Positions 1 to 64,000 of a stretch of DNA of 64,000 nucleotides are shown here, piece after piece. The translations under genes were made by a program, and so were the position numbers. Within the stretch, counting starts at the first letter, position 1. The number at the start of each line of letters is the position of its first letter. Source of the stretch: Auanema rhodensis. Its lineage: Eukaryota > Animalia > Nematoda. The notes under the pieces are model-generated. The model had not been told where the DNA came from. It ran no database searches and saw only the letters and a program-made list of their open reading frames with translations. Location of the stretch: assembly GCA_964057225.1 (NCBI GenBank), contig OZ059894.1, positions 1 through 64,000 of the forward strand, given 5' to 3'.

Positions 1-1408
1 TAAAGTTCACGTAAATTTCAAAGTCATGGTTACCATGAACCAATATCAATAAAAATTTGTTTTTAGACTAATATGGACATGGGGAATCTAATTTTGAAAA
101 CCGCATCTCTTTATCTTTCACGTGAAGCGAGTTACATACCAAGTGCACATCACGTGTACATTTAATTAGCATAAATTAATGTTCACGTAAACTTCAAAGT
201 CATGGTTACCATGAAGCAATATCAATAAAAATTTGTTTTTAGACTAATATGGACATGGGGAATCTAATTTTGAAAACCGCATCTCTTTATCTTTCACGTG
301 AAGCGAGTTACATACCAAGTGCACATCACGTGTACATTTAATTAGCATAAATTAAAGTTCACGTAAATTTCAAAGTCATGGTTACCATGAACCAATATCA
401 ATAAAAATTTGTTTTTAGACTAATATGGACATGGGGAATCTAATTTTGAAAACCGCATTTCTTTATCTTTCACGTGAAGCGAGTTACATACCAAGTGCAC
501 ATCACGTGTACATTTAATTAGCATAAATTAAAGTTCACGTAAATTTCAAAGTCATGGTTACCATGCACCAATATCAATAAAAATTTGTTTTTAGACTAAT
601 ATGGACATGGGGAATCTAATTTTGAAAACCGCATCTCTTTATCTTTCACGTGAAGCGAGTTACATACCAAGTGCACATCACGTGTACATTTAAATAGCAT
701 AAATTAAAGTTCACGTAAATTTCAAAGTCATGGTTACCATGAACCAATATCAATAAAAATTTGTTTTTAGACTAATATGGACATGGGGAATCTAATTTTG
801 AAAACCGCATCTCTTTATCTTTCACGTGAAGCGAGTTACATACCAAGTGCACATCACGTGTACATTTAATTAGCATAAATTAATGTTCACGTAAACTTCA
901 AAGTCATGGTTACCATGAAGCAATATCAATAAAAATTTGTTTTTAGACTAATATGGACATGGGGAATCTAATTTTGAAAACCGCATCTCTTTATCTTTCA
1001 CGTGAAGCGAGTTACATACCAAGTGCACATCACGTGTAGATTTAATTAGCATAAATTAAAGTTCACGTAAATTTCAAAGTCATGGTTACCATGAACCAAT
1101 ATCAATAAAAATTTGTTTTTAGACTAATATGGACATGGGGAATCTAATTTTGAAAACCGCATCTCTTTATCTTTCACGTGAAGCGAGTTACATACCAAGT
1201 GCACATCACGTGTACATTTAAATAGCATAAATTAAAGTTCACGTAAATTTCAAAGTCATGGTTACCATGCACCAATATCAATAAAAATTTGTTTTTAGAC
1301 TAATATGGACATGGGGAATCTAATTTTGAAAACCGCATCTCTTTATCTTTCACGTGAAGCGAGTTACATACCAAGTGCACATCACGTGTACATTTAATTA
1401 GCATAAAT

Positions 1409-4400
1409 TAAAGTTCACGTAAATTTCAAAGTCATGGTTACCATGAACAAATATCAATAAAAATTTGTTTTTAGACTAATATGGACATGGGGAATCTAAT
1501 TTTGAAAACCGCATCTCTTTATCTTTCACGTGAAGCGAGTTACATACCAAGTGCACATCACGTGTACATTTAATTAGCATAAATTAAAGTTCACGTAAAT
1601 TTCAAAGTCATGGTTACCATGAACCAATATCAATAAAAATTTGTTTTTAGACTAATATGGACATGGGAAATCTAATTTTGAAAACCGCATTTCTTTATCT
1701 TTCACGTGAAGCGAGTTACATACCAAGTGCACATCACGTGTACATTTAATTAGCATAAATTAAAGTTCACGTAAATTTCAAAGTCATGGTTACCATGAAG
1801 CAATATCAATAAAAATTTGTTTTTAGACTAATATGGACATGGGGAATCTAATTTTGAAAACCGCATTTCTTTATCTTTCACGTGAAGCGAGTTACATACC
1901 AAGTGCACATCACGTGTACATTTAATTAGCATAAATTAAAGTTCACGTAAATTTCAAAGTCATGGTTACCATGCACCAATATCAATAAAAATTTGTTTTT
2001 AGACTAATATGGACATGGGGAATCTAATTTTGAAAACCGCATCTCTTTATCTTTCACGTGAAGCGAGTTACATACCAAGTGCACATCACGTGTACATTTA
2101 AATAGCATAAATTAAAGTTCACGTAAATTTCAAAGTCATGGTTACCATGAACCAATATCAATAAAAATTTGTTTTTAGACTAATATGGACATGGGGAATC
2201 TAATTTTGAAAACCGCATCTCTTTATCTTTCACGTGAAGCGAGTTACATACCAAGTGCACATCACGTGTACATTTAATTAGCATAAATTAAAGTTCACGT
2301 AAACTTCAAAGTCATGGTTACCATGAAGCAATATCAATAAAAATTTGTTTTTAGACTAATATGGACATGGGGAATCTAATTTTGAAAACCGCATCTCTTT
2401 ATCTTTCACGTGAAGCGAGTTACATACCAAGTGCACATCACGTGTACATTTAATTAGCATAAATTAAAGTTCACGTAAATTTCAAAGTCATGGTTACCAT
2501 GAAGCAATATCAATAAAAATTTGTTTTTAGACTAATATGGACATGGGGAATCTAATTTTGAAAACCGCATCTCTTTATCTTTCACGTGAAGCGAGTTACA
2601 TACCAAGTGCACATCACGTGTACATTTAATTAGCATAAATTAAAGTTCACGTAAATTTCAAAGTCATGGTTACCATGAACCAATATCAATAAAAATTTGT
2701 TTTTAGACTAATATGGACATGGGGAATCTAATTTTGAAAACCGCATTTCTTTATCTTTCACGTGAAGCGAGTTACATACCAAGTGCACATCACGTGTACA
2801 TTTAATTAGCATAAATTAAAGTTCACGTAAATTTCAAAGTCATGGTTACCATGCACCAATATCAATAAAAATTTGTTTTTAGACTAATATGGACATGGGG
2901 AATCTAATTTTGAAAACCGCATCTCTTTATCTTTCACGTGAAGCGAGTTACATACCAAGTGCACATCACGTGTACATTTAAATAGCATAAATTAAAGTTC
3001 ACGTAAATTTCAAAGTCATGGTTACCATGAACCAATATCAATAAAAATTTGTTTTTAGACTAATATGGACATGGGGAATCTAATTTTGAAAACCGCATCT
3101 CTTTATCTTTCACGTGAAGCGAGTTACATACCAAGTGCACATCACGTGTACATTTAATTAGCATAAATTAAAGTTCACGTAAACTTCAAAGTCATGGTTA
3201 CCATGAAGCAATATCAATAAAAATTTGTTTTTAGACTAATATGGACATGGGGAATCTAATTTTGAAAACCGCATCTCTTTATCTTTCACGTGAAGCGAGT
3301 TACATACCAAGTGCACATCACGTGTACATTTAATTAGCATAAATTAAAGTTCACGTAAATTTCAAAGTCATGGTTACCATGAACCAATATCAATGAAAAT
3401 TTGTTTTTAGACTAATATGGACATGGGGAATCTAATTTTGAAAACCGCATCTCTTTATCTTTCACGTGAAGCGAGTTACATACCAAGTGCACATCACGTG
3501 TACATTTAATTAGCATAAATTAAAGTTCACGTAAATTTCAAAGTCATGGTTACCATGAACAAATATCAATAAAAATTTGTTTTTAGACTAATATGGACAT
3601 GGGGAATCTAATTTTGAAAACCGCATCTCTTTATCTTTCACGTGAAGCGAGTTACATACCAAGTGCACATCACGTGTACATTTAATTAGCATAAATTAAA
3701 GTTCACGTAAATTTCAAAGTCATGGTTACCATGAACCAATATCAATAAAAATTTGTTTTTAGACTAATATGGACATGGGAAATCTAATTTTGAAAACCGC
3801 ATTTCTTTATCTTTCACGTGAAGCGAGTTACATACCAAGTGCACATCACGTGTACATTTAATTAGCATAAATTAAAGTTCACGTAAATTTCAAAGTCATG
3901 GTTACCATGAAGCAATATCAATAAAAATTTGTTTTTAGACTAATATGGACATGGGGAATCTAATTTTGAAAACCGCATTTCTTTATCTTTCACGTGAAGC
4001 GAGTTACATACCAAGTGCACATCACGTGTACATTTAATTAGCATAAATTAAAGTTCACGTAAATTTCAAAGTCATGGTTACCATGCACCAATATCAATAA
4101 AAATTTGTTTTTAGACTAATATGGACATGGGGAATCTAATTTTGAAAACCGCATCTCTTTATCTTTCACGTGAAGCGAGTTACATACCAAGTGCACATCA
4201 CGTGTACATTTAAATAGCATAAATTAAAGTTCACGTAAATTTCAAAGTCATGGTTACCATGAACCAATATCAATAAAAATTTGTTTTTAGACTAATATGG
4301 ACATGGGGAATCTAATTTTGAAAACCGCATCTCTTTATCTTTCACGTGAAGCGAGTTACATACCAAGTGCACATCACGTGTACATTTAATTAGCATAAAT

Positions 4401-5632
4401 TAAAGTTCACGTAAACTTCAAAGTCATGGTTACCATGAAGCAATATCAATAAAAATTTGTTTTTAGACTAATATGGACATGGGGAATCTAATTTTGAAAA
4501 CCGCATCTCTTTATCTTTCACGTGAAGCGAGTTACATACCAAGTGCACATCACGTGTACATTTAATTAGCATAAATTAAAGTTCACGTAAATTTCAAAGT
4601 CATGGTTACCATGAAGCAATATCAATAAAAATTTGTTTTTAGACTAATATGGACATGGGGAATCTAATTTTGAAAACCGCATCTCTTTATCTTTCACGTG
4701 AAGCGAGTTACATACCAAGTGCACATCACGTGTACATTTAATTAGCATAAATTAAAGTTCACGTAAATTTCAAAGTCATGGTTACCATGAACCAATATCA
4801 ATAAAAATTTGTTTTTAGACTAATATGGACATGGGGAATCTAATTTTGAAAACCGCATTTCTTTATCTTTCACGTGAAGCGAGTTACATACCAAGTGCAC
4901 ATCACGTGTACATTTAATTAGCATAAATTAAAGTTCACGTAAATTTCAAAGTCATGGTTACCATGCACCAATATCAATAAAAATTTGTTTTTAGACTAAT
5001 ATGGACATGGGGAATCTAATTTTGAAAACCGCATCTCTTTATCTTTCACGTGAAGCGAGTTACATACCAAGTGCACATCACGTGTACATTTAAATAGCAT
5101 AAATTAAAGTTCACGTAAATTTCAAAGTCATGGTTACCATGAACCAATATCAATAAAAATTTGTTTTTAGACTAATATGGACATGGGGAATCTAATTTTG
5201 AAAACCGCATCTCTTTATCTTTCACGTGAAGCGAGTTACATACCAAGTGCACATCACGTGTACATTTAATTAGCATAAATTAAAGTTCACGTAAACTTCA
5301 AAGTCATGGTTACCATGAAGCAATATCAATAAAAATTTGTTTTTAGACTAATATGGACATGGGGAATCTAATTTTGAAAACCGCATCTCTTTATCTTTCA
5401 CGTGAAGCGAGTTACATACCAAGTGCACATCACGTGTACATTTAATTAGCATAAATTAAAGTTCACGTAAATTTCAAAGTCATGGTTACCATGAACCAAT
5501 ATCAATGAAAATTTGTTTTTAGACTAATATGGACATGGGGAATCTAATTTTGAAAACCGCATCTCTTTATCTTTCACGTGAAGCGAGTTACATACCAAGT
5601 GCACATCACGTGTACATTTAATTAGCATAAAT
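1409..5632 (+). repeat. 12-monomer (2112 bp) higher-order tandem duplication; boundaries approximate
   Basis: Rare SNP pairs lie exactly 2112 bp apart: 1449/3561, 1668/3780, 3395/5507. Confidence 0.85.
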
Positions 5633-5809
5633 TAAAGTTCACGTAAATTTCAAAGTCATGGTTACCATGAACCAATATCAATAAAAATTTGTTTTTAGAC
5701 TAATATGGACATGGGGAATCTAATTTTGAAAACCGCATCTCTTTATCTTTCACGTGAAGCGAGTTACATACCAAGTGCACATCACGTGTACATTTAATTA
5801 GCATAAATT

Positions 5810-8800
5810 AAAGTTCACGTAAATTTCAAAGTCATGGTTACCATGAACCAATATCAATAAAAATTTGTTTTTAGACTAATATGGACATGGGGAATCTAAT
5901 TTTGAAAACCGCATCTCTTTATCTTTCACGTGAAGCGAGTTACATACCAAGTGCACATCACGTGTACATTTAATTAGCATAAATTAAAGTTCACGTAAAT
6001 TTCAAAGTCATGGTTACCATGAACCAATATCAATAAAAATTTGTTTTTAGACTAATATGGACATGGGGAATCTAATTTTGAAAACCGCATCTCTTTATCT
6101 TTCACGTGAAGCGAGTTACATACCAAGTGCACATCACGTGTACATTTAATTAGCATAAATTAAAGTTCACGTAAATTTCAAAGTCATGGTTACCATGAAC
6201 CAATATCAATAAAAATTTGTTTTTAGACTAATATGGACATGGGGAATCTAATTGTGAAAACCGCATTTCTTTATCTTTCACGTGAAGCGAGTTACATACC
6301 AAGTGCACATCACGTGTACATTTAATTAGCATAAATTAAAGTTCACGTAAATTTCAAAGTCATGGTTACCATGAAGCAATATCAATAAAAATTTGTTTTT
6401 AGACTAATATGGACATGGGGAATCTAATTTTGAAAACCGCATCTCTTTATCTTTCACGTGAAGCGAGTTACATACCAAGTGCACATCACGTGTACATTTA
6501 ATTAGCATAAATTAAAGTTCACGTAAATTTCAAAGTCATGGTTACCATGAACCAATATCAATAAAAATTTGTTTTTAGACTAATATGGACATGGGGAATC
6601 TAATTTTGAAAACCGCATTTCTTTATCTTTCACGTGAAGCGAGTTACATACCAAGTGCACATCACGTGTACATTTAATTAGCATAAATTAAAGTTCACGT
6701 AAATTTCAAAGTCATGGTTACCATGAACCAATATCAATAAAAATTTGTTTTTAGACTAATATGGACATGGGGAATCTAATTTTGAAAACCGCATCTCTTT
6801 ATCTTTCACGTGAAGCGAGTTACATACCAAGTGCACATCACGTGTACATTTAATTAGCATAAATTAAAGTTCACGTAAATTTCAAAGTCATGGTTACCAT
6901 GAACCAATATCAATAAAAATTTGTTTTTAGACTAATATGGACATGGGGAATCTAATTTTGAAAACCGCATTTCTTTATCTTTCACGTGAAGCGAGTTACA
7001 TACCAAGTGCACATCACGTGTACATTTAATTAGCATAAATTAAAGTTCACGTAAATTTCAAAGTCATGGTTACCATGAACCAATATCAATAAAAATTTGT
7101 TTTTAGACTAATATGGACATGGGGAATCTAATTTTGAAAACCGCATCTCTTTATCTTTCACGTGAAGCGAGTTACATACCAAGTGCACATCACGTGTACA
7201 TTTAATTAGCATAAATTAAAGTTCACGTAAATTTCAAAGTCATGGTTACCATGAAGCAATATCAATAAAAATTTGTTTTTAGACTAATATGGACATGGGG
7301 AATCTAATTTTGAAAACCGCATCTCTTTATCTTTCACGTGAAGCGAGTTACATACCAAGTGCACATCACGTGTACATTTAATTAGCATAAATTAAAGTTC
7401 ACGTAAATTTCAAAGTCATGGTTACCATGCACCAATATCAATAAAAATTTGTTTTTAGACTAATATGGACATGGGGAATCTAATTTTGGAAACCGCATCT
7501 CTTTATCTTTCACGTGAAGCGAGTTACATACCAAGTGCACATCACGTGTACACTTAATTAGCATAAATTAAAGTTCACGTAAATTTCAAAGTCATGGTTA
7601 CCATGAACCAATATCAATAAAAATTTGTTTTTAGACTAATATGGACATGGGGAATCTAATTTTGAAAACCGCATCTCTTTATCTTTCACGTGAAGCGAGT
7701 TACATACCAAGTGCACATCACGTGTACATTTAATTAGCATAAATTAAAGTTCACGTAAATTTCAAAGTTATGGTTACCATGAACCAATATCAATAAAAAT
7801 TTGTTTTTAGACTAATATGGACATGGGGAATCTAATTTTGAAAACCGCATCTCTTTATCTTTCACGTGAAGCGAGTTACATACCAAGTGCACATCACGTG
7901 TACATTTAATTAGCATAAATTAAAGTTCACGTAAACTTCAAAGTCATGGTTACCATGAAGCAATATCAATAAAAATTTGTTTTTAGACTAATATGGACAT
8001 GGGGAATCTAATTTTGAAAACCGCATCTCTTTATCTTTCACGTGAAGCGAGTTACATACCAAGTGCACATCACGTGTACATTTAATTAGCATAAATTAAA
8101 GTTCACGTAAATTTCAAAGTCATGGTTACCATGAACCAATATCAATAAAAATTTGTTTTTAGACTAATATGGACATGGGGAATCTAATTTTGAAAACCGC
8201 ATCTCTTTATCTTTCACGTGAAGCGAGTTACATACCAAGTGCACATCACGTGTACATTTAATTAGCATAAATTAAAGTTCACGTAAATTTCAAAGTCATG
8301 GTTACCATGAAGCAATATCAATAAAAATTTGTTTTTAGACTAATATGGACATGGGGAATCTAATTTTGAAAACCGCATCTCTTTATCTTTCACGTGAAGC
8401 GAGTTACATACCAAGTGCACATCACGTGTACATTTAATTAGCATAAATTAAAATTCACGTAAATTTCAAAGTCATGGTTACCATGAAGCAATATCAATAA
8501 AAATTTGTTTTTAGACTAATATGGACATGGAGAATCTAATTTTGAAAACCGCATCTCTTTATCTTTCACGTGAAGCGAGTTACATACCAAGTGCACATCA
8601 CGTGTACATTTAATTAGCATAAATTAAAATTCACGTAAATTTCAAAGTCATGGTTACCATGAAGCAATATCAATAAAAATTTGTTTTTAGACTAATATGG
8701 ACATGGGGAATCTAATTTTGAAAACCGCATCTCTTTATCTTTCACGTGAAGCGAGTTACATACCAAGTGCACATCACGTGTACATTTAATTAGCATAAAT

Positions 8801-11800
8801 TAAAGTTCACGTAAATTTCAAAGTCATGGTTACCATGAAGCAATATCAATAAAAATTTGTTTTTAGACTAATATGGACATGGGGAATCTAATTTTGAAAA
8901 CCGCATCTCTTTATCTTTCACGTGAAGCGAGTTACATACCAAGTGCACATCACGTGTACATTTAATTAGCATAAATTAAAATTCACGTAAATTTCAAAGT
9001 CATGGTTACCATGAAGCAATATCAATAAAAATTTGTTTTTAGACTAATATGGACATGGAGAATCTAATTTTGAAAACCGCATCTCTTTATCTTTCACGTG
9101 AAGCGAGTTACATACCAAGTGCACATCACGTGTACATTTAATTAGCATAAATTAAAGTTCACGTAAATTTCAAAGTCATGGTTACCATGAACCAATATCA
9201 ATGAAAATTTGTTTTTAGACTAATATGGACATGGGGAATCTAATTTTGAAAACCGCATCTCTTTATCTTTCACGTGAAGCGAGTTACATACCAAGTGCAC
9301 ATCACGTGTACATTTAATTAGCATAAATTAAAGTTCACGTAAATTTCAAAGTCATGGTTACCATGAACCAATATCAATAAAAATTTGTTTTTAGACTAAT
9401 ATGGACATGGGGAATCTAATTTTGAAAACCGCATCTCTTTATCTTTCACGTGAAGCGAGTTACATACCAAGTGCACATCACGTGTACATTTAATTAGCAT
9501 AAATTAAAGTTCACGTAAATTTCAAAGTCATGGTTACCATGAAGCAATATCAATAAAAATTTGTTTTTAGACTAATATGGACATGGGGAATCTAATTTTG
9601 AAAACCGCATCTCTTTATCTTTCACGTGAAGCGAGTTACATACCAAGTGCACATCACGTGTACATTTAATTAGCATAAATTAAAGTTCACGTAAATTTCA
9701 AAGTCATGGTTACCATGAAGCAATATCAATAAAAATTTGTTTTTAGACTAATATGGACATGGGGAATCTAATTTTGAAAACCGCATCTCTTTATCTTTCA
9801 CGTGAAGCGAGTTACATACCAAGTGCACATCACGTGTACATTTAATTAGCATAAATTAAAGTTCACGTAAATTTCAAAGTCATGGTTACCATGAAGCAAT
9901 ATCAATAAAAATTTGTTTTTAGACTAATATGGACATGGGGAATCTAATTTTGAAAACCGCATCTCTTTATCTTTCACGTGAAGCGAGTTACATACCAAGT
10001 GCACATCACGTGTACATTTAATTAGCATAAATTAAAGTTCACGTAAATTTCAAAGTCATGGTTACCATGAACCAATATCAATAAAAATTTGTTTTTAGAC
10101 TAATATGGACATGGGGAATCTAATTTTGAAAACCGCATCTCTTTATCTTTCACGTGAAGCGAGTTACATACCAAGTGCACATCACGTGTACATTTAATTA
10201 GCATAAATTAAAGTTCACGTAAATTTCAAAGTCATGGTTACCATGAACCAATATCAATAAAAATTTGTTTTTAGACTAATATGGACATGGGGAATCTAAT
10301 TGTGAAAACCGCATTTCTTTATCTTTCACGTGAAGCGAGTTACATACCAAGTGCACATCACGTGTACATTTAATTAGCATAAATTAAAGTTCACGTAAAT
10401 TTCAAAGTCATGGTTACCATGAAGCAATATCAATAAAAATTTGTTTTTAGACTAATATGGACATGGGGAATCTAATTTTGAAAACCGCATCTCTTTATCT
10501 TTCACGTGAAGCGAGTTACATACCAAGTGCACATCACGTGTACATTTAATTAGCATAAATTAAAGTTCACGTAAATTTCAAAGTCATGGTTACCATGAAC
10601 CAATATCAATAAAAATTTGTTTTTAGACTAATATGGACATGGGGAATCTAATTTTGAAAACCGCATTTCTTTATCTTTCACGTGAAGCGAGTTACATACC
10701 AAGTGCACATCACGTGTACATTTAATTAGCATAAATTAAAGTTCACGTAAATTTCAAAGTCATGGTTACCATGAACCAATATCAATAAAAATTTGTTTTT
10801 AGACTAATATGGACATGGGGAATCTAATTTTGAAAACCGCATCTCTTTATCTTTCACGTGAAGCGAGTTACATACCAAGTGCACATCACGTGTACATTTA
10901 ATTAGCATAAATTAAAGTTCACGTAAATTTCAAAGTCATGGTTACCATGAACCAATATCAATAAAAATTTGTTTTTAGACTAATATGGACATGGGGAATC
11001 TAATTTTGAAAACCGCATTTCTTTATCTTTCACGTGAAGCGAGTTACATACCAAGTGCACATCACGTGTACATTTAATTAGCATAAATTAAAGTTCACGT
11101 AAATTTCAAAGTCATGGTTACCATGAACCAATATCAATAAAAATTTGTTTTTAGACTAATATGGACATGGGGAATCTAATTTTGAAAACCGCATCTCTTT
11201 ATCTTTCACGTGAAGCGAGTTACATACCAAGTGCACATCACGTGTACATTTAATTAGCATAAATTAAAGTTCACGTAAATTTCAAAGTCATGGTTACCAT
11301 GAAGCAATATCAATAAAAATTTGTTTTTAGACTAATATGGACATGGGGAATCTAATTTTGAAAACCGCATCTCTTTATCTTTCACGTGAAGCGAGTTACA
11401 TACCAAGTGCACATCACGTGTACATTTAATTAGCATAAATTAAAGTTCACGTAAATTTCAAAGTCATGGTTACCATGCACCAATATCAATAAAAATTTGT
11501 TTTTAGACTAATATGGACATGGGGAATCTAATTTTGGAAACCGCATCTCTTTATCTTTCACGTGAAGCGAGTTACATACCAAGTGCACATCACGTGTACA
11601 CTTAATTAGCATAAATTAAAGTTCACGTAAATTTCAAAGTCATGGTTACCATGAACCAATATCAATAAAAATTTGTTTTTAGACTAATATGGACATGGGG
11701 AATCTAATTTTGAAAACCGCATCTCTTTATCTTTCACGTGAAGCGAGTTACATACCAAGTGCACATCACGTGTACATTTAATTAGCATAAATTAAAGTTC

Positions 11801-13030
11801 ACGTAAATTTCAAAGTTATGGTTACCATGAACCAATATCAATAAAAATTTGTTTTTAGACTAATATGGACATGGGGAATCTAATTTTGAAAACCGCATCT
11901 CTTTATCTTTCACGTGAAGCGAGTTACATACCAAGTGCACATCACGTGTACATTTAATTAGCATAAATTAAAGTTCACGTAAACTTCAAAGTCATGGTTA
12001 CCATGAAGCAATATCAATAAAAATTTGTTTTTAGACTAATATGGACATGGGGAATCTAATTTTGAAAACCGCATCTCTTTATCTTTCACGTGAAGCGAGT
12101 TACATACCAAGTGCACATCACGTGTACATTTAATTAGCATAAATTAAAGTTCACGTAAATTTCAAAGTCATGGTTACCATGAACCAATATCAATAAAAAT
12201 TTGTTTTTAGACTAATATGGACATGGGGAATCTAATTTTGAAAACCGCATCTCTTTATCTTTCACGTGAAGCGAGTTACATACCAAGTGCACATCACGTG
12301 TACATTTAATTAGCATAAATTAAAGTTCACGTAAATTTCAAAGTCATGGTTACCATGAAGCAATATCAATAAAAATTTGTTTTTAGACTAATATGGACAT
12401 GGGGAATCTAATTTTGAAAACCGCATCTCTTTATCTTTCACGTGAAGCGAGTTACATACCAAGTGCACATCACGTGTACATTTAATTAGCATAAATTAAA
12501 ATTCACGTAAATTTCAAAGTCATGGTTACCATGAAGCAATATCAATAAAAATTTGTTTTTAGACTAATATGGACATGGAGAATCTAATTTTGAAAACCGC
12601 ATCTCTTTATCTTTCACGTGAAGCGAGTTACATACCAAGTGCACATCACGTGTACATTTAATTAGCATAAATTAAAATTCACGTAAATTTCAAAGTCATG
12701 GTTACCATGAAGCAATATCAATAAAAATTTGTTTTTAGACTAATATGGACATGGGGAATCTAATTTTGAAAACCGCATCTCTTTATCTTTCACGTGAAGC
12801 GAGTTACATACCAAGTGCACATCACGTGTACATTTAATTAGCATAAATTAAAGTTCACGTAAATTTCAAAGTCATGGTTACCATGAAGCAATATCAATAA
12901 AAATTTGTTTTTAGACTAATATGGACATGGGGAATCTAATTTTGAAAACCGCATCTCTTTATCTTTCACGTGAAGCGAGTTACATACCAAGTGCACATCA
13001 CGTGTACATTTAATTAGCATAAATTAAAGT
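5810..13030 (+). repeat. 23-monomer (4048 bp) higher-order duplication; boundaries approximate
   Basis: Rare SNP pairs lie 4048 bp apart: ATTGTGAA 6254/10302 and TACACTT 7553/11601. The order of the surrounding variants is shared. Confidence 0.8.
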
Positions 13031-16000
13031 TCACGTAAATTTCAAAGTCATGGTTACCATGAAGCAATATCAATAAAAATTTGTTTTTAGACTAATATGG
13101 ACATGGGGAATCTAATTTTGAAAACCGCATCTCTTTATCTTTCACGTGAAGCGAGTTACATACCAAGTGCACATCACGTGTACATTTAATTAGCATAAAT
13201 TAAAGTTCACGTAAATTTCAAAGTCATGGTTACCATGAACCAATATCAATCAAAATTTGTTTTTAGACTAATATGGACATGGGGAATCTAATTTTGAAAA
13301 CCGCATCTCTTTATCTTTCACGTGAAGCGAGTTACATACCAAGTGCACATCACGTGTACATTTAATTAGCATAAATTAAAGTTCACGTAAATTTCAAAGT
13401 CATGGTTACCATGCACCAATATCAATAAAAATTTGTTTTTAGACTAATATGGACATGGGGAATCTAATTTTGAAAACCGCATCTCTTTATCTTTCACGTG
13501 AAGCGAGTTACATACCAAGTGCACATCACGTGTACATTTAATTAGCATAAATTAAAGTTCACGTAAATTTCAAAGTCATGGTTACCATGCACCAATATCA
13601 ATAAAAATTTGTTTTTAGACTAATATGGACATGGGGAATCTAATTTTGAAAACCGAATCTCTTTATCTTTCACGTGAAGCAAGTTACATACCAAGTGCAC
13701 ATCACGTGTACATTTAATTAGCATAAATTAAAGTTCACGTAAATTTCAAAGTCATGGTTACCATCAACCAATATCAATAAAAATTTGTTTTTAGACTAAT
13801 ATGGACATGGGGAATCTAATTTTGAAAACCGCATCTCTTTATCTTTCACGTGAAGCGAGTTACATACCAAGTGCACATCACGTGTACATTTAATTAGCAT
13901 AAATTAAAGTTCACGTAAATTTCAAAGTCATGGTTACCATGAACCAATATCAATCAAAATTTGTTTTTAGACTAATATGGACATGGGGAATCTAATTTTG
14001 AAAACCGCATCTCTTTATCTTTCACGTGAAGCGAGTTACATACCAAGTGCACATCACGTGTACATTTAATTAGCATAAATTAAAGTTCACGTAAATTTCA
14101 AAGTCATGGTTACCATGCACCAATATCAATAAAAATTTGTTTTTAGACTAATATGGACATGGGGAATCTAATTTTGAAAACCGCATCTCTTTATCTTTCA
14201 CGTGAAGCGAGTTACATACCAAGTGCACATCACGTGTACATTTAATTAGCATAAATTAAAGTTCACGTAAATTTCAAAGTCATGGTTACCATGCACCAAT
14301 ATCAATAAAAATTTGTTTTTAGACTAATATGGACATGGGGAATCTAATTTTGAAAACCGCATCTCTTTATCTTTCACGTGAAGCGAGTTACATACCAAGT
14401 GCACATCACGTGTACATTTAATTAGCATAAATTAAAGTTCACGTAAATTTCAAAGTCATGGTTACCATAAACCAATATCAATAAAAATTTGTTTTTAGAC
14501 TAATATGGACATGGGGAATCTAATTTTGAAAACCGCATCTCTTTATCTTTCACGTGAAGCGAGTTACATACCAAGTGCACATCACGTGTACATTTAATTA
14601 GCATAAATTAAAGTTCACGTAAATTTCAAAGTCATGGTTACCATGAAGCAATATCAATAAAAATTTGTTTTTAGACTAATATGGACATGGGGAATCTAAT
14701 TTTGAAAACCGCATCTCTTTATCTTTCACGTGAAGCGAGTTACATACCAAGTGCACATCACGTGTACATTTAATTAGCATAAATTAAAGTTCACGTAAAT
14801 TTCAAAGTCATGGTTACCATGAACCAATATCAATAAAAATTTGTTTTTAGACTAATATGGACATGGGGAATCTAATTTTGAAAACCGCATCTCTTTATCT
14901 TTCACGTGAAGCGAGTTACATACCAAGTGCACATCACGTGTACATTTAATTAGCATAAATTAAAGTTCACGTAAATTTCAAAGTCATGGTTACCATGCAC
15001 CAATATCAATAAAAATTTGTTTTTAGACTAATATGGACATGGGGAATCTAATTTTGGAAACCGCATCTCTTTATCTTTCACGTGAAGCGAGTTACATACC
15101 AAGTGCACATCACGTGTACATTTAATTAGCATAAATTAAAGTTCACGTAAATTTCAAAGTCATGGTTACCATGAACCAATATCAATAAAAATTTGTTTTT
15201 AGACTAATATGGACATGGGGAATCTAATTTTGAAAACCGCATCTCTTTATCTTTCACGTGAAGCGAGTTACATACCAAGTGCACATCACGTGTACATTTA
15301 ATTAGCATAAATTAAAGTTCACGTAAATTTCAAAGTTATGGTTACCATGAACCAATATCAATAAAAATTTGTTTTTAGACTAATATGGACATGGGGAATC
15401 TAATTTTGAAAACCGCATCTCTTTATCTTTCACGTGAAGCGAGTTACATACCAAGTGCACATCACGTGTACATTTAATTAGCATAAATTAAAGTTCACGT
15501 AAACTTCAAAGTCATGGTTACCATGAAGCAATATCAATAAAAATTTGTTTTTAGACTAATATGGACATGGGGAATCTAATTTTGAAAACCGCATCTCTTT
15601 ATCTTTCACGTGAAGCGAGTTACATACCAAGTGCACATCACGTGTACATTTAATTAGCATAAATTAAAGTTCACGTAAATTTCAAAGTCATGGTTACCAT
15701 GAACCAATATCAATAAAAATTTGTTTTTAGACTAATATGGACATGGGGAATCTAATTTTGAAAACCGCATCTCTTTATCTTTCACGTGAAGCGAGTTACA
15801 TACCAAGTGCACATCACGTGTACATTTAATTAGCATAAATTAAAGTTCACGTAAATTTCAAAGTCATGGTTACCATGCACCAATATCAATAAAAATTTGT
15901 TTTTAGACTAATATGGACATGGGGAATCTAATTTTGGAAACCGCATCTCTTTATCTTTCACGTGAAGCGAGTTACATACCAAGTGCACATCACGTGTACA

Positions 16001-19000
16001 TTTAATTAGCATAAATTAAAGTTCACGTAAATTTCAAAGTCATGGTTACCATGAAGCAATATCAATAAAAATTTGTTTTTAGACTAATATGGACATGGAG
16101 AATCTAATTTTGAAAACCGCATCTCTTTATCTTTCACGTGAAGCGAGTTACATACCAAGTGCACATCACGTGTACATTTAATTAGCATAAATTAAAGTTC
16201 ACGTAAATTTCAAAGTCATGGTTACCATGAAGCAATATCAATAAAAATTTGTTTTTAGACTAATAAGGACATGGGGAATCTAATTTTGAAAACCGCATCT
16301 CTTTATCTTTCACGTGAAGCGAGTTACATACCAAGTGCACATCACGTGTACATTTAATTAGCATAAATTAAAGTTCACGTAAATTTCAAAGTCATGGTTA
16401 CCATGAAGCAATATCAATAAAAATTTGTTTTTAGACTAATATGGACATGGGGAATCTAATTTTGAAAACCGCATCTCTTTATCTTTCACGTGAAGCGAGT
16501 TACATACCAAGTGCACATCACGTGTACATTTAATTAGCATAAATTAAAGTTCACGTAAATTTCAAAGTCATGGTTACCATGAAGCAATATCAATAAAAAT
16601 TTGTTTTTAGACTAATATGGACATGGGGAATCTAATTTTGAAAACCGCATCTCTTTATCTTTCACGTGAAGCGAGTTACATACCAAGTGCACATCACGTG
16701 TACATTTAATTAGCATAAATTAAAGTTCACGTAAATTTCAAAGTCATGGTTACCATGAACCAATATCAATCAAAATTTGTTTTTAGACTAATATGGACAT
16801 GGGGAATCTAATTTTGAAAACCGCATCTCTTTATCTTTCACGTGAAGCGAGTTACATACCAAGTGCACATCACGTGTACATTTAATTAGCATAAATTAAA
16901 GTTCACGTAAATTTCAAAGTCATGGTTACCATGCACCAATATCAATAAAAATTTGTTTTTAGACTAATATGGACATGGGGAATCTAATTTTGAAAACCGC
17001 ATCTCTTTATCTTTCACGTGAAGCGAGTTACATACCAAGTGCACATCACGTGTACATTTAATTAGCATAAATTAAAGTTCACGTAAATTTCAAAGTCATG
17101 GTTACCATGCACCAATATCAATAAAAATTTGTTTTTAGACTAATATGGACATGGGGAATCTAATTTTGAAAACCGCATCTCTTTATCTTTCACGTGAAGC
17201 GAGTTACATACCAAGTGCACATCACGTGTACATTTAATTAGCATAAATTAAAGTTCACGTAAATTTCAAAGTCATGGTTACCATAAACCAATATCAATAA
17301 AAATTTGTTTTTAGACTAATATGGACATGGGGAATCTAATTTTGAAAACCGCATCTCTTTATCTTTCACGTGAAGCGAGTTACATACCAAGTGCACATCA
17401 CGTGTACATTTAATTAGCATAAATTAAAGTTCACGTAAATTTCAAAGTCATGGTTACCATGAAGCAATATCAATAAAAATTTGTTTTTAGACTAATATGG
17501 ACATGGGGAATCTAATTTTGAAAACCGCATCTCTTTATCTTTCACGTGAAGCGAGTTACATACCAAGTGCACATCACGTGTACATTTAATTAGCATGAAT
17601 TAAAGTTCACGTAAATTTCAAAGTCATGGTTACCATGAAGCAATATCAATAAACATTTGTTTTTAGACTAATATGGACATGGGGAATCTAATTTTGAAAA
17701 CCGCATCTCTTTATCTTTCACGTGAAGCGAGTTACATACCAAGTGCACATCACGTGTACATTTAATTAGCATAAATTAAAGTTCACGTAAATTTCAAAGT
17801 CATGGTTACCATGCACCAATATCAATAAAAATTTGTTTTTAGACTAATATGGACATGGGAAATCTAATTTTGAAAACCGCATCTCTTTATCTTTCACGTG
17901 AAGCGAGTTACATACCAAGAGCACATCACGTGTACATTTAATTAGCATAAATTAAAGTTCACGTAAATTTCAAAGTCATGGTTACCATGAACCAATATCA
18001 ATAAAAATTTGTTTTTAGACTAATATGAACATGGGGAATCTAATTTTGAAAACCGCATCTCTTTATCTTTCACGTGAAGCGAGTTACATACCAAGTGCAC
18101 ATCACGTGTACATTTAATTAGCATAAATTAAAGTTCACGTAAATTTCAAAGTCATGGTTACCATGAACCAATATCAATAAAAATTTGTTTTTAGACTAAT
18201 ATGGACATGGGGAATCTAATTGTGAAAACCGCATTTCTTTATCTTTCACGTGAAGCGAGTTACATACCAAGTGCACATCACGTGTACATTTAATTAGCAT
18301 AAATTAAAGTTCACGTAAATTTCAAAGTCATGGTTACCATGAAGCAATATCAATAAAAATTTGTTTTTAGACTAATATGGATATGGGGAATCTAATTTTG
18401 AAAACCGCATCTCTTTATCTTTCACGTGAAGCGAGTTACATACCAAGTGCACATCACGTGTACATTTAATTAGCATAAATTAAAGTTCACGTAAATTTCA
18501 AAGTCATGGTTACCATGAACCAATATCAATAAAAATTTGTTTTTAGACTAATATGGACATGGGGAATCTAATTTTGAAAACCGCATTTCTTTATCTTTCA
18601 CGTGAAGCGAGTTACATACCAAGTGCACATCACGTGTACATTTAATTAGCATAAATTAAAGTTCACGTAAATTTCAAAGTCATGGTTACCATGAACCAAT
18701 ATCAATAAAAATTTGTTTTTAGACTAATATGGACATGGGGAATCTAATTTTGAAAACCGCATCTCTTTATCTTTCACGTGAAGCGAGTTACATACCAAGT
18801 GCACATCACGTGTACATTTAATTAGCATAAATTAAAGTTCACGTAAATTTCAAAGTCATGGTTACCATGAACCAATATCAATAAAAATTTGTTTTTAGAC
18901 TAATATGGACATGGGGAATCTAATTTTGAAAACCGCATCTCTTTATCTTTCACGTGAAGCGAGTTACATACCAAGTGCACATCACGTGTACATTTAATTA

Positions 19001-22000
19001 GCATAAATTAAAGTTCACGTAAATTTCAAAGTCATGGTTACCATGAACCAATATCAATAAAAATTTGTTTTTAGACTAATATGGACATGGGGAATCTAAT
19101 TTTGAAAACCGCATTTCTTTATCTTTCACGTGAAGCGAGTTACATACCAAGTGCACATCACGTGTACATTTAATTAGCATAAATTAAAGTTCACGTAAAT
19201 TTCAAAGTCATGGTTACCATGAACCAATATCAATAAAAATTTGTTTTTAGACTAATATGGACATGGGGAATCTAATTTTGAAAACCGCATCTCTTTATCT
19301 TTCACGTGAAGCGAGTTACATACCAAGTGCACATCACGTGTACATTTAATTAGCATAAATTAAAGTTCACGTAAATTTCAAAGTCATGGTTACCATGAAG
19401 CAATATCAATAAAAATTTGTTTTTAGACTAATATGGACATGGGGAATCTAATTTTGAAAACCGCATCTCTTTATCTTTCACGTGAAGCGAGTTACATACC
19501 AAGTGCACATCACGTGTACATTTAATTAGCATAAATTAAAGTTCACGTAAATTTCAAAGTCATGGTTACCATGCACCAATATCAATAAAAATTTGTTTTT
19601 AGACTAATATGGACATGGGGAATCTAATTTTGGAAACCGCATCTCTTTATCTTTCACGTGAAGCGAGTTACATACCAAGTGCACATCACGTGTACATTTA
19701 ATTAGCATAAATTAAAGTTCACGTAAATTTCAAAGTCATGGTTACCATGAACCAATATCAATAAAAATTTGTTTTTAGACTAATATGGACATGGGGAATC
19801 TAATTTTGAAAACCGCATCTCTTTATCTTTCACGTAAAGCGAGTTACATACCAAGTGCACATCACGTGTACATTTAATTAGCATAAATTAAAGTTCACGT
19901 AAATTTCAAAGTTATGGTTACCATGAACCAATATCAATAAAAATTTGTTTTTAGACTAATATGGACATGGGGAATCTAATTTTGAAAACCGCATCTCTTT
20001 ATCTTTCACGTGAAGCGAGTTACATACCAAGTGCACATCACGTGTACATTTAATTAGCATAAATTAAAGTTCACGTAAATTTCAAAGTCATGGTTACCAT
20101 GCACCAATATCAATAAAAATTTGTTTTTAGACTAATATGGACATGGGGAATCTAATTTTGGAAACCGCATCTCTTTATCTTTCACGTGAAGCGAGTTACA
20201 TACCAAGTGCACATCACGTGTACATTTAATTAGCATAAATTAAAGTTCACGTAAATTTCAAAGTCATGGTTACCATGAACCAATATCAATAAAAATTTGT
20301 TTTTAGACTAATATGGACATGGGGAATCTAATTTTGAAAACCGCATCTCTTTATCTTTCACGTGAAGCGAGTTACATACCAAGTGCACATCACGTGTACA
20401 TTTAATTAGCATAAATTAAAGTTCACGTAAATTTCAAAGTTATGGTTACCATGAACCAATATCAATAAAAATTTGTTTTTAGACTAATATGGACATGGGG
20501 AATCTAATTTTGAAAACCGCATCTCTTTATCTTTCACGTGAAGCGAGTTACATACCAAGTGCACATCACGTGTACATTTAATTAGCATAAATTAAAGTTC
20601 ACGTAAACTTCAAAGTCATGGTTACCATGAAGCAATATCAATAAAAATTTGTTTTTAGACTAATATGGACATGGGGAATCTAATTTTGAAAACCGCATCT
20701 CTTTATCTTTCACGTGAAGCGAGTTACATACCAAGTGCACATCACGTGTACATTTAATTAGCATAAATTAAAGTTCACGTAAATTTCAAAGTCATGGTTA
20801 CCATGAACCAATATCAATAAAAATTTGTTTTTAGACTAATATGGACATGGGGAATCTAATTTTGAAAACCGCATCTCTTTATCTTTCACGTGAAGCGAGT
20901 TACATACCAAGTGCACATCACGTGTACATTTAATTAGCATAAATTAAAGTTCACGTAAATTTCAAAGTCATGGTTACCATGAAGCAATATCAATAAAAAT
21001 TTGTTTTTAGACTAATATGGACATGGGGAATCTAATTTTGAAAACCGCATCTCTTTATCTTTCACGTGAAGCGAGTTACATACCAAGTGCACATCACGTG
21101 TACATTTAATTAGCATAAATTAAAGTTCACGTAAATTTCAAAGTCATGGTTACCATGCACCAATATCAATGAAAATTTGTTTTTAGACTAATATGGACAT
21201 GGGGAATCTAATTTTGGAAACCGCATCTCTTTATCTTTCACGTGAAGCGAGTTACATACCAAGTGCACATCACGTGTACATTTAATTAGCATAAATTAAA
21301 GTTCACGTAAATTTCAAAGTCATGGTTACCATGAAGCAATATCAATAAAAATTTGTTTTTAGACTAATATGGACATGGAGAATCTAATTTTGAAAACCGC
21401 ATCTCTTTATCTTTCACGTGAAGCGAGTTACATACCAAGTGCACATCACGTGTACATTTAATTAGCATAAATTAAAGTTCACGTAAATTTCAAAGTCATG
21501 GTTACCATGAAGCAATATCAATAAAAATTTGTTTTTAGACTAATATGGACATGGGGAATCTAATTTTGAAAACCGCATCTCTTTATCTTTCACGTGAAGC
21601 GAGTTACATACCAAGTGCACATCACGTGTACATTTAATTAGCATAAATTAAAGTTCACGTAAATTTCAAAGTCATGGTTACCATGAAGCAATATCAATAA
21701 AAATTTGTTTTTAGACTAATATGGACATGGGGAATCTAATTTTGAAAACCGCATCTCTTTATCTTTCACGTGAAGCGAGTTACATACCAAGTGCACATCA
21801 CGTGTACATTTAATTAGCATACATAAATTAAAGTTCACGTAAATTTCAAAGTCATGGTTACCATGAAGCAATATCAATAAAAATTTGTTTTTAGACTAAT
21901 ATGGACATGGGGAATCTAATTTTGAAAACCGCATCTCTTTATCTTTCACGTGAAGCGAGTTACATACCAAGTGCACATCACGTGTACATTTAATTAGCAT

Positions 22001-25000
22001 AAATTAAAGTTCACGTAAATTTCAAAGTCATGGTTACCATAAACCAATATCAATAAAAATTTGTTTTTAGACTAATATGGACATGGGGAATCTAATTTTG
22101 AAAACCGCATCTCTTTATCTTTCACGTGAAGCGAGTTACATACCAAGTGCACATCACGTGTACATTTAATTAGCATAAATTAAAGTTCACGTAAATTTCA
22201 AAGTCATGGTTACCATAAACCAATATCAATAAAAATTTGTTTTTAGACTAATATGGACATGGGGAATCTAATTTTGAAAACCGCATCTCTTTATCTTTCA
22301 CGTGAAGCGAGTTACATACCAAGTGCACATCACGTGTACATTTAATTAGCATAAATTAAAGTTCACGTAAATTTCAAAGTCATGGTTACCATGAAGCAAT
22401 ATCAATAAAAATTTGTTTTTAGACTAAAATGGACATGGGGAATCTAATTTTGAAAACCGCATCTCTTTATCTTTCACGTGAAGCGAGTTACATACCAAGT
22501 GCACATCACGTGTACATTTAATTAGCATAAATTAAAGTTCACGTAAATTTCAAAGTCATGGTTACCATGAAGCAATATCAATAAAAATTTGTTTTTAGAC
22601 TAATATGGACATGGGGAATCTAATTTTGAAAACCGCATCTCTTTATCTTTCACGTGAAGCGAGTTACATACCAAGTGCACATCACGTGTACATTTAATTA
22701 GCATAAATTAAAGTTCACGTAAACTTCAAAGTCATGGTTACCATGAAGCAATATCAATAAAAATTTGTTTTTAGACTAATATGGACATGGGGAATCTAAT
22801 TTTGAAAACCGCATCTCTTGATCTTTCACGTGAAGCGAGTTACATACCAAGTGCACATCACGTGTACATTTAATTAGCATAAATTAAAGTTCACGTAAAT
22901 TTCAAAGTCATGGTTACCATGAAGCAATATCAATAAAAATTTGTTTTTAGACTAATATGGACATGGGGAATCTAATTTTGAAAACCGCATCTCTTTATCT
23001 TTCACGTGAAGCGAGTTACATACCAAGTGCACATCACGTGTACATTTAATTAGCATAAATTAAAGTTCACGTAAATTTCAAAGTCATGGTTACCATGAAG
23101 CAATATCAATAAAAATTTGTTTTTAGACTAATATGGACATGGGGAATCTAATTTTGAAAACCGCATCTCTTTATCTTTCACGTGAAGCGAGTTACATACC
23201 AAGTGCACATCACGTGTACATTTAATTAGCATAAATTAAAGTTCACGTAAATTTCAAAGTCATGGTTACCATGAACCAATATCAATCAAAATTTGTTTTT
23301 AGACTAATATGGACATGGGGAATCTAATTTTGAAAACCGCATCTCTTTATCTTTCACGTGAAGCGAGTTACATACCAAGAGCACATCACGTGTACATTTA
23401 ATTAGCATAAATTAAAGTTCACGTAAATTTCAAAGTCATGGTTACCATGCACCAATATCAATAAAAATTTGTTTTTAGACTAATATGGACATGGGGAATC
23501 TAATTTTGAAAACCGCATCTCTTTATCTTTCACGTGAAGCGAGTTACATACCAAGTGCACATCACGTGTACATTTAATTAGCATAAATTAAAGTTCACGT
23601 AAATTTCAAAGTCATGGTTACCATGCACCAATATCAATAAAAATTTGTTTTTAGACTAATATGGACATGGGGAATCTAATTTTGAAAACCGCATCTCTTT
23701 ATCTTTCACGTGAAGCGAGTTACATACCAAGTGCACATCACGTGTACATTTAATTAGCATAAATTAAAGTTCACGTAAATTTCAAAGTCATGGTTACCAT
23801 AAACCAATATCAATAAAAATTTGTTTTTAGACTAATATGGACATGGGGAATCTAATTTTGAAAACCGCATCTCTTTATCTTTCACGTGAAGCGAGTTACA
23901 TACCAAGTGCACATCACGTGTACATTTAATTAGCATAAATTAAAGTTCACGTAAATTTCAAAGTCATGGTTACCATGAAGCAATATCAATAAAAATTTGT
24001 TTTTAGACTAAAATGGACATGGGGAATCTAATTTTGAAAACCGCATCTCTTTATCTTTCACGTGAAGCGAGTTACATACCAAGTGCACATCACGTGTACA
24101 TTTAATTAGCATAAATTAAAGTTCACGTAAATTTCAAAGTCATGGTTACCATGAAGCAATATCAATAAAAATTTGTTTTTAGACTAATATGGACATGGGG
24201 AATCTAATTTTGAAAACCGCATCTCTTTATCTTTCACGTGAAGCGAGTTACATACCAAGTGCACATCACGTGTACATTTAATTAGCATAAATTAAAGTTC
24301 ACGTAAACTTCAAAGTCATGGTTACCATGAAGCAATATCAATAAAAATTTGTTTTTAGACTAATATGGACATGGGGAATCTAATTTTGAAAACCGCATCT
24401 CTTTATCTTTCACGTGAAGCGAGTTACATACCAAGTGCACATCACGTGTACATTTAATTAGCATAAATTAAAGTTCACGTAAATTTCAAAGTCATGGTTA
24501 CCATGCACCAATATCAATAAAAATTTGTTTTTAGACTAATATGGACATGGGAAATCTAATTTTGAAAACCGCATCTCTTTATCTTTCACGTGAAGCGAGT
24601 TACATACCAAGAGCACATCACGTGTACATTCAATTAGCATAAATTAAAGTTCACGTAAATTTCAAAGTCATGGTTACCATGAACCAATATCAATAAAAAT
24701 TTGTTTTTAGACTAATATGGACATGGGGAATCTAATTTTGAAAACCGCATTTCTTTATCTTTCACGTGAAGCGAGTTACATACCAAGTGCACATCACGTG
24801 TACATTTAATTAGCATAAATTAAAGTTCACGTAAATTTCAAAGTCATGGTTACCATGCACCAATATCAATAAAAATTTGTTTTTAGACTAATATGGACAT
24901 GGGGAATCTAATTTTGAAAACCGCATCTCTTTATCTTTCACGTGAAGCGAGTTACATACCAAGTGCACATCACGTGTACATTTAAATAGCATAAATTAAA

Positions 25001-28000
25001 GTTCACGTAAATTTCAAAGTCATGGTTACCATGAACCAATATCAATAAAAATTTGTTTTTAGACTAATATGGACATGGGGAATCTAATTTTGGAAACCGC
25101 ATCTCTTTATCTTTCACGTGAAGCGAGTTACATACCAAGTGCACATCACGTGTACATTTAATTAGCATAAATTAAAGTTCACGTAAACTTCAAAGTCATG
25201 GTTACCATGAAGCAATATCAATAAAAATTTGTTTTTAGACTGATATGGACATGGGGAATCTAATTTTGAAAACCGCATCTCTTTATCTTTCACGTGAAGC
25301 GAGTTACATACCAAGTGCACATCACGTGTACATTTAATTAGCATAAATTAAAGTTCACGTAAATTTCAAAGTCATGGTTACCATGAACCAATATCAATAA
25401 AAATTTGTTTTTAGACTAATATGGACATGGGGAATCTAATTTTGAAAACCGCATCTCTTTATCTTTCACGTGAAGCGAGTTACATACCAAGTGCACATCA
25501 CGTGTACATTTAATTAGCATAAATTAAAGTTCACGTAAATTTCAAAGTCATGGTTACCATGAACCAATATCAATAAAAATTTGTTTTTAGACTAATATGG
25601 ACATGGGGAATCTAATTTTGAAAACCGCATCTCTTTATCTTTCACGTGAAGCGAGTTACATACCAAGTGCACATCACGTGTACATTTAATTAGCATAAAT
25701 TAAAGTTCACGTAAATTTCAAAGTCATGGTTACCATGAAGCAATATCAATAAAAATTTGTTTTTAGACTAATATGGACATGGGGAATCTAATTTTGAAAA
25801 CCGCATCTCTTTATCTTCCACGTGAAGCGAGTTACATACCAAGTGCACATCACGTGTACATTTAATTAGCATAAATTAAAGTTCACGTAAATTTCAAAGT
25901 CATGGTTACCATGAACCAATATCAATAAAAATTTGTTTTTAGACTAATATGGACATGGGGAATCTAATTTTGAAAACCGCATCTCTTTATCTTTCACGTG
26001 AAGCGAGTTACATACCAAGTGCACATCACGTGTACATTTAATTAGCATAAATTAAAGTTCACGTAAATTTCAAAGTCATGGTTACCATGAAGCAATATCA
26101 ATAAAAATTTGTTTTTAGACTAATATGGACATGGGGAATCTAATTTTGAAAACCGCATCTCTTTATCTTTCACGTGAAGCGAGTTACATACCAAGTGCAC
26201 ATCACGTGTACATTTAATTAGCATAAATTAAAGTTCACGTAAATTTCAAAGTCATGGTTACCATGCACCAATATCAATAAAAATTTGTTTTTAGACTAAT
26301 ATGGACATGGGGAATCTAATTTTGGAAACCGCATCTCTTTATCTTTCACGTGAAGCGAGTTACATACCAAGTGCACATCACGTGTACATTTAATTAGCAT
26401 AAATTAAAGTTCACGTAAATTTCAAAGTCATGGTTACCATGAACCAATATCAATAAAAATTTGTTTTTAGACTAATGTGGACATGGGGAATCTAATTTTG
26501 AAAACCGCATCTCTTTATCTTTCACGTGAAGCGAGTTACATACCAAGTGCACATCACGTGTACATTTAATTAGCATAAATTAAAGTTCACGTAAATTTCA
26601 AAGTCATGGTTACCATGAACCAATATCAATAAAAATTTGTTTTTAGACTAATATGGACATGGGGAATCTAATTTTGAAAACCGCATCTCTTTATCTTTCA
26701 CGTGAAGCGAGTTACATACCAAGTGCACATCACGTGTACATTTAATTAGCATAAATTAAAGTTCACGTAAACTTCAAAGTCATGGTTACCATGAAGCAAT
26801 ATCAATAAAAATTTGTTTTTAGCCTAATATGGACATGGGGAATCTAATTTTGAAAACCGCATCTCTTTATCTTTCACGTGAAGCGAGTTACATACCAAGT
26901 GCACATCACGTGTACATTTAATTAGCATAAATTAAAGTTCACGTAAATTTCAAAGTCATGGTTACCATGAACCAATATCAATAAAAATTTGTTTTTAGAC
27001 TAATATGGACATGGGGAATCTAATTTTGAAAACCGCATCTTTTTATCTTTCACGTGAAGCGAGTTACATACCAAGTGCACATCACGTGTACATTTAATTA
27101 GCATAAATTAAAGATCACGTAAATTTCAAAGTCATGGTTACCATGAAGCAATATCAATAAAAATTTGTTTTTAGACTAATATGGACATGGGGAATCTAAT
27201 TTTGAAAACCGCATCTCTTTATCTTTCACGTGAAGCGAGTTACATACCAAGTGCACATCACGTGTACATTTAATTAGCATAAATTAAAGTTCACGTAAAT
27301 TTCAAAGTCATGGTTACCATGCACCAATATCAATAAAAATTTGTTTTTAGACTAATATGGACATGGGGAATCTAATTTTGGAAACCGCATCTCTTTATCT
27401 TTCACGTGAAGCGAGTTACATACCAAGTGCACATCACGTGTACATTTAATTAGCATAAATTAAAGTTCACGTAAATTTCAAAGTCATGGTTACCATGAAC
27501 CAATATCAATAAAAATTTGTTTTTAGACTAATGTGGACATGGGGAATCTAATTTTGAAAACCGCATCTCTTTATCTTTCACGTGAAGCGAGTTACATACC
27601 AAGTGCACATCACGTGTACATTTAATTAGCATAAATTAAAGTTCACGTAAATTTCAAAGTCATGGTTACCATGAAGCAATATCAATAAAAATTTGTTTTT
27701 AGACTAATATGGACATGGAGAATCTAATTTTGAAAACCGCATCTCTTTATCTTTCACGTGAAGCGAGTTACATACCAAGTGCACATCACGTGTACATTTA
27801 ATTAGCATAAATTAAAGTTCACGTAAATTTCAAAGTCATGGTTACCATGAAGCAATATCAATAAAAATTTGTTTTTAGACTAATATGGACATGGGGAATC
27901 TAATTTTGAAAACCGCATCTCTTTATCTTTCACGTGAAGCGAGTTACATACCAAGTGCACATCACGTGTACATTTAATTAGCATAAATTAAAGTTCACGT

Positions 28001-29195
28001 AAATTTCAAAGTCATGGTTACCATGAAGCAATATCAATAAAAATTTGTTTTTAGACTAATATGGACATGGGGAATCTAATTTTGAAAACCGCATCTCTTT
28101 ATCTTTCACGTGAAGCGAGTTACATACCAAGTGCACATCACGTGTACATTTAATTAGCATAAATTAAAGTTCACGTAAATTTCAAAGTCATGGTTACCAT
28201 GAACCAATATCAATCAAAATTTGTTTTTAGACTAATATGGACATGGGGAATCTAATTTTGAAAACCGCATCTCTTTTTCTTTCACGTGAAGCGAGTTACA
28301 TACCAAGTGCACATCACGTGTACATTTAATTAGCATGAATTAAAGTTCACGTAAATTTCAAAGTCATGGTTACCATGCACCAATATCAATAAAAATTTGT
28401 TTTTAGACTAATATGGACATGGGGAATCTAATTTTGAAAACCGCATCTCTTTATCTTTCACGTGAAGCGAGTTACATACCAAGTGCACATCACGTGTACA
28501 TTTAATTAGCATAAATTAAAGTTCACGTAAATTTCAAAGTCATGGTTACCATGCACCAATATCAATAAAAATTTGTTTTTAGACTAATATGGACATGGGG
28601 AATCTAATTTTGAAAACCGCATCTCTTTATCTTTCACGTGAAGCGAGTTACATACCAAGTGCACATCACGTGTACATTTAATTAGCATAAATTAAAGTTC
28701 ACGTAAATTTCAAAGTCATGGTTACCATGCACCAATATCAATAAAAATTTGTTTTTAGACTAATATGGACATGGGGAATCTAATTTTGAAAACCGCATCT
28801 CTTTATCTTTCACGTGAAGCGAGTTACATACCAAGTGCACATCACGTGTACATTTAATTAGCATAAATTAAAGTTCACGTAAATTTCAAAGTCATGGTTA
28901 CCATGAACCAATATCAATCAAAATTTGTTTTTAGACTAATATGGACATGGGGAATCTAATTTTGAAAACCGCATCTCTTTTTCTTTCACGTGAAGCGAGT
29001 TACATACCAAGTGCACATCACGTGTACATTTAATTAGCATGAATTAAAGTTCACGTAAATTTCAAAGTCATGGTTACCATGCACCAATATCAATAAAAAT
29101 TTGTTTTTAGACTAATATGGACATGGGGAATCTAATTTTGAAAACCGCATCTCTTTATCTTTCACGTGAAGCGAGTTACATACCAAGTGCACATC

Positions 29196-29233
29196 ACGTG
29201 TACATTTAATTAGCATAAATTAAAGTTCACGTA
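29196..29233 (+). repeat. Left copy of the 37-38 bp target-site duplication of LINE A
   Basis: ACGTGTACATTTAATTAGCATAAATTAAAGTTCACGTA precedes the element and recurs at 33107-33144. The variant order across the insertion matches the empty paralogous site near 38035, favouring duplication over deletion. Confidence 0.8.
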
Positions 29234-29234
29234 T

Positions 29235-29771
29235 GAGGTCACGGCGCGGAATGAGGTCATTGAAACCATTAGGACGAACAAAACCAAATGTTTCGAAAGC
29301 TTGTCTAAGACCTTTATTCGCCGCGACTATCTTCCTTTTGAGGTAGATCTTGAAAAAAAACTTCGCGAAGAAGCAAAAGCCAAAAATTTGGATAATGGTG
29401 AATCATTTCTCATTGTACGCGATCTTAAACTTATAAAGATTCCACGTAAATCAACTGCCCGTCCAACCACTCCTACTCCACATGTTCTTCTTAATACTTC
29501 TACTGTTTTAAATTGCAATCTAAATGTTCAATGTCCGTCCAATGTTGATTCTGGTGTTATATCTAGCCCCCCTTCTAAATCTAGTAGGAATAGTCGCTCA
29601 ACTGGCAGGTCAAAATTTCTTTCTCTGGAGAAGAAATCTTCTATTAGCCCCAGAAGAAGAAAGAATCCACCACGTTCTGTTAAGCCTACTGTTGAACTTC
29701 CTACTAGATCAAAAAGCGGATCCGATACAACATCTCTATCTCGGTCCTGTAACAACATGTCCTTTCGTTAA
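29235..29771 (+). CDS. ORF1 (nucleic-acid-binding protein), C-terminal ~178 aa, 5'-truncated
   Basis: The frame is open from the junction (EVTARNEVIETIRTNKTKCFESLSKTFIRRDYLPFE...SPRRRKNPPRS...MSFR*) and is homologous to element B ORF1. The track's TTG start at 29301 is not a real start. Confidence 0.85.
   Translation, partial: EVTARNEVIETIRTNKTKCFESLSKTFIRRDYLPFEVDLEKKLREEAKAKNLDNGESFLIVRDLKLIKIPRKSTARPTTPTPHVLLNTSTVLNCNLNVQCPSNVDSGVISSPPSKSSRNSRSTGRSKFLSLEKKSSISPRRRKNPPRSVKPTVELPTRSKSGSDTTSLSRSCNNMSFR
29757..29771 (+). promoter_or_regulatory. Putative +1 programmed ribosomal frameshift site (AUG UCC_UUU_CGU_UAA), element A
   Basis: The 15-mer is identical in both elements, ORF2 lies in the +1 frame, and the motif matches the influenza PA-X UCC_UUU_CGU shift site. 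Confidence 0.7.
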
Positions 29772-32607
29772 AACCCCTTCTTCACCATGCTCGCTTTTTC
29801 CTCATGTCCCTGTCGAATTATCAGTCCACTGTTACAATGCACGTTCTATTCTCAATAAGCTTCATTTCCTCACAACCATTCACTCTATTTCATCCCCTGA
29901 TATTATCGCCATATCGGAATCTTGGCTGTTTTCTGATTTTTCTTCTGATCATCTTCCCTTAAATGATCATTACAACATATTCAGAGCAGACAAGCATTCT
30001 TCTCGCGGCGGTGGTACTCTTTTGTTTTTAAAAAAACAAATTAACTCAATCTTACTTTCCTCCTCACCTCTCTACTCCTCTGTTCAATATGTTACAATCC
30101 TTCTCACCTCTATCAACTCGGTTTTCTCCGTTTGTTACCGTTCCCCTTCTGCTTCTCACTCTGATTTCTGTTCCTATCTCTCGGATCTCAGTGGTCATAT
30201 ATCAAATCGCTCTTTTTTTGTTACAGGCGATTTGAACTTTCCTAATATCAATTGGGATCTTCTTCAGTCCTCACTCTCATCTCCTTCTAGTAAATCAATT
30301 ATTCAATTTCTTCAAAGTAGTCATTCTGACCAACTCGTTAATTTTCCTACACGTGGTAACAACATCTTAGACTACATTATCACAAACAATCCTTCAATCA
30401 TATCTAATATATCACGCTCCCCTCCATTGGGTAACTCCGATCACTTCTCGGTTACTTTCTCCATCATCATAAACATTCCTGTATCCCCTACGGATACCTT
30501 TCCTTTCTCTTCCAAAAGCCTCTCCAACAGTTCCTCACTATCTAACTTTTCTCAACTCAATTTCTATCGAGCCGACTTCAATGCTATTAATCGTCATCTT
30601 GTCAGCATCGACTTCTCATTGGTATTATCTGGTCTTTCCCCTCTTGACTCCTACTCCAAATTCATCAACATTCTCCAATCCATAATCTCTGTATTTGTTC
30701 CTCACAAACAACCTAGGCGTAGGAGCAAAGTTGACCGCAATATCGCAGATCTCTACTGTTACATCAAAAAACTTAGTTCATCCATCTGCCACCGTGACGA
30801 GCTCCTCCGCAAAAAACTAACTATAAAACTGGACAGACTTATTAAACAAAAGTCTATTTTGGAAGAAGAACAGATTGCTTCAACCAATAACTCCAAACGT
30901 TTTTATCGCTTCTGTAGAACTCGTCTCGGTGGATGCTCTTCAGATATCCCCACGATCAGATGTGGCGAAGAAGTATACTCCACAGACACAGACAAAGCTT
31001 CCATCTTTGCAGGCTCCTTCTCTGTTAAACCAAGTACTTCATCTGATTTAATCAACACCTCTTCTTGCCCTTCTTCTATCATTGATTTTATAGACATTTC
31101 TCCCGAAAAAGTCTATAAAGTTCTTTCTCATCTTCCTCTTAGAGTCTCTACTTCTTCTGACGGCATTCCCTACTACTTTCTCAATCAGTGCGCCTCTACT
31201 CTTTGCTACCCACTTGCCTTTATCTTTCACAATCTACTTGTTTCTTCTTCATGCCCTCCGGACTGGAAGAGAGCTTGGATCCGTCCTGTTTTCAAATCCG
31301 GAAATCGCTCTAATCCTTCAAATTATCGCCCTATCTCATTAACACCAAGTCTTTCTAAAGTTTTTGAACGACTCATCTCACCTCCACTTCTCCACTTTGG
31401 CATTTCAACTGGATCTATATCTGCCCACCAACACGCTTTTCGTCCTAAACGTAATACCATATCAGCAATCATTAACAATCATATTGCTTGGAGATCATGT
31501 TTAGATAAAAACATACCAGTCTATACTGCTTTCATAGACTTCTCTAAAGCTTTTGATCTAATTGATCACTCGGTTCTTTTTCACAAATTTAAAACTATTG
31601 GTATCTGCGGTTCTCTTCAAACCTTCCTTAAAAACTTCATCACTGGTAGATCTTACTCAGTTCTTGTCAATGGTTCTTTCTCCACTTCTGTTAACTTATC
31701 TTGTGGTGTTCCACAAGGCACTGTTTTGGGCCCTCTCCTATTCCTTTTCTACATTAATGACATTACGTCTTCTCTCCCTGAAGATGTTCATCCTACACTT
31801 TTTGCCGATGATCTCAAGTTATACAGTACTAATCCGGTAAGTCTACAGATTGCCTTAAACACAATCAACGCTTGGTGTAAAAATAATGGAATGATGGTCA
31901 ACACCACCAAATCCAAAATTATGATAGTTTGCAATAATAGCTCAACCCTCAATACCATTGAGCCATTTACCTTTGGTGAGTTTCCTTTGAACTTTGTGCT
32001 CCATTATAAAGATCTTGGTGTTCTAACTGATTACAATCTTACATTTGATAGTCACATAAACGCCATCAGTTGCGCCGCTGCCCTTAAATGTCGCATCCTT
32101 CTACGCTGCTTTCACTCTAGGTCACCTCCATTTATGTTTAACCTTTTTTGCAGCTACGTCCGACCAATCCTTGAATATGCATCCGTGATATGGTCTCCTC
32201 AAGTATCCAAAAAAATATCTCGTATTGAGATGGTTCAGAAAAAATTCCTACGAGCAGTCTTCTCAAGAGCAGGAATTTTTTCAGACTACAAAAGTCAGCT
32301 CACTTTTTTGAATGCTCAAGAACTATCAACCAGAAGACAGGTAACTGATCTAGGTTTTTATTTTTCTCAAATTAAAGACGTATCAACTGACAGTATTTTA
32401 AGAATTTTTCAAGCTAAACATTTCACACACTCTCTTCGCAGACACCAATGGAATATCGACTATCCTGATCTTCGGAAAGTTGCAACAAGGAATGGTATCG
32501 AGTACAGAGGCATCAAAACTTGGAACGATTTACCTGAAAACCTTGTCAACCTTACTAATGTTCATAATTTCAAGAAACATTTACTCTCTGCTCCAATAGA
32601 TTTGTAA
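29764..32607 (+). CDS. ORF2: APE endonuclease + reverse transcriptase, intact (~947 aa from the proposed shift site; frame open from 29524)
   Basis: APE motifs CYNARS, IAISESW, RGGG, YRSP, GDLN, PTR..ILD, SDH. RT motifs YRPISL, IDFSKAFD, GVPQGTVLGPLLF, FADD, YKDLGV. CR1/L2-like C-terminus (RPILEYAS.IWSP, WNDLPE). No RNase H or CCHC knuckle seen. Confidence 0.95.
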   Translation, partial: FVKTPSSPCSLFPHVPVELSVHCYNARSILNKLHFLTTIHSISSPDIIAISESWLFSDFSSDHLPLNDHYNIFRADKHSSRGGGTLLFLKKQINSILLSSSPLYSSVQYVTILLTSINSVFSVCYRSPSASHSDFCSYLSDLSGHISNRSFFVTGDLNFPNINWDLLQSSLSSPSSKSIIQFLQSSHSDQLVNFPTRGNNILDYIITNNPSIISNISRSPPLGNSDHFSVTFSIIINIPVSPTDTFPFSSKSLSNSSSLSNFSQLNFYRADFNAINRHLVSIDFSLVLSGLSPLDSYSKFINILQSIISVFVPHKQPRRRSKVDRNIADLYCYIKKLSSSICHRDELLRKKLTIKLDRLIKQKSILEEEQIASTNNSKRFYRFCRTRLGGCSSDIPTIRCGEEVYSTDTDKASIFAGSFSVKPSTSSDLINTSSCPSSIIDFIDISPEKVYKVLSHLPLRVSTSSDGIPYYFLNQCASTLCYPLAFIFHNLLVSSSCPPDWKRAWIRPVFKSGNRSNPSNYRPISLTPSLSKVFERLISPPLLHFGISTGSISAHQHAFRPKRNTISAIINNHIAWRSCLDKNIPVYTAFIDFSKAFDLIDHSVLFHKFKTIGICGSLQTFLKNFITGRSYSVLVNGSFSTSVNLSCGVPQGTVLGPLLFLFYINDITSSLPEDVHPTLFADDLKLYSTNPVSLQIALNTINAWCKNNGMMVNTTKSKIMIVCNNSSTLNTIEPFTFGEFPLNFVLHYKDLGVLTDYNLTFDSHINAISCAAALKCRILLRCFHSRSPPFMFNLFCSYVRPILEYASVIWSPQVSKKISRIEMVQKKFLRAVFSRAGIFSDYKSQLTFLNAQELSTRRQVTDLGFYFSQIKDVSTDSILRIFQAKHFTHSLRRHQWNIDYPDLRKVATRNGIEYRGIKTWNDLPENLVNLTNVHNFKKHLLSAPIDL

Positions 32608-32781
32608 ACCAAATACTGTAGATAATGTTCTCACCCCTCAAAAATCTTTTTTGTTTTCTATTTTATCAGGCTTTTTTTTATTTGTAGTTCGTTCTTTTTC
32701 ACACTTGTTTATGACCACATGGCAACAGTCCACCATTTATTTTTCTTTGTCCCTTCTGAACTCTTGTTACTTCGTCACTAT

Positions 32782-32911
32782 TCCTATAGACATTAGTCAT
32801 ACGGATCGGGCGCTAGTTACCTCCAAATTGCTAGAACGGGCTTGCCTCAGATCACGAGTACCACCGTACCTAACAACCACACTAGTGAGGTCAGCCATCG
32901 TGCTGAACAAA
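32782..32911 (+). ncRNA. Conserved structured cis-RNA element (hairpin + pseudoknotted domain + hairpin) in the 3' UTR of element A
   Basis: Aligns with 42710-42838 with compensatory base changes in three helices, while flanking UTR sequence is poorly conserved. Confidence 0.75.
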
Positions 32912-33069
32912 CCCCATGCATACAACAAGAATTTTACTTGGCGGACTGTTCACTATTGATCTTAAATAAGCGAGCTCTTATCGAACTGGCAATATTAAAA
33001 ATCCTTTTTCATGTTCTTATTGAATGGTTTTTAATTTTTTTCACTCAATTACTTAACAGCTATTTGTCT

Positions 33070-33108
33070 TAACCTGTGATATTGAACAATAAACATTAAA
33101 CATTAAAC
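33070..33108 (+). terminator. Conserved 3'-terminal motif TAACCTGTGAT..GAACAATAAAC with AATAAA and a (CATTAAA)2 tail
   Basis: AATAAA at 33088-33093. The motif is shared with the end of element B. Short tandem-repeat tails are typical of CR1/L2 LINEs. Confidence 0.75.
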
Positions 33109-36100
33109 GTGTACATTTAATTAGCATAAATTAAAGTTCACGTAAATTTCAAAGTCATGGTTACCATGCACCAATATCAATAAAAATTTGTTTTTAGACT
33201 AATATGGACATGGGGAATCTAATTTTGAAAACCGCATCTCTTTATCTTTCACGTGAAGCGAGTTACATACCAAGTGCACATCACGTGTACATTTAATTAG
33301 CATAAATTAAAGTTCACGTAAATTTCAAAGTCATGGTTACCATGCACCAATATCAATAAAAAGTTGTTTTTAGACTAATATGGACATGGGGAATCTAATT
33401 TTGAAAACCGCATCTCTTTATCTTTCACGTGAAGCGAGTTACATACCAAGTGCACATCACGTGTACATTTAATTAGCATAAATTAAAGTTCACGTAAATT
33501 TCAAAGTCATGGTTACCATGCACCAATATCAATAAAAATTTGTTTTTAGAATAATATGGACATGGGGAATCTAATTTTGAAAACCGCATCTCTTTATCTT
33601 TCACGTGAAGCGAGTTACATACCAAGTGCACATCACGTGTACATTTAATTAGCATAAATTAAAGTTCACGTAAATTTCAAAGTCATGGTTACCATAAACC
33701 AATATCAATAAAAATTTGTTTTTAGACTAATATGGACATGGGGAATCTAATTTTGAAAACCGCATCTCTTTATCTTTCACGTGAAGCGAGTTACATACCA
33801 AGTGCACATCACGTGTACATTTAATTAGCATAAATTAAAGTTCACGTAAATTTCAAAGTCATGGTTACCATGCACCAATATCAATAAAAATTTGTTTTTA
33901 GACTAATATGGACATGGGGAATCTAATTTTGAAAACCGCATCTCTTTATCTTTCACGTGAAGCGAGTTACATACCAAGTGCACATCACGTGTACATTTAA
34001 TTAGCATAAATTAAAGTTCACGTAAATTTCAAAGTCATGGTTACCATGAACCAATATCAATCAAAATTTGTTTTTAGACTAATATGGACATGGGGAATCT
34101 AATTTTGAAAACCGCATCTCTTTTTCTTTCACGTGAAGCGAGTTACATACCAAGTGCACATCACGTGTACATTTAATTAGCATGAATTAAAGTTCACGTA
34201 AATTTCAAAGTCATGGTTACCATGCACCAATATCAATAAAAATTTGTTTTTAGACTAATATGGACATGGGGAATCTAATTTTGAAAACCGCATCTCTTTA
34301 TCTTTCACGTGAAGCGAGTTACATACCAAGTGCACATCACGTGTACATTTAATTAGCATAAATTAAAGTTCACGTAAATTTCAAAGTCATGGTTACCATG
34401 CACCAATATCAATAAAAATTTGTTTTTAGACTAATATGGACATGGGGAATCTAATTTTGAAAACCGCATCTCTTTATCTTTCACGTGAAGCGAGTTACAT
34501 ACCAAGTGCACATCACGTGTACATTTAATTAGCATAAATTAAAGTTCACGTAAATTTCAAAGTCATGGTTACCATGAAGCAATATCAATAAAAATTTGTT
34601 TTTAGACTAATATGGACATGGGGAATCTAATTTTGAAAACCGCATCTCTTTATCTTTCACGTGAAGCGAGTTACATACCAAGTGCACATCACGTGTACAT
34701 TTAATTAGCATAAATTAAAGTTCACGTAAATTTCAAAGTCATGGTTACCATGAAGCAATATCAATAAAAATTTGTTTTTAGACTAATATGGACATGGGGA
34801 ATCTAATTTTGAAAACCGCATCTCTTTATCTTTCACGTGAAGCGAGTTACATACCAAGTGCACATCACGTGTACATTTAATTAGCATAAATTAAAGTTCA
34901 CGTAAATTTCAAAGTCATGGTTACCATGAACCAATATCAATCAAAATTTGTTTTTAGACTAATATGGACATGGGGAATCTAATTTTGAAAACCGCATCTC
35001 TTTTTCTTTCACGTGAAGCGAGTTACATACCAAGTGCACATCACGTGTACATTTAATTAGCATGAATTAAAGTTCACGTAAATTTCAAAGTCATGGTTAC
35101 CATGCACCAATATCAATAAAAATTTGTTTTTAGACTAATATGGACATGGGGAATCTAATTTTGAAAACCGCATCTCTTTATCTTTCACGTGAAGCGAGTT
35201 ACATACCAAGTGCACATCACGTGTACATTTAATTAGCATAAATTAAAGTTCACGTAAATTTCAAAGTCATGGTTACCATGCACCAATATTAATAAAAATT
35301 TGTTTTTAGACTAATATGGACATGGGGAATCTAATTTTGAAAACCGCATCTCTTTATCTTTCACGTGAAGCGAGTTACATACCAAGTGCACATCACGTGT
35401 ACATTTAATTAGCATAAATTAAAGTTCACGTAAATTTCAAAGTCATGGTTACCATGCACCAATATCAATAAAAATTTGTTTTTAGACTAATATGGACATG
35501 GGGAATCTAATTTTGAAAACCGCATCTCTTTATCTTTCACGTGAAGCGAGTTACATACCAAGTGCACATCACGTGTACATTTAATTAGCATAAATTAAAG
35601 TTCACGTAAATTTCAAAGTCATGGTTACCATGAACCAATATCAATCAAAATTTGTTTTTAGACTAATATGGACATGGGGAATCTAATTTTGAAAACCGCA
35701 TCTCTTTTTCTTTCACGTGAAGCGAGTTACATACCAAGTGCACATCACGTGTACATTTAATTAGCATGAATTAAAGTTCACGTAAATTTCAAAGTCATGG
35801 TTACCATGCACCAATATCAATAAAAATTTGTTTTTAGACTAATATGGACATGGGGAATCTAATTTTGAAAACCGCATCTCTTTATCTTTCACGTGAAGCG
35901 AGTTACATACCAAGTGCACATCACGTGTACATTTAATTAGCATAAATTAAAGTTCACGTAAATTTCAAAGTCATGGTTACCATGCACCAATATCAATAAA
36001 AATTTGTTTTTAGACTAATATGGACATGGGGAATCTAATTTTGAAAACCGCATCTCTTTATCTTTCACGTGAAGCGAGTTACATACCAAGTGCACATCAC

Positions 36101-38918
36101 GTGTACATTTAATTAGCATAAATTAAAGTTCACGTAAATTTCAAAGTCATGGTTACCATGAACCAATATCAATCAAAATTTGTTTTTAGACTAATATGGA
36201 CATGGGGAATCTAATTTTGAAAACCGCATCTCTTTTTCTTTCACGTGAAGCGAGTTACATACCAAGTGCACATCACGTGTACATTTAATTAGCATGAATT
36301 AAAGTTCACGTAAATTTCAAAGTCATGGTTACCATGCACCAATATCAATAAAAATTTGTTTTTAGACTAATATGGACATGGGGAATCTAATTTTGAAAAC
36401 CGCATCTCTTTATCTTTCACGTGAAGCGAGTTACATACCAAGTGCACATCACGTGTACATTTAATTAGCATAAATTAAAGTTCACGTAAATTTCAAAGTC
36501 ATGGTTACCATGCACCAATATTAATAAAAATTTGTTTTTAGACTAATATGGACATGGGGAATCTAATTTTGAAAACCGCATCTCTTTATCTTTCACGTGA
36601 AGCGAGTTACATACCAAGTGCACATCACGTGTACATTTAATTAGCATAAATTAAAGTTCACGTAAATTTCAAAGTCATGGTTACCATGCACCAATATCAA
36701 TAAAAATTTGTTTTTAGACTAATATGGACATGGGGAATCTAATTTTGAAAACCGCATCTCTTTATCTTTCACGTGAAGCGAGTTACATACCAAGTGCACA
36801 TCACGTGTACATTTAATTAGCATAAATTAAAGTTCACGTAAATTTCAAAGTCATGGTTACCATGAACCAATATCAATCAAAATTTGTTTTTAGACTAATA
36901 TGGACATGGGGAATCTAATTTTGAAAACCGCATCTCTTTTTCTTTCACGTGAAGCGAGTTACATACCAAGTGCACATCACGTGTACATTTAATTAGCATG
37001 AATTAAAGTTCACGTAAATTTCAAAGTCATGGTTACCATGCACCAATATCAATAAAAATTTGTTTTTAGACTAATATGGACATGGGGAATCTAATTTTGA
37101 AAACCGCATCTCTTTATCTTTCACGTGAAGCGAGTTACATACCAAGTGCACATCACGTGTACATTTAATTAGCATAAATTAAAGTTCACGTAAATTTCAA
37201 AGTCATGGTTACCATGCACCAATATCAATAAAAATTTGTTTTTAGACTAATATGGACATGGGGAATCTAATTTTGAAAACCGCATCTCTTTATCTTTCAC
37301 GTGAAGCGAGTTACATACCAAGTGCACATCACGTGTACATTTAATTAGCATAAATTAAAGTTCACGTAAATTTCAAAGTCATGGTTACCATGAAGCAATA
37401 TCAATAAAAATTTGTTTTTAGACTAATATGGACATGGGGAATCTAATTTTGAAAACCGCATCTCTTTATCTTTCACGTGAAGCGAGTTACATACCAAGTG
37501 CACATCACGTGTACATTTAATTAGCATAAATTAAAGTTCACGTAAATTTCAAAGTCATGGTTACCATGAAGCAATATCAATAAAAATTTGTTTTTAGACT
37601 AATATGGACATGGGGAATCTAATTTTGAAAACCGCATCTCTTTATCTTTCACGTGAAGCGAGTTACATACCAAGTGCACATCACGTGTACATTTAATTAG
37701 CATAAATTAAAGTTCACGTAAATTTCAAAGTCATGGTTACCATGAACCAATATCAATCAAAATTTGTTTTTAGACTAATATGGACATGGGGAATCTAATT
37801 TTGAAAACCGCATCTCTTTTTCTTTCACGTGAAGCGAGTTACATACCAAGTGCACATCACGTGTACATTTAATTAGCATGAATTAAAGTTCACGTAAATT
37901 TCAAAGTCATGGTTACCATGCACCAATATCAATAAAAATTTGTTCTTAGACTAATATGGACATGGGGAATCTAATTTTGAAAACCGCATCTCTTTATCTT
38001 TCACGTGAAGCGAGTTACATACCAAGTGCACATCACGTGTACATTTAATTAGCATAAATTAAAGTTCACGTAAATTTCAAAGTCATGGTTACCATGCACC
38101 AATATCAATAAAAATTTGTTTTTAGACTAATATGGACATGGGGAATCTAATTTTGAAAACCGCATCTCTTTATCTTTCACGTGAAGCGAGTTACATACCA
38201 AGTGCACATCACGTGTACATTTAATTAGCATAAATTAAAGTTCACGTAAATTTCAAAGTCATGGTTACCATGCACCAATATCAATAAAAAGTTGTTTTTA
38301 GACTAATATGGACATGGGGAATCTAATTTTGAAAACCGCATCTCTTTATCTTTCACGTGAAGCGAGTTACATACCAAGTGCACATCACGTGTACATTTAA
38401 TTAGCATAAATTAAAGTTCACGTAAATTTCAAAGTCATGGTTACCATGCACCAATATCAATAAAAATTTGTTTTTAGAATAATATGGACATGGGGAATCT
38501 AATTTTGAAAACCGCATCTCTTTATCTTTCACGTGAAGCGAGTTACATACCAAGTGCACATCACGTGTACATTTAATTAGCATAAATTAAAGTTCACGTA
38601 AATTTCAAAGTCATGGTTACCATAAACCAATATCAATAAAAATTTGTTTTTAGACTAATATGGACATGGGGAATCTAATTTTGAAAACCGCATCTCTTTA
38701 TCTTTCACGTGAAGCGAGTTACATACCAAGTGCACATCACGTGTACATTTAATTAGCATAAATTAAAGTTCACGTAAATTTCAAAGTCATGGTTACCATG
38801 AAGCAATATCAATAAAAATTTGTTTTTAGACTAATATGGACATGGGGAATCTAATTTTGAAAACCGCATCTCTTTATCTTTCACGTGAAGCGAGTTACAT
38901 ACCAAGTGCATATCACGT
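33107..38918 (+). repeat. 176-bp satellite, middle block (exactly 33 monomers + 4 bp)
   Basis: 5812 bp = 33x176+4, confirming both LINE 3' junctions are in the same monomer phase. Rich in 3-5-mer subrepeats carrying AATCAAAA, CTCTTTTTCT and GCATGAAT variants. Confidence 0.99.
38915..38918 (+). repeat. Left copy of the 4-bp target-site duplication (ACGT) of LINE B; right copy at 43073-43076
   Basis: ...GTGCATATCACGT|AACACC... at the 5' side and ...GTTCAA|ACGTGTAC... at the 3' side. Confidence 0.75.
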
Positions 38919-39758
38919 AACACCACCCATAACTCACCTCTTCTTTCTTCTTCCAATGTTGCATGCCAAATCCAAAAAATTAGATCAGAGGAGACAAAGT
39001 ACGATTATCGTTGTAAGAGAGCCCTCTGGTTCCGTGTACCAGTCTCTTGCCCGGATTTACCTTCTGACCCTTCTTCTTTACTGAAACTGGTCATTGAGAA
39101 ATCCAACGACACTACTTTGTCAACTCTCCTTAACACTAACCAAATAACCATTACACGTTGCATCCTTAAATCTAAATCCCCAGGCCCACTCATTATTACT
39201 TGTCCATCGGTTGAATTGCGGGATAAGATCATAACATCTATCAAAGCAAATAAGACTAAATGTTTCGAATCTTTATCTAAAACTTTTGTACGTCGCGACT
39301 ATCTTCCTTTTGAAATTCAACTGGAAAACAACCTTCGCGAGGAAGCAAAAGAAAAAAACAAAAACAACACTAAGTCTGTCTTTTTGGTACGAGATCTTCG
39401 ACTTATTGAAGTTTCCCGCAATCCAGCCGATCCTCCAAACCCTCAAGTAGCTCCCACTTCTTCTTGTAATCAAACTCCTAAAATACCATCTATTCCAAAC
39501 GTTCCATTACCAACACTCCATTCTCAAACTCTCACATCCCCAACTCTTTTTTCTAGCCCCCCTTGTAAATCTGGTAGAATGAGCCGGTCGAAGGAAAGAC
39601 AGAACCGCACGTCAAAAGACAAGCGTTCTTCTGTTAGCCCAAGACGTCGCAAAAATCCACCACGATCTGCAAAATTAACCACAGATCAAATTACCAGATC
39701 TGTTAGCATGAACAATACATCTCAACGTCTCACGTCTGACAAAATGTCCTTTCGTTAA
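38919..39758 (+). CDS. ORF1, C-terminal 279 aa, 5'-truncated; RRM/CTD-like region plus Ser/Pro/Arg-rich basic tail
   Basis: Manual translation is open from the junction (NTTHNSPLL...RCKRALWFRVP...PGPLIITCPSVELRDKII...TFVRRDYLPFE...MSFR*). The spacing resembles the L1/CR1 ORF1 RRM-CTD signatures (PRPIIVKF, IFI..DL). Confidence 0.85.
   Translation, partial: NTTHNSPLLSSSNVACQIQKIRSEETKYDYRCKRALWFRVPVSCPDLPSDPSSLLKLVIEKSNDTTLSTLLNTNQITITRCILKSKSPGPLIITCPSVELRDKIITSIKANKTKCFESLSKTFVRRDYLPFEIQLENNLREEAKEKNKNNTKSVFLVRDLRLIEVSRNPADPPNPQVAPTSSCNQTPKIPSIPNVPLPTLHSQTLTSPTLFSSPPCKSGRMSRSKERQNRTSKDKRSSVSPRRRKNPPRSAKLTTDQITRSVSMNNTSQRLTSDKMSFR
39744..39758 (+). promoter_or_regulatory. Putative +1 programmed ribosomal frameshift site (AUG UCC_UUU_CGU_UAA), element B
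   Basis: The ORF2 frame is closed upstream by TGA at 39709-39711 and has no ATG until after the endonuclease domain (~40519). The motif is identical to element A. Confidence 0.72.
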
Positions 39759-42578
39759 CACTGTCACGTCTTCAACCCCCCCTGTCTCACATCCTACCAG
39801 CCTCTCAGTTCAGTGTTTTAATGCACGTTCTATTCTTAACAAACTTCATATACTATCCCACGTTATTTCTTTATCCACTCCTGATATAATTGCAATATCA
39901 GAATCATGGCTTTTTCCTGAGTTCGATACCCACCTACTCCCATGTAAAGATACTTACACTATTTTTAGAGCCGATAGGTGTCTCTCACGTGGTGGTGGTG
40001 TTGTCCTCTATATTAAAAGTCATATCAAACCTTTTCTTCTTTCCTGTTCTTCTCCTCAATCTTCTATACAATTCATTAACTTACTCATACCTTCACTTAA
40101 TGCTGTTTTCTCACTCTGTTATCGTCCTCCAACAGCTTCTCATTCAGATTTCATTTCGTTTCTTTCTGATCTACGTAAACAAATTTCCAAACGATCGTTC
40201 TTCCTAACGGGCGATCTAAATTTTCCTAAAATCAACTGGGACCTCGGTATTTGCTCTCAACCATGCTCCTCTAGTAGATCTATTCTTCAATTTCTCAACG
40301 ATAGCTGTTCTCATCAGTTGGTAAAGTTCCCTACCAGAGGCAAGAGCATTCTTGATTATGTTATCACTGATAACATATCCAGTGTAGGCAACATATCCCG
40401 TTCTTCCCCCCTCGGCTCCTCGGATCACCATTCTGTGGTTTTCCAAATTGTTTCAGACTCTTTTCAGTTAGCTAATACAATCAGCTCTTCTAATACTTTG
40501 TCTCCGGTAGCATTACCTATGTTTTCTGATCGCAATTTTCAAGCTGCTGACTACAATCTCATCAATCATAGAATAGCCAAAATTGATTTCGCTAATCATC
40601 TCTCCGGTCTCACTCCTTTAGATTCTTACTCTGAACTTGTTCACATTCTTCACTCGGTCATTGATAGCTGCGTTCCCAAAAAACAAGAAAGAAGAAAAAA
40701 GAAGATTGACCGAGATATTTTAAAACTCTCATCTCATATAAAAAAACTCAGTTGTTCTTATCATCATCATGATGAATCCCGTCGTAAAAAACTTTCACAT
40801 TCTCTTGATAAACTTATCAAGAATAGATTGGCTTCGGAAGAGGAACGTATTGCCAACTATAATAATTCAAAACTTCTTTACCGCTTTTGCAGAACCCGTT
40901 TGGGTGGCAGCACTTCAGATATCCCAAATCTCAAAATAGATAATGATTCTGTTTCGTCTGATTCTGACAAAGCTTCTATCTTTGCTACTACCTTCTCTGT
41001 TCGCCCCCTTCCTATCTTTCTACCACATGCTCCTCATTCCTCTTCTTCTACTATTATCGACTTTATTGATGTCTCCCCTCTCAACGTTCACAAAATTCTC
41101 TGTCAGTTACCTCTTCGGGTATCAACATCCCCAGACGGAATCCCTTATTTCTTCCTAAAAAATTGTGCTTCTACTCTCTCTCAGCCTCTGGCCTTTGTTT
41201 TCCACAATCTACTTGTTTCCTCCTCTTGTCCTCCTGACTGGAAAACAGCTTGTATTCGTCCCGTTCATAAATCAGGACTTTCTTCTAACCCGGCTAATTA
41301 TCGTCCTATTTCTCTCACATCCAGTCTGTCTAAAGTTTTTGAACGTCTTTTGCGTTCACCTCTTCTTGACTTTGGTATTTCCTCCGGCTTTATTTCTCCT
41401 AATCAGTTTGCTTTTCTTCCAAAACGCAATACTGTATCGGCAATTCTTAGTAGTCATGTTCTCTGGAGATCTGCTGTAGACAAGAAAAAACCTGTTTATG
41501 TTGCCTTTATTGACTTTTCTAAGGCTTTTGATCTCATAAACCATTCCGTTCTGTTAGCTAAATTAAAATCAATTGGCATTGACGGCTGTATTCTCACTTT
41601 TCTCAAAAACTTCATTACTAATAGATCTTTCTCTGTATTAGTTAATTACTCTCTATCCGTCACAAATTCTTTGCCCTGTGGAGTTCCTCAGGGGACAGTA
41701 CTGGGTCCTCTTCTTTTTTTATTTTATATAAATGATATTACATCAAATTTACCTGATGATGTACATCCAACTCTTTATGCAGACGATCTTAAACTAAGCA
41801 GCACAAATCCGGTAAGTTTACAACTAGCTTTGAATATTCTAAAAACTGGTGTCTATCTAACGGTATGAAAGTTAATACTTCCAAATCCAAAGTTATGATT
41901 ATATCGAGTACCACTACACCAAGAACAAACACAATTTTCAAATTTGGAGACATTTCTTTAGCTACAGTATCATCATATAAAGATCTAGGTGTGTGTACAG
42001 ACTATAATCTCTCTTTTAACAGTCATATAGACAGAATTTCTAACATTGCTGCTCACAAATGTCGTGTTATTTTGCGTTGTTTTTACTCAAGATCACCAAC
42101 TTTGATGTTCAAACTTTTTTGCTGCTATATCCGACCGATTTTAGAATATGCTTCAGTTGTATGGTCTCCTCAGAATAACAAAGATAAAGCGCGCATTGAG
42201 TCTGTCCAAAAAAAGTTTTTAAACGCTATTTTTAAGAGAGCCGAAATAGCTTTGGATTACAAGAACCAGCTATTGTTTCTTGGAGCCGAGGAGCTAACGT
42301 TTAGAAGACTACTAATTGATCTCGTTTTTTATCATAATCAGATTACTAAAAATGTTCCAGAAAACAACCTTAACTTTTTTACTACCAAGCACTATGCTCA
42401 TTCACTACGTAGACATCTATGGAATGTTGAATACCCTGATCTTTGGAAGAGCGAAACAAGAACTGGAATAGAATACAGAGCTATTCAAATCTGGAACACA
42501 CTCCCTGAAAACATCGTTCAACTAAGAAACACTTCCAGCTTCAGAAAACATCTTTCTATTAATCTTAACAATATTTAA
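39751..42578 (+). pseudogene. ORF2 (APE endonuclease + RT) of element B, broken by one 1-nt deletion at 41841-41845 (real lesion or homopolymer error)
   Basis: The frame is open 39712-41868 (CFNARSILNKL, IAISESW, RGGG, GDLN, SDH, YRPISL, YADD) and continues in the 41865-42578 frame. Adding one A restores LNILKNWCLSNGMKVN, colinear with element A LNTINAWCKNNGMMVN. Confidence 0.9.
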
Positions 42579-42709
42579 CCTTTCTCTGTTATTGTAACTT
42601 GAAATCTTGTTTATGTATATTCCTCTATTTACAAGCATTTAAGCCTCAAGCTATGTTAAAGTTAGACAGTTCCCTAGTTTACCTCTGAGACCTGTTACTA
42701 CGCATTTTA

Positions 42710-42838
42710 TCCTATAGACATTAGTCATACGGATAGAACGATAGTTACCTCTTGCTGTCAGAACGGGCTTGACTCACATCAAGAGTTCCACCGTACCTGT
42801 CAGAATACTATAGAGGTCAGTGATCTACACTGAACAAA
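42710..42838 (+). ncRNA. Conserved structured cis-RNA element in the 3' UTR of element B
   Basis: Homologous to 32782-32911. The first 24 nt are identical (TCCTATAGACATTAGTCATACGGA) and the stems covary. Confidence 0.75.
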
Positions 42839-43040
42839 TCAACTCTTCTTTATCAAACTAGAACTGATTCGAAACCTTAACAAACAAGTAGTGCTGCTCA
42901 CTATCATTGTAAAAGAAAATATGCTGAACCTGTCTCTTGTACATATATTTTTTTAGTCAATTATTACAAGTATGTTTGTATTGTAAGGTTCTTTTGAATA
43001 TCTGCAATTTTCCCGATTTATTAACTTTGTTTTCCGATTA

Positions 43041-43074
43041 TAACCTGTGATTCGAACAATAAACCCGTTCAAAC
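43041..43074 (+). terminator. Conserved 3'-terminal motif with AATAAA, element B
   Basis: TAACCTGTGATTCGAACAATAAAC, with AATAAA at 43058-43063. Confidence 0.72.
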
Positions 43075-44249
43075 GTGTACATTTAATTAGCATGAATTAA
43101 AGTTCACGTAAATTTCAAAGTCATGGTTACCATGCACCAATATCAATAAAAATTTGTTTTTAGACTAATATGGACATGGGGAATCTAATTTTGAAAACCG
43201 CATCTCTTTATCTTTCACGTGAAGCGAGTTACATACCAAGTGCACATCACGTGTACATTTAATTAGCATAAATTAAAGTTCACGTAAATTTCAAAGTCAT
43301 GGTTACCATGCACCAATATCAATAAAAATTTGTTTTTAGACTAATATGGACATGGGGAATCTAATTTTGAAAACCGCATCTCTTTATCTTTCACGTGAAG
43401 CGAGTTACATACCAAGTGCACATCACGTGTACATTTAATTAGCATAAATCAAAGTTCACGTAAATTTCAAAGTCATGGTTACCATGCACCAATATCAATA
43501 AAAAGTTGTTTTTAGACTAATATGGACATGGGGAATCTAATTTTGAAAACCGCATCTCTTTATCTTTCACGTGAAGCGAGTTACATACCAAGTGCACATC
43601 ACGTGTACATTTAATTAGCATAAATTAAAGTTCACGTAAATTTCAAAGTCATGGTTACCATGTACCAATATCAATACAAATTTGTTTTTAGACTAATATG
43701 GACATGGGGAATCTAATTTTGAAAACCGCATCTCTTTATCTTTCACGTGAAGCGAGTTACATACCAAGTGCACATCACGTGTACATTTAATTAGCATAAA
43801 TTAAAGTTCACGTAAATTTCAAAGTCATGGTTACCATGCACCAATATCAATAAAAATTTGTTTTTAGACTAATATGGACATGGGGAATCTAATTTTGAAA
43901 ACCGCATCTCTTTATCTTTCACGTGAAGCGAGTTACATACCAAGTGCACATCACGTGTACATTTAATTAGCATAAATTAAAGTTCACGTAAATTTCAAAG
44001 TCATGGTTACCATGCACCAATATCAATAAAAATTTGTTTTTAGACTAATATGGACATGGGGAATCTAATTTTGAAAACCGCATCTCTTTATCTTTCACGT
44101 GAAGCGAGTTACATACCAAGTGCACATCACGTGTACATTTAATTAGCATAAATTAAAGTTCACGTAAATTTCAAAGTCATGGTTACCATGAAGCAATATC
44201 AATAAAAATTCGTTTTTAGACTAATATGGACATGGGGAATCTAATTTTG

Positions 44250-47200
44250 AAAACCGCATCTCTTTATCTTTCACGTGAAGCGAGTTACATACCAAGTGCA
44301 CATCACGTGTACATTTAATTAGCATAAATTAAAGTTCACGTAAATTTCAAAGTCATGGTTACCATGAAGCAATATCAATAAAAATTTGTTTTTAGACTAA
44401 TATGGACATGGGGAATCTAATTTTGTTTTTTTTTGTTTTAATTTTGCAAACCGCATCTCTTTATCTTTCACGTGAAGCGAGTTACATACCAAGTGCACAT
44501 CACGTGTACATTTAATTAGCATAAATTAAAGTTCACGTAAATTTCAAAGTCATGGTTACCATGAACCAATATCAATCAAAATTTGTTTTTAGACTAATAT
44601 GGACATGGGGAATCTAATTTTGAAAACCGCATCTCTTTATCTTTCACGTGAAGCGAGTTACATACCAAGTGCACATCACGTGTACATTTAATTAGCATAA
44701 ATTAAAGTTCACGTAAATTTCAAAGTCATGGTTACCATGAAGCAATATCAATAAAAATTTGTTTTTAGACTAATATGGACATGGGGAATCTAATTTTGAA
44801 AACTGCATCTCTTTATCTTTCACGTGAAGCGAGTTACATACCAAGTGCACATCACGTGTACATTTAATTAGCATAAATTAAAGTTCACGTAAATTTCAAA
44901 GTCATGGTTACCATGAACCAATATCAATAAAAATTTGTTTTTAGACTAATATGGACATGGGGAATCTAATTTTGAAAACCGCATCTCTTTATCTTTCACG
45001 TGAAGCGAGTTACATACCAAGTGCACATCACGTGTACATTTAATTAGCATGAATTAAAGTTCACGTAAATTTCAAAGTCATGGTTACCATGCACCAATAT
45101 CAATAAAAATTTGTTTTTAGACTAATATGGACATGGGGAATCTAATTTTGAAAACCGCATCTCTTTATCTTTCACGTGAAGCGAGTTACATACCAAGTGC
45201 ACATCACGTGTACATTTAATTAGCATAAATTAAAGTTCACGTAAATTTCAAAGTCATGGTTACCATGCACCAATATCAATAAAAATTTGTTTTTAGACTA
45301 ATATGGACATGGGGAATCTAATTTTGAAAACCGCATCTCTTTATCTTTCACGTGAAGCGAGTTACATACCAAGTGCACATCACGTGTACATTTAATTAGC
45401 ATAAATTAAAGTTCACGTAAATTTCAAAGTCATGGTTACCATGAAGCAATATCAATAAAAATTCGTTTTTAGACTAATATGGACATGGGGAATCTAATTT
45501 TGAAAACCGCATCTCTTTATCTTTCACGTGAAGCGAGTTACATACCAAGTGCACATCACGTGTACATTTAATTAGCATAAATTAAAGTTCACGTAAATTT
45601 CAAAGTCATGGTTACCATGAACCAATATCAATCAAAATTTGTTTTTAGACTAATATGGACATGGGGAATCTAATTTTGAAAACCGCATCTCTTTATCTTT
45701 CACGTGAAGCGAGTTACATACCAAGTGCACATCACGTGTACATTTAATTAGCATAAATTAAAGTTCACGTAAATTTCAAAGTCATGGTTACCATGAAGCA
45801 ATATCAATAAAAATTTGTTTTTAGACTAATATGGACATGGGGAATCTAATTTTGAAAACCGCATCTCTTTATCTTTCACGTGAAGCGAGTTACATACCAA
45901 GTGCACATCACGTGTACATTTAATTAGCATGAATTAAAGTTCACGTAAATTTCAAAGTCATGGTTACCATGCACCAATATCAATAAAAATTTGTTTTTAG
46001 ACTAATATGGACATGGGGAATCTAATTTTGAAAACCGCATCTCTTTATCTTTCACGTGAAGCGAGTTACATACCAAGTGCACATCACGTGTACATTTAAT
46101 TAGCATAAATTAAAGTTCACGTAAATTTCAAAGTCATGGTTACCATGCACCAATATCAATAAAAATTTGTTTTTAGACTAATATGGACATGGGGAATCTA
46201 ATTTTGAAAACCGCATCTCTTTATCTTCCACGTGAAGCGAGTTACATACCAAGTGCACATCACGTGTACATTTAATTAGCATAAATTAAAGTTCACGTAA
46301 ATATCAAAGTCATGGTTACCATGCACCAATATCAATAAAAAGTTGTTTTTAGACTAATATGGACATGGGGAATCTAATTTTGAAAACCGCAGCTCTTTAT
46401 CTTTCACGTGAAGCGAGTTACATACCAAGTGCACATCACGTGTACATTTAATTAGCATAAATTAAAGTTCACGTAAATTTCAAAGTCATGGTTACCATGA
46501 AGCAATATCAATAAAAATTTGTTTTTAGACTAATATGGACATGGGGAATCTAATTTTGAAAACCGCATCTCTTTATCTTTCGCGTGAAGCGAGTTACATA
46601 CCAAGTGCACATCACGTGTACATTTAATTAGCATAAATTAAAGTTCACGTAAATTTCAAAGTCATGGTTACCATAAACCAATATCAATAAAAATTTGTTT
46701 TTAGACTAATATGGACATGGGGAATCTAATTTTGAAAACCGCATCTCTTTATCTTTCACGTGAAGCGAGTTACATACCAAGTGCACATCACGTGTACATT
46801 TAATTAGCATAAATTAAAGTTCACGTAAATTTCAAAGTCATGGTTACCATGAAGCAATATCAATAAAAATTTGTTTTTAGACTAATATGGACATGGGGAA
46901 TCTAATTTTGAAAACCGCATCTCTTTATCTTTCACGTGAAGCGAGTTACATACCAAGTGCACATCACGTGTACATTTAATTAGCATAAATTAAAGTTCAC
47001 GTAAATTTCAAAGTCATGGTTACCATGAACCAATATCAATAAAAATTTGTTTTTAGACTAATATGGACATGGGGAATCTAATTTTGAAAACCGCATCTCT
47101 TTATCTTTCACGTGAAGCGAGTTACATACCAAGTGCACATCACGTGTACATTTAATTAGCATAAATTAAAGTTCACGTAAATTTCAAAGTCATGGTTACC

Positions 47201-50200
47201 ATGCACCAATATCAATAAAAATTTGTTTTTAGACTAATATGGACATGGGGAATCTAATTTTGAAAACCGCATCTCTTTATCTTTCACGTGAAGCGAGTTA
47301 CATACCAAGTGCACATCACGTGTACATTTAATTAGCATAAATTAAAGTTCACGTAAATTTCAAAGTCATGGTTACCATGAACCAATATCAATAAAAATTT
47401 GTTTTTAGACTAATATGGACATGGGGAATCTAATTTTGAAAACCGCATCTCTTTATCTTTCACGTGAAGCGAGTTACATACCAAGTGCACATCACGTGTA
47501 CATTTAATTAGCATAAATTAAAGTTCACGTAAATTTCAAAGTCATGGTTACCATGAACCAATATCAATAAAAATTTGTTTTTAGACTAATATGGACATGG
47601 GGAATCTAATTTTGAAAACCGCATCTCTTTATCTTTCACGTGAAGCGAGTTACATACCAAGTGCACATCACGTGTACATTTAATTAGCATAAATTAAAGT
47701 TCACGTAAATTTCAAAGTCATGGTTACCATGCACCAATATCAATAAAAATTTGTTTTTAGACTAATATGGACATGGAGAATCTAATTTTGAAAACCGCAT
47801 CTCTTCATCTTTCACGTGAAGCGAGTTACATACCAAGTGCACATCACGTGTACATTTAATTAGCATAAATTAAAGTTCACGTAAATTTCAAAGTCATGGT
47901 TACCATGCACCAATATCAATAAAAATTTGTTTTTAGACTAATATGGACATGGGGAATCTAATTTTGAAAACCGCATCTCTTTATCTTTCACGTGAAGCGA
48001 GTTACATACCAAGTGCACATCACGTGTACATTTAATTAGCATAAATTAAAGTTCACGTAAATTTCAAAGTCATGGTTACCATGCACCAATATCAATAAAA
48101 ATTTGTTTTTAGACTAATATGGACATGGGGAATCTAATTTTGAAAACCGCATCTCTTTATCTTTCACGTGAAGCGAGTTACATACCAAGTGCACATCACG
48201 TGTACATTTAATTAGCATAAATTAAAGTTCACGTAAATTTCAAAGTCATGGTTACCATGAAGCAATATCAATAAAAATTTGTTTTTAGACTAATATGGAC
48301 ATGGGGAATCTAATTTTGTTTTTTTTTTGTTTTAATTTTGCAAACCGCATCTCTTTATCTTTCACGTGAAGCGAGTTACATACCAAGTGCACATCACGTG
48401 TACATTTAATTAGCATAAATTAAAGTTCACGTAAATTTCAAAGTCATGGTTACCATGAACCAATATCAATCAAAATTTGTTTTTAGACTAATATGGACAT
48501 GGGGAATCTAATTTTGAAAACCGCATCTCTTTATCTTTCACGTGAAGCGAGTTACATACCAAGTGCACATCACGTGTACATTTAATTAGCATAAATTAAA
48601 GTTCACGTAAATTTCAAAGTCATGGTTACCATGAAGCAATATCAATAAAAATTTGTTTTTAGACTAATATGGACATGGGGAATCTAATTTTGAAAACTGC
48701 ATCTCTTTATCTTTCACGTGAAGCGAGTTACATACCAAGTGCACATCACGTGTACATTTAATTAGCATAAATTAAAGTTCACGTAAATTTCAAAGTCATG
48801 GTTACCATGAACCAATATCAATAAAAATTTGTTTTTAGACTAATATGGACATGGGGAATCTAATTTTGAAAACCGCATCTCTTTATCTTTCACGTGAAGC
48901 GAGTTACATACCAAGTGCACATCACGTGTACATTTAATTAGCATGAATTAAAGTTCACGTAAATTTCAAAGTCATGGTTACCATGCACCAATATCAATAA
49001 AAATTTGTTTTTAGACTAATATGGACATGGGGAATCTAATTTTGAAAACCGCATCTCTTTATCTTTCACGTGAAGCGAGTTACATACCAAGTGCACATCA
49101 CGTGTACATTTAATTAGCATAAATTAAAGTTCACGTAAATTTCAAAGTCATGGTTACCATGCACCAATATCAATAAAAATTTGTTTTTAGACTAATATGG
49201 ACATGGGGAATCTAATTTTGAAAACCGCATCTCTTTATCTTTCACGTGAAGCGAGTTACATACCAAGTGCACATCACGTGTACATTTAATTAGCATAAAT
49301 TAAAGTTCACGTAAATTTCAAAGTCATGGTTACCATGAAGCAATATCAATAAAAATTCGTTTTTAGACTAATATGGACATGGGGAATCTAATTTTGAAAA
49401 CCGCATCTCTTTATCTTTCACGTGAAGCGAGTTACATACCAAGTGCACATCACGTGTACATTTAATTAGCATAAATTAAAGTTCACGTAAATTTCAAAGT
49501 CATGGTTACCATGAACCAATATCAATCAAAATTTGTTTTTAGACTAATATGGACATGGGGAATCTAATTTTGAAAACCGCATCTCTTTATCTTTCACGTG
49601 AAGCGAGTTACATACCAAGTGCACATCACGTGTACATTTAATTAGCATAAATTAAAGTTCACGTAAATTTCAAAGTCATGGTTACCATGAAGCAATATCA
49701 ATAAAAATTTGTTTTTAGACTAATATGGACATGGGGAATCTAATTTTGAAAACCGCATCTCTTTATCTTTCACGTGAAGCGAGTTACATACCAAGTGCAC
49801 ATCACGTGTACATTTAATTAGCATGAATTAAAGTTCACGTAAATTTCAAAGTCATGGTTACCATGCACCAATATCAATAAAAATTTGTTTTTAGACTAAT
49901 ATGGACATGGGGAATCTAATTTTGAAAACCGCATCTCTTTATCTTTCACGTGAAGCGAGTTACATACCAAGTGCACATCACGTGTACATTTAATTAGCAT
50001 AAATTAAAGTTCACGTAAATTTCAAAGTCATGGTTACCATGCACCAATATCAATAAAAATTTGTTTTTAGACTAATATGGACATGGGGAATCTAATTTTG
50101 AAAACCGCATCTCTTTATCTTTCACGTGAAGCGAGTTACATACCAAGTGCACATCACGTGTACATTTAATTAGCATAAATTAAAGTTCACGTAAATATCA

Positions 50201-52040
50201 AAGTCATGGTTACCATGCACCAATATCAATAAAAAGTTGTTTTTAGACTAATATGGACATGGGGAATCTAATTTTGAAAACCGCAGCTCTTTATCTTTCA
50301 CGTGAAGCGAGTTACATACCAAGTGCACATCACGTGTACATTTAATTAGCATAAATTAAAGTTCACGTAAATTTCAAAGTCATGGTTACCATGCACCAAT
50401 ATCAATAAAAATTTGTTTTTAGACTAATATGGACATGGGGAATCTAATTTTGAAAACCGCATCTCTTTATCTTTCGCGTGAAGCGAGTTACATACCAAGT
50501 GCACATCACGTGTACATTTAATTAGCATAAATTAAAGTTCACGTAAATTTCAAAGTCATGGTTACCATAAACCAATATCAATAAAAATTTGTTTTTAGAC
50601 TAATATGGACATGGGGAATCTAATTTTGAAAACCGCATCTCTTTATCTTTCACGTGAAGCGAGTTACATACCAAGTGCACATCACGTGTACATTTAATTA
50701 GCATAAATTAAAGTTCACGTAAATTTCAAAGTCATGGTTACCATGAAGCAATATCAATAAAAATTTGTTTTTAGACTAATATGGACATGGGGAATCTAAT
50801 TTTGAAAACCGCATCTCTTTATCTTTCACGTGAAGCGAGTTACATACCAAGTGCACATCACGTGTACATTTAATTAGCATAAATTAAAGTTCACGTAAAT
50901 TTCAAAGTCATGGTTACCATGAACCAATATCAATAAAAATTTGTTTTTAGACTAATATGGACATGGGGAATCTAATTTTGAAAACCGCATCTCTTTATCT
51001 TTCACGTGAAGCGAGTTACATACCAAGTGCACATCACGTGTACATTTAATTAGCATAAATTAAAGTTCACGTAAATTTCAAAGTCATGGTTACCATGCAC
51101 CAATATCAATAAAAATTTGTTTTTAGACTAATATGGACATGGGGAATCTAATTTTGAAAACCGCATCTCTTTATCTTTCACGTGAAGCGAGTTACATACC
51201 AAGTGCACATCACGTGTACATTTAATTAGCATAAATTAAAGTTCACGTAAATTTCAAAGTCATGGTTACCATGAACCAATATCAATAAAAATTTGTTTTT
51301 AGACTAATATGGACATGGGGAATCTAATTTTGAAAACCGCATCTCTTTATCTTTCACGTGAAGCGAGTTACATACCAAGTGCACATCACGTGTACATTTA
51401 ATTAGCATAAATTAAAGTTCACGTAAATTTCAAAGTCATGGTTACCATGAACCAATATCAATAAAAATTTGTTTTTAGACTAATATGGACATGGGGAATC
51501 TAATTTTGAAAACCGCATCTCTTTATCTTTCACGTGAAGCGAGTTACATACCAAGTGCACATCACGTGTACATTTAATTAGCATAAATTAAAGTTCACGT
51601 AAATTTCAAAGTCATGGTTACCATGCACCAATATCAATAAAAATTTGTTTTTAGACTAATATGGACATGGAGAATCTAATTTTGAAAACCGCATCTCTTC
51701 ATCTTTCACGTGAAGCGAGTTACATACCAAGTGCACATCACGTGTACATTTAATTAGCATAAATTAAAGTTCACGTAAATTTCAAAGTCATGGTTACCAT
51801 GCACCAATATCAATAAAAATTTGTTTTTAGACTAATATGGACATGGGGAATCTAATTTTGAAAACCGCATCTCTTTATCTTTCACGTGAAGCGAGTTACA
51901 TACCAAGTGCACATCACGTGTACATTTAATTAGCATAAATTAAAGTTCACGTAAATTTCAAAGTCATGGTTACCATGCACCAATATCAATAAAAATTTGT
52001 TTTTAGACTAATATGGACATGGGGAATCTAATTTTGAAAA
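44250..52040 (+). repeat. 22-monomer higher-order tandem duplication; boundaries approximate
   Basis: Markers lie 3893-3894 bp apart (22x176 + insert): poly(T) insert 44418/48311, AACTGC 44804/48698, AATATCAAAG 46303/50197, TTCGCGTG 46582/50476. Confidence 0.9.
44418..44446 (-). other. 21-bp T-rich insertion flanked by an 8-bp direct repeat (TAATTTTG); second copy at 48311-48340
   Basis: TAATTTTG-T9GTTT-TAATTTTG followed by an A>C change. Confidence 0.85.
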
Positions 52041-52299
52041 CCGCATCTCTTTATCTTTCACGTGAAGCGAGTTACATACCAAGTGCACATCACGTGTACA
52101 TTTAATTAGCATAAATTAAAGTTCACGTAAATTTCAAAGTCATGGTTACCATGAACCAATATCAATAAAAATTTGTTTTTAGACTAATATGGACATGGGG
52201 AATCTAATTTTGAAAACCGCATCTCTTTATCTTTCACGTGAAGCGAGTTACATACCAAGTGCACATCACGTGTACATTTAATTAGCATAAATTAAAGTT

Positions 52300-55200
52300 C
52301 ACGTAAATTTCAAAGTCATGGTTACCATGAACCAATATCAATAAAAATTTGTTTTTAGACTAATATGGACATGGGGAATCTAATTTTGAAAACCGCATCT
52401 CTTTATCTTTCACGTGAAGCGAGTTACATACCAAGTGCACATCACGTGTACATTTAATTAGCATAAATTAAAGTTCACGTAAATTTCAAAGTCATGGTTA
52501 CCATGCACCAATATCAATAAAAATTTGTTTTTAGACTAATATGGACATGGAGAATCTAATTTTGAAAACCGCATCTCTTCATCTTTCACGTGAAGCGAGT
52601 TACATACCAAGTGCACATCACGTGTACATTTAATTAGCATAAATTAAAGTTCACGTAAATTTCAAAGTCATGGTTACCATGCACCAATATCAATAAAAAT
52701 TTGTTTTTAGACTAATATGGACATGGGGAATCTAATTTTGAAAACCGCATCTCTTTATCTTTCACGTGAAGCGAGTTACATACCAAGTGCACATCACGTG
52801 TACATTTAATTAGCATAAATTAAAGTTCACGTAAATTTCAAAGTCATGGTTACCATGCACCAATATCAATAAAAATTTGTTTTTAGACTAATATGGACAT
52901 GGGGAATCTAATTTTGAAAACCGCATCTCTTTATCTTTCACGTGAAGCGAGTTACATACCAAGTGCACATCACGTGTACATTTAATTAGCATAAATTAAA
53001 GTTCACGTAAATTTCAAAGTCATGGTTACCATGCACCAATATCAATAAAAATTTGTTTTTAGACTAATATGGACATGGGGAATCTAATTTTGAAAACCGC
53101 ATCTCTTTATCTTTCACGTGAAGCGAGTTACATACCAAGTGCACATCACGTGTACATTTAATTAGCATAAATTAAAGTTCACGTAAATTTCAAAGTCATG
53201 GTTACCATGCACCAATATCAATAAAAATTTGTTTTTAGACTAATATGGACATGGGGAATCTAATTTTGAAAACCGCATCTCTTTATCTTTCACGTGAAGC
53301 GAGTTACATACCAAGTGCACATCACGTGTACATTTAATTAGCATAAATTAAAGTTCACGTAAATTTCAAAGTCATGGTTACCATGCACCAATATCAATAA
53401 AAATTTGTTTTTAGACTAATATGGACATGGGGAATCTAATTTTGAAAACCGCATCTCTTTATCTTTCACGTGAAGCGAGTTACATACCAAGTGCACATCA
53501 CGTGTACATTTAATTAGCATAAATTAAAGTTCACGTAAATTTCAAAGTCATGGTTACCATGAACCAATATTAATAAAAATTTGTTTTTAGACTAATATGG
53601 ACATGGGGAATCTAATTTTGAAAACCGCATCTCTTTATCTTTCACGTGAAGCGAGTTACATACCAAGTGCACATCACGTGTACATTTAATTAGCATAAAT
53701 TAAAGTTCACGTAAATTTCAAAGTCATGGTTACCATGCACCAATATCAATAAAAATTTGTTTTTAGACTAATATGGACATGGGGAATCTAATTTTGAAAA
53801 CCGCATCTCTTTATCTTTCACGTGAAGCGAGTTACATACCAAGTGCACATCACGTGTACATTTAATTAGCATAAATTAAAGTTCACGTAAATTTCAAAGT
53901 CATGGTTACCATGAACCAATATCAATAAAAATTTGTTTTTAGACTAATATGGACATGGGGAATCTAATTTTGAAAACCGCATCTCTTTATCTTTCACGTG
54001 AAGCGAGTTACATACCAAGTGCACATCACGTGTACATTTAATTAGCATAAATTAAAGTTCACGTAAATTTCAAAGTCATGGTTACCATGAACCAATATCA
54101 ATAAAAATTTGTTTTTAGACTAATATGGACATGGGGAATCTAATTTTCAAAACCGCATCTCTTTATCTTTCACGTGAAGCGAGTTACATACCAAGTGCAC
54201 ATCACGTGTACATTTAATTAGCATAAATTAAAGTTCACGTAAATTTCAAAGTCATGGTTACCATAAACCAATATCAATAAAAATTTGTTTTTAGACTAAT
54301 ATGGACATGGGGAATCTAATTTTGAAAACCGCATCTCTTTATCTTTCACGTGAAGCGAGTTACATACCAAGTGCACATCACGTGTACATTTAATTAGCAT
54401 AAATTAAAGTTCACGTAAATTTCAAAGTCATGGTTACCATGAAGCAATATCAATAAAAATTTGTTTTTAGACTAATATGGACATGGGGAATCTAATTTTG
54501 AAAACCGCATCTCTTTATCTTTCACGTGAAGCGAGTTACATACCAAGTGCACATCACGTGTACATTTAATTAGCATAAATTAAAGTTCACGTAAATTTCA
54601 AAGTCATGGTTACCATGAACCAATATCAAAATAAATTTGTTTTTAGACTAATATGGACATGGGGAATCTAATTTTGAAAACCGCATCTCTTTATCTTTCA
54701 CGTGAAGCGAGTTACATACCAAGTGCACATCACGTGTACATTTAATTAGCATAAATTAAAGTTCACGTAAATTTCAAAGTCATGGTTACCATGCACCAAT
54801 ATCAATAAAAATTTGTTTTTAGACTAATATGGACATGGGGAATCTAATTTTGAAAACCGCATCTCTTTATCTTTCACGTGAAGCGAGTTACATACCAAGT
54901 GCACATCACGTGTACATTTAATTAGCATAAATTAAAGTTCACGTAAATTTCAAAGTCATGGTTACCATGCACCAATATCAATAAAAATTTGTTTTTAGAC
55001 TAATATGGACATGGGGAATCTAATTTTGAAAACCGCATCTCTTTATCTTTCACGTGAAGCGAGTTACATACCAAGTGCACATCACGTGTACATTTAATTA
55101 GCATAAATTAAAGTTCACGTAAATTTCAAAGTCATGGTTACCATGCACCAATATCAATAAAAATTTGTTTTTAGACTAATATGGACATGGGGAATCTAAT

Positions 55201-58200
55201 TTTGAAAACCGCATCTCTTTATCTTTCACGTGAAGCGAGTTACATACCAAGTGCACATCACGTGTACATTTAATTAGCATAAATTAAAGTTCACGTAAAT
55301 TTCAAAGTCATGGTTACCATGAAGCAATATCAATAAAAATTTGTTTTTAGACTAATATGGACATGGGGAATCTAATTTTGAAAACCACATCTCTTTATCT
55401 TTCACGTGAAGCGAGTTACATACCAAGTGCACATCACGTGTACATTTAATTAGCATAAATTAAAGTTCACGTAAATTTCAAAGTCATGGTTACCATGAAC
55501 CAATATCAAAAAAAATTTGTTTTTAGACTAATATGGACATGGGGAATCTAATTTTGAAAACCGCATCTCTTTATCTTTCACGTGAAGCGAGTTACATACC
55601 AAGTGCACATCACGTGTACATTTAATTAGCATAAATTAAAGTTCACGTAAATTTCAAAGTCATGGTTACCATGCACCAATATCAATAAAAATTTGTTTTT
55701 AGACTAATATGGACATGGGGAATCTAATTTTGAAAACCGCATCTCTTTATCTTTCACGTGAAGCGAGTTACATACCAAGTGCACATCACGTGTACATTTA
55801 ATTAGCATAAATTAAAGTTCACGTAAATTTCAAAGTCATGGTTACCATGCACCAATATCAATAAAAATTTGTTTTTAGACTAATATGGACATGGGGAATC
55901 TAATTTTGAAAACCGCATCTCTTTATCTTTCACGTGAAGCGAGTTACATACCAAGTGCACATCACGTGTACATTTAATTAGCATAAATTAAAGTTCACGT
56001 AAATTTCAAAGTCATGGTTACCATGCACCAATATCAATAAAAATTTGTTTTTAGACTAATATGGACATGGGGAATCTAATTTTGAAAACCGCATCTCTTT
56101 ATCTTTCACGTGAAGCGAGTTACATACCAAGTGCACATCACGTGTACATTTAATTAGCATAAATTAAAGTTCACGTAAATTTCAAAGTCATGGTTACCAT
56201 GAACCAATATCAATAAAAATTTGTTTTTAGACTAATATGGACATGGGGAATCTAATTTTGAAAACCGCATCTCTTTATCTTTCACGTGAAGCGAGTTACA
56301 TACCAAGTGCACATCACGTGTACATTTAATTAGCATAAATTAAAGTTCACGTAAATTTCAAAGTCATGGTTACCATGAACCAATATCAATAAAAATTTGT
56401 TTTTAGACTAATATGGACATGGGGAATCTAATTTTGAAAACCGCATCTCTTTATCTTTCACGTGAAGCGAGTTACATACCAAGTGCACATCACGTGTACA
56501 TTTAATTAGCATAAATTAAAGTTCACGTAAATTTCAAAGTCATGGTTACCATGCACCAATATCAATAAAAATTTGTTTTTAGACTAATATGGACATGGAG
56601 AATCTAATTTTGAAAACCGCATCTCTTCATCTTTCACGTGAAGCGAGTTACATACCAAGTGCACATCACGTGTACATTTAATTAGCATAAATTAAAGTTC
56701 ACGTAAATTTCAAAGTCATGGTTACCATGCACCAATATCAATAAAAATTTGTTTTTAGACTAATATGGACATGGGGAATCTAATTTTGAAAACCGCATCT
56801 CTTTATCTTTCACGTGAAGCGAGTTACATACCAAGTGCACATCACGTGTACATTTAATTAGCATAAATTAAAGTTCACGTAAATTTCAAAGTCATGGTTA
56901 CCATGCACCAATATCAATAAAAATTTGTTTTTAGACTAATATGGACATGGGGAATCTAATTTTGAAAACCGCATCTCTTTATCTTTCACGTGAAGCGAGT
57001 TACATACCAAGTGCACATCACGTGTACATTTAATTAGCATAAATTAAAGTTCACGTAAATTTCAAAGTCATGGTTACCATGCACCAATATCAATAAAAAT
57101 TTGTTTTTAGACTAATATGGACATGGGGAATCTAATTTTGAAAACCGCATCTCTTTATCTTTCACGTGAAGCGAGTTACATACCAAGTGCACATCACGTG
57201 TACATTTAATTAGCATAAATTAAAGTTCACGTAAATTTCAAAGTCATGGTTACCATGCACCAATATCAATAAAAATTTGTTTTTAGACTAATATGGACAT
57301 GGGGAATCTAATTTTGAAAACCGCATCTCTTTATCTTTCACGTGAAGCGAGTTACATACCAAGTGCACATCACGTGTACATTTAATTAGCATAAATTAAA
57401 GTTCACGTAAATTTCAAAGTCATGGTTACCATGAACCAATATTAATAAAAATTTGTTTTTAGACTAATATGGACATGGGGAATCTAATTTTGAAAACCGC
57501 ATCTCTTTATCTTTCACGTGAAGCGAGTTACATACCAAGTGCACATCACGTGTACATTTAATTAGCATAAATTAAAGTTCACGTAAATTTCAAAGTCATG
57601 GTTACCATGCACCAATATCAATAAAAATTTGTTTTTAGACTAATATGGACATGGGGAATCTAATTTTGAAAACCGCATCTCTTTATCTTTCACGTGAAGC
57701 GAGTTACATACCAAGTGCACATCACGTGTACATTTAATTAGCATAAATTAAAGTTCACGTAAATTTCAAAGTCATGGTTACCATGAACCAATATCAATAA
57801 AAATTTGTTTTTAGACTAATATGGACATGGGGAATCTAATTTTGAAAACCGCATCTCTTTATCTTTCACGTGAAGCGAGTTACATACCAAGTGCACATCA
57901 CGTGTACATTTAATTAGCATAAATTAAAGTTCACGTAAATTTCAAAGTCATGGTTACCATGAACCAATATCAATAAAAATTTGTTTTTAGACTAATATGG
58001 ACATGGGGAATCTAATTTTCAAAACCGCATCTCTTTATCTTTCACGTGAAGCGAGTTACATACCAAGTGCACATCACGTGTACATTTAATTAGCATAAAT
58101 TAAAGTTCACGTAAATTTCAAAGTCATGGTTACCATAAACCAATATCAATAAAAATTTGTTTTTAGACTAATATGGACATGGGGAATCTAATTTTGAAAA

Positions 58201-61200
58201 CCGCATCTCTTTATCTTTCACGTGAAGCGAGTTACATACCAAGTGCACATCACGTGTACATTTAATTAGCATAAATTAAAGTTCACGTAAATTTCAAAGT
58301 CATGGTTACCATGAAGCAATATCAATAAAAATTTGTTTTTAGACTAATATGGACATGGGGAATCTAATTTTGAAAACCGCATCTCTTTATCTTTCACGTG
58401 AAGCGAGTTACATACCAAGTGCACATCACGTGTACATTTAATTAGCATAAATTAAAGTTCACGTAAATTTCAAAGTCATGGTTACCATGAACCAATATCA
58501 AATAAATTTGTTTTTAGACTAATATGGACATGGGGAATCTAATTTTGAAAACCGCATCTCTTTATCTTTCACGTGAAGCGAGTTACATACCAAGTGCACA
58601 TCACGTGTACATTTAATTAGCATAAATTAAAGTTCACGTAAATTTCAAAGTCATGGTTACCATGCACCAATATCAATAAAATTTGTTTTTAGACTAATAT
58701 GGACATGGGGAATCTAATTTTGAAAACCGCATCTCTTTATCTTTCACGTGAAGCGAGTTACATACCAAGTGCACATCACGTGTACATTTAATTAGCATAA
58801 ATTAAAGTTCACGTAAATTTCAAAGTCATGGTTACCATGCACCAATATCAATAAAAATTTGTTTTTAGACTAATATGGACATGGGGAATCTAATTTTGAA
58901 AACCGCATCTCTTTATCTTTCACGTGAAGCGAGTTACATACCAAGTGCACATCACGTGTACATTTAATTAGCATAAATTAAAGTTCACGTAAATTTCAAA
59001 GTCATGGTTACCATGCACCAATATCAATAAAAATTTGTTTTTAGACTAATATGGACATGGGGAATCTAATTTTGAAAACCGCATCTCTTTATCTTTCACG
59101 TGAAGCGAGTTACATACCAAGTGCACATCACGTGTACATTTAATTAGCATAAATTAAAGTTCACGTAAATTTCAAAGTCATGGTTACCATGAAGCAATAT
59201 CAATAAAAATTTGTTTTTAGACTAATATGGACATGGGGAATCTAATTTTGAAAACCACATCTCTTTATCTTTCACGTGAAGCGAGTTACATACCAAGTGC
59301 ACATCACGTGTACATTTAATTAGCATAAATTAAAGTTCACGTAAATTTCAAAGTCATGGTTACCATGAACCAATATCAAAAAAAATTTGTTTTTAGACTA
59401 ATATGGACATGGGGAATCTAATTTTGAAAACCGCATCTCTTTATCTTTCACGTGAAGCGAGTTACATACCAAGTGCACATCACGTGTACATTTAATTAGC
59501 ATAAATTAAAGTTCACGTAAATTTCAAAGTCATGGTTACCATGCACCAATATCAATAAAAATTTGTTTTTAGACTAATATGGACATGGGGAATCTAATTT
59601 TGAAAACCGCATCTCTTTATCTTTCACGTGAAGCGAGTTACATACCAAGTGCACATCACGTGTACATTTAATTAGCATAAATTAAAGTTCACGTAAATTT
59701 CAAAGTCATGGTTACCATGCACCAATATCAATAAAAATTTGTTTTTAGACTAATATGGACATGGGGAATCTAATTTTGAAAACCGCATCTCTTTATCTTT
59801 CACGTGAAGCGAGTTACATACCAAGTGCACATCACGTGTACATTTAATTAGCATAAATTAAAGTTCACGTAAATTTCAAAGTCATGGTTACCATGCACCA
59901 ATATCAATAAAAATTTGTTTTTAGACTAATATGGACATGGGGAATCTAATTTTGAAAACCGCATCTCTTTATCTTTCACGTGAAGCGAGTTACATACCAA
60001 GTGCACATCACGTGTACATTTAATTAGCATAAATTAAAGTTCACGTAAATTTCAAAGTCATGGTTACCATGAACCAATATCAATAAAAATTTGTTTTTAG
60101 ACTAATATGGACATGGGGAATCTAATTTTGAAAACCGCATCTCTTTATCTTTCACGTGAAGCGAGTTACATACCAAGTGCACATCACGTGTACATTTAAT
60201 TAGCATAAATTAAAGTTCACGTAAATTTCAAAGTCATGGTTACCATGAACCAATATCAATAAAAATTTGTTTTTAGACTAATATGGACATGGGGAATCTA
60301 ATTTTGAAAACCGCATCTCTTTATCTTTCACGTGAAGCGAGTTACATACCAAGTGCACATCACGTGTACATTTAATTAGCATAAATTAAAGTTCACGTAA
60401 ATTTCAAAGTCATGGTTACCATGCACCAATATCAATAAAAATTTGTTTTTAGACTAATATGGACATGGAGAATCTAATTTTGAAAACCGCATCTCTTCAT
60501 CTTTCACGTGAAGCGAGTTACATACCAAGTGCACATCACGTGTACATTTAATTAGCATAAATTAAAGTTCACGTAAATTTCAAAGTCATGGTTACCATGC
60601 ACCAATATCAATAAAAATTTGTTTTTAGACTAATATGGACATGGGGAATCTAATTTTGAAAACCGCATCTCTTTATCTTTCACGTGAAGCGAGTTACATA
60701 CCAAGTGCACATCACGTGTACATTTAATTAGCATAAATTAAAGTTCACGTAAATTTCAAAGTCATGGTTACCATGCACCAATATCAATAAAAATTTGTTT
60801 TTAGACTAATATGGACATGGGGAATCTAATTTTGAAAACCGCATCTCTTTATCTTTCACGTGAAGCGAGTTACATACCAAGTGCACATCACGTGTACATT
60901 TAATTAGCATAAATTAAAGTTCACGTAAATTTCAAAGTCATGGTTACCATGCACCAATATCAATAAAAATTTGTTTTTAGACTAATATGGACATGGGGAA
61001 TCTAATTTTGAAAACCGCATCTCTTTATCTTTCACGTGAAGCGAGTTACATACCAAGTGCACATCACGTGTACATTTAATTAGCATAAATTAAAGTTCAC
61101 GTAAATTTCAAAGTCATGGTTACCATGCACCAATATCAATAAAAATTTGTTTTTAGACTAATATGGACATGGGGAATCTAATTTTGAAAACCGCATCTCT
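52300..61200 (+). repeat. Second 22-monomer higher-order duplication (2+ copies); boundaries approximate
   Basis: Markers 53571/57443 and 54148/58020 are 3872 bp apart. 55387/59257 are 3870 bp apart, with two 1-bp deletions between them. Confidence 0.85.
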
Positions 61201-64000
61201 TTATCTTTCACGTGAAGCGAGTTACATACCAAGTGCACATCACGTGTACATTTAATTAGCATAAATTAAAGTTCACGTAAATTTCAAAGTCATGGTTACC
61301 ATGCACCAATATCAATAAAAATTTGTTTTTAGACTAATATGGACATGGGGAATCTAATTTTGAAAACCGCATCTCTTTATCTTTCACGTGAAGCGAGTTA
61401 CATACCAAGTGCACATCACGTGTACATTTAATTAGCATAAATTAAAGTTCACGTAAATTTCAAAGTCATGGTTACCATGCACAATATCAATAAAAATTTG
61501 TTTTTAGACTAATATGGACATGGGGAATAATCTAATTTTGAAAACCGCATCTCTTTATCTTTCACGTGAAGCGAGTTACATACCAAGTGCACATCACGTG
61601 TACATTTAATTAGCATAAATTAAAGTTCACGTAAATTTCAAAGTCATGGTTACCATGCACCAATATCAATGAAAATTTGTTTTTAGACTAATATGGACAT
61701 GGGGAATCTAATTTTGAAAACCGCATCTCTTTATCTTTCACGTGAAGCGAGTTACATACCAAGTGCACATCACGTGTACATTTAATTAGCATAAATTAAA
61801 GTTCACGTAAATTTCAAAGTCATGGTTACCATGCACCAATATCAATAAAAATTTGTTTTTAGACTAATATGGACATGGGGAATCTAATTTTGAAAACCGC
61901 ATCTCTTTATCTTTCACGTGAAGCGAGTTACATACCAAGTGCACATCACGTGTACATTTAATTAGCATAAATTAAAGTTCACGTAAATTTCAAAGTCATG
62001 GTTACCATGAAGCAATATCAATAAAAATTCGTTTTTAGACTAATATGGACATGGGGAATCTAATTTTGAAAACCGCATCTCTTTATCTTTCACGTGAAGC
62101 GAGTTACATACCAAGTGCACATCACGTGTACATTTAATTAGCATAAATTAAAGTTCACGTAAATTTCAAAGTCATGGTTACCATGCACCAATATCAATAA
62201 AAATTTGTTTTTAGACTAATATGGACATGGGGAATCTAATTTTGAAAACCGCATCTCTTTATCTTTCACGTGAAGCGAGTTACATACCAAGTGCACATCA
62301 CGTGTACATTTAATTAGCATAAATTAAAGTTCACGTAAATTTCAAAGTCATGGTTACCATGAACCAATATCAATCAAAATTTGTTTTTAGACTAATATGG
62401 ACATGGGGAATCTAATTTTGAAAACCGCATCTCTTTATCTTTCACGTGAAGCGAGTTACATACCAAGTGCACATCACGTGTACATTTAATTAGCATAAAT
62501 TAAAGTTCACGTAAATTTCAAAGTCATGGTTACCATGAACCAATATCAATAAAAATTTGTTTTTAGACTAATATGGACATGGGGAATCTAATTTTCAAAA
62601 CCGCATCTCTTTATCTTTCACGTGAAGCGAGTTACATACCAAGTGCACATCACGTGTACATTTAATTAGCATAAATTAAAGTTCACGTAAATTTCAAAGT
62701 CATGGTTACCATGCACCAATATCAATAAAAATTTGTTTTTAGACTAATATGGACATGGGGAATCTAATTTTGAAAACCGCATCTCTTTATCTTTCACGTG
62801 AAGCGAGTTACATACCAAGTGCACATCACGTGTACATTTAATTAGCATAAATTAAAGTTCACGTAAATTTCAAAGTCATGGTTACCATAAACCAATATCA
62901 ATAAAAATTTGTTTTTAGACTAATATGGACATGGGGAATCTAATTTTGAAAACCGCATCTCTTTATCTTTCACGTGAAGCGAGTTACATACCAAGTGCAC
63001 ATCACGTGTACATTTAATTAGCATAAATTAAAGTTCACGTAAATTTCAAAGTCATGGTTACCATGAAGCAATATCAATAAAAATTTGTTTTTAGACTAAT
63101 ATGGACATGGGGAATCTAATTTTGAAAACCGCATCTCTTCATCTTTCACGTGAAGCGAGTTACATACCAAGTGCACATCACGTGTACATTTAATTAGCAT
63201 AAATTAAAGTTCACGTAAATTTCAAAGTCATGGTTACCATGAACCAATATCAAAAAAAATTTGTTTTTAGACTAATATGGACATGGGGAATCTAATTTTG
63301 AAAACCGCATCTCTTTATCTTTCACGTGAAGCGAGTTACATACCAAGTGCACATCACGTGTACATTTAATTAGCATAAATTAAAGTTCACGTAAATTTCA
63401 AAGTCATGGTTACCATGCACCAATATCAATAAAAATTTGTTTTTAGACTAATATGGACATGGGGAATCTAATTTTGAAAACCGCATCTCTTTATCTTTCA
63501 CGTGAAGCGAGTTACATACCAAGTGCACATCACGTGTACATTTAATTAGCATAAATTAAAGTTCACGTAAATTTCAAAGTCATGGTTACCATGAAGCAAT
63601 ATCAATAAAAATTTGTTTTTAGACTAATATGGACATGGGGAATCTAATTTTGAAAACCGCATCTCTTTATCTTTCACGTGAAGCGAGTTACATACCAAGT
63701 GCACATCACGTGTACATTTAATTAGCATAAATTAAAGTTCACGTAAATTTCAAAGTCATGGTTACCATGAACCAATATCAATAAAAATTTGTTTTTAGAC
63801 TAATATGGACATGTGGAATCTAATTTGGAAAACCGCATCTCTTTATCTTTCACGTGAAGCGAGTTACATACCAAGTGCACATCACGTGTACATTTAATTA
63901 GCATAAATTAAAGTTCACGTAAATTTCAAAGTCATGGTTACCATGAACCCATATCAATAAAAATTTGTTTTTAGACTAATATGGACATGGGGAATCTAAT

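What the first reader, a model, noticed from the sequence alone, without database searches (positions are those of the whole stretch)
29196..43076. Two diverged LINE subfamilies inserted at the identical nucleotide and orientation of the satellite monomer: a satellite-targeted LINE
Seen: both 3' junctions read ...AA|ACGTGTACATTTAATT (33107 and 43073), i.e. insertion at GCACATC^ACGTGTAC, both on the + strand. The block between them is exactly 33x176+4 bp. The elements differ throughout and have different 5' truncations and TSDs, so they are independent events. A random second hit would match site and strand about 1 time in 352. Established: the 3' junction marks the TPRT first-strand nick. Sequence-specific APE LINEs exist (R1, Tx1, SART/TRAS), whereas CR1-group elements are generally considered non-specific. 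Inference: a CR1-like lineage specialised for this satellite (possibly centromeric) has kept its target through substantial divergence.
Basis: partly seen in the sequence, partly recalled or inferred. Interest (0 to 1): 0.85.

Follow-up and report, generated by a model that had tools for sequence, protein, structure and literature searches.

The report
Two LINEs sharing one satellite site
Two young, distantly related retrotransposon copies sit at the same base of a 176-bp satellite repeat, and all their junctions fall on the short palindrome ACGT; this suggests a sequence preference not described for their group (CR1-like), but two copies cannot show that the satellite itself is the target.

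Summary
Two 5'-truncated CR1-type LINEs (29233-33106, 38919-43072; + strand; 64% identical, synonymous sites saturated) join a homogeneous 176-bp satellite at the same base. They are independent, recent insertions: element 1's empty site exists intact nearby (1 mismatch in 1056 bp). The RT neighbours are nematode elements; no close relative and no match to the satellite was found.

The 1/352 figure overstates the case. Both tails end in AAAC, giving a 2-nt microhomology (22 such sites per monomer). Both 5' junctions also end on ACGT, which occurs three times per monomer. Element 2's 4-bp duplication is the CR1 default. Element 1's 37-bp duplication runs from one ACGT to the next, which fits a second ACGT cut or satellite read-through from a donor copy.

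My estimates: sequence-directed insertion about 0.77, a satellite-dedicated lineage about 0.5. A bare ACGT preference would give the same site 1 time in 5-6. Centromeric status is untested. Side finding: both ORF1s end in the +1 frameshift motif UCC_UUU_CGU, leading into ORF2, which in element 2 has no in-frame AUG.

The parts
1..64000 (.). 176-bp satellite array (32% GC). It fills the whole window apart from the two elements. 309 regular monomers, mean 1.28 differences from consensus; three ACGT per monomer (positions 1, 34, 145).
29196..29232 (+). Element 1, 5' copy of the 37-bp duplication. It runs from ACGT site 1 to the end of ACGT site 2; the next base (A, 29233) is ambiguous.
29233..33106 (+). 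Element 1: 5'-truncated LINE (ORF1 3' part, uninterrupted ORF2, 3' UTR, tail)
29235..29771 (+). Element 1 ORF1, C-terminal part (RRDY...LREEA...VRDL motif shared with relatives)
29760..29771 (+). TCC TTT CGT TAA: candidate +1 frameshift site joining ORF1 to ORF2
   Evidence: PMC3498833
29764..32607 (+). Element 1 ORF2 frame: APE endonuclease (about 29821-30474, catalytic residues intact) and RT (about 31315-31926); no C-terminal CCHC motif seen
32755..32911 (+). Conserved 3' UTR block (128/165 identical to element 2; 25-nt invariant run at 32782-32806); no Rfam match
33088..33108 (+). Element 1 tail AATAAAC(ATTAAAC)2; the last AC is shared with the target
33107..33143 (+). Element 1, 3' copy of the 37-bp duplication (the first 33 nt may be read-through from a donor)
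   Evidence: inference
33107..38918 (.). Intervening satellite, 33x176+4 bp. It holds at 37683-38738 an uninterrupted copy of element 1's empty site.
38915..38918 (+). Element 2, 5' copy of the target duplication ACGT; private C>T change just upstream at 38911
38919..43072 (+). Element 2: 5'-truncated LINE
38919..39758 (+). Element 2 ORF1 part, ending TCC TTT CGT TAA (39747-39758)
39751..42578 (+). Element 2 ORF2 (APE + RT). No in-frame ATG before the endonuclease; one frame break at or near the A5 run 41841-41845.
42684..42838 (+). Conserved 3' UTR block of element 2 (folds at z = -3.1)
43058..43074 (+). Element 2 tail AATAAAC CCGTTC AAAC; the last AC is shared with the target
43073..43076 (+). 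Element 2, 3' copy of the target duplication ACGT

Best explanation
A CR1-type LINE lineage, probably from a nematode, lives in this satellite and inserts by target-primed reverse transcription at the palindrome ACGT. The endonuclease makes a 4-nt staggered cut just 3' of ACGT on each strand (inferred). The RNA tail ending in AAAC pairs with the freed 3' end through AC (the microhomology is shown, its use is inferred). Copies already sitting at site 1 are transcribed into the downstream satellite; that extra RNA pairs with a nicked monomer and keeps the 3' junction in the same phase and orientation (inferred). Element 2 is then a plain site-1 insertion with a 4-bp duplication. Element 1 is either a site-2 insertion carrying 33 nt of donor satellite, or a site-1 insertion whose second cut slipped to the next ACGT. 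Most copies of both subfamilies should lie in this array with the same 3' junction.
For: Same 3' junction and strand in two independent insertions. Clean insertion: element 1's empty site matches 37683 with 1 mismatch in 1056 bp (next best 7); element 2's matches 49628 with 1 in 528 bp. Both 5' junctions end on TCACGT; simulated chance is 0.065-0.098 each. CR1/L2 duplications peak at 3-5 bp (PMC4245944), so 37 bp needs an explanation and it ends exactly on the next ACGT. Better tail matches in the monomer (AAAC, 2 sites; AAC, 6 sites) were not used. R1Bm needs downstream target sequence in its RNA and shows 3' transduction (PMC7265360). Saturated synonymous sites with pN 0.24-0.26 show long separate lives as active elements. 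The array holds two young copies and no other transposon.
Against: Only two insertions. The ACGT motif was noticed after the fact. Element 2's 5' junction is not independent evidence, as 4 bp is the clade default. No donor copy was seen, and the 33 nt carry no variant that would reveal read-through. No target-specific CR1-group family turned up in the literature searched. The four nearest relatives with a readable 3' flank (L004, L008, L009, L010) are not followed by ACGT. A satellite usually turns over faster than two subfamilies reach synonymous saturation (own knowledge).
Confidence: 0.38

Rival explanations
1. Short-motif preference only. The endonuclease favours (C)ACGT anywhere in the genome, and the satellite is hit because it is rich in the motif. 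The same site twice is a 1-in-5 or 1-in-6 coincidence.
For: All junctions are explained by ACGT. The motif is 4-7 times denser in the satellite than in the elements' own DNA. A short endonuclease hairpin fits short recognition. It needs no long co-evolution with the satellite.
Against: It still needs the 1-in-5 coincidence. It does not by itself explain a 37-bp duplication. Relatives show no ACGT flank.
Confidence: 0.27
2. The endonuclease itself recognises an extended satellite site, as R1 and Tx1 enzymes do, and has kept it through the divergence of the two subfamilies.
For: Identical junction and strand. Endonucleases are 61% identical to each other with intact catalytic residues. Site 1 lies among short palindromes.
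Against: The hairpin that differs among L1, R1 and Tx1 enzymes is shorter here and no different from that of generic relatives. Reported target-specific APE elements are mostly in the R1 and Tx1 clades (PMC4640811). The site-2 junction shares only TCACGT with site 1.
Confidence: 0.12
3. Chance. Two non-specific insertions coincide, helped by the AC microhomology requirement, and the window was flagged because they did.
For: The null is as high as 1/22 with the AC requirement. Many windows are scanned. CR1-group elements are not reported as target-specific.
Against: It also needs element 1's long duplication to end on ACGT (under 0.1), so the joint chance is of order 1e-3 or less.
Confidence: 0.1
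4. Chromatin phasing. Nucleosomes positioned on the 176-bp monomer leave one short linker open, and a non-specific endonuclease, perhaps tethered to this chromatin like Jockey-3, cuts there.
For: The monomer is of nucleosome-repeat length. Both junction sites lie within 37 bp. Jockey-3 is centromere-biased, probably without DNA sequence preference (PMC11575011).
Against: It gives a window of tens of bases and both strands, not one base. No chromatin data are available.
Confidence: 0.08
5. One founding insertion was copied along the array by unequal exchange, and one copy was later overwritten by cDNA of another subfamily through the conserved 3' end.
For: The last 35 nt of the two elements are about 83% identical. 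Local block duplications are common in the array.
Against: The 5' junctions differ and each reconstructs to a clean empty site. The flanking variant patterns of the two elements differ.
Confidence: 0.05

Closest known systems
CR1-group (T1/CR1-type) LINEs of nematodes: RTs of Ancylostoma ceylanicum EYB97875.1, Caenorhabditis brenneri EGT44568.1, C. remanei EFO87533.1, C. japonica, Meloidogyne enterolobii
   Same: APE + RT ORF2 with the same C-terminal form; ORF1 RRDY...VRDL motif; AATAAAC plus short-repeat tail (Ancylostoma copy); 4-bp duplication.
   Different: At most 36% identity over ORF2 and 46% in the RT core. Relatives lack the ACGT flank. Most use an in-frame stop between the ORFs rather than the +1 motif.
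Target-specific APE LINEs of the R1 clade (R1Bm, SART1, TRAS1) and Tx1 clade (Keno)
   Same: Fixed 3' junction in a multicopy repeat, variable 5' junction; RNA-target pairing is a known aid to priming. This is what the element may work like.
   Different: Not a member: no C-terminal CCHC motif, no poly(A), short endonuclease hairpin. The listed targets are RNA genes, transposons, telomeric repeats and microsatellites, not a complex AT-rich satellite.
YURE elements of Ciona (Utopia/NeSL-related)
   Same: Occasionally inserted in a satellite, U2_sat (PMC4640811).
   Different: Related to Utopia/NeSL, which use a restriction-like endonuclease; the satellite derives from U2 snRNA; specificity is weak.
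Drosophila G2/Jockey-3
   Same: APE LINE enriched among centromeric repeats.
   Different: Its bias is attributed to CENP-A chromatin rather than sequence (PMC11575011); no fixed nucleotide.

Membership tests
CR1 group of LINEs | ORF2 with N-terminal APE endonuclease and RT | tested here: met
   Pfam PF03372/PF14529 + PF00078 in both elements; model pLDDT 96, closest fold L1 endonuclease
CR1 group of LINEs | No C-terminal CCHC zinc knuckle or RNase H in ORF2 (feature from own knowledge) | tested here: met
   Translations end in a WNxLP...FxKxL motif; no further Pfam domain
CR1 group of LINEs | 3' end of short repeats rather than poly(A) | tested here: met
   Element 1 has (ATTAAAC)2; element 2 has no poly(A) but only one imperfect unit
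CR1 group of LINEs | Target duplication peak of 3-5 bp (PMC4245944) | tested here: inconclusive
   4 bp in element 2, 37 bp in element 1
CR1 group of LINEs | RT phylogeny within CR1 against curated clade references (CR1, L2, Crack, Daphne, Rex1) | tested here: inconclusive
   Quick tree: the two elements are sisters (100), in a clade with an Ancylostoma RT (SH-aLRT 92) and a wider nematode-containing group (86). No curated references were available, so the exact clade is not fixed.
R1 or Tx1 target-specific APE clades | C-terminal CCHC motif in ORF2 (own knowledge) | tested here: not met
R1 or Tx1 target-specific APE clades | Endonuclease targeting hairpin of R1/Tx1 type | tested here: not met
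   PTRG-NILD here, 7-11 residues shorter than the L1, LR1 and LTx loops and the same as in generic relatives
Target-specific non-LTR element (functional class) | Most genomic copies share one 3' flank in a multicopy target | not testable with these tools
   2 of 2 in the window; no other copy and no satellite match in any collection
Target-specific non-LTR element (functional class) | Endonuclease cleaves the target site selectively in vitro | not testable with these tools
   needs a nicking assay
Centromeric satellite | CENP-A occupancy | not testable with these tools
   only length, AT content and homogeneity are seen

The most novel reading that the evidence does not exclude
A CR1-group LINE lineage is dedicated to one nucleotide of a complex satellite in two long-diverged subfamilies. 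It combines an ACGT-cutting endonuclease with read-through satellite RNA as a guide, and makes its ORF2 as a +1 frameshift fusion with ORF1. This would be a third origin of target specificity among APE LINEs, aimed at satellite DNA.
Probability: 0.4. Interest if true: 0.78.

Novelty: new variant of a known kind. Interest (0 to 1): 0.58.

Why it matters
Target-specific APE LINEs are reported mostly from the R1 and Tx1 clades, and their targets are RNA genes, transposons, telomeric repeats and microsatellites (PMC4640811). A CR1-type element fixed on a satellite would add an independent origin of specificity. It would also give a direct test of how retroelements come to occupy satellite arrays: by sequence, by RNA guidance or by chromatin. 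Two subfamilies with saturated synonymous sites sharing one site would imply either an unusually old satellite motif or a target passed on through donor read-through. Even the weaker result, an ACGT-preferring CR1 endonuclease, was not found in the papers searched.

Tried and rejected
Searches for the same lineage or species all failed. Protein searches gave at most 33-42% identity; ORF1 gave no hit; exact look-up gave none. The 3' UTR 25-mer was absent from metagenome contigs. The satellite 18-20-mer was absent from metagenome, viral and genome contigs. Rfam gave only chance-level hits for the region and for the UTR block. The 176-bp satellite of Bradysia is a different sequence. Literature searches found no nematode 176-bp satellite and no target-specific CR1 element.

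Rejected: simple duplication of one insertion followed by drift, since flanks are 99% homogeneous while the elements are under purifying selection at synonymous saturation. Rejected: the 197/198-bp monomers as aborted insertions; they carry a T-rich insert at position 113, away from any ACGT. Rejected: a peptide in the UTR block, since the two copies differ by a net 1-nt indel. Apparent invariance of the ACGT motifs in the array is not significant. The joint second-strand probability of 0.004-0.01 was downgraded, because 4 bp is the CR1 default. The careful tree did not finish; the quick tree was used. The Anzai 2005 paper was not held. Element 2's ORF2 was searched and compared in two separate pieces and never joined. 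Nothing examined appeared human.

Full report
Observation. The window is one 176-bp satellite array, 32% GC, interrupted twice. The 309 regular monomers differ from consensus at 1.28 positions on average. Element 1 spans 29233-33106 and element 2 spans 38919-43072, both on the + strand. Both are followed by ACGTGTACATTTAATT, at 33107 and 43073, and the block between them is 33x176+4 bp.

What the elements are. Each holds the 3' part of an ORF1, an ORF2 with APE endonuclease and reverse transcriptase, a 3' UTR of about 500 nt and a short tail without poly(A). Element 1's ORF2 is uninterrupted. Element 2's has one frame break at or near an A5 run (41841-41845), which may be a sequencing slip; I handled its two pieces separately. 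Catalytic endonuclease residues are intact in both, and the predicted fold is the L1-type endonuclease. The elements are 64% identical in DNA and 59-64% in ORF2 protein, with pS 0.77-0.83 (saturated) and pN 0.24-0.26. They therefore diverged long ago as active elements.

Relatives. No close relative is on record: at most 36% identity over ORF2. In a quick RT tree of 77 rows (the top-scoring 70 covering the RT core, plus named ones; SH-aLRT only), the two are sisters at 100. They fall in a clade with an Ancylostoma ceylanicum RT (92; named) and in a wider group with Caenorhabditis and Meloidogyne RTs (86). The ORF1 motif and tail style match these relatives. A nematode host and CR1-type assignment are likely but inferred, because no curated clade references were available. 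The satellite has no match in any collection.

Independence and age. Removing element 1 and one copy of its 37-bp duplication gives a 1056-bp stretch that matches 37683-38738 with one mismatch; the next best match has seven. Removing element 2 gives a 528-bp stretch matching 49628 with one mismatch, apparently the private C>T at 38911 next to the junction. Both are clean, recent and separate insertions.

How unlikely is the shared site? 1/352 is the uniform null. Both tails end in AAAC, so the junction has a 2-nt AC microhomology and cannot be placed to the base; the monomer has 22 AC sites on both strands. Longer tail matches (AAC, AAAC) exist and were not used. More telling, both 5' junctions end on TCACGT: element 2 at site 1, element 1 at site 2, 33 bp downstream. 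Read as cuts, all four read CACGT followed by a purine. Simulation gives 0.065-0.098 per junction. But CR1 and L2 duplications peak at 3-5 bp (PMC4245944), so element 2's 4 bp is the default and only element 1's junction is independent evidence. ACGT occurs three times per monomer (six strand-sites, five for CACGT). Once such a motif is granted, the same site recurs 1 time in 5-6, and the satellite is 4-7 times richer in the motif than the elements' own DNA. The data favour a sequence-directed process but do not separate motif preference from satellite targeting.

Mechanism. Shown: shared 3' junction, AC microhomology, ACGT at both 5' junctions, intact enzyme motifs. Inferred: a 4-nt staggered cut 3' of ACGT on both strands, and priming through AC. 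The atypical 37-bp duplication has two readings. Either the second cut fell on the next ACGT, or the real insertion was at site 2 with a normal 4-bp duplication and the first 33 nt came from a donor at site 1 whose transcript ran into satellite. The AATAAA lies only 9-13 nt before the junction, so such read-through is plausible. R1Bm needs downstream target sequence in its RNA and shows 3' transduction (PMC7265360). Read-through would make the site self-perpetuating without extended recognition by the enzyme, which suits an endonuclease whose hairpin is short and generic. The 33 nt carry no diagnostic variant, so the readings cannot be told apart here.

Weights (judgement, not computed): satellite-resident ACGT cutter with RNA guidance 0.38; motif only 0.27; extended-site enzyme 0.12; chance 0.10; nucleosome phasing 0.08; copy-and-overwrite 0.05. 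Satellite-dedicated in either form is about 0.5, and sequence-directed in any form about 0.77. Against a deep-rooted preference, four relatives with readable 3' flanks are not followed by ACGT.

Comparison with known systems. Reported target-specific non-LTR families belong mostly to early-branching clades, Tx1 and R1. The nearest satellite case found, YURE in U2_sat, is related to Utopia/NeSL (PMC4640811). Jockey-3 is centromere-biased, probably through chromatin (PMC11575011). These elements may work like R1 or SART but fail the R1/Tx1 membership features tested. I found no report of a target-specific CR1-group element; the library is incomplete, so this is not proof of absence. Centromeric status is untested.

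Side findings. Both ORF1s end in the identical 15-mer ATG TCC TTT CGT TAA despite saturated synonymous sites. ORF2 lies in the +1 frame, and in element 2 it has no in-frame ATG before the endonuclease. UCC_UUU_CGU is a proven +1 frameshift site (PMC3498833). Six relatives have the two ORFs in one frame split by a single stop; one has CCC_TTT_CAA into the +1 frame; one has G_GGA_AAC into the -1 frame. ORF2 in this group is thus probably made as a recoded fusion with ORF1 (inference). A 157-nt block in the 3' UTR is 78% conserved, with a 25-nt invariant run. It folds significantly in element 2 only and has no Rfam match; it may be the RNA handle for ORF2p.

Verdict. The feature is real and probably not chance. 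A satellite-targeted CR1 lineage is an even bet on two copies, and mapping the other genomic copies would settle it. Interest 0.58; new variant of a known kind.

Noticed in passing
window 29757-29771 and 39744-39758: Identical ATG TCC TTT CGT TAA at the end of ORF1 in both elements. It matches the +1 frameshift motif of influenza PA-X and ASXL, and leads into ORF2, which in element 2 has no in-frame AUG.
   Followed up: partly
L001:975-980, L004:416-421, L005:668-673, L006 (upstream of 558), L011:824-829, L012:1680-1685; L002 near 4920; L007 near 660: Relatives join ORF1 and ORF2 by one in-frame stop (mostly TAG G; TGA CAA in L001), a +1 motif (L002) or a -1 slippery heptamer (L007). This suggests recoded ORF1-ORF2 fusion across the group.
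   Followed up: partly
window 32755-32911 and 42684-42838: Conserved non-coding 3' UTR block, about 200 nt before the 3' end, with shared predicted stem-loops and 4 compensatory pairs in a two-sequence fold; no Rfam family.
   Followed up: partly
window 44305-44501 and 48198-48395: Two monomers carry a 21-22-bp T-rich insert at position 113 with a TAATTTTG duplication; they mark a local duplication of about 3.9 kb.
   Followed up: no
window 152-63900: The array has local higher-order blocks (for example 12-mer, 23-mer and 22-mer duplications) and a shift in dominant variants near 28000 (65G-rich before, 63C-rich after), close to where the elements sit.
   Followed up: no
window 38911: Private C>T change 4 nt upstream of element 2's 5' junction, seen in no regular monomer; possibly a repair error at insertion.
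   Followed up: partly
L004 and L009, 3' flanks: Two sister elements from one metagenome sample end in (ATT)n, and both have TCTCGA a few bases downstream; may be chance.
   Followed up: no

What the first reader, a model, noticed from the sequence alone, without database searches (positions are those of the whole stretch)
29757..29771. LINE ORF2 apparently reached by an influenza PA-X-type +1 ribosomal frameshift (UCC_UUU_CGU_UAA)
Seen: two diverged elements share an identical ATGTCCTTTCGTTAA (29757-29771 and 39744-39758), while sequence a few nt either side diverges. It reads MSFR* in ORF1, and ORF2 is in the +1 frame in both (CPFV). In B the ORF2 frame is closed by TGA at 39709 and has no AUG until past the whole endonuclease. 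In A there is no AUG from this site until ~31891, after the RT catalytic FADD. Established: UCC_UUU_CGU is the +1 shift site of influenza A PA-X, and UUU_CGN is the proposed +1 site of amalgaviruses (P-site tRNA-Phe re-pairs UUU to UUC). Characterised LINEs use termination-reinitiation (L1, SART1 UAAUG). Inference: this family makes an ORF1-EN-RT fusion with junction ...MSF-VK/VN..., analogous to Gag-Pol, with the adjacent UAA perhaps adding a pause. An alternative is internal initiation at the conserved AUG (AACATG/AAAATG) followed by the shift. I do not know of this motif being described in a LINE, but could not search the literature.
Basis: partly seen in the sequence, partly recalled or inferred. 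Interest (0 to 1): 0.92.

Follow-up and report, generated by a model that had tools for sequence, protein, structure and literature searches.

The report
Flu-type +1 frameshift in nematode LINE
Two roundworm jumping genes (LINEs) end their first gene on the same letters at which ribosomes slip one base in influenza PA-X, and their second gene sits one base over with no shared start codon, so they likely make their copying enzyme as a rare fusion protein by that slip.

Summary
Confirmed: two 5'-truncated CR1-like LINEs in a 176-bp satellite (ORF2 63% identical in protein) end ORF1 on the identical ATG TCC TTT CGT TAA. ORF2 is in the +1 frame; B has no AUG before the end of its endonuclease, and A's two upstream AUGs are not shared. 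Alone the 15-nt match is moderate evidence (p 0.02-0.08 unanchored). New support: the three closest ORF1 relatives (Auanema sp. JU1783, about 31% identical) end SFRK, SFR and TFRK, against 0 of 27 more distant ones; Met is not kept. Two sister subfamilies in public contigs show no listed change in the motif, and linker indels are 3 nt. Best reading (0.66, inferred, no translation data): +1 slip at UUU_C gives a low-level ORF1-endonuclease-RT fusion. The scan noted -1 slips in other LINEs earlier, none of this +1 type. Frameshifting in LINEs is in print (TRE5-A, -1); this motif was not found in my searches.

The parts
29234..33109 (+). LINE element A, 5'-truncated inside ORF1, inserted in a 176-bp satellite
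   Evidence: non-satellite segment; period 176; junctions
29235..29771 (+). A: ORF1 remnant, ends ...NNMSFR*
   Evidence: 56% identical to B ORF1
29760..29768 (+). A: predicted +1 shift site TCC TTT CGT (ORF1 codons); the C at 29766 would be skipped
   Evidence: only in-frame TCC_TTT_C in A's ORFs; junction reading MSF-VKTP
29767..29835 (+). A: linker in the ORF2 frame between the shift site and the endonuclease Asn; 29767-29824 is also the candidate 58-nt intron of the splicing rival
   Evidence: no stop in 22 aligned codons, differences 10/6/13 by codon position
29767..32607 (+). A: ORF2 from the shift site, 946 aa, APE-type endonuclease plus reverse transcriptase, uninterrupted
   Evidence: Pfam PF03372/PF14529/PF00078
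29524..29544 (+). A: two upstream in-frame ATGs of the ORF2 frame (29524, 29542), not shared with B
   Evidence: the ORF2 frame here carries stops in B and varies with ORF1 codon periodicity
32608..33109 (+). A: 3' UTR with a conserved block (about 32782-32895) and a short terminal tandem repeat
38919..43075 (+). LINE element B, 5'-truncated inside ORF1, same satellite, same 3' insertion point
38919..39758 (+). B: ORF1 remnant, ends ...DKMSFR*
   Evidence: homologous to Auanema sp. JU1783 proteins
39747..39755 (+). B: predicted +1 shift site TCC TTT CGT; the C at 39753 would be skipped
   Evidence: junction reading MSF-VNTV
39709..39711 (+). B: TGA that closes the ORF2 frame 42 nt before the slip (a second stop lies at about 39676)
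   Evidence: neither stop is listed as changed in subfamily B'
39754..42578 (+). B: ORF2 from the shift site; first ATG at 40519; broken by a 1-nt gap near 41847, after the RT catalytic motif
42579..43075 (+). B: 3' UTR with the conserved block (about 42710-42825)

Best explanation
These two nematode CR1-like LINEs end ORF1 on UCC_UUU_CGU with an AUG-less ORF2 in the +1 frame, and likely make ORF2 by a programmed +1 ribosomal slip there, which would give a rare ORF1-endonuclease-RT fusion protein. Shown: motif, frames, lack of a shared AUG, open linker, F-R at the ORF1 end of relatives. Inferred from PA-X: tRNA-Phe in the P site moves from UUU to UUC while the A site waits at CGU, and translation resumes at GUU (junction MSF-VK in A, MSF-VN in B). 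Most ribosomes would stop one codon later and release ORF1p. An efficiency near 1%, as measured for PA-X and PLEKHM2, would set a high ORF1p:ORF2p ratio. The stop codon and downstream RNA structure are probably not needed.
For: Identical motif in two families whose flanks are 48% identical, +1 geometry, B closed upstream with no AUG before 40519. Codons are exactly the PA-X ones although TCC is 58 of 317 Ser codons and CGT 35 of 117 Arg codons in these ORFs. 3 of the 3 closest ORF1 relatives end SFRK, SFR, TFRK; 0 of the other 27 hits end in FR or FRx; FR occurs at 9 of 3480 tail positions. Indels of up to 12 aa lie just before the F-R, which stays within one residue of the stop. Subfamily B' (about 11% diverged) has no listed change from 39733 to 39760 and a 3-nt insertion in the linker; A' has none listed from 29737 to 29775. 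The linker is open in the ORF2 frame, with a 3-nt indel between A and B and Leu kept through different codons. Upstream of the motif variation follows the ORF1 frame, not ORF2. PA-X: shift site and direction fixed by mass spectrometry, UUC_AGA mutant abolishes it, 0.7-1.3% efficiency (PMC3498833); no stimulator evident (PMC5009743). Distant CR1-like elements often lack an ORF2 AUG and 6 of 22 carry a -1 heptamer within 13 nt of the ORF1 stop, so fusion by recoding fits this group.
Against: No ribosome, peptide or reporter data. The DNA of the three Auanema relatives was not seen, so their codons (TTT or TTC, CGN or AGR) and the frame of any ORF2 are untested; they are 40-47% identical to each other and so not three independent events; their ends rest on gene models. 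F-R-K-stop could equally be the read-through of a C|GTAAGT splice donor, or a protein-level C-terminal motif. The 15-nt run alone is not strongly significant, and the invariance in B' has p 0.04-0.17; the A' invariance is partly built in, because the contig starts on a shared 31-mer. 0 of 22 distant ORF1 ends carry in-frame UUU_CGN, and L001 (same ORF1 family) is in the -1 frame. A has two upstream in-frame AUGs.
Confidence: 0.66

Rival explanations
1. A short intron does the job: splicing from the GT inside CGT to the AG just before the endonuclease removes the ORF1 stop and fuses ORF1 to ORF2 in frame (junction MSF-LHCYN in A). The conserved letters would mark a 5' splice site.
For: GT..AG pairs of 58 nt (29767-29824) and 55 nt (39754-39808) at homologous places give an in-frame fusion; this is a usual nematode intron size (recalled). 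F-R-K-stop in two relatives can be encoded by C|GTAAGT, which fits the GURAGU donor consensus (PMC4889670).
Against: The acceptors read TTATCAG and CTCTCAG and lack the -5 U, the most conserved base of the C. elegans UUUUCAG/R site (PMC4889670, abstract and introduction). The donors GTTAAA and GTTAAC are weak and the segments are only 55% and 45% A+T. The segment stays open in the ORF2 frame with 3-nt indels only, and keeps the Leu of the endonuclease's first strand by codon change. A LINE protein tends to copy the RNA that made it (recalled), so the intron should be lost from new copies; both copies keep it, and no such joint is listed in the DNA contigs laid (contigs drop rare variants). Splicing does not explain the conserved upstream S/T-F.
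Confidence: 0.12
2. Ribosomes stop at the ORF1 UAA and restart ORF2 nearby without an AUG, as mammalian L1 can; ORF2p is a separate protein, and S/T-F-R is kept because ORF1p needs that C-terminus.
For: L1 ORF2 tolerates any sense codon in place of its AUG (as cited in PMC1965478, passages). The stop always lies 0-1 codon after F-R. L001 has an AUG-less ORF2 whose CTG overlaps the ORF1 TGA.
Against: It does not predict the exact PA-X codons or identical synonymous sites in A and B. No stop-start AUG, no UGGGA within 120 nt upstream, and no stable fold downstream (z +0.7, +1.6, -0.7, +0.1), whereas SART1 needs a downstream structure (PMC10275272). No near-cognate start is shared between A and B in the linker.
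Confidence: 0.13
3. Internal initiation: either at the motif's own AUG followed by the slip, or, in A, at the upstream in-frame AUGs (29524, 29542).
For: The AUG is shared by A and B with a purine at -3; A's ORF2 frame is open from 29524.
Against: None of the three relatives has Met before S/T-F-R. B and B' have stops in the upstream ORF2 frame, and that stretch varies with ORF1 codon periodicity.
Confidence: 0.04

Closest known systems
Influenza A PA-X +1 shift site UCC_UUU_CGU, with related sites in amalgaviruses (UUU_CGN) and human PLEKHM2 (UCC_UUU_CGG)
   Same: Same zero-frame codons and +1 direction. In amalgaviruses the proposed product is also an ORF1-polymerase fusion (PMC3498833, parts 1-2 of 4; PMC5052127 and PMC11451614, passages).
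   Different: Here the site is in a non-LTR retrotransposon and lies 0-1 codon before the zero-frame stop; the viral sites lie near the 5' end of long overlaps. Untested experimentally here.
Dictyostelium TRE5-A and TRE3-A (APE-type non-LTR elements)
   Same: LINE whose ORF2 is stated to be reached by a frameshift (PMC5911963, figure legend).
   Different: -1 direction, L1 clade, another signal.
SART1 and mammalian L1 (termination-reinitiation)
   Same: Bicistronic LINE RNA with low ORF2 output.
   Different: SART1 has an overlapping UAAUG and a downstream structure (PMC3708506, PMC10275272, passages); here there is no stop-start AUG and a fusion is predicted.
Ty1 and Ty3 Gag-Pol +1 frameshift
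   Same: +1 shift joins a structural ORF to the RT ORF in a retrotransposon (PMC5911963, passages).
   Different: LTR elements of yeast, other shift sites, and a protease that cuts the fusion; none is encoded here.
Nematode T1/CR1 LINEs (Sam and Frodo names recalled; C. elegans LINE2/CR1 in PMC11662393, passages)
   Same: ORF2 best named hits are Caenorhabditis RT proteins; ORF1 belongs to a family with mostly nematode-like hits.
   Different: More distant ORF1 relatives do not end in F-R (0 of 27); how their ORF2 is made was not found in print in my searches.

Membership tests
UUU_CGN / UCC_UUU_CGU +1 frameshift sites (PA-X class) | UUU_C in the zero frame, allowing tRNA-Phe to re-pair on UUC | tested here: met
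   TTT at 29763 and 39750 in the ORF1 frame
UUU_CGN / UCC_UUU_CGU +1 frameshift sites (PA-X class) | A-site CGN and E-site UCC codons | tested here: met
   TCC TTT CGT in A and B; no listed change in A' or B'
UUU_CGN / UCC_UUU_CGU +1 frameshift sites (PA-X class) | Long +1 ORF open from the site and lacking its own usable AUG | tested here: met
   B: closed at 39709, first ATG 40519; A: upstream ATGs not shared
UUU_CGN / UCC_UUU_CGU +1 frameshift sites (PA-X class) | Nucleotide-level conservation of the site across divergent lineages | tested here: inconclusive
   DNA for four variants of two families only; the Auanema relatives were seen as protein only; no close relative in the metagenome or viral contigs
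UUU_CGN / UCC_UUU_CGU +1 frameshift sites (PA-X class) | Transframe product or reporter signal that depends on UUU_C | not testable with these tools
   needs reporter, ribosome profiling or mass spectrometry
CR1-clade APE-type non-LTR retrotransposon | ORF2 with APE endonuclease followed by RT, ORF1 upstream | tested here: met
   Pfam; ORF map
CR1-clade APE-type non-LTR retrotransposon | 3' end in short tandem repeats and not poly(A) (feature recalled) | tested here: inconclusive
   A ends in about 2.5 copies of a 7-nt unit; B has no clear repeat; neither has poly(A)
CR1-clade APE-type non-LTR retrotransposon | RT groups with reference CR1 elements | tested here: inconclusive
   The tree (39 rows, two gene models left out for lack of columns) holds no named CR1 reference; A and B fall in an unstarred set with two Caenorhabditis RTs and unnamed elements
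Termination-reinitiation LINEs (SART1 type) | ORF2 AUG overlapping or close to the ORF1 stop | tested here: not met
   the only nearby AUG is in the ORF1 frame
Termination-reinitiation LINEs (SART1 type) | Stable RNA structure downstream of the stop | tested here: not met
   60- and 90-nt folds no better than shuffles
Short nematode intron | GT..AG that restores the frame | tested here: met
   58 nt in A, 55 nt in B
Short nematode intron | UUUUCAG/R acceptor with U at -5 | tested here: not met
   A has A and B has C at -5 (consensus from PMC4889670)
Short nematode intron | Spliced RNA reads | not testable with these tools
   no raw RNA reads were available for this element

The most novel reading that the evidence does not exclude
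A nematode LINE lineage has arrived at the influenza PA-X recoding signal and makes its endonuclease-RT only as an ORF1 fusion at about 1% of ORF1p. It is the +1 member of a wider pattern in which the CR1-group ORF1/ORF2 junction swaps between -1 heptamers, +1 UUU_C sites, in-frame stops and stop-start overlaps, so ORF1-ORF2 fusion, not reinitiation, may be a common way for these LINEs to make RT.
Probability: 0.5. Interest if true: 0.76.

Novelty: new variant of a known kind. Interest (0 to 1): 0.62.

Why it matters
How LINEs translate ORF2 is settled for very few elements, and the usual model is reinitiation that gives a separate ORF2p. A Gag-Pol-like fusion would tie the RT to the ORF1p particle and fix their ratio. 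It would also add a selfish element and a third of the animal kingdom's model systems (nematodes) to the short list of hosts for the UUU_CG +1 signal, whose mechanism is still unclear (role of the A- and E-site codons, PMC3498833). The site is 9 nt long and can be tested directly in a worm reporter. It also explains why gene callers miss these ORF2s.

Tried and rejected
No host genome is held for this window, so the family could not be collected in full. A word-based search with B ORF1 found nothing among 560 candidates; the profile search with the five-member alignment returned only the same three Auanema proteins among 7991 candidates. Viral contigs gave no relatives in four scans. Metagenome contigs gave none for the close clade and two near-identical loci for the wider ORF1 family. 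A DNA-pattern scan of the metagenome collection was not run, so motif-bearing relatives there remain unsampled. No RNA holder listed; three runs guessed to be RNA laid 0 contigs, which says nothing on expression or splicing. Rfam gave 3 weak matches, all far below gathering scores. Long-range pairing between the junction and the 3' UTR: the longest perfect complement was 8 nt in A and 7 nt in B, at non-homologous places, so rejected. A downstream stimulatory hairpin was rejected. A -2 slip was rejected by reasoning: UUU would have to re-pair on CCU. Trans-splicing onto the AG before the endonuclease was rejected: no AUG follows before 40519 or 31891. The ESM Atlas gave only unnamed eukaryotic clusters for P0122. 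None of P0001-P0120 is a close ORF2 relative (26-36% identity); many have a Met just before the endonuclease. The SART1 primary paper is not held.

Full report
What is there. The window is a 176-bp satellite with two non-satellite inserts, A (29234-33109) and B (38919-43075). Each is a LINE cut off inside ORF1, with an ORF2 that holds an APE-type endonuclease and a reverse transcriptase. A's ORF2 is uninterrupted; B's has a 1-nt gap near 41847. A and B are 56% identical in ORF1 and 63% in ORF2. The closest named ORF1 relatives are three proteins of Auanema sp. JU1783 at 31-32% identity and the best named ORF2 hits are Caenorhabditis proteins, so the host is probably a rhabditid nematode (inference). 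The CR1 label rests on these hits and on recall; my tree held no named CR1 reference.

ATGTCCTTTCGTTAA ends ORF1 in both elements, and ORF2 is in the +1 frame. In B the ORF2 frame is closed by TGA at 39709, and its first ATG (40519) lies past the endonuclease. These are not shared: over 29524-29757 the A/B differences fall on ORF1 third positions (24/25/41 by codon position), and three of 74 aligned ORF2-frame codons are stops. After the motif the pattern fits the ORF2 frame: 22 aligned codons, no stop, differences 10/6/13. So coding passes from frame 0 to frame +1 at about the motif.

How strong is the match by itself? Moderate. Flanks are 48% identical, but five other exact runs of 15 nt or more exist between A and B. 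Shuffles give p 0.016 (columns, tail plus linker) and 0.08 (codons, tail) for such a run anywhere, and about 5e-4 for five identical codons anchored at the stop, an anchor chosen after the fact. The codons used are the PA-X ones: TCC is 58 of 317 Ser codons, TTT 73 of 116 Phe codons and CGT 35 of 117 Arg codons in these ORFs, and TCC_TTT_C occurs in frame only here.

Relatives. A full HMMER search with B ORF1 gave 30 hits. The three are 40-47% identical, so I count them as little more than one event, but indels of up to 12 residues sit just before the F-R while it stays within one residue of the stop. None has Met before it, which removes the idea of a start at the motif's AUG, and two have a Lys before the stop, so the stop need not be adjacent. 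These are gene-model proteins (the assembly was annotated with BRAKER2; PMC9984802, passages). I could not see their DNA: codons and ORF2 frame are untested. In public contigs of coded runs (X1, X4, X6, which show the same contigs and count as one source), a subfamily about 11% diverged from B has changes at 39732 and 39761 but none listed between them, keeps both upstream stops, and has a net 3-nt insertion in the linker (40 of 41 rows shown). A subfamily about 7% from A has none listed from 29737 to 29775 (40 of 381 rows shown, and the contig starts on a shared word, so this is weak). The chance of no change is 0.04 over 28 nt and 0.17 over the 15-nt motif.

Mechanism. For PA-X, mass spectrometry fixed the site and the +1 direction; the favoured model is P-site tRNA-Phe moving from UUU to UUC with an empty A site; UUC_AGA abolishes the shift, changing UCC lowers it by 40-70%, and efficiency is 0.7-1.3% (PMC3498833, parts 1-2 of 4 read). 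No stimulator is evident there (PMC5009743, passages), which matches the lack of any fold here. The same class is proposed for amalgavirus ORF1+2 fusions (PMC5052127, passages) and shown for human PLEKHM2 at about 1% (PMC11451614, passages). Applied here, the junctions read MSF-VKTP in A and MSF-VNTV in B (in one search the code also slips at a second TTTC downstream, an artefact of applying it everywhere), then about 20 linker residues, then the endonuclease. All of this step is inference.

The GT of CGT and an AG just before the endonuclease define 58-nt (A) and 55-nt (B) segments whose removal also fuses ORF1 to ORF2 in frame, and F-R-K-stop in two relatives could be a read-through of C|GTAAGT. 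Against it: both acceptors lack the -5 U, the most conserved base of the C. elegans acceptor (PMC4889670, abstract and introduction); the segment is C-rich, stays open in the ORF2 frame with 3-nt indels only, and keeps a Leu through TTA versus CTC; and both inserted copies retain it, with no such joint listed in DNA contigs. I give it 0.12. AUG-independent reinitiation as in L1 (cited in PMC1965478, passages), with F-R kept for a protein reason, gets 0.13.

Wider context, for and against. Of 82 fetched loci (2 metagenome; the best 80 of 269 eukaryotic contaminants of prokaryote assemblies), 39 had a recognisable endonuclease start and I examined 22 ORF1 ends. None has in-frame UUU_CGN in its last 40 codons. 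L001, whose ORF1 is in the same family (E 1e-30), has an AUG-less ORF2 in the -1 frame and no motif. So the motif is a feature of the close clade only. But 6 of 22 (L036, L052, L059, L064, L070, L079; about four families) have an in-frame -1 heptamer within 13 nt of the ORF1 stop, and four related loci (L012, L021, L030, L053) have ORF2 in +1, three of them with an in-frame TTT_C in the overlap; L021 ends CCC TTT CAG TAA, the same spacing as here. L012 lacks it, L021 and L053 have a Met before the endonuclease, and L038 is +1 with no such site, so this is a lead only.

What is in print. TRE5-A and TRE3-A are stated to need a -1 frameshift (PMC5911963, figure legend); SART1 uses UAAUG reinitiation (PMC3708506 and PMC10275272, passages); the 2016 review names no frameshift for LINE ORF2 in the passages shown. 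My searches listed no paper that places this motif in a LINE; for the motif itself 40 of 62 papers were listed and judged by title only. A 2026 CR1 survey has no occurrence of 'frameshift' in its main text (PMC13343379, term search only; supplements not read). The library lacks most subscription papers: I recall, unchecked, that R1Bm ORFs overlap in the +1 frame, and I could not read Marin et al. 1998 on C. elegans elements, so an older +1 proposal without this motif may exist. ASXL1 (PMC5644247) was seen as a listing only; PMC5443660, PMC11662393 and bioRxiv 10.64898/2026.08.27.747507 as passages (the preprint's supplements are closed). Earlier notes of this scan describe -1 slips in CR1 and other LINEs of other genomes, unchecked by me on their DNA; none describes this +1 site, and no look-alike stretch was on record.

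Verdict. A real, conserved junction signal. It works like the PA-X class with probability about two in three; membership awaits nucleotide data from relatives and a translation test. New variant of a known kind; interest 0.62.

Noticed in passing
window 33107-33115 and 43073-43081; 29196-29233: Both elements have their 3' end at the same base of the 176-bp satellite unit (next to a CACGTG palindrome), and contigs of other copies run into the same satellite letters. A has a target duplication of about 36-38 bp, B only a 4-nt overlap. The family may target this satellite.
   Followed up: partly
window 32782-32895 and 42710-42825: A block of about 115 nt in the 3' UTR is far more conserved than its flanks (a 25-nt exact run), folds with three compensated pairs in a two-sequence alignment and is shared by further families in the contigs. 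No Rfam match. It may be the RT recognition signal or an undescribed structured RNA.
   Followed up: partly
L036:4950-4975, L052:3630-3660, L059, L064:4900-4930, L070:475-495, L079:4920-4940: Invertebrate CR1-like elements with in-frame -1 heptamers (U_UUA_AAC or U_UUU_UUA) just before the ORF1 stop; L036, L052, L059, L064 and L079 have no Met before the endonuclease; L052 and L064 have a G-run 9-10 nt after the stop.
   Followed up: partly
L025:1700-1712, L005:616-620, L041:2651-2655, L067:945-950: ORF1 and ORF2 are in the same frame, split by one stop, with no in-frame Met before the endonuclease. L025 reads TGA CAA TTG, like a known read-through context (recalled).
   Followed up: no
L021:2530-2545, L030:1060-1085, L053:695-706, L012:270-323: A group of related elements from mollusc-symbiont assemblies has ORF2 in +1; three of four have an in-frame TTT_C in the overlap. 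Possibly a second, independent +1 lineage.
   Followed up: partly
L001:1268-1278: Same ORF1 family, AUG-less ORF2 in the -1 frame, with a CTG overlapping the ORF1 TGA (an AUGA-like stop-start with a CUG).
   Followed up: no
window 29652-29681 and 39642-39671: A basic SPRRRKNPPRS motif is kept in the otherwise variable ORF1 tail; PRS is invariant in all five clade members, 18-28 residues before the F-R. It could be a nuclear signal, a phosphorylation site or a nascent-peptide element.
   Followed up: no
P0128, P0133, P0140, P0148: Four distant gene models run from ORF1 straight into the endonuclease. They may be true single-ORF elements or joins made by gene callers; no DNA was seen.
   Followed up: no
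L003-L082: 269 matches to a eukaryotic LINE RT lie in prokaryote genome assemblies, which points to host DNA in those bins.
   Followed up: no

Follow-up and report, generated by a model that had tools for sequence, protein, structure and literature searches.

The 3′ untranslated regions (UTRs) of two LINE insertions in a stretch of Auanema rhodensis DNA carry an RNA domain which, on the evidence of covariation between aligned copies, is a real structured RNA outside the catalogue of Rfam. The sequences very strongly favour a nested four-way junction, in which helix P0 closes the junction and a P1–P2 arm, a P3–P4–P5–P6 arm and the P7 hairpin extend from it. The fold recurs in ten lineages, distinguished by sequence and by the open reading frame (ORF) upstream: nine families of CR1-like LINEs and one Ty3/gypsy-type LTR retrotransposon. 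All evidence on the domain is drawn from a single genome (181 Mb in 112 contigs).

A 176-bp satellite with a G+C content of 32% makes up the window, i.e. the whole 64-kb stretch that was analysed, as a single long array. Gaps in the satellite BLAST show that the array is broken twice, at 29234–33106 and 38919–43072, each time by a non-LTR retrotransposon with an endonuclease of the apurinic type (APE) and a reverse transcriptase (RT). The two elements and their RNA domains are as follows:

29234–33106, plus strand: LINE copy A, with APE and RT, identified by the satellite BLAST gap, its ORFs and Pfam RVT_1 and Exo_endo_phos
38919–43072, plus strand: LINE copy B, of a diverged family, identified by its ORFs, Pfam and the satellite BLAST gap
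32764–32911, plus strand: four-way-junction RNA domain of copy A, 148 nt, identified by a full-length covariance model (CM) match of 166.5 bits and by structure counts
42692–42838, plus strand: four-way-junction RNA domain of copy B, 147 nt, whose minimum free energy (MFE) structure is the consensus fold (z = −3.65)

ORF2 of copy A (29524–32607) is intact and 1027 aa long, and that of copy B is in pieces (40318–41868 and 41865–42578). Their ORF2 relatives from other organisms show at most 34% identity. The 3′ ends of both copies meet the identical base of the satellite monomer, with a 2-nt ambiguity at the copy A junction (33106–33108). LINE families A, B, B2, D, E and I have this end point in common (..AAAC followed by satellite GTGTACATTTAATTAGC), as read at window positions 33106–33108 and 43072–43074 and at loci L025, L066, L070 and L100. 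Families F and G (L073, L075) adjoin the satellite in reverse orientation and at a different position, and family C (L023) is located outside the satellite. Tandem arrays of another kind are found on contig 3 (6.74–7.10 Mb), where more than 50 SL1-like RNA genes are spaced at ~252 or 504 bp; these genes score 54–62 bits, which is under Rfam's cut-off, and their presence agrees with a roundworm source.

A conserved block common to both 3′ UTRs had been proposed from the bare sequence, and it is borne out: copies A and B are 74–77% identical within the block, amid poorly alignable flanks (38% identity from the stop codon to the block and 45% just 3′ of it). All strings quoted for the block are indeed present in the window where they had been placed. 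Of the limits first given to it, the 3′ ends (32911 and 42838) stand, but the true starts are 18 nt further 5′, at 32764 and 42692 instead of 32782 and 42710. The domain opens there with TTGTTACT and closes with CTGAACAAA. The 5′ strands of two helices, TTGTT of P0 and ACU.CG of P1, lie 5′ of the earlier limits.

A BLAST search of the genome with its own block gave 40 scored matches that fall into identity classes of 96–100% and 77–79%. A CM built from ten BLAST-found copies then retrieved at least 150 full-length copies, with scores from 171 down to 46 bits. Forty representatives of the CM score tiers were sampled, with the 46–48-bit matches left out, and 52 copies were fitted to the model to give alignment A3, which has 50 distinct rows. 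Families A, B, B2, C, D, E, F, G and I have an RT ORF upstream that ends in a common ..EYRxIxxWNxLP.. tail. Among these nine LINE families the RT halves are 43–92% identical and the domains 60–92% identical, and the domain tree and the RT tree agree. The domain is 146–154 nt in size, begins 100–210 nt past the last stop codon and is in sense orientation in every carrier; from its end to the end of the element there are 195 nt in copy A and 234 nt in copy B. A CCCC(C)TG motif directly follows it in most LINE families (window 32912–32920; L023, L025, L070, L073, L075), and a GCAACAGT-like motif is found ~45 nt upstream in A, C and D.

Short tandem copies of the domain were considered as SINE carriers and rejected, as they consist of a truncated LINE 3′ end and satellite monomers in a higher-order repeat; no SINE with the domain was found among the sampled copies. 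On contig 4 (~2.667–2.674 Mb; L013–L015, L020) the higher-order repeat is 1351 bp long, with a unit made up of a 475-bp 5′-truncated LINE 3′ end, domain included, and about five satellite monomers. A similar array of ~3260 bp is present on contig 3 (L016–L019).

The helices of the junction, in the numbering of copy A, are as follows:

32764–32768, plus strand: 5′ strand of P0, UUGUU, paired with AACAA at 32906–32910; 5 bp, closes the junction
32769–32774, plus strand: 5′ strand of P1, ACU.CG, paired with CG at 32811–32812 and AGU at 32815–32817
32782–32805, plus strand: P2 hairpin, UCC-UAU-A-GAC (loop AUUA) GUC-AUA-C-GGA, in which both bulges are conserved and the loop hardly varies
32819–32823, plus strand: 5′ strand of P3, ACCUC, paired with GAGGU at 32887–32891; general form ACCUC(Y)/(R)GAGGU
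32828–32834, plus strand: 5′ strand of P4, UUGCUAG, paired with CUAACAA at 32870–32876; 7–8 bp
32836–32848, plus strand: invariant core AACGG-GCUUG-(C)CUC, i.e. the P5 5′ strand CGG, the unpaired GCUYG and the P6 5′ strand
32892–32905, plus strand: P7 hairpin, CAGC (loop CAUCGU) GCUG, with both-side changes in all four pairs

In the LTR retrotransposon (family H), P0 reads UCAUU/AAUGG, with two pairs swapped on both sides. P1 covaries at pairs 9–53, 10–51 and 11–50 (A-U / U-A / G-C; G-C / A-U). P2 is paired in 98.9% of alignment cells and has both-side changes in four of its nine pairs. A single unpaired U precedes P3, which reads ACCUCC/GGAGGU in family C, AUCUCC/GGAGAU in D, UUCAUU/AAUGAA in H and ACUAC/GUAGU in I. 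P4 becomes UUACCAG/CUGGUAA in F and G and UUGUACAG/CUGUACAA in H. P5 is CGG/CCG (3′ strand at 32864–32866) and P6 is ACUC/GAGU (3′ strand at 32856–32859), with a variable loop beyond it and with the variants ACUU/AAGU in E, F and G and ACCU/GGGU in H. P7, which abuts the 3′ strand of P0, changes to CAGUG/CACUG in B and CGAC/GUCG in H. Copy A carries two mismatches, UxU in P1 and CxA in P4. The 5′ hairpin, ACCUC/GAGGU, UUG.UAG/CUA.CAA, (A)CGG/CCG(U) and the 3′ hairpin, all read earlier from the bare sequence, are true helices, and wider sampling upholds their covariation. The helix reported as CUC/GAG is also real, but it has 4 bp, ACUC/GAGU. The first alternative that RNAalifold offered for P6, GCUUG/CGAGU, was rejected: families F and G break it, and ACUY/RAGU covaries instead.

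Standard pairs occupy 94.6% of the 2228 cells of A3, versus 31–35% in slid controls with the 3′ partners moved by 1–3 columns. Both-side changes occur in 27 of 45 pairs, compared with 3–7 in the slid controls. The covariation score reaches 0.424, compared with 0.06–0.11 in these controls, and none of 500 shuffles attained the observed values. By helix, double changes are found in 6/6 pairs of P3, 4/4 of P7, 3/5 of P0, 3/6 of P1, 4/9 of P2, 5/11 of P4–P5 and 2/4 of P6. Because A3 had been fitted to the model, the test was repeated in a structure-blind manner with MAFFT and RNAalifold on 16 representatives. This run recovered P0, P2, P4, P5, P6 and P7, and 15 of the 29 pairs that it gave are compensatory; the loss of P1 and P3 is due only to the misalignment of family H by MAFFT in that region. 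The single-sequence MFE structure is the junction in B, C, D, F, G and H (z of −2.2 to −4.4), and it is not the junction in E (z = −0.8) or A (z = −0.06). The claim that the LINE 3′ UTR holds a new structured RNA is supported by strong covariation over ten lineages. Many copies are young and near-identical within families, as would be expected if the likeness were due to recent common ancestry or chance and the domain had no function. This explanation is refuted by the pairing-preserving double changes, and the block is kept while the flanking UTR is unalignable between families, so that its probability is vanishingly small.

The sequence-only reading also contained a pseudoknot, in which CUAGU (32813–32817) pairs across P3 (ACCUC/GAGGU) with the following strand:

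32881–32885, plus strand: ACUAG, 3′ strand of the proposed crossing helix, in the variable linker between P4 and P3

This part of the proposal fails. In the 50 distinct sequences of A3 the crossing helix pairs in 46.4% of cells, compared with 47.1% in a control slid by 2 columns, and it has two pairs with double changes, which is no more than in shuffles. A position-tolerant scan of 13 representatives found a 4–6-bp complement in A, A3, B, B3 and H. At a like relative position the complement measures 6 bp in A (shuffle p = 0.009), 5 in B, 4 in B3 and 4–5 in H (CGAGU/ACUCG), which speaks for the pseudoknot; in C, D, B2 (L066), E, F, G and I the scan found none. The AGU of the proposed strand faces an ACU 45 nt upstream, directly after P0, in a nested pairing present in 48–50 of the 50 sequences. 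The next P1 pairs inward covary as A-U in B, U-A in C, D, F and G, and G-C in I, and one step further inward G-C alternates with A-U. The crossing helix and the ACU/AGU pairing are mutually exclusive and the former is as frequent as its slid control; it is thus not a feature of the family. Furthermore, the one-nucleotide linkers on each side would strain the crossing geometry. The UxU mismatch in P1 of copy A weakens the nested alternative and favours the pseudoknot in that copy, which combines an intact ORF2 with the weakest fold of all families and the best alternative pseudoknot-type complement. Overall, the pseudoknot is improbable as the working fold or as a second conformer competing with P1, and an alternative pseudoknot-like conformer is possible in lineages A, B and H only.

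While the helices vary, the bases in loops and bulges hold and are fixed or nearly so across the ten lineages. In P2 these are the loop with its closing pair (CAUUAG) and the two bulges; in the long arm they are the runs AGAACGGGCUYG.C and, on the opposite strand, C.CCGYACCU. The P3–P6 arm contains two asymmetric internal loops, AA/YAC between P4 and P5 and GCUYG/WMCW between P5 and P6, and the invariance earlier noted for unpaired linkers holds for GCUYG, WMCW and AC. A kink-turn reading of the GCUYG loop was discarded, as the needed G-A is missing from the opposite strand. Covarying helices combined with fixed loops make a specific protein-binding platform a well-supported prediction from the alignment. 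The conserved parts of the two long arms are at comparable distances from the junction, so side-by-side packing is conceivable, and the arms may form one composite surface in this way.

Natural hairpin ribozymes also have a four-way junction with two arms bearing internal loops, and some retrotransposons carry ribozymes. The domain resembles natural hairpin and twister-sister ribozymes in its junction and in the conserved internal loops of its arms, which could dock, and could on this ground be a self-cleaving ribozyme. Unlike these ribozymes, it matches no model and has no recognisable catalytic core motif: Rfam 15 contains no ribozyme family that matches at E ≤ 10 for copy A or E ≤ 1 for six variants. 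Its position would make cleavage counter-productive, as the cut would leave the coding RNA without its 3′ priming end in the LINEs and without the polypurine tract (PPT) and LTR in the LTR element. The lack of a ribozyme model match, together with a cleavage ~200 nt before the 3′ end that would detach the ORF, makes this reading highly improbable. The earlier judgement by eye that the domain fits no hammerhead, HDV, twister, pistol or hatchet consensus is corroborated, with twister-sister and hairpin ribozymes added, by Rfam searches of the window, copy A and the six variants, all of them empty, R2 included: no family matches in the whole window at gathering score, none around copy A at E ≤ 10 and none in the six other variants at E ≤ 1. 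When the core motif was used as a pattern to scan collections of metagenomes and of viral and prokaryotic genomes, only chance matches in GC-rich DNA came up, and none of them passed the CM. Protein coding was rejected as an explanation of the conservation, since stops occur in nearly every frame per family and no frame is open across families.

The reverse complement folds about equally well (z of −2.3 to −4.6), which would be compatible with a structure that acts in the complementary strand, i.e. in minus-strand cDNA or an antisense transcript. The balance of pair types over the whole fold, 14 G-U versus 11 A-C, is too even to tell the strands apart; it becomes 14 versus 6 without the doubtful A78–N109 pair. 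As the domain is in sense orientation in every carrier, and always within the transcribed 3′ UTR, the sense RNA is the natural candidate. We know of no precedent for a functional cDNA structure of such kind, and action in the complementary strand is very improbable.

Nearer to the 3′ end, the nine LINE families have two extra short blocks in common, TGTTCNTATTGTAAGG and AACCTGTGAT...GAACAATAAAC, which form a separate stem:

33012–33094, plus strand: terminal stem of copy A, block 2 (33012–33027) with block 3 (33071–33094), followed by the (AUUAAAC)n tail
42973–42988 and 43042–43064, plus strand: terminal-stem blocks of copy B, which pair around a variable loop

The stem consists of UGUUC/GAACA, AUUGUA/UGUGAU and GG/CC, encloses a variable loop of ~55 nt and is located just before the tail repeats. 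RNAalifold on the nine LINE families gives it 15 pairs, mostly invariant, two of which have changes on both sides. Stringent LINEs place their RT-recognition hairpin at this terminal position (PMC4176376, PMC1636434), and the stem of blocks 2 and 3 probably serves the nematode LINEs as their terminal recognition stem.

Like the tail stem-loop of UnaL2 and ZfL2 (PMC4176376, PMC1636434), the four-way-junction domain is a cis RNA element of LINEs whose tails consist of short repeats in place of poly(A). The UnaL2/ZfL2 element, however, consists of one hairpin placed at the extreme 3′ end, and in the nematode LINEs the place directly before the tail repeats is occupied by the block 2/block 3 stem, not by the domain. 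The domain was rightly placed ~200 nt from the 3′ end and described as larger than a typical terminal hairpin: it lies 195 nt (A) and 234 nt (B) upstream and is three times larger. Stringent L2-clade LINEs discriminate cognate tails via family-specific loops (PMC4176376), whereas the loops of the domain are invariant in nine LINE families with an RT identity of 43–92%.

The 3′ UTR of R2, whose core is bound by the R2 protein (PMC11194090), is another parallel. It too is a structured region, ~150–250 nt long, conserved in structure above sequence, located upstream of the priming end and carried by a non-LTR element with a specific insertion site. The nematode domain likewise combines compensatory conservation with a site-specific element, given the common satellite site of A, B, B2, D, E and I. 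The two RNAs have no sequence or model similarity in Rfam, and the domain differs from R2 in being a nested junction without a conserved pseudoknot, in the invariance of its loops across families and in its presence in an LTR element.

That LTR element, family H, constitutes the 68–80-bit tier of CM matches. None of its 16 sampled loci has an RT-LINE ORF upstream, and most have an integrase ORF with the zinc-binding Integrase_H2C2 domain, the rve core domain and a GPY-type tail. The domain begins ~210 nt past the pol stop codon; ~260 nt beyond it is the polypurine tract AAGGTGGGGGGA, followed by a ~440-bp repeat after which the copies diverge. Its location between the pol stop and the PPT with the 3′ LTR implies one domain per genomic RNA. 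Ty3/gypsy-type elements are primed by tRNA inside the particle and do not use target-primed reverse transcription (TPRT). The family H domain is 55–60% identical to that of each LINE family, keeps all invariant loop bases and has lost no helix; several of its helices exceed those of the LINE versions in length. The copies are too alike to reveal selection within the LTR lineage. Some copies of family H are located within ~150 nt of Pol III genes, namely a 5S rRNA gene, a tRNA-His gene and another tRNA gene (L090 2387–2448; L096 21–92; L098 61–142), which suggests that the element targets the neighbourhood of such genes.

No LINE donor of the family H domain was found among the 16 sampled matches in its score tier. 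Family H has a block-2-like TCGTATTGTA, which suggests the capture of a larger piece of LINE 3′ UTR; there is no convincing block 3 in its copies and the terminal stem cannot form. The LTR copy could be a passenger from a LINE lineage outside the sampled set.

These observations bear on what the domain binds. It could serve as a handle for the RT (or ORF1p), in which case the LINE's own protein would grip the junction in cis and mark the TPRT template, and the LTR copy would be a functionless captured fragment. In the LINEs, whose RTs are homologous, the domain is located in the 3′ UTR in sense orientation throughout, its tree mirrors the RT tree, and the block-2-like motif in H agrees with such a capture. 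There are precedents in the binding of the R2 protein to the R2 3′ UTR core (PMC11194090) and of L2-clade ORF2p to a 3′ stem-loop (PMC4176376). However, the Ty3/gypsy-type copy is intact with every loop base kept, is equidistant (55–60%) from the LINE families and has a LINE donor in 0/16 matches; the loops are alike across co-resident LINE families, unlike those of stringent LINEs; and the true 3′ end has a separate stem of its own, 195–234 nt downstream. A handle for the LINE protein is thus a serious but less probable reading.

The favoured proposal, which we hold with about even confidence, is that the domain would be a binding module for a shared RNA-binding factor, most likely of the host. 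The equal fold and fixed bases in LINEs with 43–48% RT identity and in an LTR element, along with the separate terminal stem, point to a shared partner, and LINE loops that have not diverged at 43% RT identity, unlike the family-specific cognate loops of stringent LINEs, point to a partner beyond one RT. Several considerations weigh against a host factor. The conserved LINE 3′ UTR structures of R2, L2 and SART1 are RT-binding sites and give the handle the stronger prior; the LTR copy, with its block-2-like TCGTATTGTA, could be a LINE passenger; and copy A, despite its intact ORF2, has the weakest fold (z = −0.06, two mismatches).

If a host factor is the partner, the module would act post-transcriptionally on intronless retroelement RNA, and might serve in nuclear export, in evading nuclear surveillance or small-RNA silencing, or in stability and translation. 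Of the three functions first suggested for it (RT recruitment, stability and self-cleavage), a stability or other post-transcriptional element would fit best. In ENE stability elements, a downstream A-rich tract or poly(A) is clamped by an internal loop rich in U. The domain is unlike these triple-helix elements, as its conserved fold contains no such loop and the tails of the LINEs consist of short repeats instead of poly(A).

The constitutive transport elements (CTEs) of simple retroviruses offer another analogy. The CTE of MPMV is one long hairpin with two identical internal loops in mirror symmetry. The domain differs in having two different loops, AA/YAC and GCUYG/WMCW, in one arm of a four-way junction. 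An element in the human L1 3′ UTR binds NXF1 and can serve nuclear export (Lindtner et al. 2002, cited in PMC3045867). The CTE and the L1 NXF1 element (PMC3045867, PMC4829213) resemble the domain in being structured, in lying in the 3′ part of unspliced retroelement RNA and in having conserved internal loops. The domain is likewise a 3′ cis element in unrelated classes of retroelements, found in LINE 3′ UTRs and in the spacer between pol and PPT of the LTR element, and an export-type function would be useful to LTR and non-LTR elements alike. By this analogy it may tentatively be regarded as a portable module that has passed between CR1-like LINEs and the Ty3/gypsy-type element and recruits a host factor, a nematode counterpart of the CTE with a new fold. 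An export or surveillance-escape role in particular, of the kind served by a constitutive transport element, is somewhat more doubtful.

To our knowledge, few systems of structured RNA in retrotransposon 3′ UTRs have been described (R2, L2, SART1 and retroviral CTEs), each bound to one lineage. Here, one well-supported fold is common to many diverged LINE families and to an LTR retrotransposon with another mode of replication. Whichever protein binds it, the alignment is ready as the basis of a new RNA family. If the partner is a LINE protein, the domain would be a new and larger template handle that cooperates with a separate terminal stem. If it is a host protein, the domain would show how nematode retroelements pass unspliced RNA through export and silencing checkpoints, and it would provide a compact 148-nt tool for intronless transgenes.
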